Source: Candidatus Wallbacteria bacterium GWC2_49_35
GTDB taxonomy: Bacteria > Muiribacteriota > UBA9980
Assembly: GCA_001791795.1 (NCBI GenBank)
Contig: MGFH01000157.1
Coordinates: 383 to 64,382, forward strand
Direction: 5' to 3'
Length of the DNA stretch: 64,000 nucleotides
Shown here: positions 1 to 64,000 of the stretch, piece after piece
Numbering within the stretch: the stretch's first letter is position 1
How the letters are laid out: each line of letters begins with the position of its first letter
Notes under the pieces: generated by a model
What the model saw: only the letters and a program-made list of their open reading frames with translations
Databases searched by the model: none
Told to the model about the DNA's origin: nothing
Translations under genes and position numbers: made by a program

Positions 1-2
1 CC

Positions 3-1970
3 GGCGATATCTGGCATATACACATTATAGGCCTTGATTTCAGCTTACTCTGCTACGCCTATAGGTTCAGCGGCGAGTACTCGCCTGAAAAGACGGGCGA
101 CCGTTTCAACCGCAACAAACTTTTGATCGACCCTTATGCGAGGGCTCTGGTCAGTTTTGATAACCGCTGGCATTTCGACGCAGCCTACGGATACGACAAG
201 GCGCAGAAAAAAGACGTCGACCTTTATCCATCACCGGTCGATAATTCCGGTCCCGGAATGAAATGCGTCCTGGTCGACGATTCTCATTACGACTGGCAGG
301 ACGACCATCATCCGCGTATCCCCCTGAATAAAACCATCATTTATGAAACCCACGCCCGCGGCACGACGATGCACCAGTCTTCGCGGGTCGCTTCACGCGG
401 TACTTTCGCCGGTATCGCTGAAAAAATACCATATTTCAGGGAACTCGGCATTACGGCCATAGAGTTCCTGCCGGTGCATGAATTCAACGAGGACGAGATA
501 ATCCGCGTCAATCCGAAAACCGGCGAGCGCCTTAAAAATTACTGGGGCTATAATTCCCTGTCTTTTTTCGCGCTGAACTCACTGTATTCATCTTCTAAAG
601 AACCCGGCGGGGTAGTCGTGGAATTTAAGGACATGGTCAGACAGCTGCACTACGCGGACATCGAGGTCATTCTCGACGTGGTGTACAACCATACGGGCGA
701 GGGTAACGAAGTCGGCCCCAGCGTGGCTTTCCGGGGCATAGATAACCGCCTTTACTACCATCTCGACGCTAACAGGTTCTATAAGAATTATTCCGGATGC
801 GGCAATACCCTTAACTGCAACCACTCCGCGGTCAAGCAGATGATACTTGACAGCCTCCGTTATTTCGTTTCCGAAATGCACGTCGACGGTTTTCGCTTCG
901 ATCTGGCCGCCATACTCGGCCGCGACGCCAGCGGCGCCTGGATCGGCGTAAACAGCCTTCTGCGCGACATCGAAGAAGACCCGATCCTTGCCGGCACCAA
1001 ACTTATCGCCGAAGGCTGGGACGCCGCGGGCTGCTACAAGGTCGGCGAATTTCCTCCGGGCTGGGCCGAGTGGAACGGAAAATTCAGAGACGATATAAGG
1101 AGTTTCATGAAGGGCGACGATGGCTTCGTTTCGGCCCTGGCTACGCGCATCTGCGGAAGCCCCGATCTTTACGGCAACGGCCGCGCCCCCTACCACAGCA
1201 TCAATTTCATCACTTCTCACGACGGTTTTACCCTCAGGGACCTGGTCACCTACAACAATAAAAACAATTTTGAGAACGGCGAATACAACGCCGACGGGAC
1301 CGATGACAACCGCAGCTATAATTACGGCGCGGAAGGCGAAACGGGCGATATAGAAATAAACCGCACCCGTATCCGGCAGGCGAAAAATTTTGTGACGCTT
1401 CTGATGATATCGCAGGGAACGCCCATGATACTCGGCGGCGACGAGTTTTACCGGACCCAGAGGGGCAACAATAACTGCTACTGTCAGGACAACAAACTTT
1501 CATGGTTCGACTGGGATTTTATCGAAAAATATCGTGAGGTCTTCGACTATTTCAAAAAAATAATCGCGTTCAGAAGGGAAAATCCTATATTCTGTCTTGA
1601 AACTTTCCTTAATAAAAGCGACGCCCACAACCCCGAGATTTCGGCGAAATTTATCGACTGGCACGGCGTTAAATTGAATCAGCCCGACTGGTCGAACATT
1701 TCGCATTCGCTGGCGTTCACGATCAACGGGCTTTCAAAGATCACTTCGATCAAAAATTACGATAAAAGGTTTTACATCGCCATCAACGCGTTTTCGCAGC
1801 CGCTCATTTTCGAACTGCCTCCCGCGCGCCCTAAAATGCACTGGCGCCTCAAGGCCGATACCTTCGAAAAAAGCGGAAAGGACATATTCGCGGACGACGA
1901 AATGCCGGCGCGCGTCGAAGGCAGCATTAAAGTGCGCCCCCGCTCTATCGTCATATTGGCGGAAAAATAA
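3..1970 (+). CDS. glgX: glycogen debranching enzyme (GH13, isoamylase type); N-terminus cut by window edge
   Basis: The frame is open from nt 3 (GDIWHIHIIGL...NRNKLLIDPYA precedes the ORF-track Met at 123). GH13 motifs present: NYWGYN, DVVYNHT, DGFRFDLA, AEGWD, FITSHDGFTL. Confidence 0.9.
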   Translation, partial: GDIWHIHIIGLDFSLLCYAYRFSGEYSPEKTGDRFNRNKLLIDPYARALVSFDNRWHFDAAYGYDKAQKKDVDLYPSPVDNSGPGMKCVLVDDSHYDWQDDHHPRIPLNKTIIYETHARGTTMHQSSRVASRGTFAGIAEKIPYFRELGITAIEFLPVHEFNEDEIIRVNPKTGERLKNYWGYNSLSFFALNSLYSSSKEPGGVVVEFKDMVRQLHYADIEVILDVVYNHTGEGNEVGPSVAFRGIDNRLYYHLDANRFYKNYSGCGNTLNCNHSAVKQMILDSLRYFVSEMHVDGFRFDLAAILGRDASGAWIGVNSLLRDIEEDPILAGTKLIAEGWDAAGCYKVGEFPPGWAEWNGKFRDDIRSFMKGDDGFVSALATRICGSPDLYGNGRAPYHSINFITSHDGFTLRDLVTYNNKNNFENGEYNADGTDDNRSYNYGAEGETGDIEINRTRIRQAKNFVTLLMISQGTPMILGGDEFYRTQRGNNNCYCQDNKLSWFDWDFIEKYREVFDYFKKIIAFRRENPIFCLETFLNKSDAHNPEISAKFIDWHGVKLNQPDWSNISHSLAFTINGLSKITSIKNYDKRFYIAINAFSQPLIFELPPARPKMHWRLKADTFEKSGKDIFADDEMPARVEGSIKVRPRSIVILAEK

Positions 1971-1987
1971 CGCAGGAGAAAGTAAAA

Positions 1988-4900
1988 GTGCCTTTATACA
2001 ACCGCGTGTTATTTGCCATATCGGTTTTAATATCAGCGCTCGTCATTTTAAACGGCTGCGGCGGCGGGGGCGGAGGAGGAAGCTCCGCTTCGGCGCCCGG
2101 CGTGAACTATGAAAGTTTTTTTTACTTCGAGGGCGCGATTCCGCAGGCCCACCAGAGCGGTTCGCCGGCCGGCGCCCCCGCGATGCGGGCGTCGGATTTC
2201 ACTTCCGGCAGATACTCTCTGGTAGCGACCGACCGTTATCTCAACAACGAACTTGTAGCGGCGGCCATCTCGGACGATAAATTTTCGCTCCGCTTCGCGC
2301 CGGCCGAAAAAGATTCGTTCATAATGCTCACCGTCAAAGAAAATTCGACAGGCCGTTTTTTATACCGCAACCTCATCGGCCGGATCCCGAAATACTCTGA
2401 AATTCCTTCGGGTTTGAAGAGCGTAAGCGTAAAAAATATAGAAATAAACGATTTCTCGACGGCGCTAGCACTTTTTTCCACCGAGAAGAATATCGCCCCC
2501 CCGGCTTTTATAGATCTCAGCGTCTACAGCGGCGAAACGGTCATCACGAAAAATTACGACGAAATAAAAAATATATCGCAAGCCATGATAGTGAACGGTT
2601 CAGGGGGACTTCTCAACGTTGCCGAACTCGCGAAGTCCGCCAGAACCGTTATTTACGTCTTGAGCGCCGATGCGCTCGATGCGTCCGTTAAAAACGTGAT
2701 CCTTCCTCCGCCGAGAAATTTCATCGAGGCGAGCGAAGCGCTGAGATCGTTCGTTTACGCCGCGGGTTCTGCCGCTGCTCTGGCGGAAATAAAATCGAAA
2801 GGGCTCGCCGAATCGGTCGTCATAAATAAAACGGCCGTCGATTCGAATACGGCCCCCGAGAGCATTAAATCCATTATCGACGGCATCGTGCCTCTCGAAA
2901 AGGTCGCCGACCCCGTATTGACTCCCGCCGGCGGAACTTATGACAGGACGCTGGAGGTTTCCGTATCGTGCGCGACCGGGGGCGCGAAGATCTACTACAC
3001 GCTTGACGGCAAAACGCCGAATTCTTCGAGCGCTCTATATCAGTCTCCCATAGAGGTTTCCGGCACGCTGAAAATTTCGGCTATGGCCGTAAAAACCGAA
3101 ATGGTAGAGTCTGATATCGTTTCCGCTTCGTACACGCTCAATATAGTTGTTCCGCCCCAGACGGCCGCGGCCCCCGTTTTCGACCCGCCGCCCGGAACTT
3201 ACGCGCCCGGCGAGCGGATTAAGATGAGCACCGCCACGGCCGGAGCGGACATATATTACACGACCGGTTCCAGCCCGCCTGCGCCGGAAACGTCTATTCT
3301 ATACGGCGATACGAATCCCGTTACGCTTTCCGAAACGGCGTTCTTAAAGGCCGTCGCCGTAAAGCAGGGATTTATAAATTCCGAAATAACTTCCGGCACT
3401 TACGAGATCGTCGACGTTCCTCTCAAGGTCGCGACGCCTGTTTTCAGCATCACGCCCGGCGTGTACAACTCCACCCGCGAGGTCGCTCTAACCGTCGCGA
3501 CGCCTGGCGCTTCCATATATTACACGCTTGACGGAACCGAGCCGAATCTCAATTCCATTTTATACTCCGGGCCGCTGGTCGCCTGGAGGGCCGTCACTAT
3601 AAAAGCTTTTGCGGTTAAAAGCGGCTATGTGAATTCCGACGCCGTTTCCGGCACTTACGAAATACAGTTATCGACGACCGCAGCCTCCGCGCCGCGTTTC
3701 AATTATGAATCGGGCATTTACGATACCACACTGGAAGTGTTATTGACCTGCGACACTCCCGGCGCCGAAATTTTTTATACCCTCGACCACACCGTTCCGA
3801 CGCTTGAAAGTCCTAAATTCACAGGCACGATAGAAATCGCCATTACTACCACCATCAGAGCCGTCGCGATCGCCGCCGGATACGCCAATTCCGAAGACGC
3901 GTCGGCCGAATATACGATAAATCTTCACGACCAGGCGTCTATAACCAAGCCGGCGGGGTTGTTCTATTACTCGGTCGACAAGGTCATAAAGTGGAAACCG
4001 GTCACGCTCGAGGGCCGACAGATAGAATACGCCGTCAGGATCGACGGCAGCCTCATTCAGTATTACGTTCCGAAGCCCGAGTTTTCGGTCGCCATGTTCC
4101 TGACCGGCTGGCGGACCGTACAGGTACAGGCGAAGATCGCCGGAAGCTCTCATCCGCTCGATTTCGGTCCGCTTTCGGATATATTGCGTTTCAATATAAA
4201 GTCGGTTTCTACTTTGCCCCTGGTCCTGATCGTCGACATATTCATGAGTTCCGGCTATGTCAGCTGGTCCCCTTACGGCGAAGCGGGCGACATGTATAGT
4301 TACCGCGTCATGTTCGACGACGACATCGGCGGCATTTATATAACGAAGCCTGCCTGCTATGGCATTCCTCCGGGAATGGTCAAAGGAAGCCACAAACTAA
4401 GGGTGCAGACCGTTATGATCGATTCGTCCGACATACAGATAACGGTCCTCGACGAAGGCCCCTGGAGCGCCGAATATCTTTTCGAGCTCGAAGACGATAA
4501 CCGCCCCTACGAATCCATCCCGTATCCGGAGAATTTTGGTTACGAGCCTCTGGCCGACGAACTGAAATGGTCTCTGGCGCAGCCGGTGTCAAACTACGTT
4601 TACAAAATTTACGCCAATTACAGCCGGCCGGGCGGAAGCGTTTACACTAAAATACTCGATGTCGTTTCGACTGATTCGGTGGCCCTTGCCACGGTCAAAA
4701 GCAAACTGCCTTCGGATTCCTCGAACTGCATCCTGGAGGTAACCGCTTTCGACGGTTTCAATCAGAGTTTGAAATCTTCGCCTATATGGCTGCCGGTCGG
4801 CGAGCTTCCCGAGATCGCGAAAGTGGGCGGCCTCAAATTTAATCCGACATCTAAATTAATAAACTGGGACAGTGTTTACGCCGACGACCAGCCCTGCGTT

Positions 4901-5989
4901 TACAGGATCAAAATAGACGATGAGGCCAAGTACAATGTGCTCGGCAAGAACGAATACAACGCCGCGGCAGTTCCCAGCGGCACGCACGAAATTATGATCC
5001 AGGCGCTTTTGCAGAATTATAACCCCGAATTGAGCGGACCGTATTCAGATCCTCTCGAAATTTTCGTCGACACGAACGTTCCTCAGGTTTCCGGGCTCGC
5101 TTATGTTCATTCGCGCAAGATCGTCAGGTGGCTGCCGGTCGTCATAAGCGATCAGATATGCTATTACAGGGTCAAAGTGGACGGCACGGAACGCCCGGAC
5201 CTGTATATACGGCCTGAATTTTCCTCCGACTATCTTAGTCAGGGCACTCACGAGGTAGCCGTAAAGGCCGTTCTAGCCAATGTTACGCCGGAATTAACCG
5301 GACCGTATTCCGAGCTCTATGTTTTTGACACGCGCGTCGGTGAAGAGTCGAGCGAACTCGGGAAAATAACGCAGTTGAACTTCGACGCTTATAACAATAT
5401 CATAAGATGGCAACCGGTGCTGGTCGAAAAACTTCCGGTCGCGAGCTATATGGTCGAACTGGACGGGGTCATAATGTCGCACGCCGAAAATCGAAATTAC
5501 ACGACGAGCGCGAGTTACGGAATCAATGAAAACGTTTCTTCCGGTTCCCACACTTTAAGAGTAAAGCCGATTTTAGCGAATAAGGTCCCCCCAGTCGAAG
5601 GAGCGTTCTCCGAGATTTTCAATTTTTACGTACAGCGCACGGACGCGCTTTACAAAAAAATAAAAGAGCCGGCCAGCTCGCGTTTCGACGAAGACAACCA
5701 GACGCTTTCCTGGGACAAGGCCGTTACTTCGCTCGGCATTGCGTCGTACAACGTTATAGGGTATTTCAACACCGGCGCCAACGTTTCCGAACAGAGTTTT
5801 CCGATACAGGAAACGCGCCTGAATCTGGGCGTATTGAAATTCGACCCGAGGTTTTTGTCGATGCCTTCGGGAAAATACTCCATTGAGATACAGGGCGCCG
5901 TAATCGAGAACAGCAAGGCGAAAAGTCTTAAAACTCCAGCGCTTATACTTGAACTGACCGACGATCGAAAATGGCTGAATATTAAATAA
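1988..5989 (+). CDS. giant (1333 aa) predicted surface lipoprotein with tandem CHB_HEX_C-like and Fn3-like modules
   Basis: GTG start 8 nt after AGGAGA. N-terminus VLISALVILNGC is followed by GGGGGGG (lipobox-like Cys plus poly-Gly linker). Repeat content is described in the two repeat features below. Confidence 0.8.
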   Translation: MPLYNRVLFAISVLISALVILNGCGGGGGGGSSASAPGVNYESFFYFEGAIPQAHQSGSPAGAPAMRASDFTSGRYSLVATDRYLNNELVAAAISDDKFSLRFAPAEKDSFIMLTVKENSTGRFLYRNLIGRIPKYSEIPSGLKSVSVKNIEINDFSTALALFSTEKNIAPPAFIDLSVYSGETVITKNYDEIKNISQAMIVNGSGGLLNVAELAKSARTVIYVLSADALDASVKNVILPPPRNFIEASEALRSFVYAAGSAAALAEIKSKGLAESVVINKTAVDSNTAPESIKSIIDGIVPLEKVADPVLTPAGGTYDRTLEVSVSCATGGAKIYYTLDGKTPNSSSALYQSPIEVSGTLKISAMAVKTEMVESDIVSASYTLNIVVPPQTAAAPVFDPPPGTYAPGERIKMSTATAGADIYYTTGSSPPAPETSILYGDTNPVTLSETAFLKAVAVKQGFINSEITSGTYEIVDVPLKVATPVFSITPGVYNSTREVALTVATPGASIYYTLDGTEPNLNSILYSGPLVAWRAVTIKAFAVKSGYVNSDAVSGTYEIQLSTTAASAPRFNYESGIYDTTLEVLLTCDTPGAEIFYTLDHTVPTLESPKFTGTIEIAITTTIRAVAIAAGYANSEDASAEYTINLHDQASITKPAGLFYYSVDKVIKWKPVTLEGRQIEYAVRIDGSLIQYYVPKPEFSVAMFLTGWRTVQVQAKIAGSSHPLDFGPLSDILRFNIKSVSTLPLVLIVDIFMSSGYVSWSPYGEAGDMYSYRVMFDDDIGGIYITKPACYGIPPGMVKGSHKLRVQTVMIDSSDIQITVLDEGPWSAEYLFELEDDNRPYESIPYPENFGYEPLADELKWSLAQPVSNYVYKIYANYSRPGGSVYTKILDVVSTDSVALATVKSKLPSDSSNCILEVTAFDGFNQSLKSSPIWLPVGELPEIAKVGGLKFNPTSKLINWDSVYADDQPCVYRIKIDDEAKYNVLGKNEYNAAAVPSGTHEIMIQALLQNYNPELSGPYSDPLEIFVDTNVPQVSGLAYVHSRKIVRWLPVVISDQICYYRVKVDGTERPDLYIRPEFSSDYLSQGTHEVAVKAVLANVTPELTGPYSELYVFDTRVGEESSELGKITQLNFDAYNNIIRWQPVLVEKLPVASYMVELDGVIMSHAENRNYTTSASYGINENVSSGSHTLRVKPILANKVPPVEGAFSEIFNFYVQRTDALYKKIKEPASSRFDEDNQTLSWDKAVTSLGIASYNVIGYFNTGANVSEQSFPIQETRLNLGVLKFDPRFLSMPSGKYSIEIQGAVIENSKAKSLKTPALILELTDDRKWLNIK
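2903..3925 (+). repeat. four tandem ~85-aa coding repeats (chitobiase/hexosaminidase C-terminal-like modules)
   Basis: Four consecutive units carry the same motif. Examples: P.GGTY...LEVS..C.T.GA.IYYTLDG..P; PPGTYAPGE...GADIYYT; TPGVYNSTREV...GASIYYTLDGTEP; ESGIYDTTLEV...GAEIFYTLDHTVP. Each unit ends in ..S..SG/A.Y(T/E)I. Confidence 0.75.
3941..5986 (+). repeat. about seven diverged ~95-aa Fn3-like coding modules
   Basis: A recurring pattern (I/V)(K/R/S/N)W.PV....(Y)Y.V..DG ... G.H...V.A is seen by eye. Examples: VIKWKPVTLEGRQIEYAVRIDG, LINWDSVYADDQPCVYRIKIDD, IVRWLPVVISDQICYYRVKVDG, IIRWQPVLVEKLPVASYMVELDG. Module boundaries are approximate. Confidence 0.5.
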
Positions 5990-6002
5990 AAAGGTGATTT
6001 GA

Positions 6003-7664
6003 GTGAACATTACCATAGTGAACAGCAACAGGGAATTCAACACCGTCGAACTCGATGAAACCAAAGAGTACACTCTGGGCCGCAGTCCCGAATGCTCCGT
6101 CATGGTAAAATCCACTATCGCATCAAGGCTTCACGCCAGGCTTTTTTTCCGGGACGGCTCTTGGCGGGTTTCCGACAACCAGTCGACGAACGGCACATGG
6201 CTCAACGGAAAAAAGATCAGAGAAAGCGCCATAGCCAACTACGACGTCGTCAGGATCGGCGACGTGCTGGTTGAATTCAACGACGAGGAACTTCTGCAGT
6301 CGATAATCGTCAACAAAAGCGAGATCAGCGAATACACCAGCGAGAAGGCGGCGGCACAGAATCTCGTTCTGAACGAATTTTCCGTTAAAGTGGGCGAACT
6401 TCTTAAGGACTTCAACGAAAAAACTAACGAACGCAACTTCCGCGAGGAGACCGCCAGGTTTCAGACCAGACTTACCGAGATGGTGAACTCCTACGCCAGC
6501 GACAACGCCCGGATCAACTCTGAAATGAAAATACTTTTCGAACTTACGAAATCCATCTCTGAAATACTCAACCTCAAGCAGCTTCTTAATATAGCACTCG
6601 ACCTGGTACACCAGATAAAAAAAGTGGACAGAGGCCTGGTCCTGCTTTACGAAAAAAAGTCGGACAGATTCGTTCCCTACGTGGCGCGCAAGATGAGTTT
6701 GAGCGACCTCAAGGTCGACGAAAACCTGGTGTCGAAATCGATACTCGCCTACATGAAAAATAACCCCGGTCCGGTCCTTATCAAAAACAGCCTCATGGAC
6801 GAGCGTTTCGCATCCGCGGAAAGCGTGGTGGCCCTGAGTGCGAAGTCGATATTGTGCATACCCCTGGTCTCGCAGCAGGGCCTGCAGGGGTCGTTTTATC
6901 TTGAAAAAGACGCGGCGCAGCCGTTCGACGAATCGGACGCCGAATTTCTGAAAAACTTTGCCAGCGCCGTTTCCGTGGCCGTTGAAAATACCAAGCTTAT
7001 AATGGCGATCAAGCGCGAAAGAAGCATCCGCAACAATATGGAGCGCTACCTTTCACCGAACCTTATCGACCAGCTCACGCAGACTTCCGGCGAACTCAAA
7101 CTCGACGGAGAAAAGCGCGAGATCAGCGTCATGTTCGCCGACATCAAGAATTTCACTAAAATGTCCGAGCAGCTCAAGGTTGAGGAAGTCTTTTCGATGC
7201 TTAACAAAACATTTTCGGAGATCACGCAGATAATATTCAAGCACGACGGCACGCTCGATAAATTTATAGGAGACGCCGTGATGGCTTTCTTCGGCGCTCC
7301 CATGAAACACGACGACGATCCCGTGCGTTCGGTCATGACCGCCGTCGAGATCATAGAAACGGTCAAACGAATGGCTGACGAATACAGGAGCGAATTCGGC
7401 GTGGAAGTGAGTTTCAGCATTGGCATCAATACGGGCGAAGCCATAGTCGGAAACGTCGGCTCGCTCGACCGTATGGAATATACCGCGATAGGCGACACGG
7501 TTAATCTGGCCGCGCGCCTTCAGGCGAAGGCCGGCTACAATGAAATAGTCATAAACGAAAGCGTTTATAACCTGGTGAAAGACAGGTTTCGTTGCGAGCC
7601 GCTTCCGCCTTTTTTCGTAAAGGGAAAAGAGCAGGCCATAAACGCTTACTTGATTATAATATAA
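6003..7664 (+). CDS. FHA - GAF - class III nucleotidyl (adenylate-type) cyclase
   Basis: GTG start after AAAGGTGA. FHA signature: YTLGRSPECSVMV...SRLHARLFF...STNGTWLNGKKI. Central GAF-like region. Cyclase core: ISVMFADIKNFT, LDKFIGDAVMAFFGAP, GINTGEAIVGNVGS, YTAIGDTVNLAARLQ. Confidence 0.85.
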   Translation: MNITIVNSNREFNTVELDETKEYTLGRSPECSVMVKSTIASRLHARLFFRDGSWRVSDNQSTNGTWLNGKKIRESAIANYDVVRIGDVLVEFNDEELLQSIIVNKSEISEYTSEKAAAQNLVLNEFSVKVGELLKDFNEKTNERNFREETARFQTRLTEMVNSYASDNARINSEMKILFELTKSISEILNLKQLLNIALDLVHQIKKVDRGLVLLYEKKSDRFVPYVARKMSLSDLKVDENLVSKSILAYMKNNPGPVLIKNSLMDERFASAESVVALSAKSILCIPLVSQQGLQGSFYLEKDAAQPFDESDAEFLKNFASAVSVAVENTKLIMAIKRERSIRNNMERYLSPNLIDQLTQTSGELKLDGEKREISVMFADIKNFTKMSEQLKVEEVFSMLNKTFSEITQIIFKHDGTLDKFIGDAVMAFFGAPMKHDDDPVRSVMTAVEIIETVKRMADEYRSEFGVEVSFSIGINTGEAIVGNVGSLDRMEYTAIGDTVNLAARLQAKAGYNEIVINESVYNLVKDRFRCEPLPPFFVKGKEQAINAYLIII

Positions 7665-7688
7665 ATTAAATTTTAAAGCGGGTGAGTT

Positions 7689-8909
7689 ATGCCGTTATAT
7701 GAATACAAGGCCTCCGATCGTGAAAACAAGGTGCAGACTTCGTTCGCCGAGGCGGCGAGCGAAGAGGCGCTGATCGACTCCCTGATCGAAAAGGGCCTTT
7801 ATGTAGTGGAAATCCGCGAAGTGAAGAAGAAGATAAAGCCTTACTTTACTCTTTTCGGCGCCATGTTCGGAAGGATCTCGCAGAAGGAGATCACTTATTT
7901 TTACATACAGCTTTCTACGCTGATATCGGCTGGCGTCACGCTCATCGAAAGCCTTGAATCGCTTGTCGATCAGACGCAGAATCCGCATTTGAAAAGCGTT
8001 ATCGTCGATATCAAGACCCGCATCGCGACGGGTCAGACTTTTTTTGAAGCCGTTTCACGCCATCCGCAGGTTTTCGACGACGTCGCCGCCAATATGATAA
8101 AGGCCGGTGAAACCGGCGCGGGGCTTGACGAAGTTCTGGAGCGCATCGCCAAATTTTCCGAGCGCGACACCAAAATCCGCTCCAAGGTCAAGTCGGCCAT
8201 GATATATCCGCTGACGCTCAGCGCGATCGCCGCGAGCGTCATATTTTTTCTGGTAGCTTACGTCTTTCCGAAATTCACCAAGGTCTTCGCGAAATCAAAA
8301 GCGGCGCTTCCGGCGCCTACCGTACTGCTCATGAAGGCCAGCGAATTCATGCAGAACCATTATCTTCTGATAATTACCGCCATTATTGCTTCCGTTTTCG
8401 CTTTCAGGTGGCTTATCAATACTAACGAAAGAGCGAGGGCGTCATACGATTCGTTTCTTCTCAAAATGCCTATATTCGGCGACCTTATATCGAAGGCAAC
8501 GGTCGCCAGGTTTATAAGGACGCTCGCAACTCTTCTCAACAGCGGCGTTCCGATAATAAGGAGCCTCGAGGTCTGCGAAAATATAGTTGAAAACACCGTG
8601 CTTAAAAGGGTAGTGATGTCACTCAAAGGCGGCGTTTCGCAAGGTCTTACTCTTTACGACATCCTGAAGGGTAAGCAGGAGTTCCCGGCTATCGTTACCA
8701 AAATGATCCAGACCGGCGAAAAAACAGGAACGCTGCCGAAACTGCTTATAAAGGCTTCAGATTTCTTCGAATACGAGGTCGAAATATCCATCGACGGAAT
8801 AATATCGCTTATAGAGCCCGCGCTGATAATTACCATGGGTCTTTTTATAGGCTTTATTTCCATCGCGATGTTCCTGCCGATATTCGATCTCACCACGGCG
8901 ATAAAATAG
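7689..8909 (+). CDS. pilC: type IV pilus / type II secretion platform protein (GspF/PilC family), orphan copy
   Basis: 406 aa with a duplicated T2SSF architecture. Motifs: MIKAGETGAGLDEVLERIA and MIQTGEKTGTLPKLL. Three hydrophobic segments. Start lies 24 nt after the cyclase stop, with GGGTGAG upstream. Confidence 0.85.
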   Translation: MPLYEYKASDRENKVQTSFAEAASEEALIDSLIEKGLYVVEIREVKKKIKPYFTLFGAMFGRISQKEITYFYIQLSTLISAGVTLIESLESLVDQTQNPHLKSVIVDIKTRIATGQTFFEAVSRHPQVFDDVAANMIKAGETGAGLDEVLERIAKFSERDTKIRSKVKSAMIYPLTLSAIAASVIFFLVAYVFPKFTKVFAKSKAALPAPTVLLMKASEFMQNHYLLIITAIIASVFAFRWLINTNERARASYDSFLLKMPIFGDLISKATVARFIRTLATLLNSGVPIIRSLEVCENIVENTVLKRVVMSLKGGVSQGLTLYDILKGKQEFPAIVTKMIQTGEKTGTLPKLLIKASDFFEYEVEISIDGIISLIEPALIITMGLFIGFISIAMFLPIFDLTTAIK

Positions 8910-8943
8910 AGTGAAATCTTCTCCGGGAGAGTTTTTATTTGCT

Positions 8944-8972
8944 TTGACAACGGTTGGAATTTATTTTATAAT
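8944..8972 (+). promoter_or_regulatory. consensus sigma70-type promoter
   Basis: TTGACA (8944-8949), 17-nt spacer, TATAAT (8967-8972), about 30 nt upstream of the 9003 start. Confidence 0.6.
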
Positions 8973-9002
8973 TCAGTCGGTACGGAAAGGAAAGGATAAA
9001 TA

Positions 9003-9803
9003 ATGAAATCAGCTAAAGAAGTGTCGCTTGACGCGAAAATACTCGGCATGGTGTCGGGCAGGGTGCATAAGGCGGCGGAGATAATAGTCGCCGACGACGA
9101 GTTACAACAGCTGCAGGACTACGCGAACGCGGTTTCTATAAAAAGGCTCGAATTCAACGATCACGGTCCCGTTCATATGCGCAAGGTAGCCATTAATGCC
9201 CTCAAAATGCTCTCTCTTTTGAAAGATGCGGGCATAATCCTCAACGTGGAAAAAGACGCCGGCGGCGATTTCGAAGACAGCATGATAGTGGTCCTGATAG
9301 CGGGGTTCATACACGATATCGGCATGAGCATCGGCCGCGAGAACCACGAGCAGATGGGCGCTTTACTCGCCGGAAATATCCTGGACCGCATTTTAGGGCA
9401 GATCTACCCTGATGACATGCGTAAAAAAGTGGTGGCAAAAGCGATGATAACCGAATGCGTCGTCGGGCACATGGCCACGCAGAAGGTTTATTCTCTCGAA
9501 GCCGGCGTGATACTCGTGGCCGACGGCTGCGACATGGAAAAAGGACGCGCCCGGATACCAATGATGCTTCATCCCGACGCGAAGGTCGGCGATATCCATA
9601 AATACTCATCGGCGGCGGTCGAAACGGTTAAAATAAGCAGGGGCGAGAGCCGGCCGGTCAGGATCACCGTTGAAATGAAAGAATCCGTGGGGTTTTTCCA
9701 GATCGAGGAGGTCCTTTTCAGAAAGATCAACTCGAGCTCCATAAAGCCTTATATAGAACTTTATGCCGGCGTCATCGGCCAGGAAATGAAATGCTATCTG
9801 TGA
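9003..9803 (+). CDS. HD-domain metal-dependent phosphohydrolase
   Basis: H...HD pattern: NDHGPVHMRKV and LIAGFIHDIGMSIGRENHE. 266 aa with its own promoter. Confidence 0.6.
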   Translation: MKSAKEVSLDAKILGMVSGRVHKAAEIIVADDELQQLQDYANAVSIKRLEFNDHGPVHMRKVAINALKMLSLLKDAGIILNVEKDAGGDFEDSMIVVLIAGFIHDIGMSIGRENHEQMGALLAGNILDRILGQIYPDDMRKKVVAKAMITECVVGHMATQKVYSLEAGVILVADGCDMEKGRARIPMMLHPDAKVGDIHKYSSAAVETVKISRGESRPVRITVEMKESVGFFQIEEVLFRKINSSSIKPYIELYAGVIGQEMKCYL

Positions 9804-9817
9804 GCTGGAGGGCTTGA

Positions 9818-10831
9818 ATGTATTTTGAAAAACTTGCACGCAGGGGAGCGGAATTCCTGGGGGTCAAATATCCCGTCATATCGGGCGGCATGACCTGGAT
9901 AAGCAATTTCGAACTGATGCGGGCCGTTTCGGAGAACGGGGCGTTCGCGGTGCTCGCGGGCGGCAATATGCCTCCGGATGTTTTCGAACGTGAAATCGAC
10001 CGCTGCATCCAAAATATGAGGGCGCCCTTCGCCGTGAATCTTGTCACCATTGCTCCGAACTATAAATCGCAGTACGAGATGCTGTTATCTAAAAAGGCGC
10101 CTTTCGTGGTTTTTGCCGGCGGCATACCGCGCAGGTCCGAAATAGAGCGCATGAAGAAGTCCGGAAAAAAGACCATGTCGTTCGCGGCCGAGGAGTCGAT
10201 CGCCGAACAGCAGATAAAATACGGCATCGACGCTCTGATACTCGAAGGCAGCGAAGCGGGCGGCCATATAGGGCACGTCTCTCTGACCATACTCCTGCAG
10301 CAGGTACTTTTTGAATTCGGGACGAGCGTCCCGATATTCGTCGGAGGTGGTATAGCTAGAGGCTCTATGATGGCGCATCTTATGCTTATGGGCGCGGCCG
10401 GATGTCAGTTGGGGACGCGTTTTGTCATGAGCGAGGAATGCACGGCGCACGATAATTTTAAAAAGGCATTTCTCAAGGCGCGCGCGCGTCATGCAGTGGC
10501 CACGCCGCAATATGATTCTAAACTGCCTGTGGTGGCGGTACGCGCGATTCGCAACCGCGGCCATGAAGAATTCGGGAAGCTCCAGTTAAAGCTGCTCGGC
10601 GAGCTGGCCGAAGGCTCCATAACCCGTGAAAAGGCGCAATTCGAAGTCGAGAATTTCTGGACCGGCTCGCTCAGGCGCGCCGCGGTGGACGGTGACGTCG
10701 AATACGGTTCACTAATGGCCGGGCAGAGCGTCGGACTCATCGACGAGATAAGGCCCATGAAAGAAATTATTGAAAAACTTGTGGAAGAGGCCGAGAGCGA
10801 ACTCGAAAGGGTCGCCGGAAGGCTTGCTTGA
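9818..10831 (+). CDS. fabK: FMN-dependent enoyl-ACP reductase II / nitronate monooxygenase family (FabK-like)
   Basis: YPVISGGMTWISNFELMRAVSENGAFAVLAGG, LEGSEAGGHIGHVS, GGGIARGSMMAHLMLMGAAGCQLGTRFVMSEEC and AVRAIRN are collinear with FabK as I recall it. Confidence 0.7.
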   Translation: MYFEKLARRGAEFLGVKYPVISGGMTWISNFELMRAVSENGAFAVLAGGNMPPDVFEREIDRCIQNMRAPFAVNLVTIAPNYKSQYEMLLSKKAPFVVFAGGIPRRSEIERMKKSGKKTMSFAAEESIAEQQIKYGIDALILEGSEAGGHIGHVSLTILLQQVLFEFGTSVPIFVGGGIARGSMMAHLMLMGAAGCQLGTRFVMSEECTAHDNFKKAFLKARARHAVATPQYDSKLPVVAVRAIRNRGHEEFGKLQLKLLGELAEGSITREKAQFEVENFWTGSLRRAAVDGDVEYGSLMAGQSVGLIDEIRPMKEIIEKLVEEAESELERVAGRLA

Positions 10832-10875
10832 ACGGCTCGAAGCGCCGACGGCGCTGGAAAACAATAAAATGACGG

Positions 10876-11517
10876 ATGAGGCATATGGCTTTTAATTTTA
10901 ATTCATACGCGAGAAATAAAAAAGGAATATCCAGACTCACGTTCGTGCTGTTTATGCTCGTGATTACAGGGGCCGTGCTGGGCATTCTGGCTTTCGTCAT
11001 GAAACATTCGAAGAATATCGAGCTGGCCGACCTTACGTCTTTCGAACGCCTGAAGAGGCTTTTTGCGGGTCGCAAACCCGTTATATCGGCCGAGGAGGCA
11101 GCTAAAATTAAATCGATCGTTTCCGGCGGGGAAAGCGGCGGGCTGGTCGTCGAGCCGGGAAGCGTCAATGCGGCGGCTCGATCAGCCGGCCGGCCGGGAG
11201 CGCCGACGTGGCAGGGCGTCAAAGGCGACGAAATAATCCTGCGCAACGGCGATGTCATAACGGGCGAAATAATCAGCGAAAAACTTTCGCTTAAAACGGA
11301 ACACGGCTTCATAGGATTCAGGTTCACCGATATCGTGGCGGCCTATTCGGTTTATGATACGCAGAAACCCTATGATAAAGTCATATCTAAAAACGGCGAC
11401 AAAGTGAGCGGTGTTATCGCCGACGCGCATGTAGAGCTGAAAACGGCAGCGGGTGACGTTATTAAAATTGCCGTACCCGCGATAAAAATCATAAATAAAA
11501 ACATAGGAAGCAAATAA
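10876..11517 (+). CDS. membrane-anchored hypothetical protein with two C-terminal beta-rich repeats
   Basis: TM segment LTFVLFMLVITGAVLGILAFVM. Two ~45-aa repeats: ILRNGDVITGEIISEKLSLKTEHG and ISKNGDKVSGVIADAHVELKTAAG. ATG at 10885 is an alternative start. Confidence 0.55.
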   Translation: MRHMAFNFNSYARNKKGISRLTFVLFMLVITGAVLGILAFVMKHSKNIELADLTSFERLKRLFAGRKPVISAEEAAKIKSIVSGGESGGLVVEPGSVNAAARSAGRPGAPTWQGVKGDEIILRNGDVITGEIISEKLSLKTEHGFIGFRFTDIVAAYSVYDTQKPYDKVISKNGDKVSGVIADAHVELKTAAGDVIKIAVPAIKIINKNIGSK

Positions 11518-11532
11518 TTATGGAGGCTAAAA

Positions 11533-12186
11533 ATGGGCATTAACACACACGATTCTTTGATATCCGACTCCCTTCTGCAGTCGGCCGCGGACGGCGACGT
11601 GGCCAAAATGGCCTTCATTTACGCGGCTTCTTATGGAAACTGCGACATTATCAGGCAGCTCGTCTCGAACGGCATCGAAGTCGACACCAGGGACAACGCG
11701 GTTGGAATGAGCGCGCTAATGATCGCCGCTTCGGCCGGGCAGAGCGAGGCCGTCAAACTTCTGCTCAAGTACGGCGCGAATATAAACGCGGTCGACGGTC
11801 TCGGAAACACGGCGTTCTTTTACGCTTCGCGAATGGGGCACGTCGAGATAGTGAAACTTTTGATAGAAAGAGGAATGGACGTAAATATAAAGCAGACCAT
11901 ATTCGGCATGAGCGCACTCACCCTGACCGCGGTTTCGAACGACACGGGAATCGCGAAACTGCTCATCGACCACGGCGCGGACGTGAACGCCTCCGACAAT
12001 AACGGCGTGAGCCCCCTTATACAGGCCGTAGCTTCGGGAAATTTTGAAATGGCGGAACTTCTCGTCAGGCGAGGCGCGGACGTGAACGCCGAAAACAAAG
12101 CCGGTTGGACGGTTTTAAGGCTCGCGACCGAAAAAGGGAACGAAAATATAATAAAACTGCTCCAGAATGCCGGCGCTAAATTATAA
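11533..12186 (+). CDS. ankyrin-repeat protein
   Basis: Five to six 33-aa ANK units, e.g. GMSALMIAASAGQSEAVKLLLKYGANINAVD, GNTAFFYASRMGHVEIVKLLIERGMDVN, GVSPLIQAVASGNFEMAELLVRRGADVNAEN. Confidence 0.85.
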   Translation: MGINTHDSLISDSLLQSAADGDVAKMAFIYAASYGNCDIIRQLVSNGIEVDTRDNAVGMSALMIAASAGQSEAVKLLLKYGANINAVDGLGNTAFFYASRMGHVEIVKLLIERGMDVNIKQTIFGMSALTLTAVSNDTGIAKLLIDHGADVNASDNNGVSPLIQAVASGNFEMAELLVRRGADVNAENKAGWTVLRLATEKGNENIIKLLQNAGAKL

Positions 12187-12223
12187 GACCGATGCTCCGG
12201 GCGGTTAGTCTTCGGACGCGCAG

Positions 12224-13627
12224 TCATGCAGTATTGAATTTTTTCAATATAAGTTCTTTAAGAATTTCCTTTGAATTAAGAGTTTTATCTTTTATAACGG
12301 CGCGCTGGACGTATTTTAGCGCCTCGCCGATCTTCGCGCCAGCGCCGATGCCGAGCAGCGGCATTATGTCGTTTCCGTTTATAGCGAGGTCTTCGATGTA
12401 GACGGGGTCTTTTTCTTTTATCACCACGTCCGCGGTTTTTATTGCTTCGAAATATTTCCGGGAGTTTTCCATTTCGGAAACGGCTTCGTAAAAAGTACCC
12501 GCCAGAAGAAATATCTCGCGGATATCGATCTTTTGTTTCGTTAATTCTCTGTGTTCGGCCATCATTTCCCTAACTTTTACTTCGCGCCGGGAGTCCGTCG
12601 ACGCGTCTGAATCGTTATGAAGCCGGTAAAACGTAAGAAATACGAGCGCTGAAATTTTGTCGAAATCGGGCCTGGAGAATTTAAGATCGAACAGGGCCTT
12701 TATCAGTTTCTTAAATTCATAAACCGTTACTTTATTCCCCGAAACGCGGTACAGGCTGAAAATTATAAGAAATGCGAGTTTTATATCGTAGCCTTTATCG
12801 GCGATTACGCGGAACGCATCGTAAAATCCTGCTCCGAACTCGAAAAAATTTTCGGCGCAGCCGGGCTGTATCAGACTCCGGTAATACTTTTGGAAAATTT
12901 CATGCCACGCGTTCATGTCTGTTAAATATCGCAGATATTTTTCGCCGCGGCCGTTTTTTATTTCGAAAAGTTTCACCAATTCGCTCATGATACGCTCGGG
13001 GGCGGAAGCGAGTATTGAAGATGACATTTCCCGGGCTTTTTCAAATGTCCCGGTCTCGATATCGAATCCGAATTTCGCCGCCTGGCGGACCGCCCTCAAA
13101 ATGCGGAGCGGGTCTTTGGCGAATCGAGCCTCGGGCGAAATCACGCATTTTATCTCTTTTTTCGAGTAGTCTTCCATGCCGCCGAAAAGGTCTATCAGAT
13201 CGAGTTCCTTAAGGTCGCACGCCATGGCGTTGATAGTAAAATCGCGAATAGCCAGGTCGTTTTCAAGACTGCCCGGGGCAGGATCGCCCTCGTTATAAGA
13301 GGTCACGTCGTAAGGCGTTTTATTCATGACGACGATGACCGTGCCGTGTTTCATGCCGTATGGCACGACGTTTCTGAAGATGCGCGAGATGTCGACGCAT
13401 TTCGCATCGGTCAGTATATCGTAATCTTTCGGCTCGTTGCCGAAGATAATGTCCCTGACGGCGCCGCCCACCAGATATGCTTCGAAGCCTGCCTCCGATA
13501 GTTTTGCCGATATTTTAAAAATTTCGGGTCTTATTTTATTTCCGTCGATCTTCATCGGTTTTAAATGCTCTTTCTTATTTTTTCGTCCAGAAAGGTTCAT
13601 TATATCAAAAAAAAGGATTATCGGCAA
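12224..13627 (-). CDS. cca: CCA-adding tRNA nucleotidyltransferase / poly(A) polymerase family
   Basis: LVGGAVRDIIFGNEPKDYDILT nucleotidyltransferase motif; RDFTINAMA; ERIMSEL. Confidence 0.85.
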   Translation of the reverse strand: MPIILFFDIMNLSGRKNKKEHLKPMKIDGNKIRPEIFKISAKLSEAGFEAYLVGGAVRDIIFGNEPKDYDILTDAKCVDISRIFRNVVPYGMKHGTVIVVMNKTPYDVTSYNEGDPAPGSLENDLAIRDFTINAMACDLKELDLIDLFGGMEDYSKKEIKCVISPEARFAKDPLRILRAVRQAAKFGFDIETGTFEKAREMSSSILASAPERIMSELVKLFEIKNGRGEKYLRYLTDMNAWHEIFQKYYRSLIQPGCAENFFEFGAGFYDAFRVIADKGYDIKLAFLIIFSLYRVSGNKVTVYEFKKLIKALFDLKFSRPDFDKISALVFLTFYRLHNDSDASTDSRREVKVREMMAEHRELTKQKIDIREIFLLAGTFYEAVSEMENSRKYFEAIKTADVVIKEKDPVYIEDLAINGNDIMPLLGIGAGAKIGEALKYVQRAVIKDKTLNSKEILKELILKKFNTA

Positions 13628-13734
13628 TATAAATAAGCGTAAATAAACCTTAAAATTAAGGCGAAATCATTTATGCGTATCAGTGAAAACTTCAGCGTGC
13701 ATAATCTCTGAACGGTTCGTATCTTAAAGAATAA

Positions 13735-13763
13735 TTGACTTATTCTTTTATTTATAGTATATT
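13735..13763 (+). promoter_or_regulatory. sigma70-type promoter (its -35 box is the TTG that the ORF track used as a start)
   Basis: TTGACT (13735-13740), 17-nt spacer, TATATT (13758-13763). The ATG at 13771 lies 8 nt after the -10 box. Confidence 0.55.
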
Positions 13764-13770
13764 AACGCCG

Positions 13771-14160
13771 ATGGAAAAAAAAATAATTAAAATAATCATA
13801 ATAGTTTTTTCGGTTCTGATCTTGCTGATAATTCTCAGCACATGCTTTTCGTCGACTGACAGATATTACGAAGATATCTCTATTGGCGCAGATAAACTTC
13901 CCCGCGGCATTAACGAAATAGCCGAACTCGACGGCAATAAAAGATACTACAGGATCAGGAGTTATGGCGGAAAGATATTGACGCTTTCGTCACACGATTA
14001 CGACGGCACTCTCAGGGTGATCGATTTCGAAGAATTTAACGCCGCCAGGCTCGAATACGAATATAACGACGACGGATATTTAATTAAAATTACCAAATAT
14101 AACACAAGTTCAAAGGTCGTAAAGACCGAAAATTACAAACCCGGCAGAAAGAAAAAATGA
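13771..14160 (+). CDS. small membrane-anchored/secreted hypothetical protein
   Basis: MEKKIIKIIIIVFSVLILLIILSTC hydrophobic N-terminus. YD-like segment LEYEYNDDGYLIKITKYN. Start reassigned from 13735 because that TTG sits in the -35 box. Confidence 0.55.
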   Translation: MEKKIIKIIIIVFSVLILLIILSTCFSSTDRYYEDISIGADKLPRGINEIAELDGNKRYYRIRSYGGKILTLSSHDYDGTLRVIDFEEFNAARLEYEYNDDGYLIKITKYNTSSKVVKTENYKPGRKKK

Positions 14161-14182
14161 TCTTCGCCGGATGGAGGTTTCA

Positions 14183-14836
14183 ATGAAAAAAGTAGCTGTA
14201 ATACTTTCAGGATGCGGAAAACTGGATGGTTCGGAAGTCCACGAGGCGACGCTCACACTTTTAAATATAGACGCGTGCGGCGCAAAATACCAGTGCGCGT
14301 CCATCGACACCCCGCAGTCGCGCGTCATGGACCACCTGTCATCGAAAGAAAGCCATGAGAAAAGAAATATGATGATAGAATCCGCCCGTATCGCCCGCGG
14401 CGAGATCGTCGATGCCGGCGGGATATCGCCGAAAGATTACGACGCCGTAATATTTCCGGGCGGTTTCGGAGCCGCGCTTAACCTGTGCGATTTCGGCATG
14501 AACGGCGGCGAAGGCACGAAGGTGAATCCGGTTATTGAAAAAATCATCCGCGATTTTCACGCCGCTAAAAAGCCAATCGGCGCCATCTGCATCGCGCCGG
14601 TGATCGTCGCGCGCGTGCTCGCCTCGAACAAGGCGAAGATCACAATCGGCAACGATGCCGGCACGGCGGCAGCCATCAACAAATGGGGCGCCGAACACGT
14701 CAACTGCTCCGCCGAGGAAATATGCTTCGATCCAAATAATCTCCTGGTCACGACCCCCGCTTATATGCTCGCGGAAAATATCGCGCCGGTCAACCGCGGG
14801 ATCGAAAAACTTGTCAAAAAGATATTGTCGCTTTAA
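14183..14836 (+). CDS. elbB: DJ-1/PfpI-family glyoxalase ElbB
   Basis: MKKVAVILSGCGKLDGSEVHEATLTLL, IFPGGFGAALNL and PIGAICIAP are collinear with E. coli ElbB as I recall it. GGAGG lies 5 nt upstream of the ATG at 14183. Confidence 0.8.
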   Translation: MKKVAVILSGCGKLDGSEVHEATLTLLNIDACGAKYQCASIDTPQSRVMDHLSSKESHEKRNMMIESARIARGEIVDAGGISPKDYDAVIFPGGFGAALNLCDFGMNGGEGTKVNPVIEKIIRDFHAAKKPIGAICIAPVIVARVLASNKAKITIGNDAGTAAAINKWGAEHVNCSAEEICFDPNNLLVTTPAYMLAENIAPVNRGIEKLVKKILSL

Positions 14837-14863
14837 TTTGAATCAGGGCTGCTGAAAGGCTAT

Positions 14864-15418
14864 ATGAACAAACATATCGAATCGCTTATAAAAACAGCCG
14901 TGGCGGAGATTGAAGAGCCTCTGCAGGCCCGCGGTTTCATCGACGGGCTGAAAAAACTGTTGTCAGGTGCCGGCGAAGAGCTCTCCGGTGCGGTTTTTGA
15001 ACTGATAGGCATCAGAAATAAAAGCGCGGAAAAGATCGCGTCGTATGAATCCATAACCAGTTTCATACGCGCCAACGATTTCGTCGTCGCCCGTAACCTT
15101 ATCGTTTTCGGGCTTATCGGCGCCGCGGCTTTCTTTTCTATGCGTTTTTGCAGGCCCGAAGATATGATTTTCGCTCTGTACGGCGCCACGGCGTTTTATA
15201 TTTTCATGATTTTGCTCACGCCGCAGAAAATAAAAAAATACAGACTGCTTAAAGCCTGTGCCATAAGAGAATATCGCGAAAATCTGATATCGTTTTCGAT
15301 CGTGCTTGTGAAGAAATATTCCCTCGATCCGGCCGGTTTTGCCATAAAGCTCAAGGGCGGGCATAGTTTCGCGGAGCTCGTGGAAAATAACGGCGTCCAT
15401 TATTTTAAAATCAACTGA
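14864..15418 (+). CDS. hypothetical membrane protein
   Basis: 184-aa ORF with two hydrophobic segments (LIVFGLIGAAAFFSM, ALYGATAFYIFMILL). No recognisable motif. Confidence 0.5.
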   Translation: MNKHIESLIKTAVAEIEEPLQARGFIDGLKKLLSGAGEELSGAVFELIGIRNKSAEKIASYESITSFIRANDFVVARNLIVFGLIGAAAFFSMRFCRPEDMIFALYGATAFYIFMILLTPQKIKKYRLLKACAIREYRENLISFSIVLVKKYSLDPAGFAIKLKGGHSFAELVENNGVHYFKIN

Positions 15419-15459
15419 AAATAAAAGATTTCAGACAGAAAATCAACAAAGGAGTACTT

Positions 15460-16674
15460 ATGTCGTTCCCGCTTATCGTTTTGCTGACATTAGTTTTCAT
15501 ACTCGCTTTTCCCCGCAGGGGAATCTGCGAAGTCGATAACTACAACGTGCAGATAATCGTAAAAGTACCGAAGAACACGCCGGCGAAAGATAAAGTCTAT
15601 ATCAGCGGCAACCACAGGCTGCTGGGCGCCTGGAAGCCCGACAGGGCGCTTATGACGAAGACCGCGCCTTATACTTACGAGTTCAACGCTTACATCCCCA
15701 AAGCTAAGCGTATAGAGTTCAAGTTCATCAGGGGCGATTTTAAAAAGATCGAAAAATCGTTCGAAGGTTTCGACACTCCGAACCGGTTCATCAACCTCGA
15801 ATGCGGCGGGCAGAGCATAGTGAAATGCCGCCTTGAGTGCGAGGTCGAGGCATGGAAGGACCTGCTGCCTAAAAACGCCGCTGTTCACAGTTACAAACTC
15901 AATCTCATCGGCGATTATGAACTTTATAAAAACGTCGATTCAAAATACCTCGAGTTGGCACGCGACGTCATCGTCTGGATGCCCGAAGGATACGCCGACC
16001 CGAAAAACCGCAACAAACGATATCCCGCACTTTATATGCACGATGGAAACAACCTCTTCGACGCGCGTCTTTCGTTTCAGGGTGTCGATTGGGGCGTCGA
16101 CGAGGCTGTCGAGCGCCTTGTAAAACTCAAAAAAATGAATGAAATAATAGTCGTGGGCATTTATAACACCGAAGCGCGCCTCGACGAATACGCGCCCATG
16201 CGCGACGAAAAGCGAGGCGGCGGAGGGCTGGGATCGGATTACGCCCGATTCGTGGTCGAAGAACTCAAGCCGTTCATAGACGAAAATTTCCGCACTCTCG
16301 CCGACGCGCAGAACACGGCGGTCGGCGGCTCGTCGCTCGGCGGGCTGATGTCGCTTTACATGGGCCTCGAATATCCCGATGTTTTCAGCGGCATGTTCGT
16401 CATATCGCCGGCGCTTTACTGGGATAATTATTCGATAATACCCTGGGCGATGTCTAAAGGATTTGACAATTCACGCAACAGGCTGTGGATGGACATGGGG
16501 CTTCTGGAGGGACGCACGGCGCTTCGCTCTTCAAGGATGCTCGACGCCGAGATACGCAAAAATTACCCGGATTTTAAAAATTATAAATACCGCGAATTCA
16601 AGGACGCCCAGCACAACGAAGCCGCGTGGCGCGCGCGAATGCATCTGGCGCTCGCCTTTATGTACGGCATATGA
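15460..16674 (+). CDS. secreted esterase-D/enterochelin-esterase-family hydrolase with N-terminal CBM20-like carbohydrate-binding domain
   Basis: Signal-like N-terminus. CBM20-like segment: KVYISGNHRLLGAWKPDRALM...EFKFIRG...TPNRF. Esterase core: YPALYMHDGNNLFD, GGSSLGGLMSL (GxSxG). Confidence 0.7.
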   Translation: MSFPLIVLLTLVFILAFPRRGICEVDNYNVQIIVKVPKNTPAKDKVYISGNHRLLGAWKPDRALMTKTAPYTYEFNAYIPKAKRIEFKFIRGDFKKIEKSFEGFDTPNRFINLECGGQSIVKCRLECEVEAWKDLLPKNAAVHSYKLNLIGDYELYKNVDSKYLELARDVIVWMPEGYADPKNRNKRYPALYMHDGNNLFDARLSFQGVDWGVDEAVERLVKLKKMNEIIVVGIYNTEARLDEYAPMRDEKRGGGGLGSDYARFVVEELKPFIDENFRTLADAQNTAVGGSSLGGLMSLYMGLEYPDVFSGMFVISPALYWDNYSIIPWAMSKGFDNSRNRLWMDMGLLEGRTALRSSRMLDAEIRKNYPDFKNYKYREFKDAQHNEAAWRARMHLALAFMYGI

Positions 16675-16719
16675 CGCGCCGGTATAGTTATTAATAGTTT
16701 AACTTAAAATAAAGCGGAG

Positions 16720-17298
16720 ATGGATATGGCGAAAAAATTCGACGATAAACATGCCTGTAAGCTCAATGATCCCGAGCGCCTTAAATGGCAGAACCCTGAC
16801 CTGCTCGCCGGGGTTTTCGGCGATCTGGACGGCAAAACCATAGTCGAGCTAGGCGTCGGCACCGGATACTTCGCGGTCGCCCTGGCTAAAATATACAAAA
16901 AAGCCCGCGTCGTCGGCGTCGACATAAGTTTTGAAATGATCAGCAAATTCAAGGAAAACGCCGAAGCCAGCGGCATCACTAACGTGCTTTGCGTCAAATC
17001 CGAAGAGAACGACACTCTCCTGCGCGATGAATTCGCCGATATAGTTTACCTTATCAACGTGTATCACGAGTTATCCGATCAGCGGCTGTTTTTAGAAGAA
17101 ACTTACCGCATTCTCAAGAAGGGCGGTACCATGCTCCTCATCGACTGGAAGGCGGAAGATACTCCGCATGGCCCTCCGCTGTACGAAAGGGTGGGCCCTT
17201 CCGAGATCGCCGCTACGCTGAAAAAAGCCGGATTTAAAAATATCGATTGTTCAACCGAAATTTATCCCTATCATTACGCCATAAAAGCCTCAAAATAA
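16720..17298 (+). CDS. class I SAM-dependent methyltransferase
   Basis: Motif I VELGVGTGYF; DISFEM; LKKGGTMLLIDW. Confidence 0.75.
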   Translation: MDMAKKFDDKHACKLNDPERLKWQNPDLLAGVFGDLDGKTIVELGVGTGYFAVALAKIYKKARVVGVDISFEMISKFKENAEASGITNVLCVKSEENDTLLRDEFADIVYLINVYHELSDQRLFLEETYRILKKGGTMLLIDWKAEDTPHGPPLYERVGPSEIAATLKKAGFKNIDCSTEIYPYHYAIKASK

Positions 17299-17312
17299 TC
17301 GACGGAATCCAC

Positions 17313-17341
17313 TTGAAAAAAAGGCTTTAATTTTATATAAT
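17313..17341 (+). promoter_or_regulatory. sigma70-type promoter of the pilus operon
   Basis: TTGAAA (17313-17318), 17-nt spacer, TATAAT (17336-17341). About 105-nt leader before pilC. Confidence 0.6.
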
Positions 17342-17450
17342 GAAACGGTGAATATCCTTAGATGAAAATCAGAAATTAAATAGTTTCTATAAGTCAGTAA
17401 AGCAATAAGTCAATACGCGAGCCGTGACAAGCGGGAAAAGAAAAAACACC

Positions 17451-18677
17451 ATGGAATTTAAAGTCAAAGCGTCGACCCGGACGGGAAAGATCGAAAGCCT
17501 CGATATCACTGCGCCTTCAGCCGAAGCGGTCGTGTCGCTGCTTAAAAAGCAGGACATGTTCGCCGTCGAGATCGAAAAGGTGCCCTTCGACCTGGGCCGC
17601 TATTTCAGCGCCGGCAATTTCAGGCGGATAAGGTTTTTATTCAACCGCACGAAATATCTCATCGAGTTTTCCAGGGTAGTCGCGATGCTTCTTAAATCCG
17701 GCATGCCGCTTAACGAGGCCCTGGCGGTGCTCACAGAAAAACGCGCCGCGTCGGATTACTTCACCGACATCATTACCGGCGTCAAATCGTCCGTCGATCA
17801 CGGCATTTCATTTTCACTCGCTCTGGCCCGCCATTCCGATGTGTTCGAAGACCTTTACGTCAAATCGGTCGCCAGCGGAGAAACCTCCGGAAACCTCTGC
17901 GGCGTGCTCGCTAACCTCAGCGATTATTATCAGAAAAAGCAGGCGCTTTTCAAAAAACTGCTTGCGGCCGCCGCGTATCCCGCCGTCATACTGGTTTTAA
18001 GCACTATCGGCGTCGCTTATCTTTTTTTGAACGTAGTTCCGATCTACACGAAAATGTTCCGCGAAATGGGGGCGTCGCTTCCGCCCGTGTCGCAGGTGGT
18101 TTTTTTCATAGGCGATTTCGTCGGCTCTTTTTACCTGCCGCTGGCCCTGCTCGCCGCCGCTTTCGCATTCACCCTCTATAACTGGCTCGGCACGCCGGAC
18201 GGAAAAGACGCGGGCGACAGATTGTCGCTTAAAGTGCCGCTGGTGAGCTCTTTCGTCGAAAAAACGATGTACTCTATCTTTTACAGGACGAGCGGACTTT
18301 TGATCAAATCCGGCATCAATATTATCAACGCCCTCGAGGTCAGCTCGAACGTTGTCACCAACGGCGTGCTCAACGCCAGAATCAGGCACGCGGTCAAACT
18401 TATCAAAGAAGGAAATACGATCAGTTTTTCCTTCGAAAAAAGCGGTTTCGCCGACGGCATCATCCCCAGATTAATTAAAACCGGCGAAGAGTCCGGAACC
18501 ATTTCAGAAATTTTCAACAACATTTCCAATACGATGGACGAGGAGCTCGACTCGCTCACGACTGCCTTCGAATCGCTTTTCGGGCCGCTGATACTGATAT
18601 TCGTGCTTGCCGTTTTCGGCACCATAATAATCGCGATACTGCTTCCGATGATCACCGCGGCTACGATAGTCAGCTGA
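17451..18677 (+). CDS. pilC: type IV pilus / T2SS platform protein (GspF/PilC family), operon copy
   Basis: MEFKVKASTRTGKIESLDI... N-terminus typical of PilC. Motifs: SVASGETSGNLCGVLANLS and LIKTGEESGTISEIF. Three TM segments. ORF-track GTG at 17424 is an alternative start. Confidence 0.85.
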   Translation: MEFKVKASTRTGKIESLDITAPSAEAVVSLLKKQDMFAVEIEKVPFDLGRYFSAGNFRRIRFLFNRTKYLIEFSRVVAMLLKSGMPLNEALAVLTEKRAASDYFTDIITGVKSSVDHGISFSLALARHSDVFEDLYVKSVASGETSGNLCGVLANLSDYYQKKQALFKKLLAAAAYPAVILVLSTIGVAYLFLNVVPIYTKMFREMGASLPPVSQVVFFIGDFVGSFYLPLALLAAAFAFTLYNWLGTPDGKDAGDRLSLKVPLVSSFVEKTMYSIFYRTSGLLIKSGINIINALEVSSNVVTNGVLNARIRHAVKLIKEGNTISFSFEKSGFADGIIPRLIKTGEESGTISEIFNNISNTMDEELDSLTTAFESLFGPLILIFVLAVFGTIIIAILLPMITAATIVS

Positions 18678-18703
18678 GCACAACCTTAAAAAGGAGGCCT
18701 TGC

Positions 18704-20572
18704 ATGGCCGTTTGGGAAAAGATATTATACGAGCTTAAGAACCGCAATAAAATCGATAAAGCGCGCTTCGACGCGCTCGTCTCGAAAACTCCGGCGGACG
18801 GCATAAAAGAACTTATCGCGCTCGGCGCCGTCGAAAGCGAGCAGGCGGCCTATAAATTTTATTTTTCTTCGCTGCGGGCGAGAACCCTCGAAGACGTGCT
18901 CATATCCGAAGGCACTCTTTCCGCGGCCGACCTGGAGCGCATTATAGACGAGTTCAAGGGCGTTCCCGGCAACCTCAAAGACATACTCATCGAGCGCAAC
19001 ATCGTCTATCCGCTGGCGGTTTACAAGGCCATAGCCGTTCAGCACCACGCCGATTTCGTAGACCTTAATACCGAAAAGATCGACGACGCGCTATTTTCGA
19101 AATTCGACATAAATATCGTCAGGCGCTACCAGTTCATCCCGCATAAAATGGAAGGCGACAAACTCGTTATCATCATCGACGATCCGTCCGACGTCGAACG
19201 GATAGAAGAGATCGAATCGGTTATCGGCTTTCCTACGGCCGCGTGCGTCGCGGTTAAAAGCGATATAAGCCGCATAATAAACCTGATGATCGAAACCTCA
19301 CTCAGCGAGACCGCACTCTTTTCAGACACCGACGACACTCCGCTGCTTAAAGTAGTTAACGAGGACGCCGACGATACCGCGGCCGATGCCGAATTTTTAA
19401 AGACCATGTCCGATTCGTCGATCGTCAAGACCGTCGATTCGGTTATTTTAAAGGCGATACGTAAAAAAGCCTCAGACATACATTTCGAAGTGTATCCCGA
19501 AGGGCTCAAAGTCAAATACCGTATCGACGGCGCGCTTTACGTAGTAAAAACCATCGACGTCAAATCGAAGAATTTCGTTATTTCACGCCTTAAAAATATG
19601 GCGAGCCTCGATATTTCCGAAAAACGCATACCGCAGGACGGCCGGTTCAAACGCTTTATCGACGACCGCGCCATCGATTTTCGCGTGTCGGTGCTGCCTT
19701 CGGTTTTCGGCGAGACCGTCGTAATAAGGGTTCTCGACCAGAACGCCCTCGGGCTCGACCTTAACAGGCTCGGGTTTCCCGATCACGACCTTGTCAGGTT
19801 CAAAAAGAATATTTTCAAGCCTTACGGCATGATCCTGGTCGCCGGCCCCACCGGCTCGGGCAAGACAACCACGCTTTATTCGGCCATACGCGCCATTAAA
19901 ACGCCGGAAGATAAATTCATAACCATCGAAGATCCCGTGGAATACCAGATCCCCGATATCGTTCAGATAAACGTTAACGAAAAAAAAGGCCTCACGTTCG
20001 CCTCCGGCCTTCGCTCGATTGTCAGACAGGATCCCGACGAGATAATGGTCGGCGAGATACGCGACTTTGAAACCGCAAATATCGCAATAAACGCCGCCCT
20101 GACAGGGCACCTGGTATTATCCACCATACACGCAAATAACGTCATCGACGCCATAGGGCGTCTCGTTAACATGGGCGTCGATCCTTACCAGTTCGCCGCA
20201 TCGTTCAATCTCATAATGTCGCAGAGGCTTATCCGCAAGATATGCGCCAGCTGCCGTAAAGAGCACACGCCTGACGGCGAAATGATCAAACTGATGGGCG
20301 ATTTTGAAGCGTATAAAGACAATAAGTTTTTCAGGGGCGAAGGCTGCCGTTTCTGCCATAATACCGGTTACTCCGGGCGCACCGGAATTTACGAGACCAT
20401 GCCGCTTTCCGATACGATCAAGGCGATGGTCATCGGCAGGACTTCTCCGCTCGAAATAAAGAAGCAGGCCGTTTCGGAGGGAATGACAACTCTCCGCCAG
20501 TCCGCATGGAAACGCGTCGTGGACGGCGTGAGCACGATCGAAGAAATAAACCGGATGACCTTTGAAGATTAG
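18704..20572 (+). CDS. pilB: type IV pilus assembly / T2SS ATPase (GspE/PilB family)
   Basis: T2SSE_N-like N-terminus. Walker A GPTGSGKTTTLY; ITIEDPVEY; RQDPDEIMVGEIRD; TGHLVLSTIHAN. Tetracysteine CASC...CRFC. Confidence 0.9.
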   Translation: MAVWEKILYELKNRNKIDKARFDALVSKTPADGIKELIALGAVESEQAAYKFYFSSLRARTLEDVLISEGTLSAADLERIIDEFKGVPGNLKDILIERNIVYPLAVYKAIAVQHHADFVDLNTEKIDDALFSKFDINIVRRYQFIPHKMEGDKLVIIIDDPSDVERIEEIESVIGFPTAACVAVKSDISRIINLMIETSLSETALFSDTDDTPLLKVVNEDADDTAADAEFLKTMSDSSIVKTVDSVILKAIRKKASDIHFEVYPEGLKVKYRIDGALYVVKTIDVKSKNFVISRLKNMASLDISEKRIPQDGRFKRFIDDRAIDFRVSVLPSVFGETVVIRVLDQNALGLDLNRLGFPDHDLVRFKKNIFKPYGMILVAGPTGSGKTTTLYSAIRAIKTPEDKFITIEDPVEYQIPDIVQINVNEKKGLTFASGLRSIVRQDPDEIMVGEIRDFETANIAINAALTGHLVLSTIHANNVIDAIGRLVNMGVDPYQFAASFNLIMSQRLIRKICASCRKEHTPDGEMIKLMGDFEAYKDNKFFRGEGCRFCHNTGYSGRTGIYETMPLSDTIKAMVIGRTSPLEIKKQAVSEGMTTLRQSAWKRVVDGVSTIEEINRMTFED

Positions 20573-20662
20573 AAAAAGACGATATATAAAGTAAAAACTT
20601 AAAGCAGGAAACGCATACACATTAATTTTTTTTGAAAGTAATATTAAAAAGCGGGTGTTATA

Positions 20663-21715
20663 GTGGCTGTTATTGACATAGGCGGATACAGCATAAAAGT
20701 ATTGAATAAAAATAAAACCTGCGATTTCGTACTGCCTGAAAATACGGTCGGCGGCACGTTCACGCTTCCGTTCGTCGACGGGCCGAAGCTGTCGCATGTT
20801 CTCAGGCGCGTCAAAAAAGAGACGCGAGTGTCGGAGTGCGCCCTGGTCATGCCCGATCAGTGGGCGCGCCAGCTTTTCGTCAAGATCACCAACGATGAGC
20901 CGCAGGAGAATATCAGCCGCGATTACGTCATCTGGCGGTCGAAAGATCAGATTAGAGAGGAAGTATATTCGGGCGCAAAGATCGACGCGCACGTGACGGC
21001 GGTCGAGACCGGCGAGGACAGAAAACAGCATATAAGCGCCTATCTGTGCCTCGTAAAGTACGAGATATTAAATAAGATAACCGATATTTTCGCGGAAAAC
21101 GGCATCATAATTAAATCGATCGAACTGTCCAGCCACGCGGTATACAACTATCTTTCGGCCGGCGGCGGGCTCGCGGAGAATTTCGCCATCGTTAACGTCG
21201 GCTATGAAGTCTGCACCATCTATTTTTTCATCGGCGGCCAGCCGGTTTACGTGAGAATAATCGAAACCGCCGGAAAGCACTTCGAGAACGAATTGAAAAG
21301 GGCTGCCGGAAAAGCTGCGGACACATGCGCCGCCGGCAAGACTCCCGAAGCGGGCCCGGCGCCTGAAACCGCGGCGGCTTACGACGCCGCGATCGTCGAA
21401 AAGCAAAGATACGCGAGCGAACTCGCGGTTTTAAAACTCTTCCCCGAAAAGGCCGACCTTGAATCGCTCGACGCTTTTGAAAAGAAAAGTTCCGCCGTCA
21501 GAGACAATTTCCTGAAGGAGATCCACCTGACCTTCGAGTTCTTCGCGTCCAAATTTCCGCATGCGCGTATTACCAGCGCCGTTTTAACCGGCGGAATGTG
21601 CAGATTCGGCGGCCTCGATTTCTTCCTGTCCAACTTTTTATCCATAGAGGCCCGCTACGGGGCGCCTATGGATAAGATACAAAACCTGGCGCTTTACGCA
21701 ATGAAGGAGCAGTAG
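20663..21715 (+). CDS. pilM: PilM-like actin-fold pilus assembly protein
   Basis: GTG start after GCGGGTG. Motifs: AVIDIGGYSIKVL and FAIVNVGYEVCTIYFFIGGQPVYVRIIETAGKHF. Position directly after pilB. Confidence 0.65.
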   Translation: MAVIDIGGYSIKVLNKNKTCDFVLPENTVGGTFTLPFVDGPKLSHVLRRVKKETRVSECALVMPDQWARQLFVKITNDEPQENISRDYVIWRSKDQIREEVYSGAKIDAHVTAVETGEDRKQHISAYLCLVKYEILNKITDIFAENGIIIKSIELSSHAVYNYLSAGGGLAENFAIVNVGYEVCTIYFFIGGQPVYVRIIETAGKHFENELKRAAGKAADTCAAGKTPEAGPAPETAAAYDAAIVEKQRYASELAVLKLFPEKADLESLDAFEKKSSAVRDNFLKEIHLTFEFFASKFPHARITSAVLTGGMCRFGGLDFFLSNFLSIEARYGAPMDKIQNLALYAMKEQ

Positions 21716-21718
21716 CTC

Positions 21719-22390
21719 ATGGATAAAAAGATTTGCATGAATTTTTACGTCGAACGCGAGTCGGCGATGAAATACTCGACCGCCTTCACGGTAGCGCGGG
21801 CGGTCATAATTTCTCTGCCGCTGCTTTATTTCGCATATATCGCGTATTTTTATTACTTATACTCCAGCCAGTACGGCGAGGCTAACGCCGAGATCGAGTC
21901 CATGCAGGAACAGCTCTCTAAATTTCAGCGCGAATTGAAAAATTCGCGGATCGTCTTCGCTGATTTCGATTCTTTAGAGACTGTCTTGAAAAAAGGTTTT
22001 TTATTCGACGATGAGGCACCTTTTTCCGACACCGTCGAGGCTGTGTTTTCGCCTGAAATGAATGAAAAGATAGTCAAATTAAGAGACAGTCTCGCCGGGA
22101 GCGTTAAAAAAATAAAAACCGGAGAACGCGATATTTTCGAAGGACTTTACCGAAGCGTCGAAGAATTCAAAGGTAAAATCGCCATCACCGACCTTAAACT
22201 CGATTTCACCGCCGCGAAGATCGACTTTCATATCAAATGCGCTTCGAAGGACACACTTTTGAAAATGATCGCGAATATCCGCGCGAACCGCTGGGTCGGA
22301 CAGGTATTCGTGTCGACACTTAAATCCGATGTCAACGATATCAACGCATATATACTTATCTCTCTCAAGGAGGCTGAGCTGTTTGAATGA
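21719..22390 (+). CDS. PilN-like bitopic protein (assignment by position and topology)
   Basis: AAGGAG upstream. Single TM (AVIISLPLLYFAYIAYFYYLY) followed by a coiled coil (EIESMQEQLSKFQRELK). Follows pilM with a 3-nt gap. Confidence 0.45.
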   Translation: MDKKICMNFYVERESAMKYSTAFTVARAVIISLPLLYFAYIAYFYYLYSSQYGEANAEIESMQEQLSKFQRELKNSRIVFADFDSLETVLKKGFLFDDEAPFSDTVEAVFSPEMNEKIVKLRDSLAGSVKKIKTGERDIFEGLYRSVEEFKGKIAITDLKLDFTAAKIDFHIKCASKDTLLKMIANIRANRWVGQVFVSTLKSDVNDINAYILISLKEAELFE

Positions 22391-22949
22391 ACGCGAAAAG
22401 GCCAGGCTTTTCAATCTGGCCGTGATCAACATCATGGTAATTTTATTCGCCGGATTTTTGCACATGCTGCTGCTTTCGCCTCAGCGCGACGCCGCGGCCG
22501 CGCTTGGACCGATAAAAAAGGAACTCGGCGAAAAAAAAGACGCCTCGGCGAAAGATGCCGCCGTATTTAAAAATGCCAGGGAAAAATTTAAAAGCGAAGT
22601 GCTCGAACTTAAAGAACATTTCAGGAAAAATTTCGCTGAAAAGAACGTCGAGCGTTTGCAGAATGAACTGACCGTAATGTCGCACGAATTGAAGAACCAG
22701 TTCTTCAACATGGAATTCAGCCTCAAAAAAATTTATTTCATCGAAGCGCTCGAAGTGAAGGCGTCCTTTAAATTCGTCGACATGAAAAAATTCCTCGATT
22801 TCATCGAACGCGCGCGCGCCAGATTTTATCTCGTTTCCAAAGTTATTTCGCTTAACGAATTCGGCGGCGATGCGGCCGATATTTCTTTCGATTTCTATAT
22901 ACCGTTCAACGCGTTTAAAATCAGAAATATTTTCGAGGGCAATCTATAA
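22383..22949 (+). CDS. PilO-like bitopic protein (assignment by position and topology)
   Basis: TTG at 22383 lies 9 nt after AAGGAGG and overlaps the upstream stop. The ATG at 22329 would give a 62-nt overlap. Single TM (LAVINIMVILFAGFLHMLLL) followed by a coiled coil. Confidence 0.45.
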   Translation: MNEREKARLFNLAVINIMVILFAGFLHMLLLSPQRDAAAALGPIKKELGEKKDASAKDAAVFKNAREKFKSEVLELKEHFRKNFAEKNVERLQNELTVMSHELKNQFFNMEFSLKKIYFIEALEVKASFKFVDMKKFLDFIERARARFYLVSKVISLNEFGGDAADISFDFYIPFNAFKIRNIFEGNL

Positions 22950-23032
22950 AAAAAAGCGGTTCGACCCGCCGCCGATTTCAAAAGGCTGCGGCGTGTAAAG
23001 TAAAGTTGTGTATTGGAGTTGGCTTTTAATTG

Positions 23033-23434
23033 ATGAATGATTTTTCGGCCGCGCGCAATGGCGTCAAACGCAGAAATGGTTTCTCGCTCATCGAATTATT
23101 CGTCGTGATCTCGATAATCGCGGTGTTGTCGTCGATCGCGGTGGTCAATATTTCCGCGCGCTCGAAACTGGCGAAGGACGTTTCGGTTAAAAATAACCTG
23201 ATGGTTCTCAGAGGCGCCGTCAGCCGCTATTACGCCGTCAACTCGAAGTTCCCTGAAAGCCTCCGGAAGCTCGACGGCGCCGAACTTAAAAACGCCTACC
23301 TGAAATGGGACGCGGCCAACGCCTCCGGCGGCGTTGCCTATGACCCGAAAAAAGGTTTGGTTTATCTCGTCGATAACAACGGCGCTGCGCCTGTAGCGCG
23401 CGATCTTAAAGGCGTGAGTTACGCTGAATATTAA
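23033..23434 (+). CDS. prepilin-type pseudopilin/pilin (canonical cleavage motif)
   Basis: KRRNG|FSLIELFVVISIIAVLSSIAVV matches the G-F-x-L-I-E class III signal. GspG-like body: LRGAVSRYYAVNSKFPESL. Confidence 0.8.
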   Translation: MNDFSAARNGVKRRNGFSLIELFVVISIIAVLSSIAVVNISARSKLAKDVSVKNNLMVLRGAVSRYYAVNSKFPESLRKLDGAELKNAYLKWDAANASGGVAYDPKKGLVYLVDNNGAAPVARDLKGVSYAEY

Positions 23435-23465
23435 TTGAAGTTATCTTGCGGATTATTGAATAATT

Positions 23466-23921
23466 ATGAAAAAAAATATAACGGACGCTAAAGACCGCAA
23501 CTTTATAGCCGCGCCTCATGCCGGCTCCGGCCGGCGCGCTTTTACGATAATAGAAGTGCTGACGGTTGTCGTGTTCCTTTCGATAATCAGCATGGCCGCC
23601 ATACAGAGTTTTGAATACAGCCTCCGCAAAGAAAAAGAAGAACGCCTCCGCGGCACGCTTAATTCAGTGAGAAGCGCCATAGACCGTTATTATCTCGACC
23701 GCCTCGCGGCCGCGCCCGGGACCGCTCATAAAAAACGCTTCCCTGCTTCGCTCGAGGAGCTTGTATCGGCTAAATACCTGCGCGCCGTTCCGGCCGACCC
23801 CGTTACGGGCGAGGCCACATGGGAGATAATCCTGGTTTCGAAAGACGAAAAAAGAGTTTTCGACATCAAATCAAAGGCGCGCGGCGCCGGCCTCGATAAC
23901 TCACTTTACTCCAACTGGTAA
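23466..23921 (+). CDS. pseudopilin with long leader and Ala at -1
   Basis: A 24-aa leader is followed by RRA|FTIIEVLTVVVFLSIISMAA. GspG-like body: LNSVRSAIDRYYLD...PADPVTG. Confidence 0.75.
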   Translation: MKKNITDAKDRNFIAAPHAGSGRRAFTIIEVLTVVVFLSIISMAAIQSFEYSLRKEKEERLRGTLNSVRSAIDRYYLDRLAAAPGTAHKKRFPASLEELVSAKYLRAVPADPVTGEATWEIILVSKDEKRVFDIKSKARGAGLDNSLYSNW

Positions 23922-23924
23922 ATT

Positions 23925-23952
23925 TAGTGTACAGTTTATAGTGAATAGTGCA
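23925..23952 (+). repeat. heptamer tandem array (4 units)
   Basis: TAGTGTA CAGTTTA TAGTGAA TAGTGCA, starting 3 nt after the stop at 23919-23921. Confidence 0.7.
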
Positions 23953-23970
23953 TTGTTGAAGCTCTAAAAT

Positions 23971-24000
23971 CATTATTTTTATTTTCATTATTTTTATTTG
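23971..24000 (+). repeat. 15-nt tandem duplication
   Basis: CATTATTTTTATTTT / CATTATTTTTATTTG (14 of 15 identical), 26 nt upstream of the 24026 start. Confidence 0.8.
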
Positions 24001-24025
24001 TGAATCTTAAAAGGAATCGTGCAGT

Positions 24026-24439
24026 ATGATCATCATCAATAATGACGCAATCCGTGGCAACACCGCATCCATCAGCCGGCGGGCCTTTACGCTCATCGAG
24101 GTGCTCGCCGTCGTTATCATCCTCAGTATTCTTTTCGCCGCCAGCCAGCCGCTTATAGGCGATTCTGCCCGTAAAGCGCGCGAAACGGTCCTTAAGAACA
24201 ACCTGCGCGCCGTGCGCGAAACCATCGCGCGCTTTTATAAAGACCACGAACGCTATCCCGACGGCCTCAAAGAACTCGTCGATAAAAAATATATAATCTC
24301 GCTGCCCGTCGATCCGGTTACCGAAAAGAACGATACCTGGGTCACGCTCCCCTCGAAACCGGGCGCTAAAGACCTCTACGATATCAGATCGGGCGCGGAC
24401 GGCGAAACTATCGATAAGGTCAAATATGAAAACCTGTAA
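24026..24439 (+). CDS. GspG-like pseudopilin with Ala at -1
   Basis: SRRA|FTLIEVLAVVIILSILFAAS. Body: ARKARETVLKNNLRAVRETIARFYKDHERYPDGLKELV...LPVDPVT. Confidence 0.8.
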   Translation: MIIINNDAIRGNTASISRRAFTLIEVLAVVIILSILFAASQPLIGDSARKARETVLKNNLRAVRETIARFYKDHERYPDGLKELVDKKYIISLPVDPVTEKNDTWVTLPSKPGAKDLYDIRSGADGETIDKVKYENL

Positions 24440-24923
24440 CCACAAACGACATTCCCGATTCCATACATTTACCACGAGCCTTTCTCGAGGCGGCGTGATG
24501 ATCGTCGTTATCGTTTTTATTATCGTAAGCGCCGTCATGGCCCATAAACTCGTTATCAACCCCGAAGCCGCCGTTAAAAGTTCGCGCGAAGATCAGCTCA
24601 GATCCTATGTCGCGCAATATAACATGGCGTTGCTGCGTTATCACCTCAGCGAAAAAAAATGGCCGCGCACCCTCGGCGAGATCTCTTCAAAACCCGGCTT
24701 CCTGCGTGAACTCACGCCAGACCCGTTCACTAAAAAAACTGACTACGCTCTCGCCGAGATCAACGGTCAGAAATACGTGACCTCCGCCTCCACCGAATTG
24801 AGCGCGGCCGGTAAACCTTACAACACCCTCACCGTCAACGCCGCCCGTAAATTCATCCCGCTCGCGGCCGATAAAACCCCTCCGCTCGCCGAACTCATGG
24901 GCTATAAAAGCGACTTAAAATAA
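24426..24923 (+). CDS. pseudopilin-like protein lacking the canonical FxLIE motif
   Basis: Overlaps the upstream gene by 14 nt. N-terminal segment RGGVMIVVIVFIIVSAVMA has no Glu5. The body resembles GspG: LRSYVAQYNMALLRYHLSEKKWPRTLGEI...LTPDPFT. Confidence 0.6.
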   Translation: MKTCNHKRHSRFHTFTTSLSRGGVMIVVIVFIIVSAVMAHKLVINPEAAVKSSREDQLRSYVAQYNMALLRYHLSEKKWPRTLGEISSKPGFLRELTPDPFTKKTDYALAEINGQKYVTSASTELSAAGKPYNTLTVNAARKFIPLAADKTPPLAELMGYKSDLK

Positions 24924-24929
24924 TTTTTT

Positions 24930-24985
24930 GATGAGGGGAGGTCAGAGGCCGATGGCCCCTTCCCCTTATCCCTCGCCGGAGGCGA
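24930..24985. repeat. GC-rich REP-like palindromic element (copy 1)
   Basis: Arms GATGAGGGGAGG (24930-41) and CCTTCCCCTTATC (24958-70) flank the core AGGCCGATGGCCC (24946-58). A second small hairpin TCGCC-GGA-GGCGA sits at 24973-85. Confidence 0.7.
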
Positions 24986-25026
24986 AATACAGCTGAAAAT
25001 AAATGTAAATAATACTGATTAATTGT

Positions 25027-25055
25027 TTGCATTTAGGCATTTGGTTTGATATAAT
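25027..25055 (+). promoter_or_regulatory. sigma70-type promoter of the radical-SAM operon
   Basis: TTGCAT (25027-32), 17-nt spacer, TATAAT (25050-55). Confidence 0.6.
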
Positions 25056-25128
25056 TTATAGTGCTGTAAAGCATACGGCAGAGCAATGCCGCCAAAGAAG
25101 ATTAAACTGGTTATAATTGGATCGTGAT

Positions 25129-26667
25129 ATGAGTAGGAAGAATTTCAAAATATTATTGCTGGACGCTCCGCAGTCGATCTGGAAGTGGTTCGACGGCACT
25201 CTGCCGTCACCGGCGCTTGCGGTGCTGGCCTCCTACACAAAAACGCTTTATGACATTCAGGTTCTGGATCTGAACGTCGATAAGACACCGTGGAAAACAT
25301 TGAAGGAGCGGCTGGACGGGTTCGCGCCCGATCTTGTAGCGCTTCCGTGTACGCATACCTGCCATGTCAACGAGGTAAGAGCGGCGCTTTTAATGATACG
25401 TAAACTTGCGCCGAAAACGCTTGTATGCGGCGGCGGCATTCACTTCAAGGTGTTCCATAAAGAATTCCTCGAAAGCGGTCTGGTTGATTTTGTAGCCATG
25501 GGCGAGGGCGAGCTGACGTTCAGCGAGCTGTGCCGTGAGCTGTCGGAATTCAAGGAGGCGGCCGCGGCGGGAACGCCCGTCGATACTGAAAATAAATACG
25601 GCCGGCTGAAGGCGATAGACGGCCTTTCGTTCATTTACGGCGGCGGAGTTCATACGACGGCGCCGCGCGCGCAAATAAAAGACCTCGATAAAATTCCGTT
25701 TCCTTCTTATGAGCTATTTCCGATGCAACATTATAAAATCCCGATATACGGCGGCAATGAGACATTCGGCATTACATTCGGCCGCGGCTGCGTCAACAAA
25801 TGCTGCTTCTGTTCTGAATCTTACGGCTGGGATTACACGATGCGCCGCAATTCGCCCGAGTATGCGGTGAAGCATATCGAGCTGCTGCGCGACAATTACA
25901 GGCGCACCACTTTTATATTCGCCGATACCGATTTTCTGGTCAACCGCAAGTGGGTCGAAGGATTCATCGACATAATAAAGCAGCGGAAGGTGAATATTAA
26001 ATTTCACATCCAGACGGCCTGCACGACGATGATACGCAACGAGTCGCTTGTGCCCGAGCTCAAGAAAATAGGGCTGTTCGAGATAATGCTTGGCACCGAG
26101 TCCCCGTTTCAGAGTGTATTGAACAAGCTGAAGAGCTTTCCGTTGAATCAGAAGACGATGATCGACGCGATGCAGCTCGTTAAAAAATATGACGTCCTGT
26201 TGATGGCGATGATGTTCTGGGGCACCGAATATGATAACGCCGAAACGCTTCGCGAGGGTTTGAAGTTTTTTGATAAATACGCCGACATCACCTGCCCGAA
26301 CGTGCTTACGCCGTATCCCGGCACCCCGCTGTATGAGGAACTGAAGGCGAAAGGCAAGATATTCGTCGACGACATGTCGCTTTACGACCAGTCGCACGTT
26401 ATAGTTCCGGCCGGCGAGATGAGCTATGCCCAAACGCGTTTGACTTATGAAATGGGGCTTTTGAGGCATTACAACCTCAACCCGTTTTATTACAGATGGT
26501 TATTTTCAAAAAATAAATTTTTAAGAATCAACTTCTGGCACTTCACCAAACTGATCTGGATGAACGCTCTGGAAGGTTTTATGAACCCGGTCCGTTATCA
26601 CAAAAAATTATTCGCCGAAGCCGAATACGAAGCGGTTATGGGTGAAAAGTGGGAAGGCGGCTTCTGA
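25129..26667 (+). CDS. B12-binding-domain radical SAM protein, paralog 1
   Basis: N-terminus KILLLDAP...LPSPALAVLAS...MGEGELTF is a Rossmann-like cobalamin-binding-type domain. Also GRGCVNKCCFCSE (CxxxCxxC), GTESPF and MMFWGTEYDN. Start chosen by alignment with paralogs; TTG at 25117 is possible. Confidence 0.85.
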   Translation: MSRKNFKILLLDAPQSIWKWFDGTLPSPALAVLASYTKTLYDIQVLDLNVDKTPWKTLKERLDGFAPDLVALPCTHTCHVNEVRAALLMIRKLAPKTLVCGGGIHFKVFHKEFLESGLVDFVAMGEGELTFSELCRELSEFKEAAAAGTPVDTENKYGRLKAIDGLSFIYGGGVHTTAPRAQIKDLDKIPFPSYELFPMQHYKIPIYGGNETFGITFGRGCVNKCCFCSESYGWDYTMRRNSPEYAVKHIELLRDNYRRTTFIFADTDFLVNRKWVEGFIDIIKQRKVNIKFHIQTACTTMIRNESLVPELKKIGLFEIMLGTESPFQSVLNKLKSFPLNQKTMIDAMQLVKKYDVLLMAMMFWGTEYDNAETLREGLKFFDKYADITCPNVLTPYPGTPLYEELKAKGKIFVDDMSLYDQSHVIVPAGEMSYAQTRLTYEMGLLRHYNLNPFYYRWLFSKNKFLRINFWHFTKLIWMNALEGFMNPVRYHKKLFAEAEYEAVMGEKWEGGF

Positions 26668-28211
26668 TGGATGCGAAAAAATATAGAATACTGCTTACAG
26701 ACGCCCCCGAAAATCTGTCGTTGTGGTTCAACGGCACTATCCCTTCCCCGGCGTTGTCGATACTGGCGGCCTGCGTAAAAAACGATTACGATCTGAAGAC
26801 GCTGGATCTGAGCATCGAGAAAAATCCATGGGAGAAGCTGAAGAATACGCTGAACGAGTTTAAACCTCATCTGGTGGGCGTTTCGTGTACTCATACCTGC
26901 CAGCTGAACGAGGTCGTGGCGGAGTTAAAGATAATACGCAAATTCGCCCCGGGAGCGCTTAAAGTAGCGGGCGGCATAATATTTTCGGTCTTTTACGAAA
27001 AATATCTTCGCGAAGGCTCGATCGATCTCGCCGTGATAGGCGAAGGCGAGACGACTTTCAGGCAGCTCACGAAAGTGTTGGCCGGACGGAAGGACGAAGA
27101 TGAAGGCGCTGGAATGCCCGCGCCGGTTAAAATATCGGCGTCGAAGGCTCTCGCGGACGAACTGCGTGCGATAGACGGTCTTGCTTTTATGGCGAATAAC
27201 GAACTGGTGAAGGCCGCGCCGCGCGAGCTTTTAAAAAACCTCGACGAAGTGCCTTTCCCGGCTTACGAACTTTACCCGATGGCAAAGTATACCTCCCCCA
27301 CTTTTTGCGGCAGCAGAGCGTTTGGCGTAATATTCAGCCGCGGCTGCAATAACCGCTGCAAGTTCTGTTCCGAGGCGTACGAATGGAATTATACGATGCG
27401 CAAGCATTCGGCGAAATACGCGGTAGACCTTATAGAGCTGCTTTACACAAAATACGGCCGCGACATATTTGTAATAGGCGACACCGATTTTTTATTCGAT
27501 CGTTCATGGGTCCTCGAATTTATGGAACTGGTCTTCGAAAGAAAATTGAAGATCAAATTTCACATTCAATCCTGCTGCGGCAGCGTCATTAAAAACCAGG
27601 ACCTGCTGCCTGAATTAAAAAAGGCAGGCCTTTTCGAGATAATGGTAGGCGCGGAATCGCCTTTTTCGGACGTACTGAAAAATCTTAAAAAGCCTTATTC
27701 GAACCCCGAAGTGATCGACAGGACGATGAAGATAATAAAGGCAAACGGCCTTCTGCTGATGACGATGCTCGTGTGGGGCACCGAATACGACACTCAGAAG
27801 ACGCTTCACGAGGGCCTGAAATATTTCGACCGCTTTTCCGATTTCGTATGTCCCAGCCCGCTGACGCCCTATCCGGGCACGCCGCTATTCGACGAGATGA
27901 AGGAGAAGGGCAAAATATTTGTGACCGATTACGCGCTATACGATCAGGCGCACGTCATAATGCCTGCGGGAGATCTTGATTACGCTGCCACCAGGCGAGT
28001 TTATGAATTCGAATTGTTCAAGTTTTTCAATTTGAATTATAAGTTTTATTTGAAGATGTTTTCTAAAAATAAATTTTTAAGGCTGAACCAGCGCGCGTAT
28101 GTAAAACTTGTATGGATACATGCGTTCGAAAGTTTCGCGTCGCGTTTCGGCTTCTCGAAAAAATTGTTCCGGCACGAAGAATACGGTAAAGTGATGAGCC
28201 AAAGGAGTTAA
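26667..28211 (+). CDS. B12-binding-domain radical SAM protein, paralog 2
   Basis: ATG shares one nt with the upstream TGA (TGATG). Motifs: RILLTDAP...IPSPALSILAA, IGEGETTF, SRGCNNRCKFCSE, GAESPF, MLVWGTEYDT. Confidence 0.85.
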   Translation: MDAKKYRILLTDAPENLSLWFNGTIPSPALSILAACVKNDYDLKTLDLSIEKNPWEKLKNTLNEFKPHLVGVSCTHTCQLNEVVAELKIIRKFAPGALKVAGGIIFSVFYEKYLREGSIDLAVIGEGETTFRQLTKVLAGRKDEDEGAGMPAPVKISASKALADELRAIDGLAFMANNELVKAAPRELLKNLDEVPFPAYELYPMAKYTSPTFCGSRAFGVIFSRGCNNRCKFCSEAYEWNYTMRKHSAKYAVDLIELLYTKYGRDIFVIGDTDFLFDRSWVLEFMELVFERKLKIKFHIQSCCGSVIKNQDLLPELKKAGLFEIMVGAESPFSDVLKNLKKPYSNPEVIDRTMKIIKANGLLLMTMLVWGTEYDTQKTLHEGLKYFDRFSDFVCPSPLTPYPGTPLFDEMKEKGKIFVTDYALYDQAHVIMPAGDLDYAATRRVYEFELFKFFNLNYKFYLKMFSKNKFLRLNQRAYVKLVWIHAFESFASRFGFSKKLFRHEEYGKVMSQRS

Positions 28212-28214
28212 ATT

Positions 28215-29717
28215 ATGAAAGTGTTATTTTTAGATCCTATCCATAAAGTGTGGGAGTTTTTCAGGGGCCTGACGGCAAATCCTGCGCTGATCTATCTCAC
28301 CGCGGTAGCGCGCCGCGATTTCAACATAAAGGTTTATGACGCTTACGGCGAAACCAGCAGGCCGTGGAACAAAACAGCCGAATATCTCGCGAAGGAACGG
28401 CCGGACGTCGTCTGCATGCCGGGCTCGCTTCCGAGCTTCTGGTACGACGTTCTTAACGCCGGCCGCCTTATCCGCGAGATACTTCCAGAAGCGAAGATCG
28501 TCACCGGCGGCTACATTTCGAATCAACTTTGGCGCGAAGGCCTGAGCAGCGGCTACCTCGATTACATAGTCATGGGCGAAGGCGAGATTACCATGATGGA
28601 ATTATTGAAGTCCATAAACAGCGGCGCATCTGATATGTCGCAGATCGAAGGCCTGGCTTACCTTAAAGACGGAAAGCCTTTCCTGACGGCCGAGCGCGCA
28701 TTCATAGACGACCTCGACACGCTGCCGATGCCGGCGTTCGACCTGTTTCCGATGAACCGTTATTCGCTGGCGCCGTTCGGCGGTAATATTGGTTTTACCG
28801 CCAATTTTTCGCGCGGCTGCGTCGGCCGGTGCAAATTCTGCTCTGAAACGCTTCTCTGGCGGCACTGCCGTCGCGGCCACAGCGCGGAGTATATGCTGGA
28901 GGTTCTTTCGACGCTTCGATATAAATACAACAAGCGCGTGTTTTATATAGGCGACGACGACTTTCTGCACGACCCCGATCGAATCGAAAAATTCACCGAA
29001 CTTGCGATTAAAACCAAACTCGACGTTAAGATGTGGATCCAGACCACATGCCGCAACGTCGTTAAACACGAGCGGCTTCTGGCCGGCCTTAAAAAGGCGG
29101 GCGTATATCAGGTGATGGTCGGCATCGAATCGCCCAAGCCGAAAGCCCTGCAAGTGCTTAACAAACCGCAAGACTTCGACATGGTCATGCGCGCGCTCGA
29201 AACACTCAAGCCGCACGAATTTATAATAATGGGCATGATGATGTGGGGAACTCCTTTTGACACGATGCAGGACCTGGTCGACAACCTCGAGTTCCTCAAC
29301 GAGCACTGCGACATAATCGGCCCTGACGCGGTCACTCCGTGGCCCGGAACGCCTTACTATGACGAGTGCGAGAAGATCGGCGCGATAGAGGTCCGCGATC
29401 TTACAAAATACGATATGACCAACTGTATAACGCGCACGGCGGAATTGTCGGCGATCGAAGCCGACTACTATTACAAAAAGACCGTCGGAAAGCATCTTAT
29501 GTTCAACAAAAAATTCCTTGGCAATTATTTATTTTCAAAAAAACCGCTCTACAGGACCTATGTGAATATGTTCGTTAAGATGGGCTGGAGCTTCTTCACA
29601 ATGAAACCGTGGACCCAGAAGAACTACCAGAGCTTCGAAGAATTCTTTCCTGAGTACCTGGCTAAAAAAGCGTCTTACCAGATGCAGAAAACCGGTGTTC
29701 TTACGAGAACGAAATGA
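28215..29717 (+). CDS. B12-binding-domain radical SAM protein, paralog 3
   Basis: 3-nt gap after paralog 2. Motifs: KVLFLDP...NPALIYLTA, MGEGEITM, SRGCVGRCKFCSE, GIESPK, MMMWGTPFDT. Confidence 0.85.
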   Translation: MKVLFLDPIHKVWEFFRGLTANPALIYLTAVARRDFNIKVYDAYGETSRPWNKTAEYLAKERPDVVCMPGSLPSFWYDVLNAGRLIREILPEAKIVTGGYISNQLWREGLSSGYLDYIVMGEGEITMMELLKSINSGASDMSQIEGLAYLKDGKPFLTAERAFIDDLDTLPMPAFDLFPMNRYSLAPFGGNIGFTANFSRGCVGRCKFCSETLLWRHCRRGHSAEYMLEVLSTLRYKYNKRVFYIGDDDFLHDPDRIEKFTELAIKTKLDVKMWIQTTCRNVVKHERLLAGLKKAGVYQVMVGIESPKPKALQVLNKPQDFDMVMRALETLKPHEFIIMGMMMWGTPFDTMQDLVDNLEFLNEHCDIIGPDAVTPWPGTPYYDECEKIGAIEVRDLTKYDMTNCITRTAELSAIEADYYYKKTVGKHLMFNKKFLGNYLFSKKPLYRTYVNMFVKMGWSFFTMKPWTQKNYQSFEEFFPEYLAKKASYQMQKTGVLTRTK

Positions 29718-31234
29718 AGATATTATTTATCGATCCGCCTCATAAGCCGTGGGAGTTCTTTCCCGGCATAATGCCCTCGCCCGGTCTTCTTGCGATAATA
29801 CCGTCGGCGCAAGTTTTGAAATGCGTTGAAATTTCGGTTTTAGACCTGTCGCTCGAACTCGATCCGGTAACGGCGCTTATAATGGCGTGCAAAAAATTCG
29901 CGCCCGATGTCGCCGCAATTTCCGGCGCGAAGTCGGCGTTCGCGTATGAAACTTTAAACGCGGCCGCGCTGGTTCGCAAATACGCTCCCAAAGCGGTTCT
30001 GATCGGCGGCGGCAATTTTCTTTCGTCTTACGCCGACGAGGTCATCGAGCGCGGATATTTCGACGCTGTGGCTACCGGCGAGGGCGAAAAAGTTTTCGAA
30101 GAGCTGCTTTTGGCCATTGATGAAGACCGGATCGGCGATATCGCGAATGTCCCCGGTATAGCCTATATGAAAGAGTTTGCCGCTCAAGGCGGCGGCGCGT
30201 ACCGCAAAACTTTGCGAAAAGTTTTTTCGGAATTCGCCTTCGACGGCGCGGACGGGTTTTATTCGCCCGGCACGGCTTTCGGCGCCGAAAAAAGTTTCGG
30301 CGCCATATATAACCAGCCGGCGCCTCAGATAAAAGACCTTGATTCTCTTCCGATTCCGGCGTTCGAATGTTTCGACATGGATTCATACACGCTTCCTCCG
30401 CTCGGCGGCCGGGTGGGCTTCGTCACCAGCTTCAGCCGCGGCTGTGTTAAAAAATGCTCGTTCTGCGCCGATTCGGCATTCTGGGGCCACAAGTGGCGCG
30501 GTTACGGCGCGAAACGCTGCGTCGAAATACTTAAGATCCTCAGCAGCGCTTATGGCCGCCGCGTTTTTTACTTCGGCGACGGAGATTTCTGGCAGGACGA
30601 AAAACGTAACCTCGAATTTTTAGAGCTGCTTGAAAGCGAGAAAAAGCGAGGTTTCGAGATCAATTTCTGGATTCAGAGTTCCGTCGATAACATACTGGCG
30701 AACGGGCATTTGATCAAACGATACCGGGCCGCGGGCCTTTACCAGATAATGTGCGGTTTCGAAAGCGTTTCGGGCGCCGCGCAGCGGTCGTTCAAAAAGA
30801 TTATCGCCGTCGATAAGATGAAGGCCGTCTCGTCGCTTTTAAAAAAGAATGGTGTGCTTCTTATGGGAATGATGATGTGGGGCGATTATAACGACACCGC
30901 CGAAACGCTTGCTGAAAGCCTCGAGTTCATGGTGAAACACTGCGACGTTATCGGCCCTAACACGGTGCTCGCGCATTACAAAACGGCGTATTTCGAAGAG
31001 CGCGCCAGACGCCACGGCATAAGCAAATTCGATGTGCTCGAAAACGACCAGTGCGAGATAATATTTCCGACCGCGACCCTCGGCGTTGCGGAAGCCGCGT
31101 CGGTGTACCGCAACATGGTGCTGAAAACGCTCATATCCAAAAAGAAATTCATCGCCAATTACCTCGGCGTCAATAACGTGCGCGTAAAGAAGATAATGTC
31201 GGAATTGGCTGAAAAGGGTTTTGAAAAATATTGA
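29714..31234 (+). CDS. B12-binding-domain radical SAM protein, paralog 4 (most divergent)
   Basis: ATGA overlap with paralog 3. Motifs: KILFIDPP...MPSPGLLAI, TGEGEKVF, SRGCVKKCSFCAD, GFESVS, MMMWGDYNDT. Confidence 0.85.
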   Translation: MKILFIDPPHKPWEFFPGIMPSPGLLAIIPSAQVLKCVEISVLDLSLELDPVTALIMACKKFAPDVAAISGAKSAFAYETLNAAALVRKYAPKAVLIGGGNFLSSYADEVIERGYFDAVATGEGEKVFEELLLAIDEDRIGDIANVPGIAYMKEFAAQGGGAYRKTLRKVFSEFAFDGADGFYSPGTAFGAEKSFGAIYNQPAPQIKDLDSLPIPAFECFDMDSYTLPPLGGRVGFVTSFSRGCVKKCSFCADSAFWGHKWRGYGAKRCVEILKILSSAYGRRVFYFGDGDFWQDEKRNLEFLELLESEKKRGFEINFWIQSSVDNILANGHLIKRYRAAGLYQIMCGFESVSGAAQRSFKKIIAVDKMKAVSSLLKKNGVLLMGMMMWGDYNDTAETLAESLEFMVKHCDVIGPNTVLAHYKTAYFEERARRHGISKFDVLENDQCEIIFPTATLGVAEAASVYRNMVLKTLISKKKFIANYLGVNNVRVKKIMSELAEKGFEKY

Positions 31235-31283
31235 ACATAACTTGCCGTATAATATCGCTTAATGCGGCCAGATCGCGAACGGC

Positions 31284-32561
31284 GTGCTTTATGAACGGCA
31301 AGTGAAAGACGGCGCAATGAACGATAACGAATTCAAAGATAAAAGTATCAACGCCGGAGGCGCTGCCGGCGAGGCCGGAAAACTTCCGCCTGGCGGAGAT
31401 TCCGGTTATAAGAGCGGATATTATCTTCAGCTGTCCGAAGAGTTTTTCAAATATTCGTTTTTTTTGTTGTTCATAGTTTTTGGCGCGCTGTATTACCGCA
31501 ATTATATCCTCCCGCCCGATTACTCGCCGGTCAAGGCCGCCGGTCTCTTTTTCCTTATATATTTCGTATTCGGAATATTTTATATACTTCTGCCGCTCAA
31601 ACGCATGCTTTTTTCGAACCTTCAGATATACCGCAAAAAACTTAACCTGAACTCAAAATATGAACAACTCGTCAGTAAAGCTGTATCCCATACGCTGCAA
31701 AACCATGACGCGTCAGCGTTCCAGGCAGGAGCCAAATCTAAAACTGCCGCGCTTATAACCTGCCGGACCGATTATTACGTGGCCTTCGCGCCTTTCTTCC
31801 TTTCGCTCTGCCTGTCGGTCGCCGCCTTCTCGGTTTTCTCTGCCGTAAATGAAAACGCTTCAGCCGTTCGTTCTTTTAATTTGATAGCGGCGGCTTACCT
31901 TTTGATCGGTTTCGTTGCCGCACTCACGGGGTTCCGGCATTTTATCAACCGGCCCGATTCCACGCACCGTGGCTTTTTGCTGCTGATCCTGGTTTTGAAT
32001 TCGTTTTTTTCCGTATCGCTGTGCGTGAATTTTCCTTTATTCGCTCATTATAAAAATCTTCTGGCCATCGTAAATTTAATTATGCTCGGATATTTTTTGT
32101 ATTGCGTCCTTTATAAAGACGATCTGACGGCCTTCGTCAGAACGCCGGACCGCAATATTTACGTGATGTCCTTGAATTCGGCCGGCGGGGCGGTTCACGG
32201 TTTTGAAAAGATCGAGTTCGGAACTATCTGCAAATTCGTTCAAACTCCCTTCGCCATAGGCTTCACTATTTACGAGCGGGAGGACGAAACCGGTTTCGGC
32301 GGCCTATACTATTGCGATACTTCGAAAGAGGCCCTGGAAAAGGTTTTGGAAGTCTTCTCGGACCGCATCGCGGAAAAAGGCGAAACCCCGGCGGCGGAAG
32401 CCGGAGTTCCCAAAAATTCAGTGAATTTCTTCGAGCCTCTGAGCGTAGCCGCACTTGCCAGAAAATATGGTTCCGGCCAGACGCTGGTCCTGCTTGCAAT
32501 AAATATAGTTTCAGCCGCAATGTTTTATGAAATTTTCATGTTTCTGGCGGCCGGAAAATAG
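31284..32561 (+). CDS. polytopic membrane protein (about 8-10 TM) with a C-terminal soluble insert
   Basis: Many hydrophobic segments, e.g. FFLLFIVFGALYY, LFFLIYFVFGIFYILLPL, FFLSLCLSVAAFSVFSAV, LLLILVLNSFFSVSLCV, LIMLGYFLYCVLY, LVLLAINIVSAAMFYEIFMFLAA. ATG at 31318 (MNDNEF...) is an alternative start. Confidence 0.65.
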   Translation: MLYERQVKDGAMNDNEFKDKSINAGGAAGEAGKLPPGGDSGYKSGYYLQLSEEFFKYSFFLLFIVFGALYYRNYILPPDYSPVKAAGLFFLIYFVFGIFYILLPLKRMLFSNLQIYRKKLNLNSKYEQLVSKAVSHTLQNHDASAFQAGAKSKTAALITCRTDYYVAFAPFFLSLCLSVAAFSVFSAVNENASAVRSFNLIAAAYLLIGFVAALTGFRHFINRPDSTHRGFLLLILVLNSFFSVSLCVNFPLFAHYKNLLAIVNLIMLGYFLYCVLYKDDLTAFVRTPDRNIYVMSLNSAGGAVHGFEKIEFGTICKFVQTPFAIGFTIYEREDETGFGGLYYCDTSKEALEKVLEVFSDRIAEKGETPAAEAGVPKNSVNFFEPLSVAALARKYGSGQTLVLLAINIVSAAMFYEIFMFLAAGK

Positions 32562-32606
32562 GGAAATTTTTAACTGTTGAAAATCATGAACGCCGGTCAA
32601 AATATA

Positions 32607-32635
32607 TTGACAAAGTCCCGTTAATTATATAGTAT
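32607..32635 (+). promoter_or_regulatory. sigma70-type promoter in front of the response-regulator remnant
   Basis: TTGACA (32607-12), 17-nt spacer, TAGTAT (32630-35). A TATAAT follows at 32635-40. Confidence 0.45.
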
Positions 32636-32659
32636 ATAATTTGAGTCCTGCGGCTTAAC

Positions 32660-32882
32660 GTGCTTCTCGCCGAAGACGAGCAGGTTCGAAACCGCTGCCC
32701 GTATAAGGGAACTGGAAAAGAACTCCGGCGGTCGTGTGCCGATAATAGCGCTCACCGCTTACGCCATGCCGGGCGACCGCGAGAAATTCATCGCGGCCGG
32801 CATGGACGATTATATAACCAAGCCCATAAACGGGCCTCACGACCTGATAAGCGCCGTGGAAAAGCATCTTGGCCGCGGCTAG
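32660..32882 (+). pseudogene. decayed CheY-like receiver domain (internal deletion plus frameshift)
   Basis: The frame from GTG 32660 reads VLLAEDEQV (receiver beta-1), then turns Arg-rich. The +1 frame reads FETAARIRELEKNSGGRVPIIALTAYAMPGDREKFIAAGMDDYITKPINGPHDLISAVEKHLGRG* (receiver alpha3 to alpha5). The roughly 45 residues carrying the phospho-acceptor Asp are missing. Confidence 0.7.
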
Positions 32883-34273
32883 TCTTTCTGCCCCATTATC
32901 CTGGTTTTCGATAAAAATATAGGGTCGTTGCCGATATATGCCGGCTGGCCCGTCGCCTCGATAACGCTCAGCCAGAGGTTGCTTTCGGGATTGATCAGCT
33001 TTCTTTCGCGGGTCGCGGTCGCTATCGGCACGTGGGTGAAATGGTAATTCCAGATCCCTACGAGCATGTCGGTCTTGCCAGCCATGGCGGCGTGCACTGC
33101 ATTCTGCGCGAGCTGAGTGCAGAAGATCGAGTCCGAAGGTATCGGCGGCGCAGAGCGGATAATGTAACTCGGATCGATATATTTGATGTTAGCCTTGAAG
33201 TTGATGCTCTTAAAATATTTCGCTATATTGTCTTTCAGGAATATACCGATGTCGCCGAGCTTGGTGTTGCCCGACGAATCCTTGCCGCGCTCCGCCTCGC
33301 TGCCGAAGAAATGCTGGCCGGCGCCTTCAGCTACCACTATCACGGCGTGCCGCCTGCGCTCGAGCCTGGTTTTAAGAATGCTGTAAAGGCCGTGCGGGCC
33401 TTCCAGTTCGAACGGTATTTCAGGAACCAGCACGTAGTTTACGTCCTGCGATGCCAGGGCGGCGTTGGCGGCGATATAACCCGACTCGCGCCCCATGAGC
33501 CTTACGATGCCGATGCCGTTGAGCGAGTCGCGCGCCTCGGTGTGCGCCGACTGGATCGAATTGACCGCTATCGAGAACGCGGTTTCGAATCCGAAGGTCT
33601 TTTCGACGAAATTTATGTCGTTGTCTATCGTTTTCGGGACGGCTATTACCGATATAGTGAGCCCGCGGTTGAGGATCTCTTCGGCTATGAGGTGCGCCGC
33701 GCGCAGTGTGCCGTCGCCGCCGATGCAGAATAAGACGGATATGCCGAAATTCATCAGCCGGTCGACCATTTTATTGACGTCCTGATGGCCGCGCGACGAA
33801 CCCAGAAAAGTGCCGCCGGTATTATGGATGTCTTCGACCGTGTCGGGCGTCAGCAGTACAGGATCTATTCCCGATTCCTTGACCATGCCCAGATAACCGT
33901 ATCTGAAGCCGTAGATAGCGCGGCAGCTGTAACGGTAATATAACTCCATGACTATTCCGCGGATCACGCTGTTGATGCCGGGGCATAATCCGCCGCAGGT
34001 GACGATGCCGCATTTGATCTTTTCGGGGTCGAAAAATAATTTTTCGCGAGGCCCGGCAGCTTCGAACGTTATTAGATCAGACCAGCATGCGTTCTCGGCC
34101 GGAGTGCCCGATATTATCTGGCTCACTTTTTTAAGCGATATTTCGTGCAGAAACCTTTCGTCGTCGTTGGTGAAGTTGGAGACGAGATCGTCGTTGCTGT
34201 GCGACAGCGGGAGCGGGGATGGATGGGTTCTTTCGCCCAGGTTTTTTACTATGAAATCCTCGTTCTTGATCAT
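32879..34273 (-). CDS. pfkA: 6-phosphofructokinase, long (~460 aa) form, ATP-type by motif
   Basis: GIVTCGGLCPGINSVIRG; FCIGGDGTLRAA (GGDG rather than GGDD); VPKTIDNDI; MGRESGYIA. Confidence 0.8.
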   Translation of the reverse strand: MIKNEDFIVKNLGERTHPSPLPLSHSNDDLVSNFTNDDERFLHEISLKKVSQIISGTPAENACWSDLITFEAAGPREKLFFDPEKIKCGIVTCGGLCPGINSVIRGIVMELYYRYSCRAIYGFRYGYLGMVKESGIDPVLLTPDTVEDIHNTGGTFLGSSRGHQDVNKMVDRLMNFGISVLFCIGGDGTLRAAHLIAEEILNRGLTISVIAVPKTIDNDINFVEKTFGFETAFSIAVNSIQSAHTEARDSLNGIGIVRLMGRESGYIAANAALASQDVNYVLVPEIPFELEGPHGLYSILKTRLERRRHAVIVVAEGAGQHFFGSEAERGKDSSGNTKLGDIGIFLKDNIAKYFKSINFKANIKYIDPSYIIRSAPPIPSDSIFCTQLAQNAVHAAMAGKTDMLVGIWNYHFTHVPIATATRERKLINPESNLWLSVIEATGQPAYIGNDPIFLSKTRIMGQKD

Positions 34274-35580
34274 TTTTTCCTCCAGATTTTGCGAAGTTGC
34301 GATTTAACTTCGTAAAGCGCGCCGTTCTTGACGACGAATTTAACGTGGTTGACGCCGTAAGAGTAAGCGGTATAATTATACGACGGACCTTCTAAAACCG
34401 CCAGGTCGGCGAATTTTCCCGCCTCTATGGAGCCGCGCTCCGCCGCGATGCCTATGGCGTGGGCGGCGTTGATGGTGGCCATGTTGACCGCGGCCGCCGG
34501 CGGGACCTTCATCAGGCATACAGCCTGGTTGATGGCTGTCTGCATATTGATGCACATATTCGAGCCGGGGTTGGCGTCGGTGGCGAGCGCTATGGCTACG
34601 CCCTTTTTCATGAGCTTTTCGAAATCGAGGTATGTTTTCGACAGCAGGCTGTAGAGCGTTCCGGGCAGGGCGACCGCCACTACGCCCTTTTCCCTCATCA
34701 TTTCAAGGCCGCGGTCGCTGGCCATTAGAAGATGATCGGCGGATATCGCGCCGATACGCGCGGCGAGCTCGGCGCCTCCGCAGCATGTGATCTCGTCGGC
34801 GTGCACTTTCGGTATAAGCCCGTGCTTTTTGCCGGCGGCAAGTATCTTTTCGCCTTCCTGCGCAGTGAAAACCCCCGATTCGACGAACACATCGTTGAAT
34901 TTCGCCAGAGCGTGCCTGGCGACGTAAGGTATCACTTTATTAATCATTAAATCGATATATTCGCCGCGCCCGTCTTTATATTCGGGCGGTATGGCGTGCG
35001 CGCCCATATACGTAGCCACGATAGTGCACGGTGATTTTCCGGCCAGTTTTCTGCATACTTTAAGCGTCTTGATTTCAGCGTCGAAATCCAGGCCGTAGCC
35101 GGACTTGATCTCCATCGAGGTCGTGCCGTGCATGAACGCGCGTTCGACGCGAGCGGCGGTCTGGCTGTAAAGTTCTTTGAAATCTATATTTCTGACATAT
35201 CTGAGCGTGTTGAGTATTCCGCCGCCGGCGTTTAATATCTCCAGGTACGATCTTCCCTCGACGCGCATCGCGAACTCGTTCTCGCGGCTGCCGGCGAAAG
35301 CCATGTGGGTGTGAGGGTCTACGAAGCCCGGCGTTACCGTCATTCCGCTCAGGTCGAGCTCTTTTTCCGGCGCGATTTTATTGTCGGCGAGGTATTTTTC
35401 GATAGCCGCCGTAGCGCCGGTTTTAAGTATTTTTCCTTCGCTCACCAGCACCGCGCCGTTTTTAATTTCGCCGGCGTCGAGGAGCGCGGCGCCGGCTTTG
35501 GGCCTGCCGTCCGGGTTCGCACAGGTGGCCAGCGATGAGATATTCTTCAGATATAATTCACATTTTACAATTTTACTCAT
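34270..35580 (-). CDS. hutI: imidazolonepropionase-type amidohydrolase
   Basis: PGFVDPHTHMAFAGSRENEF...YLEILNAGGGI, ATYMGAHAIPPEY, VHADE and TDANPGS are collinear with HutI as I recall it. 4-nt overlap with pfk. Confidence 0.7.
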   Translation of the reverse strand: MSKIVKCELYLKNISSLATCANPDGRPKAGAALLDAGEIKNGAVLVSEGKILKTGATAAIEKYLADNKIAPEKELDLSGMTVTPGFVDPHTHMAFAGSRENEFAMRVEGRSYLEILNAGGGILNTLRYVRNIDFKELYSQTAARVERAFMHGTTSMEIKSGYGLDFDAEIKTLKVCRKLAGKSPCTIVATYMGAHAIPPEYKDGRGEYIDLMINKVIPYVARHALAKFNDVFVESGVFTAQEGEKILAAGKKHGLIPKVHADEITCCGGAELAARIGAISADHLLMASDRGLEMMREKGVVAVALPGTLYSLLSKTYLDFEKLMKKGVAIALATDANPGSNMCINMQTAINQAVCLMKVPPAAAVNMATINAAHAIGIAAERGSIEAGKFADLAVLEGPSYNYTAYSYGVNHVKFVVKNGALYEVKSQLRKIWRKK

Positions 35581-35754
35581 GCATTATGACCTTTCAATTC
35601 AATGATTTGACGCCGCTTTCAGTAGTTGTCTCACATGGAGTGATGGAGCTTTCGGCGCGTTTATTTAAGGTTAATAATAACATTTTACTACGCCGTTTTC
35701 AATCTTTTTTTATTAATAAAACCGCCGGTTGATGGCATTATTTATCAAATCGTC

Positions 35755-35784
35755 TTGACTTAACGGCTCCGGTTGTGATAAAAT
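35755..35784 (+). promoter_or_regulatory. sigma70-type promoter with extended -10
   Basis: TTGACT (35755-60), 18-nt spacer ending in TGA, TAAAAT (35779-84). Confidence 0.5.
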
Positions 35785-35819
35785 ATTTAAAATTCAAATC
35801 GATACAAGAGGTGGTTACA

Positions 35820-36149
35820 GTGGCTAAAATGCCTATGATGGGCGGAATGCAGAACCTGGTCAGACAGGCGCAGTCCATGCAGAACAAGATCGCGAAGATG
35901 CAGGAAGAACTCGAAACCTACAGAGTTAACGGCACGGCCGGGGGCGGAATGGTAACCGCGGTAGCTAACGGAAAACAGGAACTCGTCGAGATCCAAATAA
36001 ATAAAGAAGTCGTCAATCCCGAAGATATAGAAATGCTGCAGGACCTCGTTGTGGCGGCCGTCAAGGAAGCCCAGAAAAAAGCGGCCGAACATTCGCAGCA
36101 CGAAATGTCCAAAGTGACCGGCGGAATGTCGATTCCCGGACTGTTTTAA
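35820..36149 (+). CDS. ybaB: nucleoid-associated protein YbaB/EbfC
   Basis: GTG at 35820 follows AGAGGTGG. Sequence: MQNLVRQAQSMQNKIAKMQEELE...GGGMVTAVANGKQELVEIQINKEVV. The ORF-track start at 35775 lies inside the promoter. Confidence 0.85.
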   Translation: MAKMPMMGGMQNLVRQAQSMQNKIAKMQEELETYRVNGTAGGGMVTAVANGKQELVEIQINKEVVNPEDIEMLQDLVVAAVKEAQKKAAEHSQHEMSKVTGGMSIPGLF

Positions 36150-36207
36150 CCGCGACAGTCCGCTTTTGTAAAAATAAGTGAACGCGAGTTTCATATAAAG
36201 AGTAATT

Positions 36208-36882
36208 ATGTCATTGACCCCCAGTTTAGACCGGCTCATACACCAGCTGCAGAAACTACCGGGCGTCGGGCCGAAAAATGCCCAGCGCCTGGCTATTTTC
36301 ATGTTCAAAAAAGGCGCAGATTTCTCGCGCGACCTTTCGGAGGCTATCGTCGAAATGGCGTCTAGCGTCAGATACTGCGGCGTATGCTTCGGAATATGCG
36401 AGTCGGACGTCTGCGAAATTTGCTCTAACAACCTGCGCGATCACGGCAAGATATGCGTGGTTGAAAAGCCCACCGACGTGTTTCATATCGAGGCGACCGG
36501 CCAGTATAACGGCGTGTACCACGTGCTCAACGGTCTTATATCACCGCTCGAATACCTTACCATCGATAAACTCAACATCAGGTCGCTTGTTTCAAAACTG
36601 AACGCCGACGATTGCACGGTCGGCGAAATAGTGTTCGCGCTTCCGCCTAAAGTTGAAGGCGACGCTACCATGGCTCTTATTAAAAAAATGATAAAGAGGC
36701 CGTTTGAAATATCCAGGCTCGCGCAGGGTATACCTACCGGATGCGAGATCGAACACATCGACTCGATGACGCTCGCCCGTGCCCTTAATAACCGGCATCA
36801 AATGGACGCGGACAAAAAAGCCGTGAATCCCGCTCCCGGCGACTCCAGCCAGGGCGTCCATCAAACGAAGCTGATCCAATGA
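36208..36882 (+). CDS. recR: recombination protein RecR (with ~25-aa C-terminal tail)
   Basis: LPGVGPKNAQRLAIF (HhH), C4 zinc finger CGVCFGICESDVCEIC, and a Toprim segment VVEKPTDV... Confidence 0.9.
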   Translation: MSLTPSLDRLIHQLQKLPGVGPKNAQRLAIFMFKKGADFSRDLSEAIVEMASSVRYCGVCFGICESDVCEICSNNLRDHGKICVVEKPTDVFHIEATGQYNGVYHVLNGLISPLEYLTIDKLNIRSLVSKLNADDCTVGEIVFALPPKVEGDATMALIKKMIKRPFEISRLAQGIPTGCEIEHIDSMTLARALNNRHQMDADKKAVNPAPGDSSQGVHQTKLIQ

Positions 36883-38768
36883 ACCTTATCTCAGTAGACA
36901 ATATATCCAGGACACAGGGCGGCAAACCACTCTTCGACGGCGTTTCTTTCGGCGTTGACGAGGGCGATAATCTCGCGCTGATCGGGATAAACGGCTCGGG
37001 TAAAACCACGCTGCTCAACCTTATCGCAGGCCGCGACGTTCCCGATTCCGGCCGTATTTCACGCACCAGCGATCTTAAAATCAGCTTTCTCGCCCAGACG
37101 CCCGTTTACGATCCGGCGCACACCGTTTTAGAACACGTATTCAGCGGCGGTGGAACCAAGATCGAACTCATCAAAAGATACGAATTTCTCAATTCCAGGG
37201 TGAAGACTTCCTACGATCACTTACTGCAGAATGAAATCGACGCGCTAACGCTCAAAATGAACGAATGCGGAGCCTGGCATTTCGAGGGCCAGGTCAAATC
37301 CATTCTCGAAAAACTCTCTATATTCGACCTGGACCGGAAAATGACCGAACTATCAGGCGGCATGCTCAAAAAAGTGTCGCTCGCGGCGGCGCTTATTGAC
37401 GAATGCGACCTGCTAATACTTGACGAGCCGACCAACCACCTTGACATCGGCACCGTCGAATGGCTCGAGCAGTACCTGAAAAAAGCCGCCCGCGCCCTTA
37501 TAATGGTTACACACGACCGCTATTTTTTAGACCGCGTCTGCTCCCGAATCATCGAGATCGAAAAACGCAAACTCATCCAATATTACGGTAATTATTCATA
37601 TTATCTCGAAAAAAAAGCGGATCTGATCAGTGGAGAACAGGTGAGCGAACTCAGAAATAAAACTGTGCTCAAAAACGAACTGGCGTGGCTGGGCCGCGGA
37701 GCCAAAGCGCGCTCTACCAAACAGAAAGCCCGCGTCGAGCGCATCGAAAAACTTAAAGCCGGCGCGCAGGGAAAAGAAAGCGAAATGGACGCGCTTGCCC
37801 TCGCCGGAAGACGCCAGGGCGGAAAGATACTCGAATTAAAAAACATATCTAAATCCTACGGAGGAAAAGCCGTCATCAACCCCTTTAACTATATTTTTAA
37901 AAAGAGCGAGCGTATCGGCATCATCGGGCCGAACGGCTCAGGCAAGACCACTTTTTTAAATATCATCTCGAGGCGGCTCGCAAGCGACAGCGGCGAAATC
38001 GACACCGGCGTCAACACCGTTATCGGATACTTCGATCAGTACAGCTCCGTGCTCGATAACGATCTAAACGTTATCGACTTCGCCAAAAAATCGGGAGAAT
38101 TCATCCAGACCGAAGACAAAAAATATATCCATGTCGGCGAAATGCTCGAACGCTTCCTGTTTCCGCCTGAAATGCAGTACGCTAAGATCGCTAAACTCTC
38201 CGGCGGTGAAAGAAGAAGATTATACCTGCTGCACGTGCTTATGCAAAACCCTAACTTTCTCATATTCGACGAGCCGACCAACGATCTCGACATAAAAACC
38301 CTTTCCATTCTCGAAGATTTTTTGGACGATTTTAAAGGCTGCCTGGTCACCGTTTCACACGACCGATATTTCATGGACCGCCTGGTACAGTATCTTTTCG
38401 TATTCGACGGCCGCGGCGGCATCATGGGGTTCGCCGGCAGCTTTTCTGATTACCTTGAGTATCAGAAACAGACGGCCGATGACGAAAAAAGAAACGCGGC
38501 ACCCGCGTCTGAAAAAAATAAACCCCAAAAATCGACTCAACCTGAAAAAAAGAAGTTATCATTTGGCGAAAAAAAAGAATATGAATCTATCATAGGCGAA
38601 ATTGAAAAACTCGAAAACGAAAAATCCGAACTCGAAGCCTTTTTTAATTCCGGAGAATCATCGTCGGAAAAGCTTTCAGGCTGGACTAAAAGATACGAAC
38701 AGGTCCAGCTCGCTCTCGCGCTTAAGATCGAGCGATGGGAATATCTGGAACATATTGCTCTTAATTAA
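36879..38768 (+). CDS. ABC-F family ATPase (Uup/YheS-like)
   Basis: Two ABC cassettes: GINGSGKTT / LSGGMLKKVSLA / LLILDEPTNHLD and GPNGSGKTT / LSGGERRRLYL / FLIFDEPTNDLD. Charged coiled-coil C-terminus and no TM domain. Confidence 0.9.
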   Translation: MNLISVDNISRTQGGKPLFDGVSFGVDEGDNLALIGINGSGKTTLLNLIAGRDVPDSGRISRTSDLKISFLAQTPVYDPAHTVLEHVFSGGGTKIELIKRYEFLNSRVKTSYDHLLQNEIDALTLKMNECGAWHFEGQVKSILEKLSIFDLDRKMTELSGGMLKKVSLAAALIDECDLLILDEPTNHLDIGTVEWLEQYLKKAARALIMVTHDRYFLDRVCSRIIEIEKRKLIQYYGNYSYYLEKKADLISGEQVSELRNKTVLKNELAWLGRGAKARSTKQKARVERIEKLKAGAQGKESEMDALALAGRRQGGKILELKNISKSYGGKAVINPFNYIFKKSERIGIIGPNGSGKTTFLNIISRRLASDSGEIDTGVNTVIGYFDQYSSVLDNDLNVIDFAKKSGEFIQTEDKKYIHVGEMLERFLFPPEMQYAKIAKLSGGERRRLYLLHVLMQNPNFLIFDEPTNDLDIKTLSILEDFLDDFKGCLVTVSHDRYFMDRLVQYLFVFDGRGGIMGFAGSFSDYLEYQKQTADDEKRNAAPASEKNKPQKSTQPEKKKLSFGEKKEYESIIGEIEKLENEKSELEAFFNSGESSSEKLSGWTKRYEQVQLALALKIERWEYLEHIALN

Positions 38769-38793
38769 AATTATATGCTATACTAATCATGAG

Positions 38794-39270
38794 ATGATTA
38801 GTATGAATATTTTCAAACATATTTTAAAAGCCATTATATTATTATTAATTATATTTTCGCTGCTGATCGCCGCGTTCGAATTCGGCGCGCCGAACGGCGT
38901 CGCTAAACCTTTCGTTGTCAAGAACGAATGCCTCGAATCTATGAAGAAGATCCAGGGCGCGTGCTACTTTTTCCTTATGGAACGCCCTAAATTTACAGCC
39001 GAGGTCGAAATCGGAATGCTCACCGGCGGCGGCTACCTTAAACAGATAAATTCATGCGGCGCCGTCAAAGCTTCAGCCCCAAAAAATCTGCCCGAATATA
39101 AAATTATTTATAAGAGAAGCGGCGGCGAGATCAGTTATATCGATATCGCCTGCCCGCAACACGGCAGCCTCAGCCGTCAGGGCGACATCGATAAAGAAAA
39201 AGGCCTGCCGAACGGCTTCGTCGATAACTATATAGCCCGCGTTAAAACCAGATTCGATATGTATAAATAA
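38794..39270 (+). CDS. small membrane-anchored/secreted hypothetical protein
   Basis: MISMNIFKHILKAIILLLIIFSLLIAAF hydrophobic N-terminus and four Cys. The ORF-track start at 38602 would overlap the ABC-F gene by 167 nt. Confidence 0.55.
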   Translation: MISMNIFKHILKAIILLLIIFSLLIAAFEFGAPNGVAKPFVVKNECLESMKKIQGACYFFLMERPKFTAEVEIGMLTGGGYLKQINSCGAVKASAPKNLPEYKIIYKRSGGEISYIDIACPQHGSLSRQGDIDKEKGLPNGFVDNYIARVKTRFDMYK

Positions 39271-39301
39271 ATATATATATAATTAAAAATAATAGATTTA
39301 T

Positions 39302-39415
39302 GGATAAGGGGAAGGAAAAGGCCGCGCACCATGCCATCCATGGCGCACGCGGCACTAGCGCCTCAGGCGCGTCGGACACCTTTTCCCTTCCCCTTATAAA
39401 CCCCATCCCTATCCC
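39302..39415. repeat. GC-rich REP-like palindromic element (copy 2, expanded loop)
   Basis: GGATAAGGGGAAGGAAAAGG (39302-21) faces CCTTTTCCCTTCCCCTTATA (39379-98). The ~57-nt interior contains GCGCC-TCA-GGCGC. It is followed by CCCCATCCCTATCCC. Confidence 0.7.
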
Positions 39416-39528
39416 AGAATCGCCTGGCGCCTTATTATCGTTTGCCAGCGGTTTTTCTTTCCTGCCTTCAATATAATCTTTCTTTTTATATCTAATTTGA
39501 ATATCAAATTGCCTGCATGTTGTATCCT

Positions 39529-39559
39529 CAACTCATCGCAGCTACGCTGCGATGAGTTG
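39529..39559. other. perfect 14-bp stem-loop
   Basis: CAACTCATCGCAGC - TAC - GCTGCGATGAGTTG. Confidence 0.85.
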
Positions 39560-39566
39560 TAGCATT

Positions 39567-39599
39567 GCCAGAAAATGCCGTTTCACGGCCTTTTCTGGC
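39567..39599. other. 13-bp stem-loop with a 1-nt internal mismatch
   Basis: GCCAGAAAA-T-GCCG-TTTCA-CGGC-C-TTTTCTGGC. A T8 run follows at 39627-39634. Confidence 0.8.
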
Positions 39600-39902
39600 A
39601 GGCGCAATTCCCGGCACGGTCTCGAATTTTTTTTGCTATATGCCTATAATTTTTTCCAGGCCTGTTTTTTATTATTAAATAAAGTAAACGAAAGAGGCTT
39701 TTGTTTGTTAAAACTTTTCCGTAAGCAAGCTTGTTGATTTACTAAAGTGCCATTATTGCTACGCAGTTGCGCGCGTGCGCGCGGCTGCAATCCGCAAGGC
39801 AGCCAGGACAGAAATTTAAACGGCCGGAATAATCAAAAACTTATGGAATTAAGGGCCATAAAGAAAAGCAGCCGACCGCCATTCATAAAGCGTCAGGCAA
39901 TT

Positions 39903-39960
39903 CAGGGATAGAGAGGGGTTTCAGGGGAGAGAAAGGGCCATCGGCCTTTCCTCTCCCCTG
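39903..39960. repeat. GC-rich REP-like palindromic element (copy 3, inverted relative to copy 1)
   Basis: GGGATAGAGAGGGG is followed by an 18-bp hairpin, CAGGGGAGAGAAAGGGCC-ATC-GGCCTTTCCTCTCCCCTG, with one mismatch and one G-T pair. The core GGGCCATCGGCCT is the exact reverse complement of 24946-24958. Confidence 0.75.
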
Positions 39961-39997
39961 AAAAAGAAAAATTTGAGTTTATGAAAAAATTTCAGAA

Positions 39998-40029
39998 ATC
40001 AGTCGATCTGTGAATCAGTTGATCAGTAA
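39998..40029. repeat. octamer tandem repeat (4 units)
   Basis: ATCAGTCG ATCTGTGA ATCAGTTG ATCAGTAA. The array overlaps the stop codon of the minus-strand gene ending at 40023. Confidence 0.65.
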
Positions 40030-40544
40030 TAAGTATATCCGGATATCTGTTTCCGGCTTAATTTTTCGAGATCGTCTTCTATGGCAGAGAATTCGGTTTT
40101 GAGTTCGTCGCCTTTAAGCGGGCCGGTGAGGGCTTTTTCGATTCTTTCGAGCAGCGCGCGAGCGGAGTTGAAAAACTCGATCATATCGTCGCGCGATGCG
40201 CGGGCGCTAACGGGTACGAAGTTATCGTCGAAGCGTTTGATGCTTTTATCGCACTGGTTCATGTTGGAATGTAAAATAGCGATGAATTCTTTTTTGCGTT
40301 CGAGCGTGATTTCTGTCGTTGAACTCGCTATTTCTTCGGCCTGACCATAGATGGCGGCCAGATTGGTCTTAAACTGCTCGAGTGCTCTGACCAACGGCGT
40401 ATAAAAGTCTTTATATTCGTCGCCGGAATTTTTATCGCGCTCGAAGAAGAGATAGCCCATGAAAACGATAAGTCCGACGGCGAGTCCGGAGAGCGCCGCC
40501 TTGAAATATATCGAGTTTTTGTTGTTTTCTTTTTTATCGTTCAT
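40023..40544 (-). CDS. membrane-anchored hypothetical protein
   Basis: 173-aa ORF with an N-terminal TM (AALSGLAVGLIVFMGYLFF), helical remainder and no recognisable motif. Confidence 0.55.
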   Translation of the reverse strand: MNDKKENNKNSIYFKAALSGLAVGLIVFMGYLFFERDKNSGDEYKDFYTPLVRALEQFKTNLAAIYGQAEEIASSTTEITLERKKEFIAILHSNMNQCDKSIKRFDDNFVPVSARASRDDMIEFFNSARALLERIEKALTGPLKGDELKTEFSAIEDDLEKLSRKQISGYTYY

Positions 40545-40584
40545 AGGAGCGTATTATAGCACATCGCTTTTTTTTTGTCAAAAG

Positions 40585-41604
40585 ATGAATATTTTTGCCG
40601 ATAGAATATTTATGGCAAGAAGGATATTTTTTCTAATATTGTTTAATATGATATATCTCATATATAGCGCTCTTCGCAATGTCGGGTTTGGCGGAGTTTT
40701 AAAACCGGCCGCCGCGGGGCTTGTCATGCTTACTGTTCTGGCCGGCTGTTATGGAGAAGTTATCTGCGCGGAAAAACTCGAGGTAGACAGGTACGCGCTC
40801 GAAAATTATAAAAAATTGAAATCGAAGGATATAATTCTTCGTATCGAGCAGGGCATGGTCTATGTAATGGTAGGCCGCAACCGCTGGGACGCGGCTAAAA
40901 GCAATCTCAAGTTGATAACCGGCGATAAACTTAAAGTAACGCCCGGCACGATAGCCAGCATTAATTTTTATGACGAGTTCGACATTCATCTGCCCGAGTC
41001 GGAAATGACCACCATAGAGCCGGCCGGCATCACACAGCTCATCAACGAGGCGCTTTTCAGGACAACTTACAAGGACGGGACCTATGTCTCCGAGGTTGTA
41101 AAGGAGCCTTCGAAGCTCGCGCAGTATAAGTTCAGAGGCGCGATAAAAAACCGCGATCTTAAAATGGAATATTCGAAAAACAGGATAGAGAAGAAGTCGA
41201 ACGCCGAACTTCTGGAGCAGTCGCACCGGGAGCGCGAGCAGAACACTTACATGCGCGCGCGCGTCATGCAGGCGAGAAATTTCGGCAACGGGTTCGTCAT
41301 GAATTATGAAAACTCAGAAAAGAAGATAATAGACGATAACCGCGTATTCATGTTCGAGCGCGAAAAGCAGCGAATCGAAAGGGGTATTTTTGCGAAAATG
41401 GCCGCCGCGGCTTCGCTGCAGAAGATAATCGTCAAGCGCGCCGCCGACGGCATATCGGCCGCGGCCGAAGAGGCGCAGCTGAATCAGCTTAACTCTGAGC
41501 TTCGCCACGACACGCAGAAACTCGAATATATCAATATCAGCCTGCGTGATATCAATGAAGAACTTAATAAAATAAAATTAACGCCCAAGGCTAAGGAGTG
41601 GTAA
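40585..41604 (+). CDS. membrane-anchored FecR-like domain protein with long coiled-coil tail
   Basis: TM segments (IFFLILFNMIYLIY; AAGLVMLTVLAGC). FecR-like pattern: GMVYVMVGRNRWDAAKSNLKLITGDKLKVTPGTIASINFYDEFDIHLPESEMTTIE. Charged heptad-rich C-terminus. ATG at 40612 is an alternative start. The ORF-track start at 40459 overlaps the minus-strand gene. Confidence 0.55.
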   Translation: MNIFADRIFMARRIFFLILFNMIYLIYSALRNVGFGGVLKPAAAGLVMLTVLAGCYGEVICAEKLEVDRYALENYKKLKSKDIILRIEQGMVYVMVGRNRWDAAKSNLKLITGDKLKVTPGTIASINFYDEFDIHLPESEMTTIEPAGITQLINEALFRTTYKDGTYVSEVVKEPSKLAQYKFRGAIKNRDLKMEYSKNRIEKKSNAELLEQSHREREQNTYMRARVMQARNFGNGFVMNYENSEKKIIDDNRVFMFEREKQRIERGIFAKMAAAASLQKIIVKRAADGISAAAEEAQLNQLNSELRHDTQKLEYINISLRDINEELNKIKLTPKAKEW

Positions 41605-41607
41605 CAT

Positions 41608-41898
41608 ATGAAAAAAATCACAGCGCTTTGTTTATTGTTGTGTTTCGCCTGGATCGTAGCTGTATCGCCGGCATACGGCGCGAGCTCGCTCAAACTGACG
41701 GCTAAATCGTCCGTCACTCAGGCGGATCCTCTGCTGGATTATTCGTCGTTCGTAAAGATCAAATTCGAAAAGTACAACGATCTATTTGATAAGTTCTTTA
41801 GAACGGTTAAAAGACAGTATTTCGAAAAATATGACGAATACCGTGAATTGATGGATATCATCCGCAACGACGGCTCGTATTACGTCGACAGGGCGTAA
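41608..41898 (+). CDS. small secreted hypothetical protein
   Basis: Signal peptide MKKITALCLLLCFAWIVAVSPAYGAS. 3-nt gap after the upstream gene. Confidence 0.6.
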   Translation: MKKITALCLLLCFAWIVAVSPAYGASSLKLTAKSSVTQADPLLDYSSFVKIKFEKYNDLFDKFFRTVKRQYFEKYDEYRELMDIIRNDGSYYVDRA

Positions 41899-41899
41899 G

Positions 41900-41934
41900 C
41901 AGTGTATAACGCATAGTGCAGAGTGCATAGTATA
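41900..41934 (+). repeat. heptamer tandem array (5 units)
   Basis: CAGTGTA TAACGCA TAGTGCA GAGTGCA TAGTATA, starting 1 nt after the stop at 41896-41898. Confidence 0.65.
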
Positions 41935-41999
41935 AGTTTAAACGTAACCTGTGAACTCTGAAGCAAAGAACGGCAAATAGTTAATGAGAAACGGCTGTA

Positions 42000-43469
42000 G
42001 TGAATAATCGCGCCGGCGGGAAGATTTTAAAAATGTCAGCGGCAAACATCAGAAAAACTGAATATTATACTTTCAGGGCGCTTTTGACGGTTCTCGCTGC
42101 GCTTGCGTTCGTTGTGGCGAATTATAGCGGAGTTTCGGCCTACCAGCTGGGAGACATGAAGCTGAACGGCGTTTTGTCGTATGACGGCCGCGTCGGCCAG
42201 TTCAATACCGCAGCGCGCGATCCGCTCACTTTAAGCCTATACCGTTCGCTATTTTCAAACGACAATCAGACTTTCGGCGCAGGCGTCGATTACCAGCACA
42301 TGCACGACATAAACCACCGGCAGACATTCGATCTCAAGAACAAATTCAGGGGCGTGAGCGACACGCCGCAAAATCTTGATTTCAGGAACGTTTCCAACAT
42401 ATATAATATAACTAATATGCAATATTCCGTTTCACACAACCGGCAGATTATATCGTCGGTCTATCTGGAGGGGCTGATAACTAAATTCAGCCACACTCTG
42501 CTGCAGGACCTTTCAAACGATATATTCACCGCCGGTTATCTGTTTGACTATATGACCTCGGAAAACACTTATTACACGATGAAACTCGAAAACTCGGTGA
42601 ATAAGTACCAGACGCATTCCGCCGACGATCACGCCTATTCGGCATCCAGCTTCAAGATATTGCACAAGATGCCCAAGATATCGAGAGCGCCGTCTTATTT
42701 TTCGGCGTATGTCTTCCACGATCAGCCGGTGGTTGACGATCCCGATTTCGTTCATTTCATGGACCTGACCTACGAGCTGAAGGCAGAATACGGCTCGAGG
42801 AGAATGGCATATAATCCGGCAGGCGCTTTCAACAACTTCAAGGCCGATTATTCACTTCACCTCGACATGTCGAAAGTGGCGAAGATCAGCCTCAGCGGCT
42901 TCGTCGACCGCCGCGCGTACGCGAACGAGACCGTGGCCGGTTATTACCTTAACTACGACAGAAGCGGCATCAACTTTTTATATTCCCACGACCTGACGCC
43001 GAAATGCGTATTGACGCCCTACGTTGATTTCGTGAAAACGAACTATCTGAATCTTTCGGGATTCAATATGACAGAGATCGGCCTTGGCGGGTATCTTTCA
43101 ATGAAGTATTCCGACCGGATATACTGGAATTGCGATCTGAAAAGGACCTCTTATATGCCCTTCGAATCGCGCGTGAATTATCCGCAGCAGTCGAAGGTGA
43201 ATTTAATATCCAACTGGATCTTATATCTGAACGCACGCAACAGGATAGTCTTCGACCTCGATTACGAGCTGATGAAGACGGGGGTCAACGAAAGCGTTTA
43301 TTTCGCGCGCTATTCGATGCTGACGCCAGAGATGAGATACGAACATAAACTTAAGGAAAATTATTATATCAGAACCGGCGCGGGCGGACGTTATAAAAAA
43401 CACCCCGCGTTCCCGTCGAACGATGTTTTCGAGGTTTACGGCACGGCCGGCCTCAGCGTAATATTTTAA
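42000..43469 (+). CDS. putative outer-membrane beta-barrel protein
   Basis: Signal-like LLTVLAALAFVVANYSGVSAYQ. Tyr/Asn/Gly-rich alternating sequence throughout. C-terminus ...VYGTAGLSVIF ends in Phe. ATG at 42033 is an alternative start. Confidence 0.55.
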   Translation: MNNRAGGKILKMSAANIRKTEYYTFRALLTVLAALAFVVANYSGVSAYQLGDMKLNGVLSYDGRVGQFNTAARDPLTLSLYRSLFSNDNQTFGAGVDYQHMHDINHRQTFDLKNKFRGVSDTPQNLDFRNVSNIYNITNMQYSVSHNRQIISSVYLEGLITKFSHTLLQDLSNDIFTAGYLFDYMTSENTYYTMKLENSVNKYQTHSADDHAYSASSFKILHKMPKISRAPSYFSAYVFHDQPVVDDPDFVHFMDLTYELKAEYGSRRMAYNPAGAFNNFKADYSLHLDMSKVAKISLSGFVDRRAYANETVAGYYLNYDRSGINFLYSHDLTPKCVLTPYVDFVKTNYLNLSGFNMTEIGLGGYLSMKYSDRIYWNCDLKRTSYMPFESRVNYPQQSKVNLISNWILYLNARNRIVFDLDYELMKTGVNESVYFARYSMLTPEMRYEHKLKENYYIRTGAGGRYKKHPAFPSNDVFEVYGTAGLSVIF

Positions 43470-43479
43470 GCCTGGCGGC

Positions 43480-44430
43480 TTATTTCTGCATCAAGTCTTG
43501 CAATGTTTTAGAATTGTTATTATATAAGAGTTTGTAGCGGCTGAGTTCGGACGCGATCGTCTTCGTATCGCCCTTGGTTTTCTTAGCGGCTTCAAGCGCG
43601 GCCTCGAGCTGTTTTATATTTTCAGCATATTGTGCCACGGCCTTTTTCAGCGTGGCGATCTCGCGGTCGCGGGTGGCAGAATATTCTTTTGCGGCCCGTG
43701 CTTTCTTCTTTTTAGCTTCCAGATCTTCGTTTATCCTGCTTAAAAGGGTCAGAGCCTTGCCGTAATCGGGCCTTATCCTGATGCATTTTTTCAGCGTGTA
43801 GACGGCGTCGTTGACCTTGCCGTTGACTGCCTGTATCTCGGCGATATTGTAAAGACATTTGTAATTGCGCGGATTGACGCCCATCACCTGGGTATAATAG
43901 TCGAAAGCGTCGGCGTAATAATTACTTTCGTGAAAGATATAACCCGCGAAAAAAAGCGCATCTTCGAAATCGGGCCTCTGTTTGACGGCTTTTTTTAAAA
44001 GCTCGATGGCGCCGGATGAATCGCCCGATTTATAGAAAAGAACGGCCTGCTCGTAATCCATTTCAGCCTTGTCTTTAAAACTGCGTTCGGCGTAACTGTC
44101 GACGCGGTTTATGGGCAGCGCGAGGAGGTAGCGCTGGCGTGAAAGCCTGTGGCGAAGTTCGACCTGCATCGTGTCGATGGCGTAAACTTCGAGCGCGCCT
44201 ATGAAATCGCCCGTGAAGTATTCGAACTCGCGACCGGTGGATATGTTTTTGATTGCGGCCGAAAACGGTACTCCATTAACGTTTTCAACCTTCACCAGTT
44301 TGAGGTCGGCGGGGTCGAACTCGAGACGGTAATCGAAGGGCGAGCCGGAAGCGTGCGCCGGCGGGGCAGAAAATAAGATCAGCGTCAGCGTAAGAAAAAT
44401 AATAAAATGAAACGATAAAGACTTTTTCAT
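43480..44430 (-). CDS. secreted TPR-repeat protein with C-terminal coiled coil
   Basis: Signal peptide MKKSLSFHFIIFLTLTLILFSAPPAHA. TPR units: AVLFYKSGDSSGAIELLKKAVKQRPDFEDA, AGYIFHESNYYADAFDYYTQVMGVNPRN, NIAEIQAVNGKVNDAVYTLKKCIRIRPDY. The ORF-track start at 44520 adds 30 unlikely residues. Confidence 0.75.
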   Translation of the reverse strand: MKKSLSFHFIIFLTLTLILFSAPPAHASGSPFDYRLEFDPADLKLVKVENVNGVPFSAAIKNISTGREFEYFTGDFIGALEVYAIDTMQVELRHRLSRQRYLLALPINRVDSYAERSFKDKAEMDYEQAVLFYKSGDSSGAIELLKKAVKQRPDFEDALFFAGYIFHESNYYADAFDYYTQVMGVNPRNYKCLYNIAEIQAVNGKVNDAVYTLKKCIRIRPDYGKALTLLSRINEDLEAKKKKARAAKEYSATRDREIATLKKAVAQYAENIKQLEAALEAAKKTKGDTKTIASELSRYKLLYNNNSKTLQDLMQK

Positions 44431-44560
44431 ATTAGAATTACCATAATTACATATCAAATAAATCATGAAATTTAACGAATTCCGAAAATTTCGGCAAAAC
44501 TTATAGCGGAAACACCGCAAAAACGGGCGGCATAAATAAAACGCCGCCAGGCGCGGACTT

Positions 44561-44600
44561 AAAGGCGGGCGGAATTTTGAACTTCCGCCCGCTTTATTTA
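44561..44600 (-). terminator. GC-rich stem-loop, probable intrinsic terminator
   Basis: GCGGGCGGAA (44565-74), 8-nt loop, TTCCGCCCGC (44583-92). It lies 26 nt downstream of the minus-strand stop at 44618. The T-run is better on the plus side (TTTATTTA), so directionality is uncertain. Confidence 0.5.
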
Positions 44601-44617
44601 TGAATAACGCAGTTATG

Positions 44618-44905
44618 CTATACTTTTTCGATTATATAAGGCGCGAATTTTTCGCTCGATTCTTTTTTTACCTTGAAAGAAAGGCCCGTGAAGTTATCGT
44701 CGTTGTCTTTCTTCATTTCTTCGAATTTTTTAGCTATCGATAAAGCCTGTACGTAAAACTGATATTTAACGCCGTCGCCGGTGTTTTCGACGTCGACTAC
44801 CGGGGCGTAGCCCCTGTTGGTGAATACTACGTAGGGTTCAGAAATGACTTTCAAACTCGCGAAGTCCGTGGTGCACCTGAATGTTGGTAATTTTTCTTTT
44901 TCCAC
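44618..44905 (-). CDS. small hypothetical protein
   Basis: GTG start 9 nt after AAGGAGG. 95 aa, with no signal peptide and no recognisable motif. Confidence 0.6.
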   Translation of the reverse strand: MEKEKLPTFRCTTDFASLKVISEPYVVFTNRGYAPVVDVENTGDGVKYQFYVQALSIAKKFEEMKKDNDDNFTGLSFKVKKESSEKFAPYIIEKV

Positions 44906-44980
44906 TTTACTGTTCCTCCTTAAAAATTAGAAGTTATTGATTTACCGGCAAAATAACTTAATTTTGCATTTATTCCGATC

Positions 44981-46804
44981 TTATTTTAATAAACTTTCGA
45001 GTTCGTCGATCTTCGACGAAATGTAATCGAAGCCTTTCTGCCAGAATTTCTTGTCGCTGATGTCGATATCGACGTATTTAAGCATTGCTTCGGGCGAGAC
45101 GAACGAGCCGGAAGAAAGCAGTTTCAAGAATCCGTCTTTGAATTTCGGGCCTTTTTCGCAGTAGCTCTGATAGAGCGCGAGGACCAGCAGCAGGGCAAAG
45201 TTATAGCTATAGCAGTAGAACGGCGTGTGAAATATATGGGGAATGACGGACCACTCGGCGTGATAATCTTCGGTGATATTGACCGACTCGCCGAACATAA
45301 GTTTGAGTTCTTTCGCGTAGAGCGCGTTAAGATCGGCGGGGCCCAGGAGCTTTTCGGCGCTCTGAGCGTGCGCTTCGCGTTCGAAGCGGGTGAACATGTT
45401 CTGGCGGAAGGAAGTGGCGAAGTAATCTTCGAGCTTGCTCGTTAAAAGCGTCATCTTTTCTTCGCGCGTCTTTAATTTTTTGAGAAGATCGTCGGTGACG
45501 ACGCTTTCGGCGAATATCGAAGCGGTCTCGCATAGCGGCAGTATCGCGTGATAATTGAGTATAGTGTTTTTAGACGAAAGCACGGCGTGGATGGCATGGC
45601 CCAGTTCGTGGGCGAGCGTCATGACCTCGCGGAGGTTTCCTGTGAAATTCATCAGAACGTAAGGATGAAGGCCGGGAACCGAAGAAGAGCAGTAGGCGCC
45701 TGATTTTTTATTGGGCCCGATGCCGGCGTCTATCCATTTATTGTTAAAAAAATCGGAAGCGATCTTATAAAACGACGGATCGAAGTTCTTGAAACTGTCA
45801 AGCACTATGGCTTTCGCTTCGTTCCAGTCGAATTTCTTTGTTTTGGCGGCCACTGGAGCGTAAATATCGCACAGGCTTAATTTTTTCACCTTGAGCATTT
45901 TAGCTTTGATCTTGTAATAACGCTGAACCAGTGAGGAGTTTTTGGTAGTGACCTCGACGAGGGCGTCGATGACACGGTTATCGAGTTCGTTGGAAATATT
46001 GCGCGGCTCGTCGGCGCGTTTATAGCCGCGGAGTTTGTTTTCCTGTGCGTGGTCGCGCACTATCATGTTATATAATCCTGTTATCATGAGAAGGTTTTCG
46101 GAGTATTTACCGAAATATAGTTCGGCGGACTGCTTGCGCATTGCAGACGATTCGTGATAGCGCAGATTGCGCAGCTGGCTGCCGTTCATTTCGACGATCT
46201 TTCCATCGGGCATTTTGACTTTGAAGCGGAAGGAGGCGGTGAACTCGTCGTAAAGCTGAACCACGTAGTTTTTCGCGTTCAGGTTTTTGATGTTTATTAC
46301 CTGCTCTTCTTTTTCACTTAACTGGTAAGGCTTGAAAGCCCTTATAACTTCGAGCTGGTGGGCGTAATTAGCGAATTCTTTCGCGGCTGTAAGTTTTTTT
46401 ACCTTAGCGTCTTCGATCTCGCAGAGTTCGAGTCTGAAGAACAGGAGCTTGTTTTCCATGTCGGCGCATTTTTCTTCGCATGAGCTCAGAAGCGACTTCG
46501 CCGATGCCGAAGATGTGTCGAGAGAAAGATTTAAAAATGCGAACTGCATGAACCTGTTGATGAGCTCAAGGCAGGTTTCATACTCGGCGAACATCTTCGC
46601 GAAGTCGGCGGGTTTAGTTATTTTAGTTATCTTGCCGCTGTATCTGGCTTTGAATTCGTCGGCAAGTTTTATGCCTTTGGCGATATCGGCCTTTATTTTT
46701 TTGTCGTCCGCGCCCCTGTACAGGTCGGAAAGGTCCCACACTATGTTCTTAACGCTCTGTTCTATGGCTTTATCCGAAGAATTTACGCTGTTTTCTTTCT
46801 TCAT
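44981..46804 (-). CDS. pepF: oligoendopeptidase F (M3B metallopeptidase)
   Basis: The zinc motif HELGHAIH and the overall ~600-aa length are typical of PepF. Confidence 0.85.
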   Translation of the reverse strand: MKKENSVNSSDKAIEQSVKNIVWDLSDLYRGADDKKIKADIAKGIKLADEFKARYSGKITKITKPADFAKMFAEYETCLELINRFMQFAFLNLSLDTSSASAKSLLSSCEEKCADMENKLLFFRLELCEIEDAKVKKLTAAKEFANYAHQLEVIRAFKPYQLSEKEEQVINIKNLNAKNYVVQLYDEFTASFRFKVKMPDGKIVEMNGSQLRNLRYHESSAMRKQSAELYFGKYSENLLMITGLYNMIVRDHAQENKLRGYKRADEPRNISNELDNRVIDALVEVTTKNSSLVQRYYKIKAKMLKVKKLSLCDIYAPVAAKTKKFDWNEAKAIVLDSFKNFDPSFYKIASDFFNNKWIDAGIGPNKKSGAYCSSSVPGLHPYVLMNFTGNLREVMTLAHELGHAIHAVLSSKNTILNYHAILPLCETASIFAESVVTDDLLKKLKTREEKMTLLTSKLEDYFATSFRQNMFTRFEREAHAQSAEKLLGPADLNALYAKELKLMFGESVNITEDYHAEWSVIPHIFHTPFYCYSYNFALLLVLALYQSYCEKGPKFKDGFLKLLSSGSFVSPEAMLKYVDIDISDKKFWQKGFDYISSKIDELESLLK

Positions 46805-46920
46805 TTTTATCCCGCTTTCATAAAAAGTTTTACTTAATATACCATAAGTTTTTTCGTTTGTAAATATACAGTAGTAAAAAAATATAATTTATATTTATTT
46901 ATATATAACTGTTATATTTC

Positions 46921-46949
46921 TTGACAAATAACTCAAATTAATTTAAAAT
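46921..46949 (+). promoter_or_regulatory. sigma70-type promoter
   Basis: TTGACA (46921-26), 17-nt spacer, TAAAAT (46944-49). The first ATG is at 46958. Confidence 0.55.
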
Positions 46950-46957
46950 ATCTGCCC

Positions 46958-48100
46958 ATGAGCGCTAAAGTTATGAAGTTGTTCAGGACGCTGAACTACT
47001 GGTCCAGGCTCAAGATCATAGACAGGTATATCCTGAAAGAACTTCTGGGGCCGTACATATTCGGAATGCTCGGATTCATGGTCGTCATATCCATCGATCC
47101 CATGATCTACGCAATGAAAAATATTATCAACAGCTCCGAGCGCGGCGTGGAAGTTATTTCGGTGGTCAAGTGGTTCTGCTATTCGCTCGCTACCGACATG
47201 ATATTCACCTTTCCGATGGCGATGCTTTTAGCGACGCTGATAACTTTCGGCAGACTTTCGAAAGACTCTGAACTTACCGCGCTTAAGGCGGGCGGGTTCA
47301 GTTTTATGCGGCTGTGCTATCCGGTCATGGCCTTCGCCCTGGCCTCGACCCTCGCCGCTTTTCTATTCGGCGAGTTCGTCGTGCCGCACGCGGTCAAGCG
47401 GTCTCAAATGATCAAGCGGACGCAGATACTGAAACTGCTTCCCATTATGGGCCAGGAGAACATATATCTCAAAGATTCGCCCGACCGGACGGTCTACGTC
47501 GAGCGCGCCGATAATGTGAATAATATTTTGACCAATATAATAATATCCAATTACGACCATGATACTGGGCTTCTAAAAACGCGAGTCATGGCCAGAACTG
47601 CCCGCCATATCGACGGCGGCTGGGTGTTCAGCGACGGAACGCTCCACGATTTTGACAAAGACGGAAACGGCAATAAAATAGAGGAATTTTCGCAGAAGAA
47701 GATATTCATCAATCAGAAGCCCAACGATTTCAAGCGCGACGAGCAGACTCACCAGGAAATGTCGATGCGCGATCTCGCCAAAAAGATAAGATACGCCCAC
47801 GATCACGGACTCTCAGACGTGGTCGGCCTGCTGGTGGAGTTCTATCTTAAAACTTCGATACCTTTTTCCTGCTTTATCTTCGCGCTGATCGGAGCGGCGC
47901 TCGGCACTTCGAATACCCGCGCCGGCGGCTTTATCAGCTTCGGCATTTCAATGATAATCATTTTTGTTTATTACGTGATATTTTCCATAGCCCGCTCTTT
48001 CGGTAAAAACAGCATGCTTTCGCCGATAATGGCCGCCTGGATACAGAACCTGATATTCCTCGCCGCCGGAGTGCTTCTGATCAAGCGGGTCAGAAACTGA
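46958..48100 (+). CDS. LptF/LptG-family LPS export permease
   Basis: The IIDRYILKELLGPYIFGMLGF N-terminus and six hydrophobic segments with a large periplasmic loop fit the YjgP/YjgQ architecture. ATG at 46973 is an alternative start. Confidence 0.8.
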   Translation: MSAKVMKLFRTLNYWSRLKIIDRYILKELLGPYIFGMLGFMVVISIDPMIYAMKNIINSSERGVEVISVVKWFCYSLATDMIFTFPMAMLLATLITFGRLSKDSELTALKAGGFSFMRLCYPVMAFALASTLAAFLFGEFVVPHAVKRSQMIKRTQILKLLPIMGQENIYLKDSPDRTVYVERADNVNNILTNIIISNYDHDTGLLKTRVMARTARHIDGGWVFSDGTLHDFDKDGNGNKIEEFSQKKIFINQKPNDFKRDEQTHQEMSMRDLAKKIRYAHDHGLSDVVGLLVEFYLKTSIPFSCFIFALIGAALGTSNTRAGGFISFGISMIIIFVYYVIFSIARSFGKNSMLSPIMAAWIQNLIFLAAGVLLIKRVRN

Positions 48101-48155
48101 CACCGGAAAAGCAAAAACAAAAATCGAAAACAATGAAAAACGAAAACAATGCCGA

Positions 48156-48183
48156 TTGACAGGAAAAATAAATAATTTAAAAT
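48156..48183 (+). promoter_or_regulatory. sigma70-type promoter
   Basis: TTGACA (48156-61), 16-nt spacer, TAAAAT (48178-83). Confidence 0.5.
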
Positions 48184-48232
48184 CAATTTCGATAAAAATA
48201 AATCTAAAATAAAAATTTGGAGGGACGCTAAA

Positions 48233-49075
48233 ATGTCTGATTATCAGAAAAAAGTCAAAGAGGCGGCGGCTTATGTAAAAAAAATGATCACAAAGTCGGG
48301 TCTGAAGATCAAAACGGCTGTCATCCTGGGCTCCGGCTTGGGCGGGCTCGTCAATTCAGTTAAAGATAAACTCGAAATACCTTATGGCGAGATCCCGCAC
48401 TTCCCGGTTTCGACGGTCAAAGGGCACGGCGGAAAGCTCATACTCGGATCTCTCGACGGCCGCGGCGTGCTGGTAATGCAGGGAAGATTCCACTATTATG
48501 AAGGATATCACATGCGCGAGGTCACTTTTCCGGTAAGGGTGATGAGCGAGCTTAAAATAACCGATCTGGTCGTGACGAACGCGGCCGGCGGCATCAACCG
48601 CAATTTCAAGGTCGGCGACCTCATGATCATAAGCGATCACCTGAATTTATTCGGCACGAATCCCCTTATAGGTCCTAACGTCGAGGAATGGGGACCGCGC
48701 TTTCCCGATATGAGCGAGGCTTATTCGAAAAATATGATAGAGCTTTGCGAAAAGACCGCGTGCGAAGAGAAGATCCGCGTGGTAAAGGGCGTTTACGCCG
48801 GATTTACAGGCCCGTCGTATGAAACTCCCGCTGAAATAAGATACCTTAAGGCCATCGGCGCCGACGCCGTCGGAATGTCGACCGTACCCGAGGTCATAGT
48901 GGCAAGGCATGCCGGATTTAAAAACATACTCGGTATTTCATGCGTCACCAACACCGTCAACGGCGAAACGAAGATCGAGGCTACGCACGAAGAGGTCGTC
49001 GAGGCCGCAGCGGGCGCTTCCGAAAAATTCATCAGGCTCGTGCGCATGACGCTTAAAAACCAGAAGTCCCAATAA
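48233..49075 (+). CDS. purine nucleoside phosphorylase (trimeric PNP/PunA type)
   Basis: [37 protein letters not shown] and [12 protein letters not shown]. Confidence 0.85.
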
Positions 49076-49094
49076 TAGATATGGAGTGAGAGGC

Positions 49095-50171
49095 ATGTTC
49101 GAACTTTACAATAAACTCGAAGAAATCGAAAAAAAATATAACGAGCTTGAAAATCAGCTGGCCGACCCGGAAATAATCAAAAACCAGTCCGAGTTCACAA
49201 AGGTCTCCAGGACGCGTTCGGGTCTTGAAGAAACGGTCGCCTGCTTTCGCGAATACCAGAGGCTGCTCAAGGACATAAACGACAACGAGCGGCTGCTTGA
49301 AACCGAAAAGGATACTGACATTCTCGCCATGGCGGCCGAAGAGCTTCTTGCGCTCAAGGCAAAGACAGACGGATACGAAGACCGGCTGAAAATATTACTG
49401 CTTCCGCGCGATCCCAACGACGACAAGAACACTATAGTCGAAATACGCGCGGGTGCGGGCGGAGAAGAAGCATCGCTGTTCGCGGCGACGCTTTTCCGCA
49501 TGTACAGCCGTTACGCTGAAAACAGAGGCTGGAAGTGCGACGTTATCGACTCGCATTCCTCCGAAAAAGGCGGCATGAAAGAAATAATATTTTCGATAAC
49601 GGGCGAAAAGGTCTATTCGAAAATAAAATATGAAAGCGGCGTCCACCGCGTCCAGCGCGTTCCGATAACCGAGGCGTCCGGCCGCATACACACATCCACC
49701 GCTACGGTCGCGGTCCTTCCTGAGGCTGAAGAAGTTGATATAGCCATCAACGCGAACGATCTTCGCGTCGACACGTTCTGTTCGACAGGCCCCGGCGGCC
49801 AGTCGGTCAACACGACCTATTCGGCCATAAGGATAACGCACATACCGACCGGGCTTGTCGTGCAGTGCCAGGACGAAAAATCGCAGATAAAAAACAAGGC
49901 GAAGGCGATGAAGGTTTTGAGGACCAGGATGCTCGAGGCCGAGCAACAGAAGCAGAGCGATCAGATCGCGCAGGACCGCCGCTCGCAGGTCGGAACCGGC
50001 GACCGCTCCGAGCGCATCCGCACATATAACTATCCGCAGAACAGGATAACCGACCACCGCATCAACCTCACGCTGGGTAACCTCACGGGATTCCTTGACG
50101 GCGATATCGAAGAAATGCTTCAGGGCCTGACCGTTTACGATCAGACCGAAAAACTCAAAAAAATATCTTGA
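49095..50171 (+). CDS. prfA: peptide chain release factor 1
   Basis: GGQ motif ([12 protein letters not shown]); [26 protein letters not shown] has a PxT-type tripeptide. ATG at 49095 follows GAGAGG; the ORF-track GTG is at 49086. Confidence 0.9.
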
Positions 50172-50189
50172 TAAAAGGCGCTGTAATTT

Positions 50190-51116
50190 ATGCGAAACGC
50201 CGAAGCCATGACGGCGCGCCGCCCGGCGGCGGAAGACATCAAATACTACGAGCTTTACGAACGGACGGCGGCCGGGTTGTCGGTGTCTAACGGCCTCAGC
50301 GGCCCGGCGGCGGCCGCGGAGGCACGGCTCATACTTGAAAAAGCCGCAGGACACGATTTTTCTAAAATAATGGGGTTGATGTGGCGCGAAACCGCCGGAT
50401 CCGAGGTTATAGAGATCGTCCGCGAAATAATGCAGAAGCGCGCCGCGTTTGAGCCCATCCAGTACATTCTGGGCGAGGCCGAATTTTACGGACTGAGGTT
50501 CTTCGTTACGAAAGATACCCTGATACCCCGCCACGACACCGAATGTGTGGCCGAGGCCGCCATAAAAAGCGCAGCCGGAATTTATTCGGCAAACGGCGGA
50601 AAACGCCCGGCCCGAATTTTAGACATAGGCACGGGCTCCGGCGCTATCGCCATAGCCGCGGCCGTAACGCTCGGGGAAAAAGCTTCGGTCACGGCCGTCG
50701 ATATAAGCCGCGGCGCGCTGGAATGCGCGAAAAAAAACGCGGAAGCCAACGGGGCCGGCGTCGTCGTCAGGTTCGTCGAATCAGACTTATTTGGCGCGCT
50801 CGATGAGGGCGAGAAATTCGACGTTATAGTGTCGAATCCGCCGTATATAAGCGAAAGTGAATACGCAACGCTCGCGCCGGAAGTGAAATTAGAGCCGAAA
50901 ACCGCTCTTACAGCCGATAATGACGGGTACGCATTCTACGAAAGCATCGCGCGCGAAGCGAAAAGTCATTTGGCGGACGGCGGCGTTCTTATTTTCGAGA
51001 TAGGCTGCGCTATGGCTTCAGGCGTTATAAAAACAGGCTTGGCAAATGGATTTATAAAACACGAAATGATATACGACATTGAATCAAGAGACAGGGGGAT
51101 TAAATTTTGGCGATAA
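50190..51116 (+). CDS. prmC: release-factor glutamine N5-methyltransferase
   Basis: EPIQYILGEAEFYG, ILDIGTGSGAIAI and the NPPY motif (VSNPPYI). Follows prfA. Confidence 0.85.
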   Translation: MRNAEAMTARRPAAEDIKYYELYERTAAGLSVSNGLSGPAAAAEARLILEKAAGHDFSKIMGLMWRETAGSEVIEIVREIMQKRAAFEPIQYILGEAEFYGLRFFVTKDTLIPRHDTECVAEAAIKSAAGIYSANGGKRPARILDIGTGSGAIAIAAAVTLGEKASVTAVDISRGALECAKKNAEANGAGVVVRFVESDLFGALDEGEKFDVIVSNPPYISESEYATLAPEVKLEPKTALTADNDGYAFYESIAREAKSHLADGGVLIFEIGCAMASGVIKTGLANGFIKHEMIYDIESRDRGIKFWR

Positions 51117-51745
51117 TTGTCAGTTACCCGATCCCGAATATCGCCGACATGCCGCTGCCTTCGATCACGAAAGAATCGCTGGTGATCTTTCCGACCGAAA
51201 CGGTCTATGGCATAGGCGCTTTCTTATCGAACGAAGAGGGAATCGAGAGCATCTATGAACTCAAGGGACGCGAAAATAAGCCGCTTTCGCTGCATGTCGC
51301 CAACCCCGCGGAGGTAGATAAATACGCCGAATACATCTCGCCGGTGGCCGAACGGGCCATGGCGTTATATTCGCCGGGACCGCTTCTCATGATCTTCACG
51401 GCGAAAAAGAACGTCAAACTGCCAGGCAGGCTTTTAATGAACGGTAAAATAGGCGTCCGTGTCTTTTCAAATTTCATAGGCGCATCGCTTATAAACATGG
51501 TCAACGAGCCCCTGGTCGCGACTTCCGCCAATCTTTCGGGCGGAACAAGCCCCCGGAATTTCTTCGAGGTGCCGGAAGAACTTATCGACGGCTGCGACTA
51601 CGCTTTCGACAACGGCCCCACGGTATACCAGAAAGACTCGAGCGTCATAGACTTCAGCTCGGGCGTTCCCGTTCTTCTGCGTGAAGGCGCAGTGCCTTAC
51701 GACGAACTTAAAAGCGTTCTATGCGCCGATATCAGGAGAGTTTAA
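51107..51745 (+). CDS. tsaC: threonylcarbamoyl-AMP synthase (TsaC/Sua5/YrdC family)
   Basis: VIFPTETVYGIGA, IYELKGRENKPLSLHV, ATSANLSG. The start is uncertain: TTG at 51107 or ATG at 51149. Confidence 0.8.
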   Translation: MAIIVSYPIPNIADMPLPSITKESLVIFPTETVYGIGAFLSNEEGIESIYELKGRENKPLSLHVANPAEVDKYAEYISPVAERAMALYSPGPLLMIFTAKKNVKLPGRLLMNGKIGVRVFSNFIGASLINMVNEPLVATSANLSGGTSPRNFFEVPEELIDGCDYAFDNGPTVYQKDSSVIDFSSGVPVLLREGAVPYDELKSVLCADIRRV

Positions 51746-51747
51746 CA

Positions 51748-53384
51748 TGAAAAATGAAAAGCGCCGTTATTTGATAAATTTTTCTACGCAGAGCCTCGCC
51801 TCGTCCGAAACCGATTTTTTGATCGTCGGTTCGGGCATAGCCGGCCTTCGAGCGGCCATAGGCCTTTCCGAGCACGGCCGCGTCAAGGTGCTCACCAAAG
51901 ACAAGACCGAAGAGTGCAACAGCTACCTCGCGCAGGGCGGCATCGCCGCCGCCATCGGTGAAAACGACAATATCAGGTACCATGTGGAAGATACACTTAA
52001 AACCGGCGTGGGATTGTGTTCCGAAGCTGCCGTGTCGCTGCTCGTCAAGGAGGGCCCGCGCCAGATCGCCGATTTTTTGAAGTTCGGCGCTAACTTCGAC
52101 ATGACGACCGACAACCGCATCGCCCTCACCCGCGAAGGCGCGCACACGCGCGACCGCATAGTCCATGCTCACGGAGACGCCATAGGTCTCGAGCTCGAGA
52201 TCACGCTCATAAAAAAGGCAAAAAGCCTTCCCAATATCCATTTCGCCGAAGGCATATACCTGGTCGACATTCTCACCGATGACAACTGCGCATGCGGCGC
52301 GATAGTTTTCGACCCGTCCATACAGAAATGCCGCGTGATATATTCCAAAGCGGTAATACTCGCTACCGGCGGCATAGGCTATTTATTCCAGAGCACGACC
52401 AATTCACATATCGCTACCGGCGACGGCGTGGCCATCGCGAGGCGCGCCGGAGCTGAAATAACCGATATGGAATTCATACAGTTCCATCCGACGACGCTTT
52501 ATCTCGACAACGCTCCGCGCTTTCTGATATCGGAGGCGGTAAGGGGCGAGGGCGCATATCTGCTCAACGCCAACGGCGAAAGGTTCATGACCGGGGTTCA
52601 CGAAATGGCCGACCTCGCGCCGCGTGACATCGTATCGCGCGAGATCCTCAAGCAGATCGATAAAACCTCGCATCCGTGCGTGTATTTAGATATAACCCAC
52701 CGCGATGCAGATTTCCTCAAGGCGCGCTTCCCTAAAATCTACTCAAACTGCTTAAGATACGGCATCGACATAACTACGACGCCCATTCCAGTCAAACCGT
52801 CCGCTCATTATATGATAGGCGGCATTAAAAGCGGCCTCGACGGCGAAACGAACGTCGACGGACTTTATGTCTGCGGCGAATCGGCGTGCACCTACGTACA
52901 CGGCGCGAACCGCCTGGCGTCGAACTCTCTTCTGGAATGCGTCGTGTTCGGCAACCGCGCCGCTAACGCCGCCGCCGCTTACGTTAAAGGCAAAACGGCA
53001 AAAAAAATAAGCGCCGGCTGCGACTACAAATTTTATAAGGAACCCAAAGGGTTTTCGATCAAGATACATGGCGAACGCATTATTAACGAGATCCGCAGAT
53101 GTTCATGGGAAAACCTCGGCATAGTAAGGTGCGCGGAAGGCTTCAGCGCGGTCGAGCGTTTCGTCGAAAAGTACGACTTTATAAAACGCCTCGAATTGAG
53201 TACGCTGCGCTCGTTCTCTCTGGCTAACATGCTCGACGTCGTCGAGGTAATAAACAGGTTCTGCCTCGAGCGGAAGGAATCGCGCGGCACCCACTTTAGA
53301 AGCGACTACCCGGCCGTCGACGACGCTGATTTCAAATTCCATCTGGTTGAAAAGAACGGGAAATTAAGCCGGTTGAAGGTATAA
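51748..53384 (+). CDS. nadB: L-aspartate oxidase
   Basis: FAD motif FLIVGSGIAGL, AQGGIAA, FIQFHPT, HYMIGGI, GANRLASNSL. The ORF-track start at 51681 overlaps tsaC. Confidence 0.9.
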
Positions 53385-54394
53385 TGAAAGAATTTTACGA
53401 ACGGGTAGAAAAAATAAACTCGAAATATAACATACTGCAGAAGGTGAAGGCGCATCTGACAGGCATCAACGTCGCCATCAGAAAACTCGCCGCCAACCTT
53501 CTTCCGGACGAAGGCCAGATGCTGCAGTCCGCGTTTCTGCTGCTCGCCGCCGAATGCGAGAACGGCGACGCATCGCCATATATCGATAAAATAGTCGCGC
53601 TCGAGCTTCTGAAAACCGGCTACGAGATCCGCGACAAGCTCGTCAATAAAACGCCGACATTCTCGACGCATTTTTACGTTAAAGACAAGCTGGACATGAA
53701 TTACGGTTTCCTTATCTCCGACATGCTCATATCCAAGGCGCTGTCGCACCTTTACAACAATTCGGAGCGCCGGCTGATAGGACTTCTCGACGACATGGTG
53801 GCCGATATCGTAAATTCGAGGCTCGACGTCGCCTACCTTTTGAAGTCTGAATCGCTCGACCTGAAAAAATATACCGAAATAATAATCCGCTGTTTCAGTT
53901 CCATAATGAAAATAGGGTTCCTCTCGATAAAGCCGGCCGCGGTCATAAACCCGCAGCTGCATAACTCGGCGTTAAATCTGGCCACGAACCTGGCCGTGGC
54001 ATGCGAGTTCGCGGAGGACTTCGCAGGTTTTCTCAAGGCGCCCTTTGCCCAGACCGGCGATATGAGCTACGTGCTTATAGAAAACACCAATCTGGTCTTT
54101 CCTATACTGCTTCTGTCCGAGATAGCCTCGTCGTACGAAACGCACATGCTGAAAAACATCCTGACCGGGCTCAAACATAAGGGCACGCCGCCGACGAACA
54201 AGGAGATATGGCGCATGAAAACCCTTATAAAAAAATATAACGTCAACGATTTCGCTTTGAAAAAGATCAACGACCACGCCGCCTCAGCGCTCATGGAGCT
54301 CAAGATACTCGGCTGGCAGCAACCGGAAAAACTCGACCGCCATATCAACGCGCTGCTGAAATCGAATTGGGACGTCGAACACATCGTGCCGTAA
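53384..54394 (+). CDS. polyprenyl-synthase-like protein with degenerate Asp-rich motifs
   Basis: Collinear with trans-prenyltransferases: ALELLKTGYEIRDKLV replaces A.E..H..SL.HDDL. NYGFLISDMLISKAL matches the GD.L motif region. CEFAEDFAGF replaces FQ..DD.LD. 1-nt overlap with nadB. Confidence 0.4.
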   Translation: MKEFYERVEKINSKYNILQKVKAHLTGINVAIRKLAANLLPDEGQMLQSAFLLLAAECENGDASPYIDKIVALELLKTGYEIRDKLVNKTPTFSTHFYVKDKLDMNYGFLISDMLISKALSHLYNNSERRLIGLLDDMVADIVNSRLDVAYLLKSESLDLKKYTEIIIRCFSSIMKIGFLSIKPAAVINPQLHNSALNLATNLAVACEFAEDFAGFLKAPFAQTGDMSYVLIENTNLVFPILLLSEIASSYETHMLKNILTGLKHKGTPPTNKEIWRMKTLIKKYNVNDFALKKINDHAASALMELKILGWQQPEKLDRHINALLKSNWDVEHIVP

Positions 54395-54420
54395 ATAATT
54401 TGGCGATAATTTATATTCAT

Positions 54421-54449
54421 TTGACATTTTAAGCAAACTTATATATAAT
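54421..54449 (+). promoter_or_regulatory. consensus sigma70-type promoter
   Basis: TTGACA (54421-26), 17-nt spacer, TATAAT (54444-49). Confidence 0.6.
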
Positions 54450-54538
54450 ATTTAGTAAAAAATAAAAAACTGCTATAGTTCTTCAACGTTAAGTGCCTGC
54501 GTAATGAATATAAATATAATATGCGAAAAGAGGAATAA

Positions 54539-56044
54539 ATGAGCGAAAATTTGAAAATCCTTTTCATGTCATCGGAGGTCCATCCGCTTGCTAAAACGGG
54601 CGGCCTCGCCGACGTTTCTATGGCGCTGCCGAAGGCGCTGCACAGGCTCGGCCACGACGTGCGCATAGCGATGCCGTGCTACAGATCCATCGACCGCTCG
54701 AAATTCGAAATGGAATACGTGACCGACTTTCCTCTTAAAATCAATAATTTCACTCATAACTGCATAATCAGGAAAACCGGGATAAAATGCTCTCCCGGCA
54801 AAAAACGCGCTAAAGCCTCCCAGAGCCTGCCTATCTATCTCATCGACTCATATGAATATTTCGACCGCGACGACCTTTATTCGAACGAGGCCGGCGACTA
54901 CGTAGACAACGCCAGAAGATTCGGCTATTTCTGCCGCGCGGCGCTCGAGATGCTCCAAAAAATAGATTTCGAGCCCGACGTTATACATCTGAACGACTGG
55001 CAAACCGCTATCACGGCGCTTTTAACTAAACGCGTCTACGGCGACGAGAGAATTTTCAAAAACGCAGCAACGGTCTTTACGATCCACAACCTTCAGTACC
55101 AGGGCGTTTTCGATATGCAGTCTCTCGTCGATCTCGACCTGACCTGGCAGTATTATTCGCCTGAATACCTTGAATATTACGGAAAGATCAACCTCATGAA
55201 GGCCGGCCTTATCTTTTCAGACGTCATCAATACCGTCTCCGAGACCTATGCGTCCGAGATACAGAGCGGCGCCCTTGGTATGGGCCTTGAAGGCCTTCTT
55301 TCGACCAAAAAGAGCGATCTCTACGCAATTACCAACGGCATAGACTACGATGAGTGGAATCCCGAAACCGATCCAAATCTGGCTGAAAATTACTGCGCTA
55401 AAACTTATATGCAGAAAAAGCCGGCGTGCAAGCGCGACCTTCAGAAGGCCTGCGGTCTGCCCGAAAAAGACGTTCCGCTCATCGGAATGGTTTCACGCCT
55501 CGCCGATCAGAAGGGTCTCGACATAATCGAGCGCGCGATGCCTGAACTCATGAAATTAGACGTGCAGTTCGTGCTTCTGGGCACGGGCGAGCAGCGCTAC
55601 ATCGAAATGCTCTATCACTTTCTGAAATTATATCCTGAAAAATGCTCGTTTTACCTCAAATTCGATGCGTTCGTCGCGTCGAAAATTTACGCGGGCTCCG
55701 ATTTCTTTCTGATGCCCTCGAAGTTTGAGCCATGCGGAACCAGCCAGCTGATATCGCTCAAATACGGCACTATTCCTATTGTCAGGGCGACCGGCGGCCT
55801 CGCTGACACCATAAGCGGTTTCGATGCCCGTACCCAGCAGGGGAACGGATTTTCATTCACCGATTACAACGAAACCGCGCTTTTAAAGTGCATCGAGCAC
55901 GCCCTGGTGATCTATCAGAACCGCCAGATGTGGAACGTGCTTGTAAAAAATGCCATGCAGTGCGACTATTCGTGGGAAGCGGCGGCTCGTAAATACGTCG
56001 ATCTCTACGCGAAAGCGATGGCCAAGCATAGCATAAAATTCTGA
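54539..56044 (+). CDS. glgA: glycogen synthase (GT5)
   Basis: ILFMSSEVHPLAKTGGLADV, HLNDWQTA, PSKFEPCGTSQL, VRATGGLADT. Confidence 0.9.
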   Translation: MSENLKILFMSSEVHPLAKTGGLADVSMALPKALHRLGHDVRIAMPCYRSIDRSKFEMEYVTDFPLKINNFTHNCIIRKTGIKCSPGKKRAKASQSLPIYLIDSYEYFDRDDLYSNEAGDYVDNARRFGYFCRAALEMLQKIDFEPDVIHLNDWQTAITALLTKRVYGDERIFKNAATVFTIHNLQYQGVFDMQSLVDLDLTWQYYSPEYLEYYGKINLMKAGLIFSDVINTVSETYASEIQSGALGMGLEGLLSTKKSDLYAITNGIDYDEWNPETDPNLAENYCAKTYMQKKPACKRDLQKACGLPEKDVPLIGMVSRLADQKGLDIIERAMPELMKLDVQFVLLGTGEQRYIEMLYHFLKLYPEKCSFYLKFDAFVASKIYAGSDFFLMPSKFEPCGTSQLISLKYGTIPIVRATGGLADTISGFDARTQQGNGFSFTDYNETALLKCIEHALVIYQNRQMWNVLVKNAMQCDYSWEAAARKYVDLYAKAMAKHSIKF

Positions 56045-56120
56045 ATTGACTAGAACTTTAATTTTCGATTTTTTGATTTTTTATCTCAAAGTATAAATTC
56101 AACTGTAAGGAGAGAAACTT

Positions 56121-57539
56121 ATGTCGATTAAATTCGGTACCGACGGCTGGCGCGCGATAATGGCCGAAGAGTTCACCTTCCCGAACGTGAGAATGGTGGC
56201 CTACGCCATAGCCAAATACGTTAAAGACTCTCAGAAAGCGTCGAAAGGCGTCGTCATAGGCTATGACACCAGATTTTTGTCCGATAAATTCGCGGAAACA
56301 TGCGCTCGCGTACTTCTCGGCGCGGACGTTAAAGTCCTTCTGATGGAACGCGATTCCCCGACGCCCGTCACGGCTTTTACGGTCGTTAAAAGAAACGCCG
56401 CCGGAGCCATAATGATCACCGCGTCGCACAACCCGCCTTACTACAACGGCATCAAGTTCATCCCCGAATACGGCGGACCGGCCGGGCCGCAGATCACCGC
56501 GCAGATCGAAAGCAACCTGCAGACGATCATGCCGAACGAAAAGATCCTCGAAAAACCAATCGAAAAAGGCATAGCCGAAAAAATGCTCGAAAAAGTCGAG
56601 CCCAGCGAAGATTATTTTAAAAGAATAAACGAACTCATCGATTTTGAAACTATCAGAAAATCAAAGATAGCCGTCGCGTTCGACCCGATATACGGCACCG
56701 GCCGCAATTACGTCGACGCGCTCCTTTCGCGCAACAATATCAGCGTGCGTGTCATACACAATATGCGCGATCCGCTCTTCGGGGGCGGAATGCCCGAACC
56801 GTCGGTCGAATACCTTTCGCAGCTCATATCGATCGTTAAGGACAACAAACTCGCTCTGGGCCTGGCTACCGACGGCGACGCCGACAGGTTCGGCGTGGTC
56901 GACAGCCTCGGCGTTTACCTGACGCCCAACCAGCTCATATCGATCATATTCGTACATCTTGTCAAACGCCGCAAGTTCCAGGGCGCGGTCGTGCGCACGG
57001 TCGCCACCACGCATCTTATCGATAAGATCGCCGAAAAATTCGGCATACAGGTTTACGAAACGCCGGTCGGATTCAAATATATCTGCGAAAAAATGCTTTC
57101 TGAAAATATCATAATAGGCGGCGAGGAAAGCGGCGGACTGTCGATACTCGGACACATCCCCGAAAAAGACGGGATACTCGCGAACCTGCTTGCATGCGAA
57201 GTAGCCGCCATCGAAAACAAGCCGCTGTCGATAGTCTATAAGAACCTGCTCGATGAGTTCGGCGAAGTTTACACCGACCGCATCAATATCCATCTTAAAA
57301 GCGACGAGCAGAAAAACAGCATAATGCATAAACTTAAAGTCGATCCGCCGTCGTTCATAATGAACGTCAAGGTCACTTCAATAAACGATATCGACGGATA
57401 CAAGTTCCTGCTTAAAGACGGCTCGTGGGTTCTTGTGCGCGCTTCCGGAACGGAGCCCGTGCTCAGAATTTACCTCGAAGCTTCTTCGAAGGACATGCTC
57501 AGAAAACTCCAGAAATTCGCCGAAGACATCCAGAAATAG
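56121..57539 (+). CDS. phosphoglucomutase/phosphomannomutase family protein
   Basis: FGTDGWRA, phosphoserine loop TASHNPPYYNGIKF, metal loop TDGDADRFG, GEESGG. Confidence 0.9.
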   Translation: MSIKFGTDGWRAIMAEEFTFPNVRMVAYAIAKYVKDSQKASKGVVIGYDTRFLSDKFAETCARVLLGADVKVLLMERDSPTPVTAFTVVKRNAAGAIMITASHNPPYYNGIKFIPEYGGPAGPQITAQIESNLQTIMPNEKILEKPIEKGIAEKMLEKVEPSEDYFKRINELIDFETIRKSKIAVAFDPIYGTGRNYVDALLSRNNISVRVIHNMRDPLFGGGMPEPSVEYLSQLISIVKDNKLALGLATDGDADRFGVVDSLGVYLTPNQLISIIFVHLVKRRKFQGAVVRTVATTHLIDKIAEKFGIQVYETPVGFKYICEKMLSENIIIGGEESGGLSILGHIPEKDGILANLLACEVAAIENKPLSIVYKNLLDEFGEVYTDRINIHLKSDEQKNSIMHKLKVDPPSFIMNVKVTSINDIDGYKFLLKDGSWVLVRASGTEPVLRIYLEASSKDMLRKLQKFAEDIQK

Positions 57540-57579
57540 GCAGAGCTCAAATTTTAGAAATTCAAAATAATAATAAGAG

Positions 57580-58203
57580 GTGTTTGATTTGGTTAGAAAG
57601 CATTATTTTATCAAAAAGGGACTACAGACCCGCTTTATCGGAACGGTACTGCTCATAGTTGCGCTTGTAATGGTCGTAATATTCTGCAACCTTTATTTCT
57701 TCGGAATGTTTTTGACCCAGGACAGCGAATACGGCGCGAGCTACATCGAGGCGTTCAACAACCTGAAAACCGATCTGGGCACCAAACTTCTCGGCAGGCT
57801 GGTACTTCTCGGCGTGGTCAACGTGATCATAGTCATTTTGATATCGCTGTTTTTTTCGCACCAGATCGCCGGGCCAGTGTATAAACTTGAAAAGACCCTT
57901 AATCAGGTCATCGACGGCGACGTGAACGCGAAGTTCTTCTTCAGGCAGAGCGACCGCTTCGACGAAGTAGCCGAACTTCTCAACGACATGAAGGACAAGT
58001 TCACCGACGCGCTTAAAGTCGCGAAGGAAGTCAACGGGAAATCGATAAAGGCCATAGACGAAAAAGGCGCGGCTTCGCTCGCGGAAGTGAAAGAACTTAA
58101 TATGCAGCTTGCAAACGCCCTCAATGAATTCAATTTCGAAGCGGCGGCAGGCGGAAACGCTCCCGCGGCGGACGAAAAGAAGCCTGAAGAAACTAAAGCG
58201 TAA
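57580..58203 (+). CDS. membrane protein with two TM segments and a HAMP-like linker
   Basis: TMs at RFIGTVLLIVALVMVVIF and LVLLGVVNVIIVILISLFF, then HQIAGPVYKLEKTLNQVIDGDVN...RQSDRFDEVAELLNDM. The start is GTG at 57580 or TTG at 57589 (6 nt after AAGAGGTG). Confidence 0.6.
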   Translation: MFDLVRKHYFIKKGLQTRFIGTVLLIVALVMVVIFCNLYFFGMFLTQDSEYGASYIEAFNNLKTDLGTKLLGRLVLLGVVNVIIVILISLFFSHQIAGPVYKLEKTLNQVIDGDVNAKFFFRQSDRFDEVAELLNDMKDKFTDALKVAKEVNGKSIKAIDEKGAASLAEVKELNMQLANALNEFNFEAAAGGNAPAADEKKPEETKA

Positions 58204-58221
58204 TAGAAAGCCCGTGCGGTT

Positions 58222-58884
58222 TTGATCAAAATTGGTATCGGCGGAATGGCTGGCGCCGGAAAATCCACGCTGCGTGATCTTTTTAAAAGCGACGGGGCCT
58301 TCGTCATAAACCTCGACGAGATCGGCCACGGCTTTTATTCCGACCCGCAGAGCCGCGTTTATAAGTCGGTCGTCGAAAAATTCGCGGACAGGGTCTGCGG
58401 GCTGGTTGAAAGCGATTCGTCGATCAACCGCAAAAAACTTGGGGAACTGGTTTTCAGTGACAAAGCAGCGCTGGATGAGTTGAATTCGATCTTTTACGGG
58501 GAATTTCACTGGTACGTCAAAAAGCTTGCCAGCGAAATAGAGAAGGAGGCCGTCGCCCTGAAAGGGAAAAGTCCCGCGACCGGCACGGCTTCGGATCTTT
58601 TCGTGCTCGATGCATCGGTGCTGTTCGCCGGCGGCCTCGATTCCCTTATGGATTACACCGTCTGGGTGCATGCTTCCGAAGCGGCCCTGATACGAAGGCT
58701 CGTGAAAGGACGCAATATCGAAGAAAAATATGCCGCAAATATAGTCGAAACGCAGTCGAAAACATATGAGGGATGCCGCGAAAGGGCCGATTTCATTGTC
58801 GACAACGACGGCGGATCCGGCGGACTTAAAAGCGAGTATATCAGAATATTAAAGGAGATTCAAAATAATGTCAAGAAAAGTTGA
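58222..58884 (+). CDS. coaE: dephospho-CoA kinase
   Basis: TTG start. P-loop IGIGGMAGAGKST; overall ~200-aa CoaE layout, including the INRKKLGELVF segment. Confidence 0.75.
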   Translation: MIKIGIGGMAGAGKSTLRDLFKSDGAFVINLDEIGHGFYSDPQSRVYKSVVEKFADRVCGLVESDSSINRKKLGELVFSDKAALDELNSIFYGEFHWYVKKLASEIEKEAVALKGKSPATGTASDLFVLDASVLFAGGLDSLMDYTVWVHASEAALIRRLVKGRNIEEKYAANIVETQSKTYEGCRERADFIVDNDGGSGGLKSEYIRILKEIQNNVKKS

Positions 58885-59554
58885 ATGCGTACGTTTTATC
58901 CTTGGCGCTGCGATCGTAGCGATCTGCTGCGGAGTATTCTTTACGGACGTCAGGCCTGCAGCCTGCGCCGGGGAGCCTTTGACCGTTGTAAAGGCCGTCA
59001 GGGACTTTTACTTCAAGCAGGCTAAAGATTTCACTCTCGATTTCAAGGTCGACTCAAAATTAAAAGATATCGCCTTCGCGGGCAAGTTCATGCTGCACGC
59101 GCCTCTTAACTTCGCGATAGAAGCCAAAAGCACCGCGCTCGAAGTGAAGATCGTCTTCAAAAACGGCGACGGATTCATTTACCTTCCCACGGCTAATATA
59201 ATGACTAATTTAGACGCAGTCACGCGCGCGAAGACAAGGGGCATCAAAATTCCGTCAACTCCCGCGCAGCTCGACGAACAGCTTGATAAACTCCCGGCCG
59301 AATTCGAACTTGAAGTTTCAGAAGAAGGCGACAATATAGCCGTCAGCGGAAAATCAAAAAAAGCGCGCGGATCTTTCAAAGCGGTCGTCGATAAGGCCAC
59401 TTACGAAATAAGATCCATAACGACTTTCAATAAAAGCGGCGCGCAGGAACTTGTGATCGAACTTATAAACTTCAAACACGAGGCCGTAAACGAAAAGTTG
59501 TTCGAAAAGCCCCAGGGTGCGATCGAAACGAACCTGCCGATACCGGTTTTTTGA
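58868..59554 (+). CDS. secreted hypothetical protein (LolA-like fold is only a guess)
   Basis: Signal-like FILGAAIVAICCGVFFTDVRPAACA. Beta-rich body. 17-nt overlap with coaE. Confidence 0.5.
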   Translation: MSRKVECVRFILGAAIVAICCGVFFTDVRPAACAGEPLTVVKAVRDFYFKQAKDFTLDFKVDSKLKDIAFAGKFMLHAPLNFAIEAKSTALEVKIVFKNGDGFIYLPTANIMTNLDAVTRAKTRGIKIPSTPAQLDEQLDKLPAEFELEVSEEGDNIAVSGKSKKARGSFKAVVDKATYEIRSITTFNKSGAQELVIELINFKHEAVNEKLFEKPQGAIETNLPIPVF

Positions 59555-59589
59555 TAGTGAATAGTGGACAGTGAATAGTGAATAGTGGA
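59555..59589 (+). repeat. heptamer tandem array (5 units)
   Basis: TAGTGAA TAGTGGA CAGTGAA TAGTGAA TAGTGGA, starting on the nucleotide after the TGA stop (59552-59554). Confidence 0.85.
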
Positions 59590-59658
59590 GGACTTTTTTA
59601 CTGAATTAAAAAGTTAAAAGTCGATAAACTTAACAGGCTTTCAAAATATCAAAAAACA

Positions 59659-59693
59659 TTATCTGTTCTTTATTCTCTATACTCTGTTCTCTG
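59659..59693 (-). repeat. diverged heptamer tandem array (5 units, minus strand)
   Basis: The minus strand reads CAGAGAA CAGAGTA TAGAGAA TAAAGAA CAGATAA, 28 nt downstream of the minus-strand stop at 59722. It is inverted relative to 59555-59589. Confidence 0.7.
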
Positions 59694-59721
59694 ATGAATG
59701 GTCTTCGTGTTTTAAATTAAA

Positions 59722-60549
59722 TTATTTTAATATAAAATTTTTAAAAGCATAATAAATTCCGTCTTCTTCAAGCCGCTTCGTTACGAAGGCGGCTTGTTTT
59801 TTTACAGCGTCGTCGCTGTTGCCCATGGCTATTGACACCGCGGCGGCCCGGAACATCTGAACGTCGTTGAAACTGTCGCCTATGGCGTAAGTACGGCTTG
59901 CGTCTATGCCGAAGCGAGCGGCCACTTTTTCGATGGCGAGACCTTTGCTTACGCCGGCTGAAGTTATTTCAAGATAATTCGGGAATGAATTCACGTACTC
60001 GAGCCTGCCGCGGAAAGTTTTATCAATCGCATCGCGAAACGGCAGAAGAAGCTCCGGCGTTTCAAAGCCCGTCAGCGCCAGCACCTTCGGCGATTCGCCA
60101 AGGCCGGCGAAAGAATCCGCCAGATTATATTTCGCGCCCGTGCGCTTCACGTATTCGGCCAGAAGCTCGTTTTCGCGGTCGACGAACAGCTCGAACGGAT
60201 TGTAGCAGAAGATGGTGATATCTTTTCTCTCGAATTTTTCGAGCGCAGCGACCAGTTCTTTGAAAAGCGCGCCGCCGATCGGCTCGTAATGTATCACGTC
60301 GTTCGCGTCGCCTGAAGCCGCCACGAATGCGCCGTTGAACGATATGACCGGCGAATCCGCGCTGATATTGACGCGCGCAGCTTCCTTCACGGCGGACCGA
60401 TACATCCTGCCCGTAGTCAGCACGATCATAAAACCTTCGCGCTGCGCCTCTACTATGGCTTCAGCGGCCGATTCCGGAATTACGGAGTCGCGGCCTACCA
60501 GCGTGCCGTCTATATCGATGAATACCGCCGAATGATACTTCGCGTTCAT
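59722..60549 (-). CDS. Cof-type HAD-IIB phosphatase
   Basis: FIDIDGTLV (DxD nucleophile motif), TGRMY, GDSFNDVQMF. Confidence 0.85.
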   Translation of the reverse strand: MNAKYHSAVFIDIDGTLVGRDSVIPESAAEAIVEAQREGFMIVLTTGRMYRSAVKEAARVNISADSPVISFNGAFVAASGDANDVIHYEPIGGALFKELVAALEKFERKDITIFCYNPFELFVDRENELLAEYVKRTGAKYNLADSFAGLGESPKVLALTGFETPELLLPFRDAIDKTFRGRLEYVNSFPNYLEITSAGVSKGLAIEKVAARFGIDASRTYAIGDSFNDVQMFRAAAVSIAMGNSDDAVKKQAAFVTKRLEEDGIYYAFKNFILK

Positions 60550-60601
60550 TTATAAATCCTTATTATCACAAGTATTATTTTCTATCTTTCCGCGGAAAGA
60601 T

Positions 60602-61996
60602 CTACTGAACGAGTTTGATTATATTTTCAATGTGGAAGGTCTGCGGGAACATGTCGAACGGCGCAATCTTAGCTATCTTGTAGCTGCCTTTTGCGCACAG
60701 ATGGCTCACGTCGCGTTCCTGCGTGTGCGGATTGCACGATATATAAAGGATTTCGGGTATTTTAACTTCGCAGAGAAAGGCGCGCATGTTTTCGTCGATG
60801 CCGGCGCGCGGCGGATCTAAAATGATCGAGCGGTATTTATCTTCGAAATCTCCCGATTTCAGGCTTGAAAGCGAGCTATTGATAATTTCGGCGGCGTCGC
60901 CGCGGCGCACGTGGTAGTTTTTCGCGCCGGCCGCTCTGGCGTTGATGCGGGCCAGGGCGCAGGCCTGAGCTACGATCTCGATGGCCAGAACGTTTTCGAA
61001 CTTGTGCGAAAGCCCAAGCGAGAGAGTGCCGATGCCGGAATAGGCGTCGATGAGCGACGTTTTTTTATTTTTAAACCCAATGTTGTCTTCTATGAATTTA
61101 GCCATATTCTTCGCCTGCGAGGTGTTCACCTGGAAGAACGAGAGCGGTGATATTTTAAAGTAAGTGCCGTTTATATTGTCTGATATATAATCGTCGCCGA
61201 AAATTTTACGCAGCGGCGAGCGGTTGTCGTTGAGCCTGATGCCCTCGCTGTCCTCGAATATCACGTTGGTGTCGTGCGGATTATGGTAAATATAGAGGCC
61301 TTTGAGGCTCTTGTTCTTCGAAAATAGCGCCTTGGATATTTTGGTCTGGTTGAGAAGAGTTTCGTGGTTGGCGACGAATGTCATCGTCATATCTCCGCTG
61401 TGGCGGCTTTCACGAACCACTATGTGGCGCATCGTGCCCCTTCTGAGTTTTTCGCTGTAGGGAAGGATCTTGAACTGGTTGAGTGTCGATACTGTCGACT
61501 GGACGAGTTTATTGAGCGGTTCCGAGTGAAGAGGGCAGTTGTCGATTTCGACGACCTCATGCGATCTTATCTTATAGAAGCCTGCGCCTATCTTTCCGCC
61601 GCGTGACGCCGCGCACTGCATCTGCAGCTTGTTGCGGTAGCCGAACTGTTCGGGTGACGGCGTTATCTCGTCTATTTTAACGCCGCTGTTCACGAATTTA
61701 CGGAATATCTCGTTGAGCAGCTCCTGCTTGTAGCTAAGCTGGGCGCCGTATTTTATGTTCTGATGCGAACAGCCGCCGCAGACGCCGAAATACTGGCAGG
61801 GCGCTTCGATGCGGTCGCGTGCGGCTTTTATAATTTCGGCTATTTCAGCCTTATAATAACTGTTAGTTTCATGGACGAGCTTGACCAGTACTTCATCGCC
61901 CGGAACGGAATACGGCACGAATACCACCTTTCCGTCTATATGTCCTATTCCGACGCCCTCGCCGCCTAATTTTTCGATCTTGACTGCCTTTTTCAT
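60602..61996 (-). CDS. rlmD: 23S rRNA (uracil-C5)-methyltransferase RlmD/RumA family
   Basis: TRAM-like N-terminus, 4Fe-4S cysteines CQYFGVCGGCSHQ...C, YSGIGTL, DPPRAG, and the nucleophile region YISCNP. Confidence 0.85.
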   Translation of the reverse strand: MKKAVKIEKLGGEGVGIGHIDGKVVFVPYSVPGDEVLVKLVHETNSYYKAEIAEIIKAARDRIEAPCQYFGVCGGCSHQNIKYGAQLSYKQELLNEIFRKFVNSGVKIDEITPSPEQFGYRNKLQMQCAASRGGKIGAGFYKIRSHEVVEIDNCPLHSEPLNKLVQSTVSTLNQFKILPYSEKLRRGTMRHIVVRESRHSGDMTMTFVANHETLLNQTKISKALFSKNKSLKGLYIYHNPHDTNVIFEDSEGIRLNDNRSPLRKIFGDDYISDNINGTYFKISPLSFFQVNTSQAKNMAKFIEDNIGFKNKKTSLIDAYSGIGTLSLGLSHKFENVLAIEIVAQACALARINARAAGAKNYHVRRGDAAEIINSSLSSLKSGDFEDKYRSIILDPPRAGIDENMRAFLCEVKIPEILYISCNPHTQERDVSHLCAKGSYKIAKIAPFDMFPQTFHIENIIKLVQ

Positions 61997-62047
61997 AATT
62001 TACCCCGTGTATTATTTTTTACTGTGATATAAACTTTAATATTCCTT

Positions 62048-62065
62048 TTGTATAATTTTATACAA
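62048..62065. promoter_or_regulatory. perfect 18-bp palindrome (operator-like)
   Basis: TTGTATAA-TT-TTATACAA, 52 nt upstream of the rlmD start. It contains TATAAT. Confidence 0.4.
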
Positions 62066-62264
62066 ACTATAACCCGTGCCGCTTAACGCATTCTGCTTCC
62101 GGCGATAGAGCAACGGGCCGATTAAGTATGATTTTACTATATTTTCGACGTAAATACAAGCAAAATAATTTATTAATTGACGATTTAGCCGTTAAGGCAT
62201 GAATTATGCTTTAAATAAATGCACAACCGGAACGCATATCGAAGAACGGAAGGAGAGGGTCAAT

Positions 62265-62510
62265 ATGATTATCGCTTTTAATATTTTATTGTTACTGACT
62301 CTGATATTGATCGAACTCATCGTTATCAAGCAGTTCTGGATGTTTAATTTCGAACTCCAGAAGGTCAGGGTTAGCGTCGAAAGACACAGGGAACGCATCG
62401 AAACCGCACGCCGGAAGATCGAAATGCTCGATTACGACAAGGACGAGCTGCTTTGCGAAACCTGCAACGAACACCTTATATATAAAAAACGCATGCCTCT
62501 CAATAATTAA
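62265..62510 (+). CDS. small single-TM hypothetical protein
   Basis: ATG at 62265 lies 8 nt after AAGGAGAGGG. TM IIAFNILLLLTLILIELIVI followed by a charged helix. The ORF-track start at 62199 lacks an RBS. Confidence 0.55.
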   Translation: MIIAFNILLLLTLILIELIVIKQFWMFNFELQKVRVSVERHRERIETARRKIEMLDYDKDELLCETCNEHLIYKKRMPLNN

Positions 62511-62558
62511 TCCCCTCAAAAAATCTTGCGAAATTTCCTGATTATTTTAATAAATAGG

Positions 62559-62586
62559 TTGACTTTATTTATTTTTTTAGTATAAT
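62559..62586 (+). promoter_or_regulatory. sigma70-type promoter
   Basis: TTGACT (62559-64), 16-nt spacer, TATAAT (62581-86). About 130-nt leader, with AGGAGG before the ATG at 62720. Confidence 0.55.
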
Positions 62587-62719
62587 TAGTACATATACAA
62601 CAAAAGTATTCAGAGTCAAGTATTGTTAAAAGCATTTATTCATCGATTCGCGTTTAATTTAAAAATAAAATAAAAAAGTATCACGGGAATTTCCAAAATT
62701 CCAGGAGGTAGGCAGTATA

Positions 62720-63610
62720 ATGAAACGTTTTCTGATTCTCACGTCAACCCTTTTCATCGTGTTATCCTTCTTTTCAACGGCATTCGCCCTCAATTCAGAC
62801 GAAGACATTACCATTTATGAATCGCGCATCGCCAATCAGATTATCAGCAAATACTGGCAGGCTATCGATATCATCTATATCATCGAAGGCAAGGCCGAAC
62901 AGTGCGATAACCTCGTGTGCCAGTACAAACAGCTGGTTAACCAGATAAACTCCCTCTCAGACGAGCTTTCAGCTCATATCATCTCGAAGATGAATAAAAA
63001 GAATTTCGGGCCCCTCAGAAATTTCAGCAATTTCTATAAATGCAAACAGAGCTATGAAAGAATTCCCCTCTACAGCATTTGCGATCCCGTCATAAAAAAA
63101 ATTAAGGAAGATCTCGCGTCCACCGGTAAATCTTCAATATTCTCATCCGCCGATGATTTCGCGGCTGAATATTTCCCCGGCTACGGATACGCCGAGCCCG
63201 GCTTCGAATACCGCCGCGGTAAAGAAATCGAATCCCAGTTCCTTCACGCATACTGGCAGGAAGAAGAAAAGATAATCGAAACCGCTCAGCACTTCGAAGG
63301 TACCATCGATTTTAAACTCGCCGCCGAATTAAAGGTTAATCCGAACCTGACCGGCTATCGCGAACATGGCGAGCCTTTCAAAATAGATATTGGCGGCCAC
63401 ATCGTCGTCGTTATTAAAGTCAGCTTCGACACCCACATGAGACTCACCACCCGCTCGAAGAAAAAATATGCCGCCACTAAAGTGTGGTTCGAACTTTCAA
63501 AACGTAAAAAATCCATTATATCTTCCACTCCTTGGGAAGTCTGCGGTAAAACGTTTGAAATGCACGATTTCTACACTAACGAAGAAGTAATATCCGAAGT
63601 TAAATTTTAA
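62720..63610 (+). CDS. secreted hypothetical protein (paralog A)
   Basis: Signal peptide MKRFLILTSTLFIVLSFFSTAFA. Shares an N-terminal module with the next gene: YWQAIDIIYIIEG...QCDNLVCQYKQLVNQINSLSDELSAHIISKM. Confidence 0.65.
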   Translation: MKRFLILTSTLFIVLSFFSTAFALNSDEDITIYESRIANQIISKYWQAIDIIYIIEGKAEQCDNLVCQYKQLVNQINSLSDELSAHIISKMNKKNFGPLRNFSNFYKCKQSYERIPLYSICDPVIKKIKEDLASTGKSSIFSSADDFAAEYFPGYGYAEPGFEYRRGKEIESQFLHAYWQEEEKIIETAQHFEGTIDFKLAAELKVNPNLTGYREHGEPFKIDIGGHIVVVIKVSFDTHMRLTTRSKKKYAATKVWFELSKRKKSIISSTPWEVCGKTFEMHDFYTNEEVISEVKF

Positions 63611-63625
63611 GGCGCCGTTTTAATA

Positions 63626-64000
63626 ATGAATTTAATCCCCAAAATTAAAACCAATATAATTATCCTTTGCGTTACGCTTTTCATAGCCGCCGCCGCGATC
63701 ATAATCGCTCCGGCGGCCGTGAATGCGGCTTCGATACGCGAATTCGATGAAGCTGTCGACTCTAATTTCAAAAACTGCGTCATCATCCAGAAATCATACG
63801 CGCTGCTCACCGTTTACTGGCAGAGCCTCGAGATCCTTAACCAGATCAAAGACGCCGCACATGAACCAAGCGACGATCAGTGCGCGCAGCTCCAGGAAAA
63901 ATACAACAGCCTCTGCGCCGATATGAATAAGACCGCCGACGATATATCCAACCTTATCATCTCTGATCTCGAAAACCATAAAGACATCCGCGCGCTTAAA
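63626..64000 (+). CDS. secreted hypothetical protein (paralog B), 3' end cut by window edge
   Basis: Not in the ORF track because it has no stop in the window. The ATG at 63626 opens 125 codons to the window end. Signal NIIILCVTLFIAAAAIIIAPAAVNA. Sequence YWQSLEILNQIKD...QCAQLQEKYNSLCADMNKTADDISNLIISDL parallels paralog A. Confidence 0.6.
   Translation, partial: MNLIPKIKTNIIILCVTLFIAAAAIIIAPAAVNAASIREFDEAVDSNFKNCVIIQKSYALLTVYWQSLEILNQIKDAAHEPSDDQCAQLQEKYNSLCADMNKTADDISNLIISDLENHKDIRALK

Follow-up and report, generated by a model that had tools for sequence, protein, structure and literature searches.

The window analysed here is the whole 64-kb stretch of DNA, which derives from a Candidatus Wallbacteria MAG. 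It contains a run of five genes behind a promoter, composed as follows (coordinates of the window):

25026..25055, + strand: sigma-70-type promoter, TTGCAT, 17 nt, TG-extended TATAAT
25129..26667, + strand: R1, class-B-type radical-SAM paralog, 512 aa
26667..28211, + strand: R2, paralog closest to R1, 514 aa
28215..29717, + strand: R3, 500 aa, with a strong AAGGAG ribosome-binding site
29714..31234, + strand: R4, 506 aa, with an insertion of about 40 aa between its two domains
31317..32561, + strand: M, membrane protein, 414 aa, with an alternative GTG start at 31284

The preliminary description of this locus had reported four full-length, coupled homologous ORFs, and both their coordinates and their junctions are confirmed: the R2 start and the R1 stop overlap by 1 nt (TGATG), 3 nt separate R2 from R3, and R3 and R4 overlap by 4 nt (ATGA). 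The promoter reported there is also present and bears a TG extension in addition to 10 of 12 consensus matches (consensus scan, plus direct reading of the letters). Its -35 and extended -10 elements are identical in two other species (L013 and L014) and partly kept at L012. Translational coupling and a private promoter kept in L013 and L014 both count for R1-R4 and M being one unit.

The surroundings of the operon offer no visible substrate gene, as had been noted before. ORF scans down to 20 aa, both between the genes and around the operon, turned up nothing that could credibly encode a precursor peptide, and window-wide Pfam annotation for lipid, porphyrin and B12 genes yielded just housekeeping, glycogen, T4P/T2SS-like and LptF/G genes. 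Genes for lipid, isoprenoid or quinone biosynthesis, as well as tetrapyrrole, Nif-like and chelatase genes, are absent from the window and from the flanks of every Wallbacteria-type module locus. Scanning the whole window at Rfam gathering thresholds returned no element and no riboswitch. A possible defence system was considered and rejected, since PADLOC gave one weak match alone, R3 to PDC-M51A, at 26 bits. A literature search found no publication on the R1-R4 plus M module.

Enzyme class and paralog relationships of R1-R4

All four paralogs are class-B-type radical-SAM enzymes, in which a B12-binding domain is joined to a radical-SAM domain; Pfam, PDB sequence search and structure all back this earlier assignment, and cobalamin use is predicted. 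The radical-SAM domain (PF04055) scores 40-69 bits across the four proteins (R1 51, R4 40), while the B12-binding domain (PF02310, gathering score 32.1 bits) is found in R1, R2 and R3 with 52.1, 52.8 and 36.1 bits, respectively, and falls below that threshold in R4, with 28.6 bits. Despite this sub-threshold score the domain can be assigned to R4 because of its AF2 model (pLDDT 88.5, pTM 0.88), whose N-domain is a five-strand beta-alpha-beta, Rossmann-like fold, as expected from the preliminary description, and which aligns full-length to TsrM, CysS, OxsB and TokK with TM 0.62-0.69 and E-values down to 4e-20. Its Foldseek matches comprise TsrM, AprD4, MgmA, CysS, OxsB and TokK (E 4e-20 to 2e-14). 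It should be noted that AprD4 has this same fold without cobalamin, and that we know of no universal cobalamin-ligand motif in class B enzymes. The CxxxCxxC, GEGE, G-x-ES and M-x-WG..D motifs first seen by eye are unchanged in all four paralogs, the Cys triad and GEGE being invariant in 38 family members, and each of R1-R4 carries an intact predicted [4Fe-4S]/SAM site.

Concerning a more specific assignment, no characterised subfamily fits R1-R4, as had been suspected, every NCBIfam cut-off being missed. The top match for all four is BchE, the anaerobic Mg-protoporphyrin IX monomethyl ester cyclase (TIGR02026), with 168.5 (R1), 164.7 (R2), 178.6 (R3) and 130.2 (R4) bits against a cut-off of 481.35, i.e. 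about twice the score of the next family. BchE shares with R1-R4 the two-domain architecture and a similar length, with about 420 residues aligned, but R1-R4 lack a photosynthesis or tetrapyrrole context and come as four paralogs with a membrane partner. HpnR (TIGR04367) reaches 80-94 bits against 650 and ranks second for R1, R2 and R4 and fourth for R3; HpnJ (TIGR03471), at 52-86 against 577.6, ranks fifth to eighth. These two and HpnP are cobalamin-domain radical-SAM enzymes that act on membrane lipid and resemble R1-R4 in domain type, but the module has no hpn or squalene genes nearby and no polytopic protein is known to be dedicated to the hopanoid enzymes. Further families scored are TIGR04072 (lipid-biosynthesis B12 radical-SAM enzymes of ladderane-type clusters; 57-84 bits, cut-off 360) and the RiPP class-B families TIGR03975 (55-89, cut-off 281.85) and ApyD (NF050148; 57-85, cut-off 750). 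Pfam search detected no RRE/PqqD domain in the operon proteins.

Several related B12 radical-SAM enzymes working regiospecifically or iteratively on one scaffold are also known from natural-product pathways (ThnK/L/P, PoyB/C, the bottromycin methyltransferases and the iterative CysS and TokK), and CysS and TokK are among the top sequence and structure matches of the module enzymes. Unlike those sets, which have scaffold genes (NRPS, precursor peptide or beta-lactam core), the module has none and is a conserved lineage trait. The module is described here as a variant, so far uncharacterised, of an established class of enzymes and merits experimental work.

The pairwise BLASTP E-values of 1e-64 to 0 place the similarity among the paralogs far beyond chance. 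R1 and R2 are the closest pair (49% identity against 29-35% for all others), in agreement with the preliminary description; R4, held there to be the most divergent, is so only marginally, R3 being about equally distant from R1 and R2. The successive tandem duplications proposed there stand in part: the paralogs are ancient, were kept and have orthologues throughout the lineage, but they form three old subfamilies (R1/R2, R3 and R4), and R1/R2 is the sole comparatively recent duplication. In related MAGs R1 orthologues are 65-84% identical and R2 orthologues 56-83%, with R2 missing in L016 and L017. R3 is the ancestral and most conserved paralog: Wallbacteria-type MAGs have orthologues that are 67-87% identical, and single-copy ones outside the phylum, in Elusimicrobia, reach 57-60%, the clade of R3 and the Elusimicrobia sequences receiving 100% bootstrap (numpy implementation). 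Finally, the last 85 residues of R1-R3 are rich in aromatic residues (22-24%, against 13% overall) and have a net charge of +3 to +12, a weak hint that these tails might suit interfacial membrane binding.

Conservation of the module and the orphan protein M

The arrangement R1-(R2)-R3-R4-M is shared by about nine related MAGs at species level, with the number of radical-SAM paralogs varying from three to five, and occurs in at least three distinct neighbourhoods. In more distant Wallbacteria-type MAGs it adjoins LexA and amidase genes (L010 and L012) or xanthine-dehydrogenase-like and 5'-nucleotidase genes (L008/L017). Because it recurs in so many species with differing neighbourhoods, the module looks like a vertically inherited core trait, unlike a sporadic natural-product cluster. 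The L008/L017 lineage has R1-R3-R4 without M within 8-10 kb, hence M is not strictly required. A joint loss of R2 and M was considered and discarded, since L016 lacks R2 yet has M, running off the contig end.

M is a true component of the module, as had been proposed, and follows R4 directly in relatives: R4 lies immediately upstream in every locus that has M, the linkage holds down to 26% M identity, and the two genes overlap by 4 nt in L011 and L012, i.e. they are translationally coupled there. Of the range of 49-83 nt previously given for its distance from R4, homologue alignment and public gene calls favour the start at 31317, at 82 nt. The earlier estimate of 8-10 TM segments has to be revised, as the AF2 model (pLDDT 75.7) shows seven TM helices (2 + 4 + 1) and a PH-like, cytoplasmic beta domain. 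The positive-inside rule predicts a cytoplasmic location for the beta domain, for the loops rich in K/R and for the invariant motifs D152 and S-T-H217. In distant members of the family the Cys residues of M have not been retained. M belongs to an orphan family, with nine representatives among 1.84 billion proteins: PDB and NCBIfam searches gave no match, and Foldseek with the model found no fold match (best E 0.43) and no recognisable catalytic or transport fold. The only Pfam hit, DUF6962, was treated as a chance match because it was below threshold (20 bits against a 27-bit cut-off) and appeared in only one of 14 family members.

Outside the phylum, the single-copy R3 orthologues of Elusimicrobia sit in radical-SAM-rich islands of the sort linked to group VI nitrogenase-like paralogs in groundwater Elusimicrobia (Meheust et al. 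2020, bioRxiv 10.1101/765248). What the islands share with the module is the R3 orthologue, placed amid many B12 radical-SAM genes, the others being 22-27% identical to R1-R4, but they lack M, and the Wallbacteria module in turn lacks their Nif-like, CrtI-like and U32 neighbours. Beside the R3 orthologue these islands encode UbiU/V-like U32 pairs and a conserved FAD oxidase of the CrtI family, whose copies at different loci share 80% identity, with bamA-ompH-lpxD adjoining; SPASM peptide-maturase-like genes and HxsB/HxsD are also contained in them. Among more distant outgroup homologues, one forms an operon with a DrrAB-type ABC-2 exporter (L031), another directly follows a U32 gene (L033), and a third is clustered with a UbiA prenyltransferase, a Tes/TrsS-like radical-SAM enzyme and three U32 genes (L034).

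Candidate substrates and a membrane-associated model

R1 begins 206 nt downstream of a set of four pseudopilin genes with the N-methyl motif, and the preliminary description had accordingly suggested pilins or pseudopilins as a possible substrate. That R1-R4 modify these neighbours, or type IV pilins, is highly improbable and largely refuted by the comparative context. The pilin adjacency is kept only in L013 (ADurb.Bin243); the module is intact without pilins in L010, L011 and L012, none are found at L008/L017, and the operon has its own conserved promoter. As L013 is a close relative whose similar arrangement is part of an overall synteny, including PFK and HutI downstream, the adjacency is inherited and not selected.

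Two further explanations were weighed. Peptide or protein modification, by RiPP-type or protein C-methyltransferases or cross-linkers directed at a precursor encoded elsewhere or at M, draws on the secondary matches to ApyD and TIGR03975 (55-89 bits), and on the multi-paralog B12 radical-SAM sets of RiPP pathways, such as PoyB/PoyC and the bottromycin methyltransferases. Moreover, a PapB-like SPASM radical-SAM gene adjoins the R3 orthologue in L025, L029 and L030, with a similar one near the more distant homologue P0099 (L034), and M evolves far faster than the enzymes, yet its short motifs are invariant. Nevertheless we consider this explanation quite unlikely: besides the missing RRE/PqqD domain and the widely missed RiPP cut-offs, there is no precursor-like ORF in or around the operon, and at the other loci the genes lie too close together to leave room for a conserved one. 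RiPP clusters are not typically inherited vertically throughout a phylum amid housekeeping genes, as this module is; in addition, the Cys residues of M are unconserved in distant relatives, and L017 has the enzymes without M. Tetrapyrrole or cofactor tailoring would mean BchE-like ring formation or BchQ/BchR-like side-chain methylation of a porphyrinoid or other cofactor; M would serve as a carrier or apoprotein in the membrane, and its invariant His217 could be an axial ligand. In favour of this, the BchE profile is the top match for all four paralogs and rises to 213-250 bits in the outgroup homologues (HpnR up to 170). At L025, roughly 9 kb separate the R3 orthologue from a NifH/NifD-like fusion that has four radical-SAM genes in front of it. 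This is a group VI nitrogenase-like context, for which tetrapyrrole reduction is predicted in the literature, and a 40%-identity R3 homologue occurs in a MAG of the Myxococcales, an order with reported group VI systems. However, all scores of R1-R4 are far under the BchE cut-off, the genes such a pathway would call for are missing from the window and beside the Wallbacteria modules, and the oxidase adjacent to the R3 orthologues scores as CrtI family and not as protoporphyrinogen oxidase. Proximity to nflH/nflD-like genes, found neither in the window nor at Wallbacteria-type loci, is limited to one of three Elusimicrobia loci (L025), and at a distance. Such tailoring is unlikely, though not negligible.

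The reading that fits best, and which we put forward tentatively, as possible and still short of probable, is that a hydrophobic substrate is tailored stepwise at the membrane. The four cobalamin-domain radical-SAM enzymes would work in the cytoplasm and be made in coupled quantities, along with M as their dedicated 7-TM partner, which may tether them to the membrane or hand them the substrate. Each paralog would in turn modify a different position of a small hydrophobic molecule embedded in the membrane, e.g. a polyprenyl quinone or the chain of an isoprenoid or acyl lipid, through radical C-methylation of unactivated carbons and/or C-C bond formation at them. R3 would be the ancestral catalyst, to which R1/R2, R4 and M were presumably added in the Wallbacteria lineage.

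A membrane substrate is favoured by M, with its seven TM helices, its linkage to R4 in all loci that have it and its coupling in L011 and L012, while the lack of an RRE/PqqD domain and of a precursor-like ORF argues against a peptide. That the substrate may be lipid-like is suggested, by analogy, by the CrtI-family oxidase, UbiU/V-like U32, UbiA and exporter genes near R3 orthologues or outgroup homologues, and, by profile ranking, by HpnR, HpnJ and TIGR04072 being among the nearest families after BchE. Against it count the absence of lipid, isoprenoid and quinone genes from the window and from the flanks of the Wallbacteria-type modules, the origin of the contextual evidence in 35-60%-identity orthologues and homologues of other phyla, within crowded radical-SAM islands, and the strongest profile match itself, a tetrapyrrole enzyme at about twice the HpnR score. 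The L008/L017 lineage, which has no M, and the lack of a recognisable catalytic or transport fold in M also weigh against the model, and cobalamin binding and methyl transfer are predictions, the AprD4 fold dispensing with cobalamin. The envelope-associated lipid of the preliminary description is plausible but unproven. Rather doubtful as a whole is the broader proposal that Wallbacteria make a membrane lipid or membrane-bound cofactor that has so far gone undescribed and bears several radical-derived modifications (with a simpler, R3-only version in some Elusimicrobia) through a dedicated, membrane-docked assembly of three to five specialised paralogs, in which M would be a new type of scaffold or substrate-presenter.

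For the majority of class B radical-SAM enzymes no substrate is known to us. The reactions worked out so far include chemically demanding methylations, ring contractions and C-C couplings, and some yield lipids of use as geochemical biomarkers, such as methylhopanoids and ringed tetraethers. The module is unusual for its candidate-phylum-wide conservation, its three to five specialised paralogs and its private membrane protein. Should the product be a lipid or membrane cofactor, it would extend the known envelope chemistry, and this in an anaerobic lineage without cultured members, and might offer a first functional handle on the large Elusimicrobia radical-SAM islands; an ordinary tailoring step would be a modest gain. 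With about 7.5 kb behind one promoter, the module is small enough for transfer into an expression host.

Operon layout and enzyme class

The window derives from a Candidatus Wallbacteria metagenome-assembled genome, and all five proteins considered here, the radical-SAM paralogs R1 to R4 and the membrane protein M that follows them, are identical to entries of GCA_003488345.1 / Wallbacteria GWC2_49_35-type assemblies. Re-examination of the ORFs, junctions and promoter shows that the operon recognized in the preliminary description is real and was well described.

25026-25055, upstream of R1: promoter TTGCAT-17-TATAAT, TG-extended
25129-31234 (+), all on the same strand: ORFs R1 (512 aa), R2 (514 aa), R3 (500 aa) and R4 (506 aa)

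The junctions are as reported, with a 1-nt TGATG overlap for R1/R2, a 3-nt gap for R2/R3 and a 4-nt ATGA overlap for R3/R4, and the four ORFs are indeed homologous, R1 and R2 sharing 49% identity and the other pairs 29-35% (E-values of 1e-64 or better). The proposed promoter also holds. The same -35 and extended -10 elements precede the orthologous operons of L013 (ADurb.Bin243, a close syntenic relative) and L014 (another species); hence, the operon is transcribed independently rather than by read-through from the pseudopilin genes. No terminator-like site was found on the + strand between R4 and M, and no Rfam family reached its gathering score on either strand of the whole 64 kb, which leaves the window without a recognised tRNA, riboswitch or other known RNA.

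Both PF02310 (B12-binding) and PF04055 (Radical_SAM) are present in each of the four paralogs, the only match below gathering score being PF02310 of R4, and the CxxxCxxC triad and GEGE motif are invariant in R1-R4 and across 38 family members. A PDB search with a profile built from the four proteins matched OxsB, CysS, AprD4, TokK and TsrM. R4 was modelled as the weakest case of the four; its predicted structure (pLDDT 88.5, pTM 0.88) has an N-terminal five-strand Rossmann-like domain, as anticipated, and superposes full-length on TsrM, AprD4, MgmA, CysS, OxsB and TokK (E 4e-20 to 2e-14, TM 0.62-0.69), which argues against the lack of a cobalamin-binding fold. Concerning the subfamily, all four paralogs score highest in NCBIfam with BchE (130-179 bits; cut-off 481), followed at 50-95 bits by HpnR, a P-methyltransferase family, ApyD, HpnJ, TIGR03975 and the TIGR04072 lipid family; none of the NCBIfam cut-offs was reached, all runner-up scores lying far below, and a literature search found no paper on these R or M proteins. 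R1-R4 thus belong to a known enzyme class, whose uncharacterised members are very numerous, and form an uncharacterised subfamily expanded to three to five specialised paralogs and tied to an orphan membrane protein.

Paralog history and module boundaries

A neighbour-joining tree of the R proteins (200 bootstraps) resolves three old subfamilies, namely R3 (Wallbacteria plus Elusimicrobia), R4, and R1 + R2 together with an ADurb.Bin243 singleton, each with 100% support, while the clade joining all R proteins receives 77%. R3 is the slowest-evolving paralog, with 85% identity to the L012 lineage compared with 65% for R1, 59% for R4, 56% for R2 and 28% for M, and it alone has single-copy orthologues beyond the phylum (57-60% identity in Elusimicrobia, ~40% in delta-proteobacterial or Myxococcales MAGs). 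The earlier suggestion that the paralogs were retained rather than decayed agrees with the full-length, motif-intact orthologues that each one has across the lineage, and sequence comparison indicates that they were kept and became specialised over a long time instead of being amplified recently. Array copy number is still changing, as seen in L012, where R3 is duplicated in tandem (10001-13124; copies 85% and 68% identical to the window R3), giving five radical-SAM genes in all. The fifth gene of ADurb.Bin243 (L006 10001-11563 / L007 7892-9454) is a stand-alone R1/R2-like paralog with 47% identity that the tree places outside the R1 + R2 pair. Its locus is distant from the main operon and directly follows prfB (RF-2).

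R3 orthologues served as seeds for a scan across GTDB, complemented by exact-protein look-ups; these located the module in about nine related species-level MAGs, arranged as follows.

R1-R2-R3-R4-M: window, L013, L014, L015, L018/L020, L010, L011
R1-R2-R3-R3'-R4-M, with five enzymes owing to the extra R3': L012
R1-R3-R4-M, M running off the contig end: L016
R1-R3-R4 without M: L008/L017

Pseudopilins upstream and PFK/HutI downstream are limited to close, syntenic relatives. Elsewhere, the module adjoins genes for LexA, amidase-like proteins and an isochorismatase-family protein in L010-L012, and xanthine-dehydrogenase-like, 5'-nucleotidase and glycosyltransferase genes in L017, while ADurb.Bin243 carries 3-4 kb of unrelated genes inserted on both sides. 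From these differing flanks, the conserved unit is R1 through M.

Other features of the window and of L013 are the following.

1988-5989: 1333-aa protein with four CHB_HEX_C_1 / Fn3_assoc repeat units
6003-7664, next gene: FHA-GAF-adenylate/guanylate cyclase fusion
7689-8909: second T2SSF gene, ~9 kb further upstream of the pilus cluster
17424-24923, upstream of the operon: type IV pilus / T2SS-like cluster (PilC-like T2SSF, PilB/GspE-like ATPase, PilM-like protein, two small membrane proteins, four pseudopilins)
32736-32882 (+): 48-aa ORF, C-terminal remnant of a response-regulator receiver domain
L013 14387-18021, equivalent position to the remnant: intact ABC substrate-binding protein and 779-aa hybrid sensor kinase

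The remnant in the window versus the intact genes in ADurb.Bin243 shows that the window lineage lost ~3.5 kb between M and PFK by deletion.

The membrane protein M

M most likely starts at 31317 and comprises 414 aa. It has no relatives in Pfam, NCBIfam or the PDB; its sole Pfam match, DUF6962, was below threshold, did not recur in 13 further members of the family and was rejected. When 1.84 billion representative proteins were searched exhaustively with a HMMER profile, only 9 reached E <= 1e-3, eight of them clear family members and the weakest marginal (3e-5). The most divergent placeable M (26% identity) is encoded directly 3' of an R4 orthologue (58% identity) and is followed by PFK, and in both L011 and L012 the M reading frame overlaps the stop codon of R4. 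In the AF2 model (pLDDT 75.7, pTM 0.71), two TM helices at the N-terminus lead into a K/R-rich helical segment, after which come four further TM helices, a beta domain of six strands plus a C-terminal helix, and one last TM helix. The beta domain looks PH-like, with weak fold matches to EVH1/Pru/PH, and no solved structure matches the fold of the whole protein. The positive-inside rule predicts a cytoplasmic location for the K/R-rich segment, for the invariant motifs D152 and S-T-H217 and for the beta domain, i.e. on the side of the radical-SAM enzymes.

Gene contexts of relatives and candidate substrates

Three Elusimicrobia genomes carry the R3 orthologue within radical-SAM-rich islands adjoining bamA-ompH-lpxD, with up to about ten radical-SAM genes around it.

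L027 6226-21491
L025 6471-21479
L029 1-20351

All three loci have a CrtI-family FAD oxidase (509-511 aa) near the R3 orthologue, 80% identical between two loci and scoring 163 bits with TIGR02734 against a cut-off of 238. Other island genes vary with the locus and encode a glycosyltransferase, a PapB-like SPASM enzyme, a radical-SAM-flavodoxin fusion, several distant B12 radical-SAM proteins, two paired U32 proteins (the family to which the O2-independent hydroxylases UbiU/UbiV belong) and an HxsB/HxsD system, which in L025 comes with an (SHG)n-repeat peptide (14330-14626); L025 also contains a NifH/NifD-like fusion from 20380. The islands appear to represent the uncharacterised "group VI nitrogenase-like" (NFL) context, matching the "extensive suite of radical SAM proteins" that has been reported to surround group VI nitrogenase-like paralogs (Meheust et al. 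2020, bioRxiv 10.1101/765248). Among more distant homologues, that of L031 shares an operon of three genes with a DrrAB-type ABC-2 exporter, that of L033 (8639-11422) lies directly 3' of a U32 gene, and that of L034 belongs to a cluster (1-21530) in which three U32 genes accompany a UbiA prenyltransferase, a Tes/TrsS-like radical-SAM enzyme and a membrane protein resembling isoprenylcysteine methyltransferase.

The recurring CrtI-type desaturase, UbiU/V-like hydroxylases, prenyltransferase, exporter and membrane proteins point indirectly to a hydrophobic, membrane-resident substrate, these clues coming from the neighbourhoods of proteins 35-60% identical to R3. Our tentative preference is for a membrane-associated tailoring system, in which the R paralogs would act sequentially, at the membrane, on a lipid-like molecule, and M would dock the enzymes or present the substrate. 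The C-terminal tails of R1-R3 are aromatic and cationic and may fit interfacial binding, although this is weak evidence.

A tetrapyrrole or cofactor substrate, suggested by the BchE-like profile similarity of the paralogs and by the group VI NFL neighbourhood at one Elusimicrobia locus, is a less likely alternative. Nearly as probable as the latter is a peptide or protein substrate, M itself included: SPASM maturase-like genes do accompany R3 orthologues, but a precursor ORF and an RRE domain are absent and conservation of the module is core-like and vertical. The pseudopilin link proposed in the preliminary description has to be abandoned, with adjacency confined to close syntenic relatives, other flanks elsewhere and an operon under its own conserved promoter; the adjacency is inherited synteny without a functional link, and pilin modification is effectively ruled out. 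The rest of the probability falls to substrates outside those considered. Being compact and transferable, the module is a candidate for identifying the substrate by experiment.

A final point concerns a pairing on which a literature search found no paper: U32 (UbiU/V-like) genes repeatedly adjoin B12 radical-SAM homologues of the BchE/HpnR-like kind in metagenomic contigs that are unrelated to one another (L033, L034).
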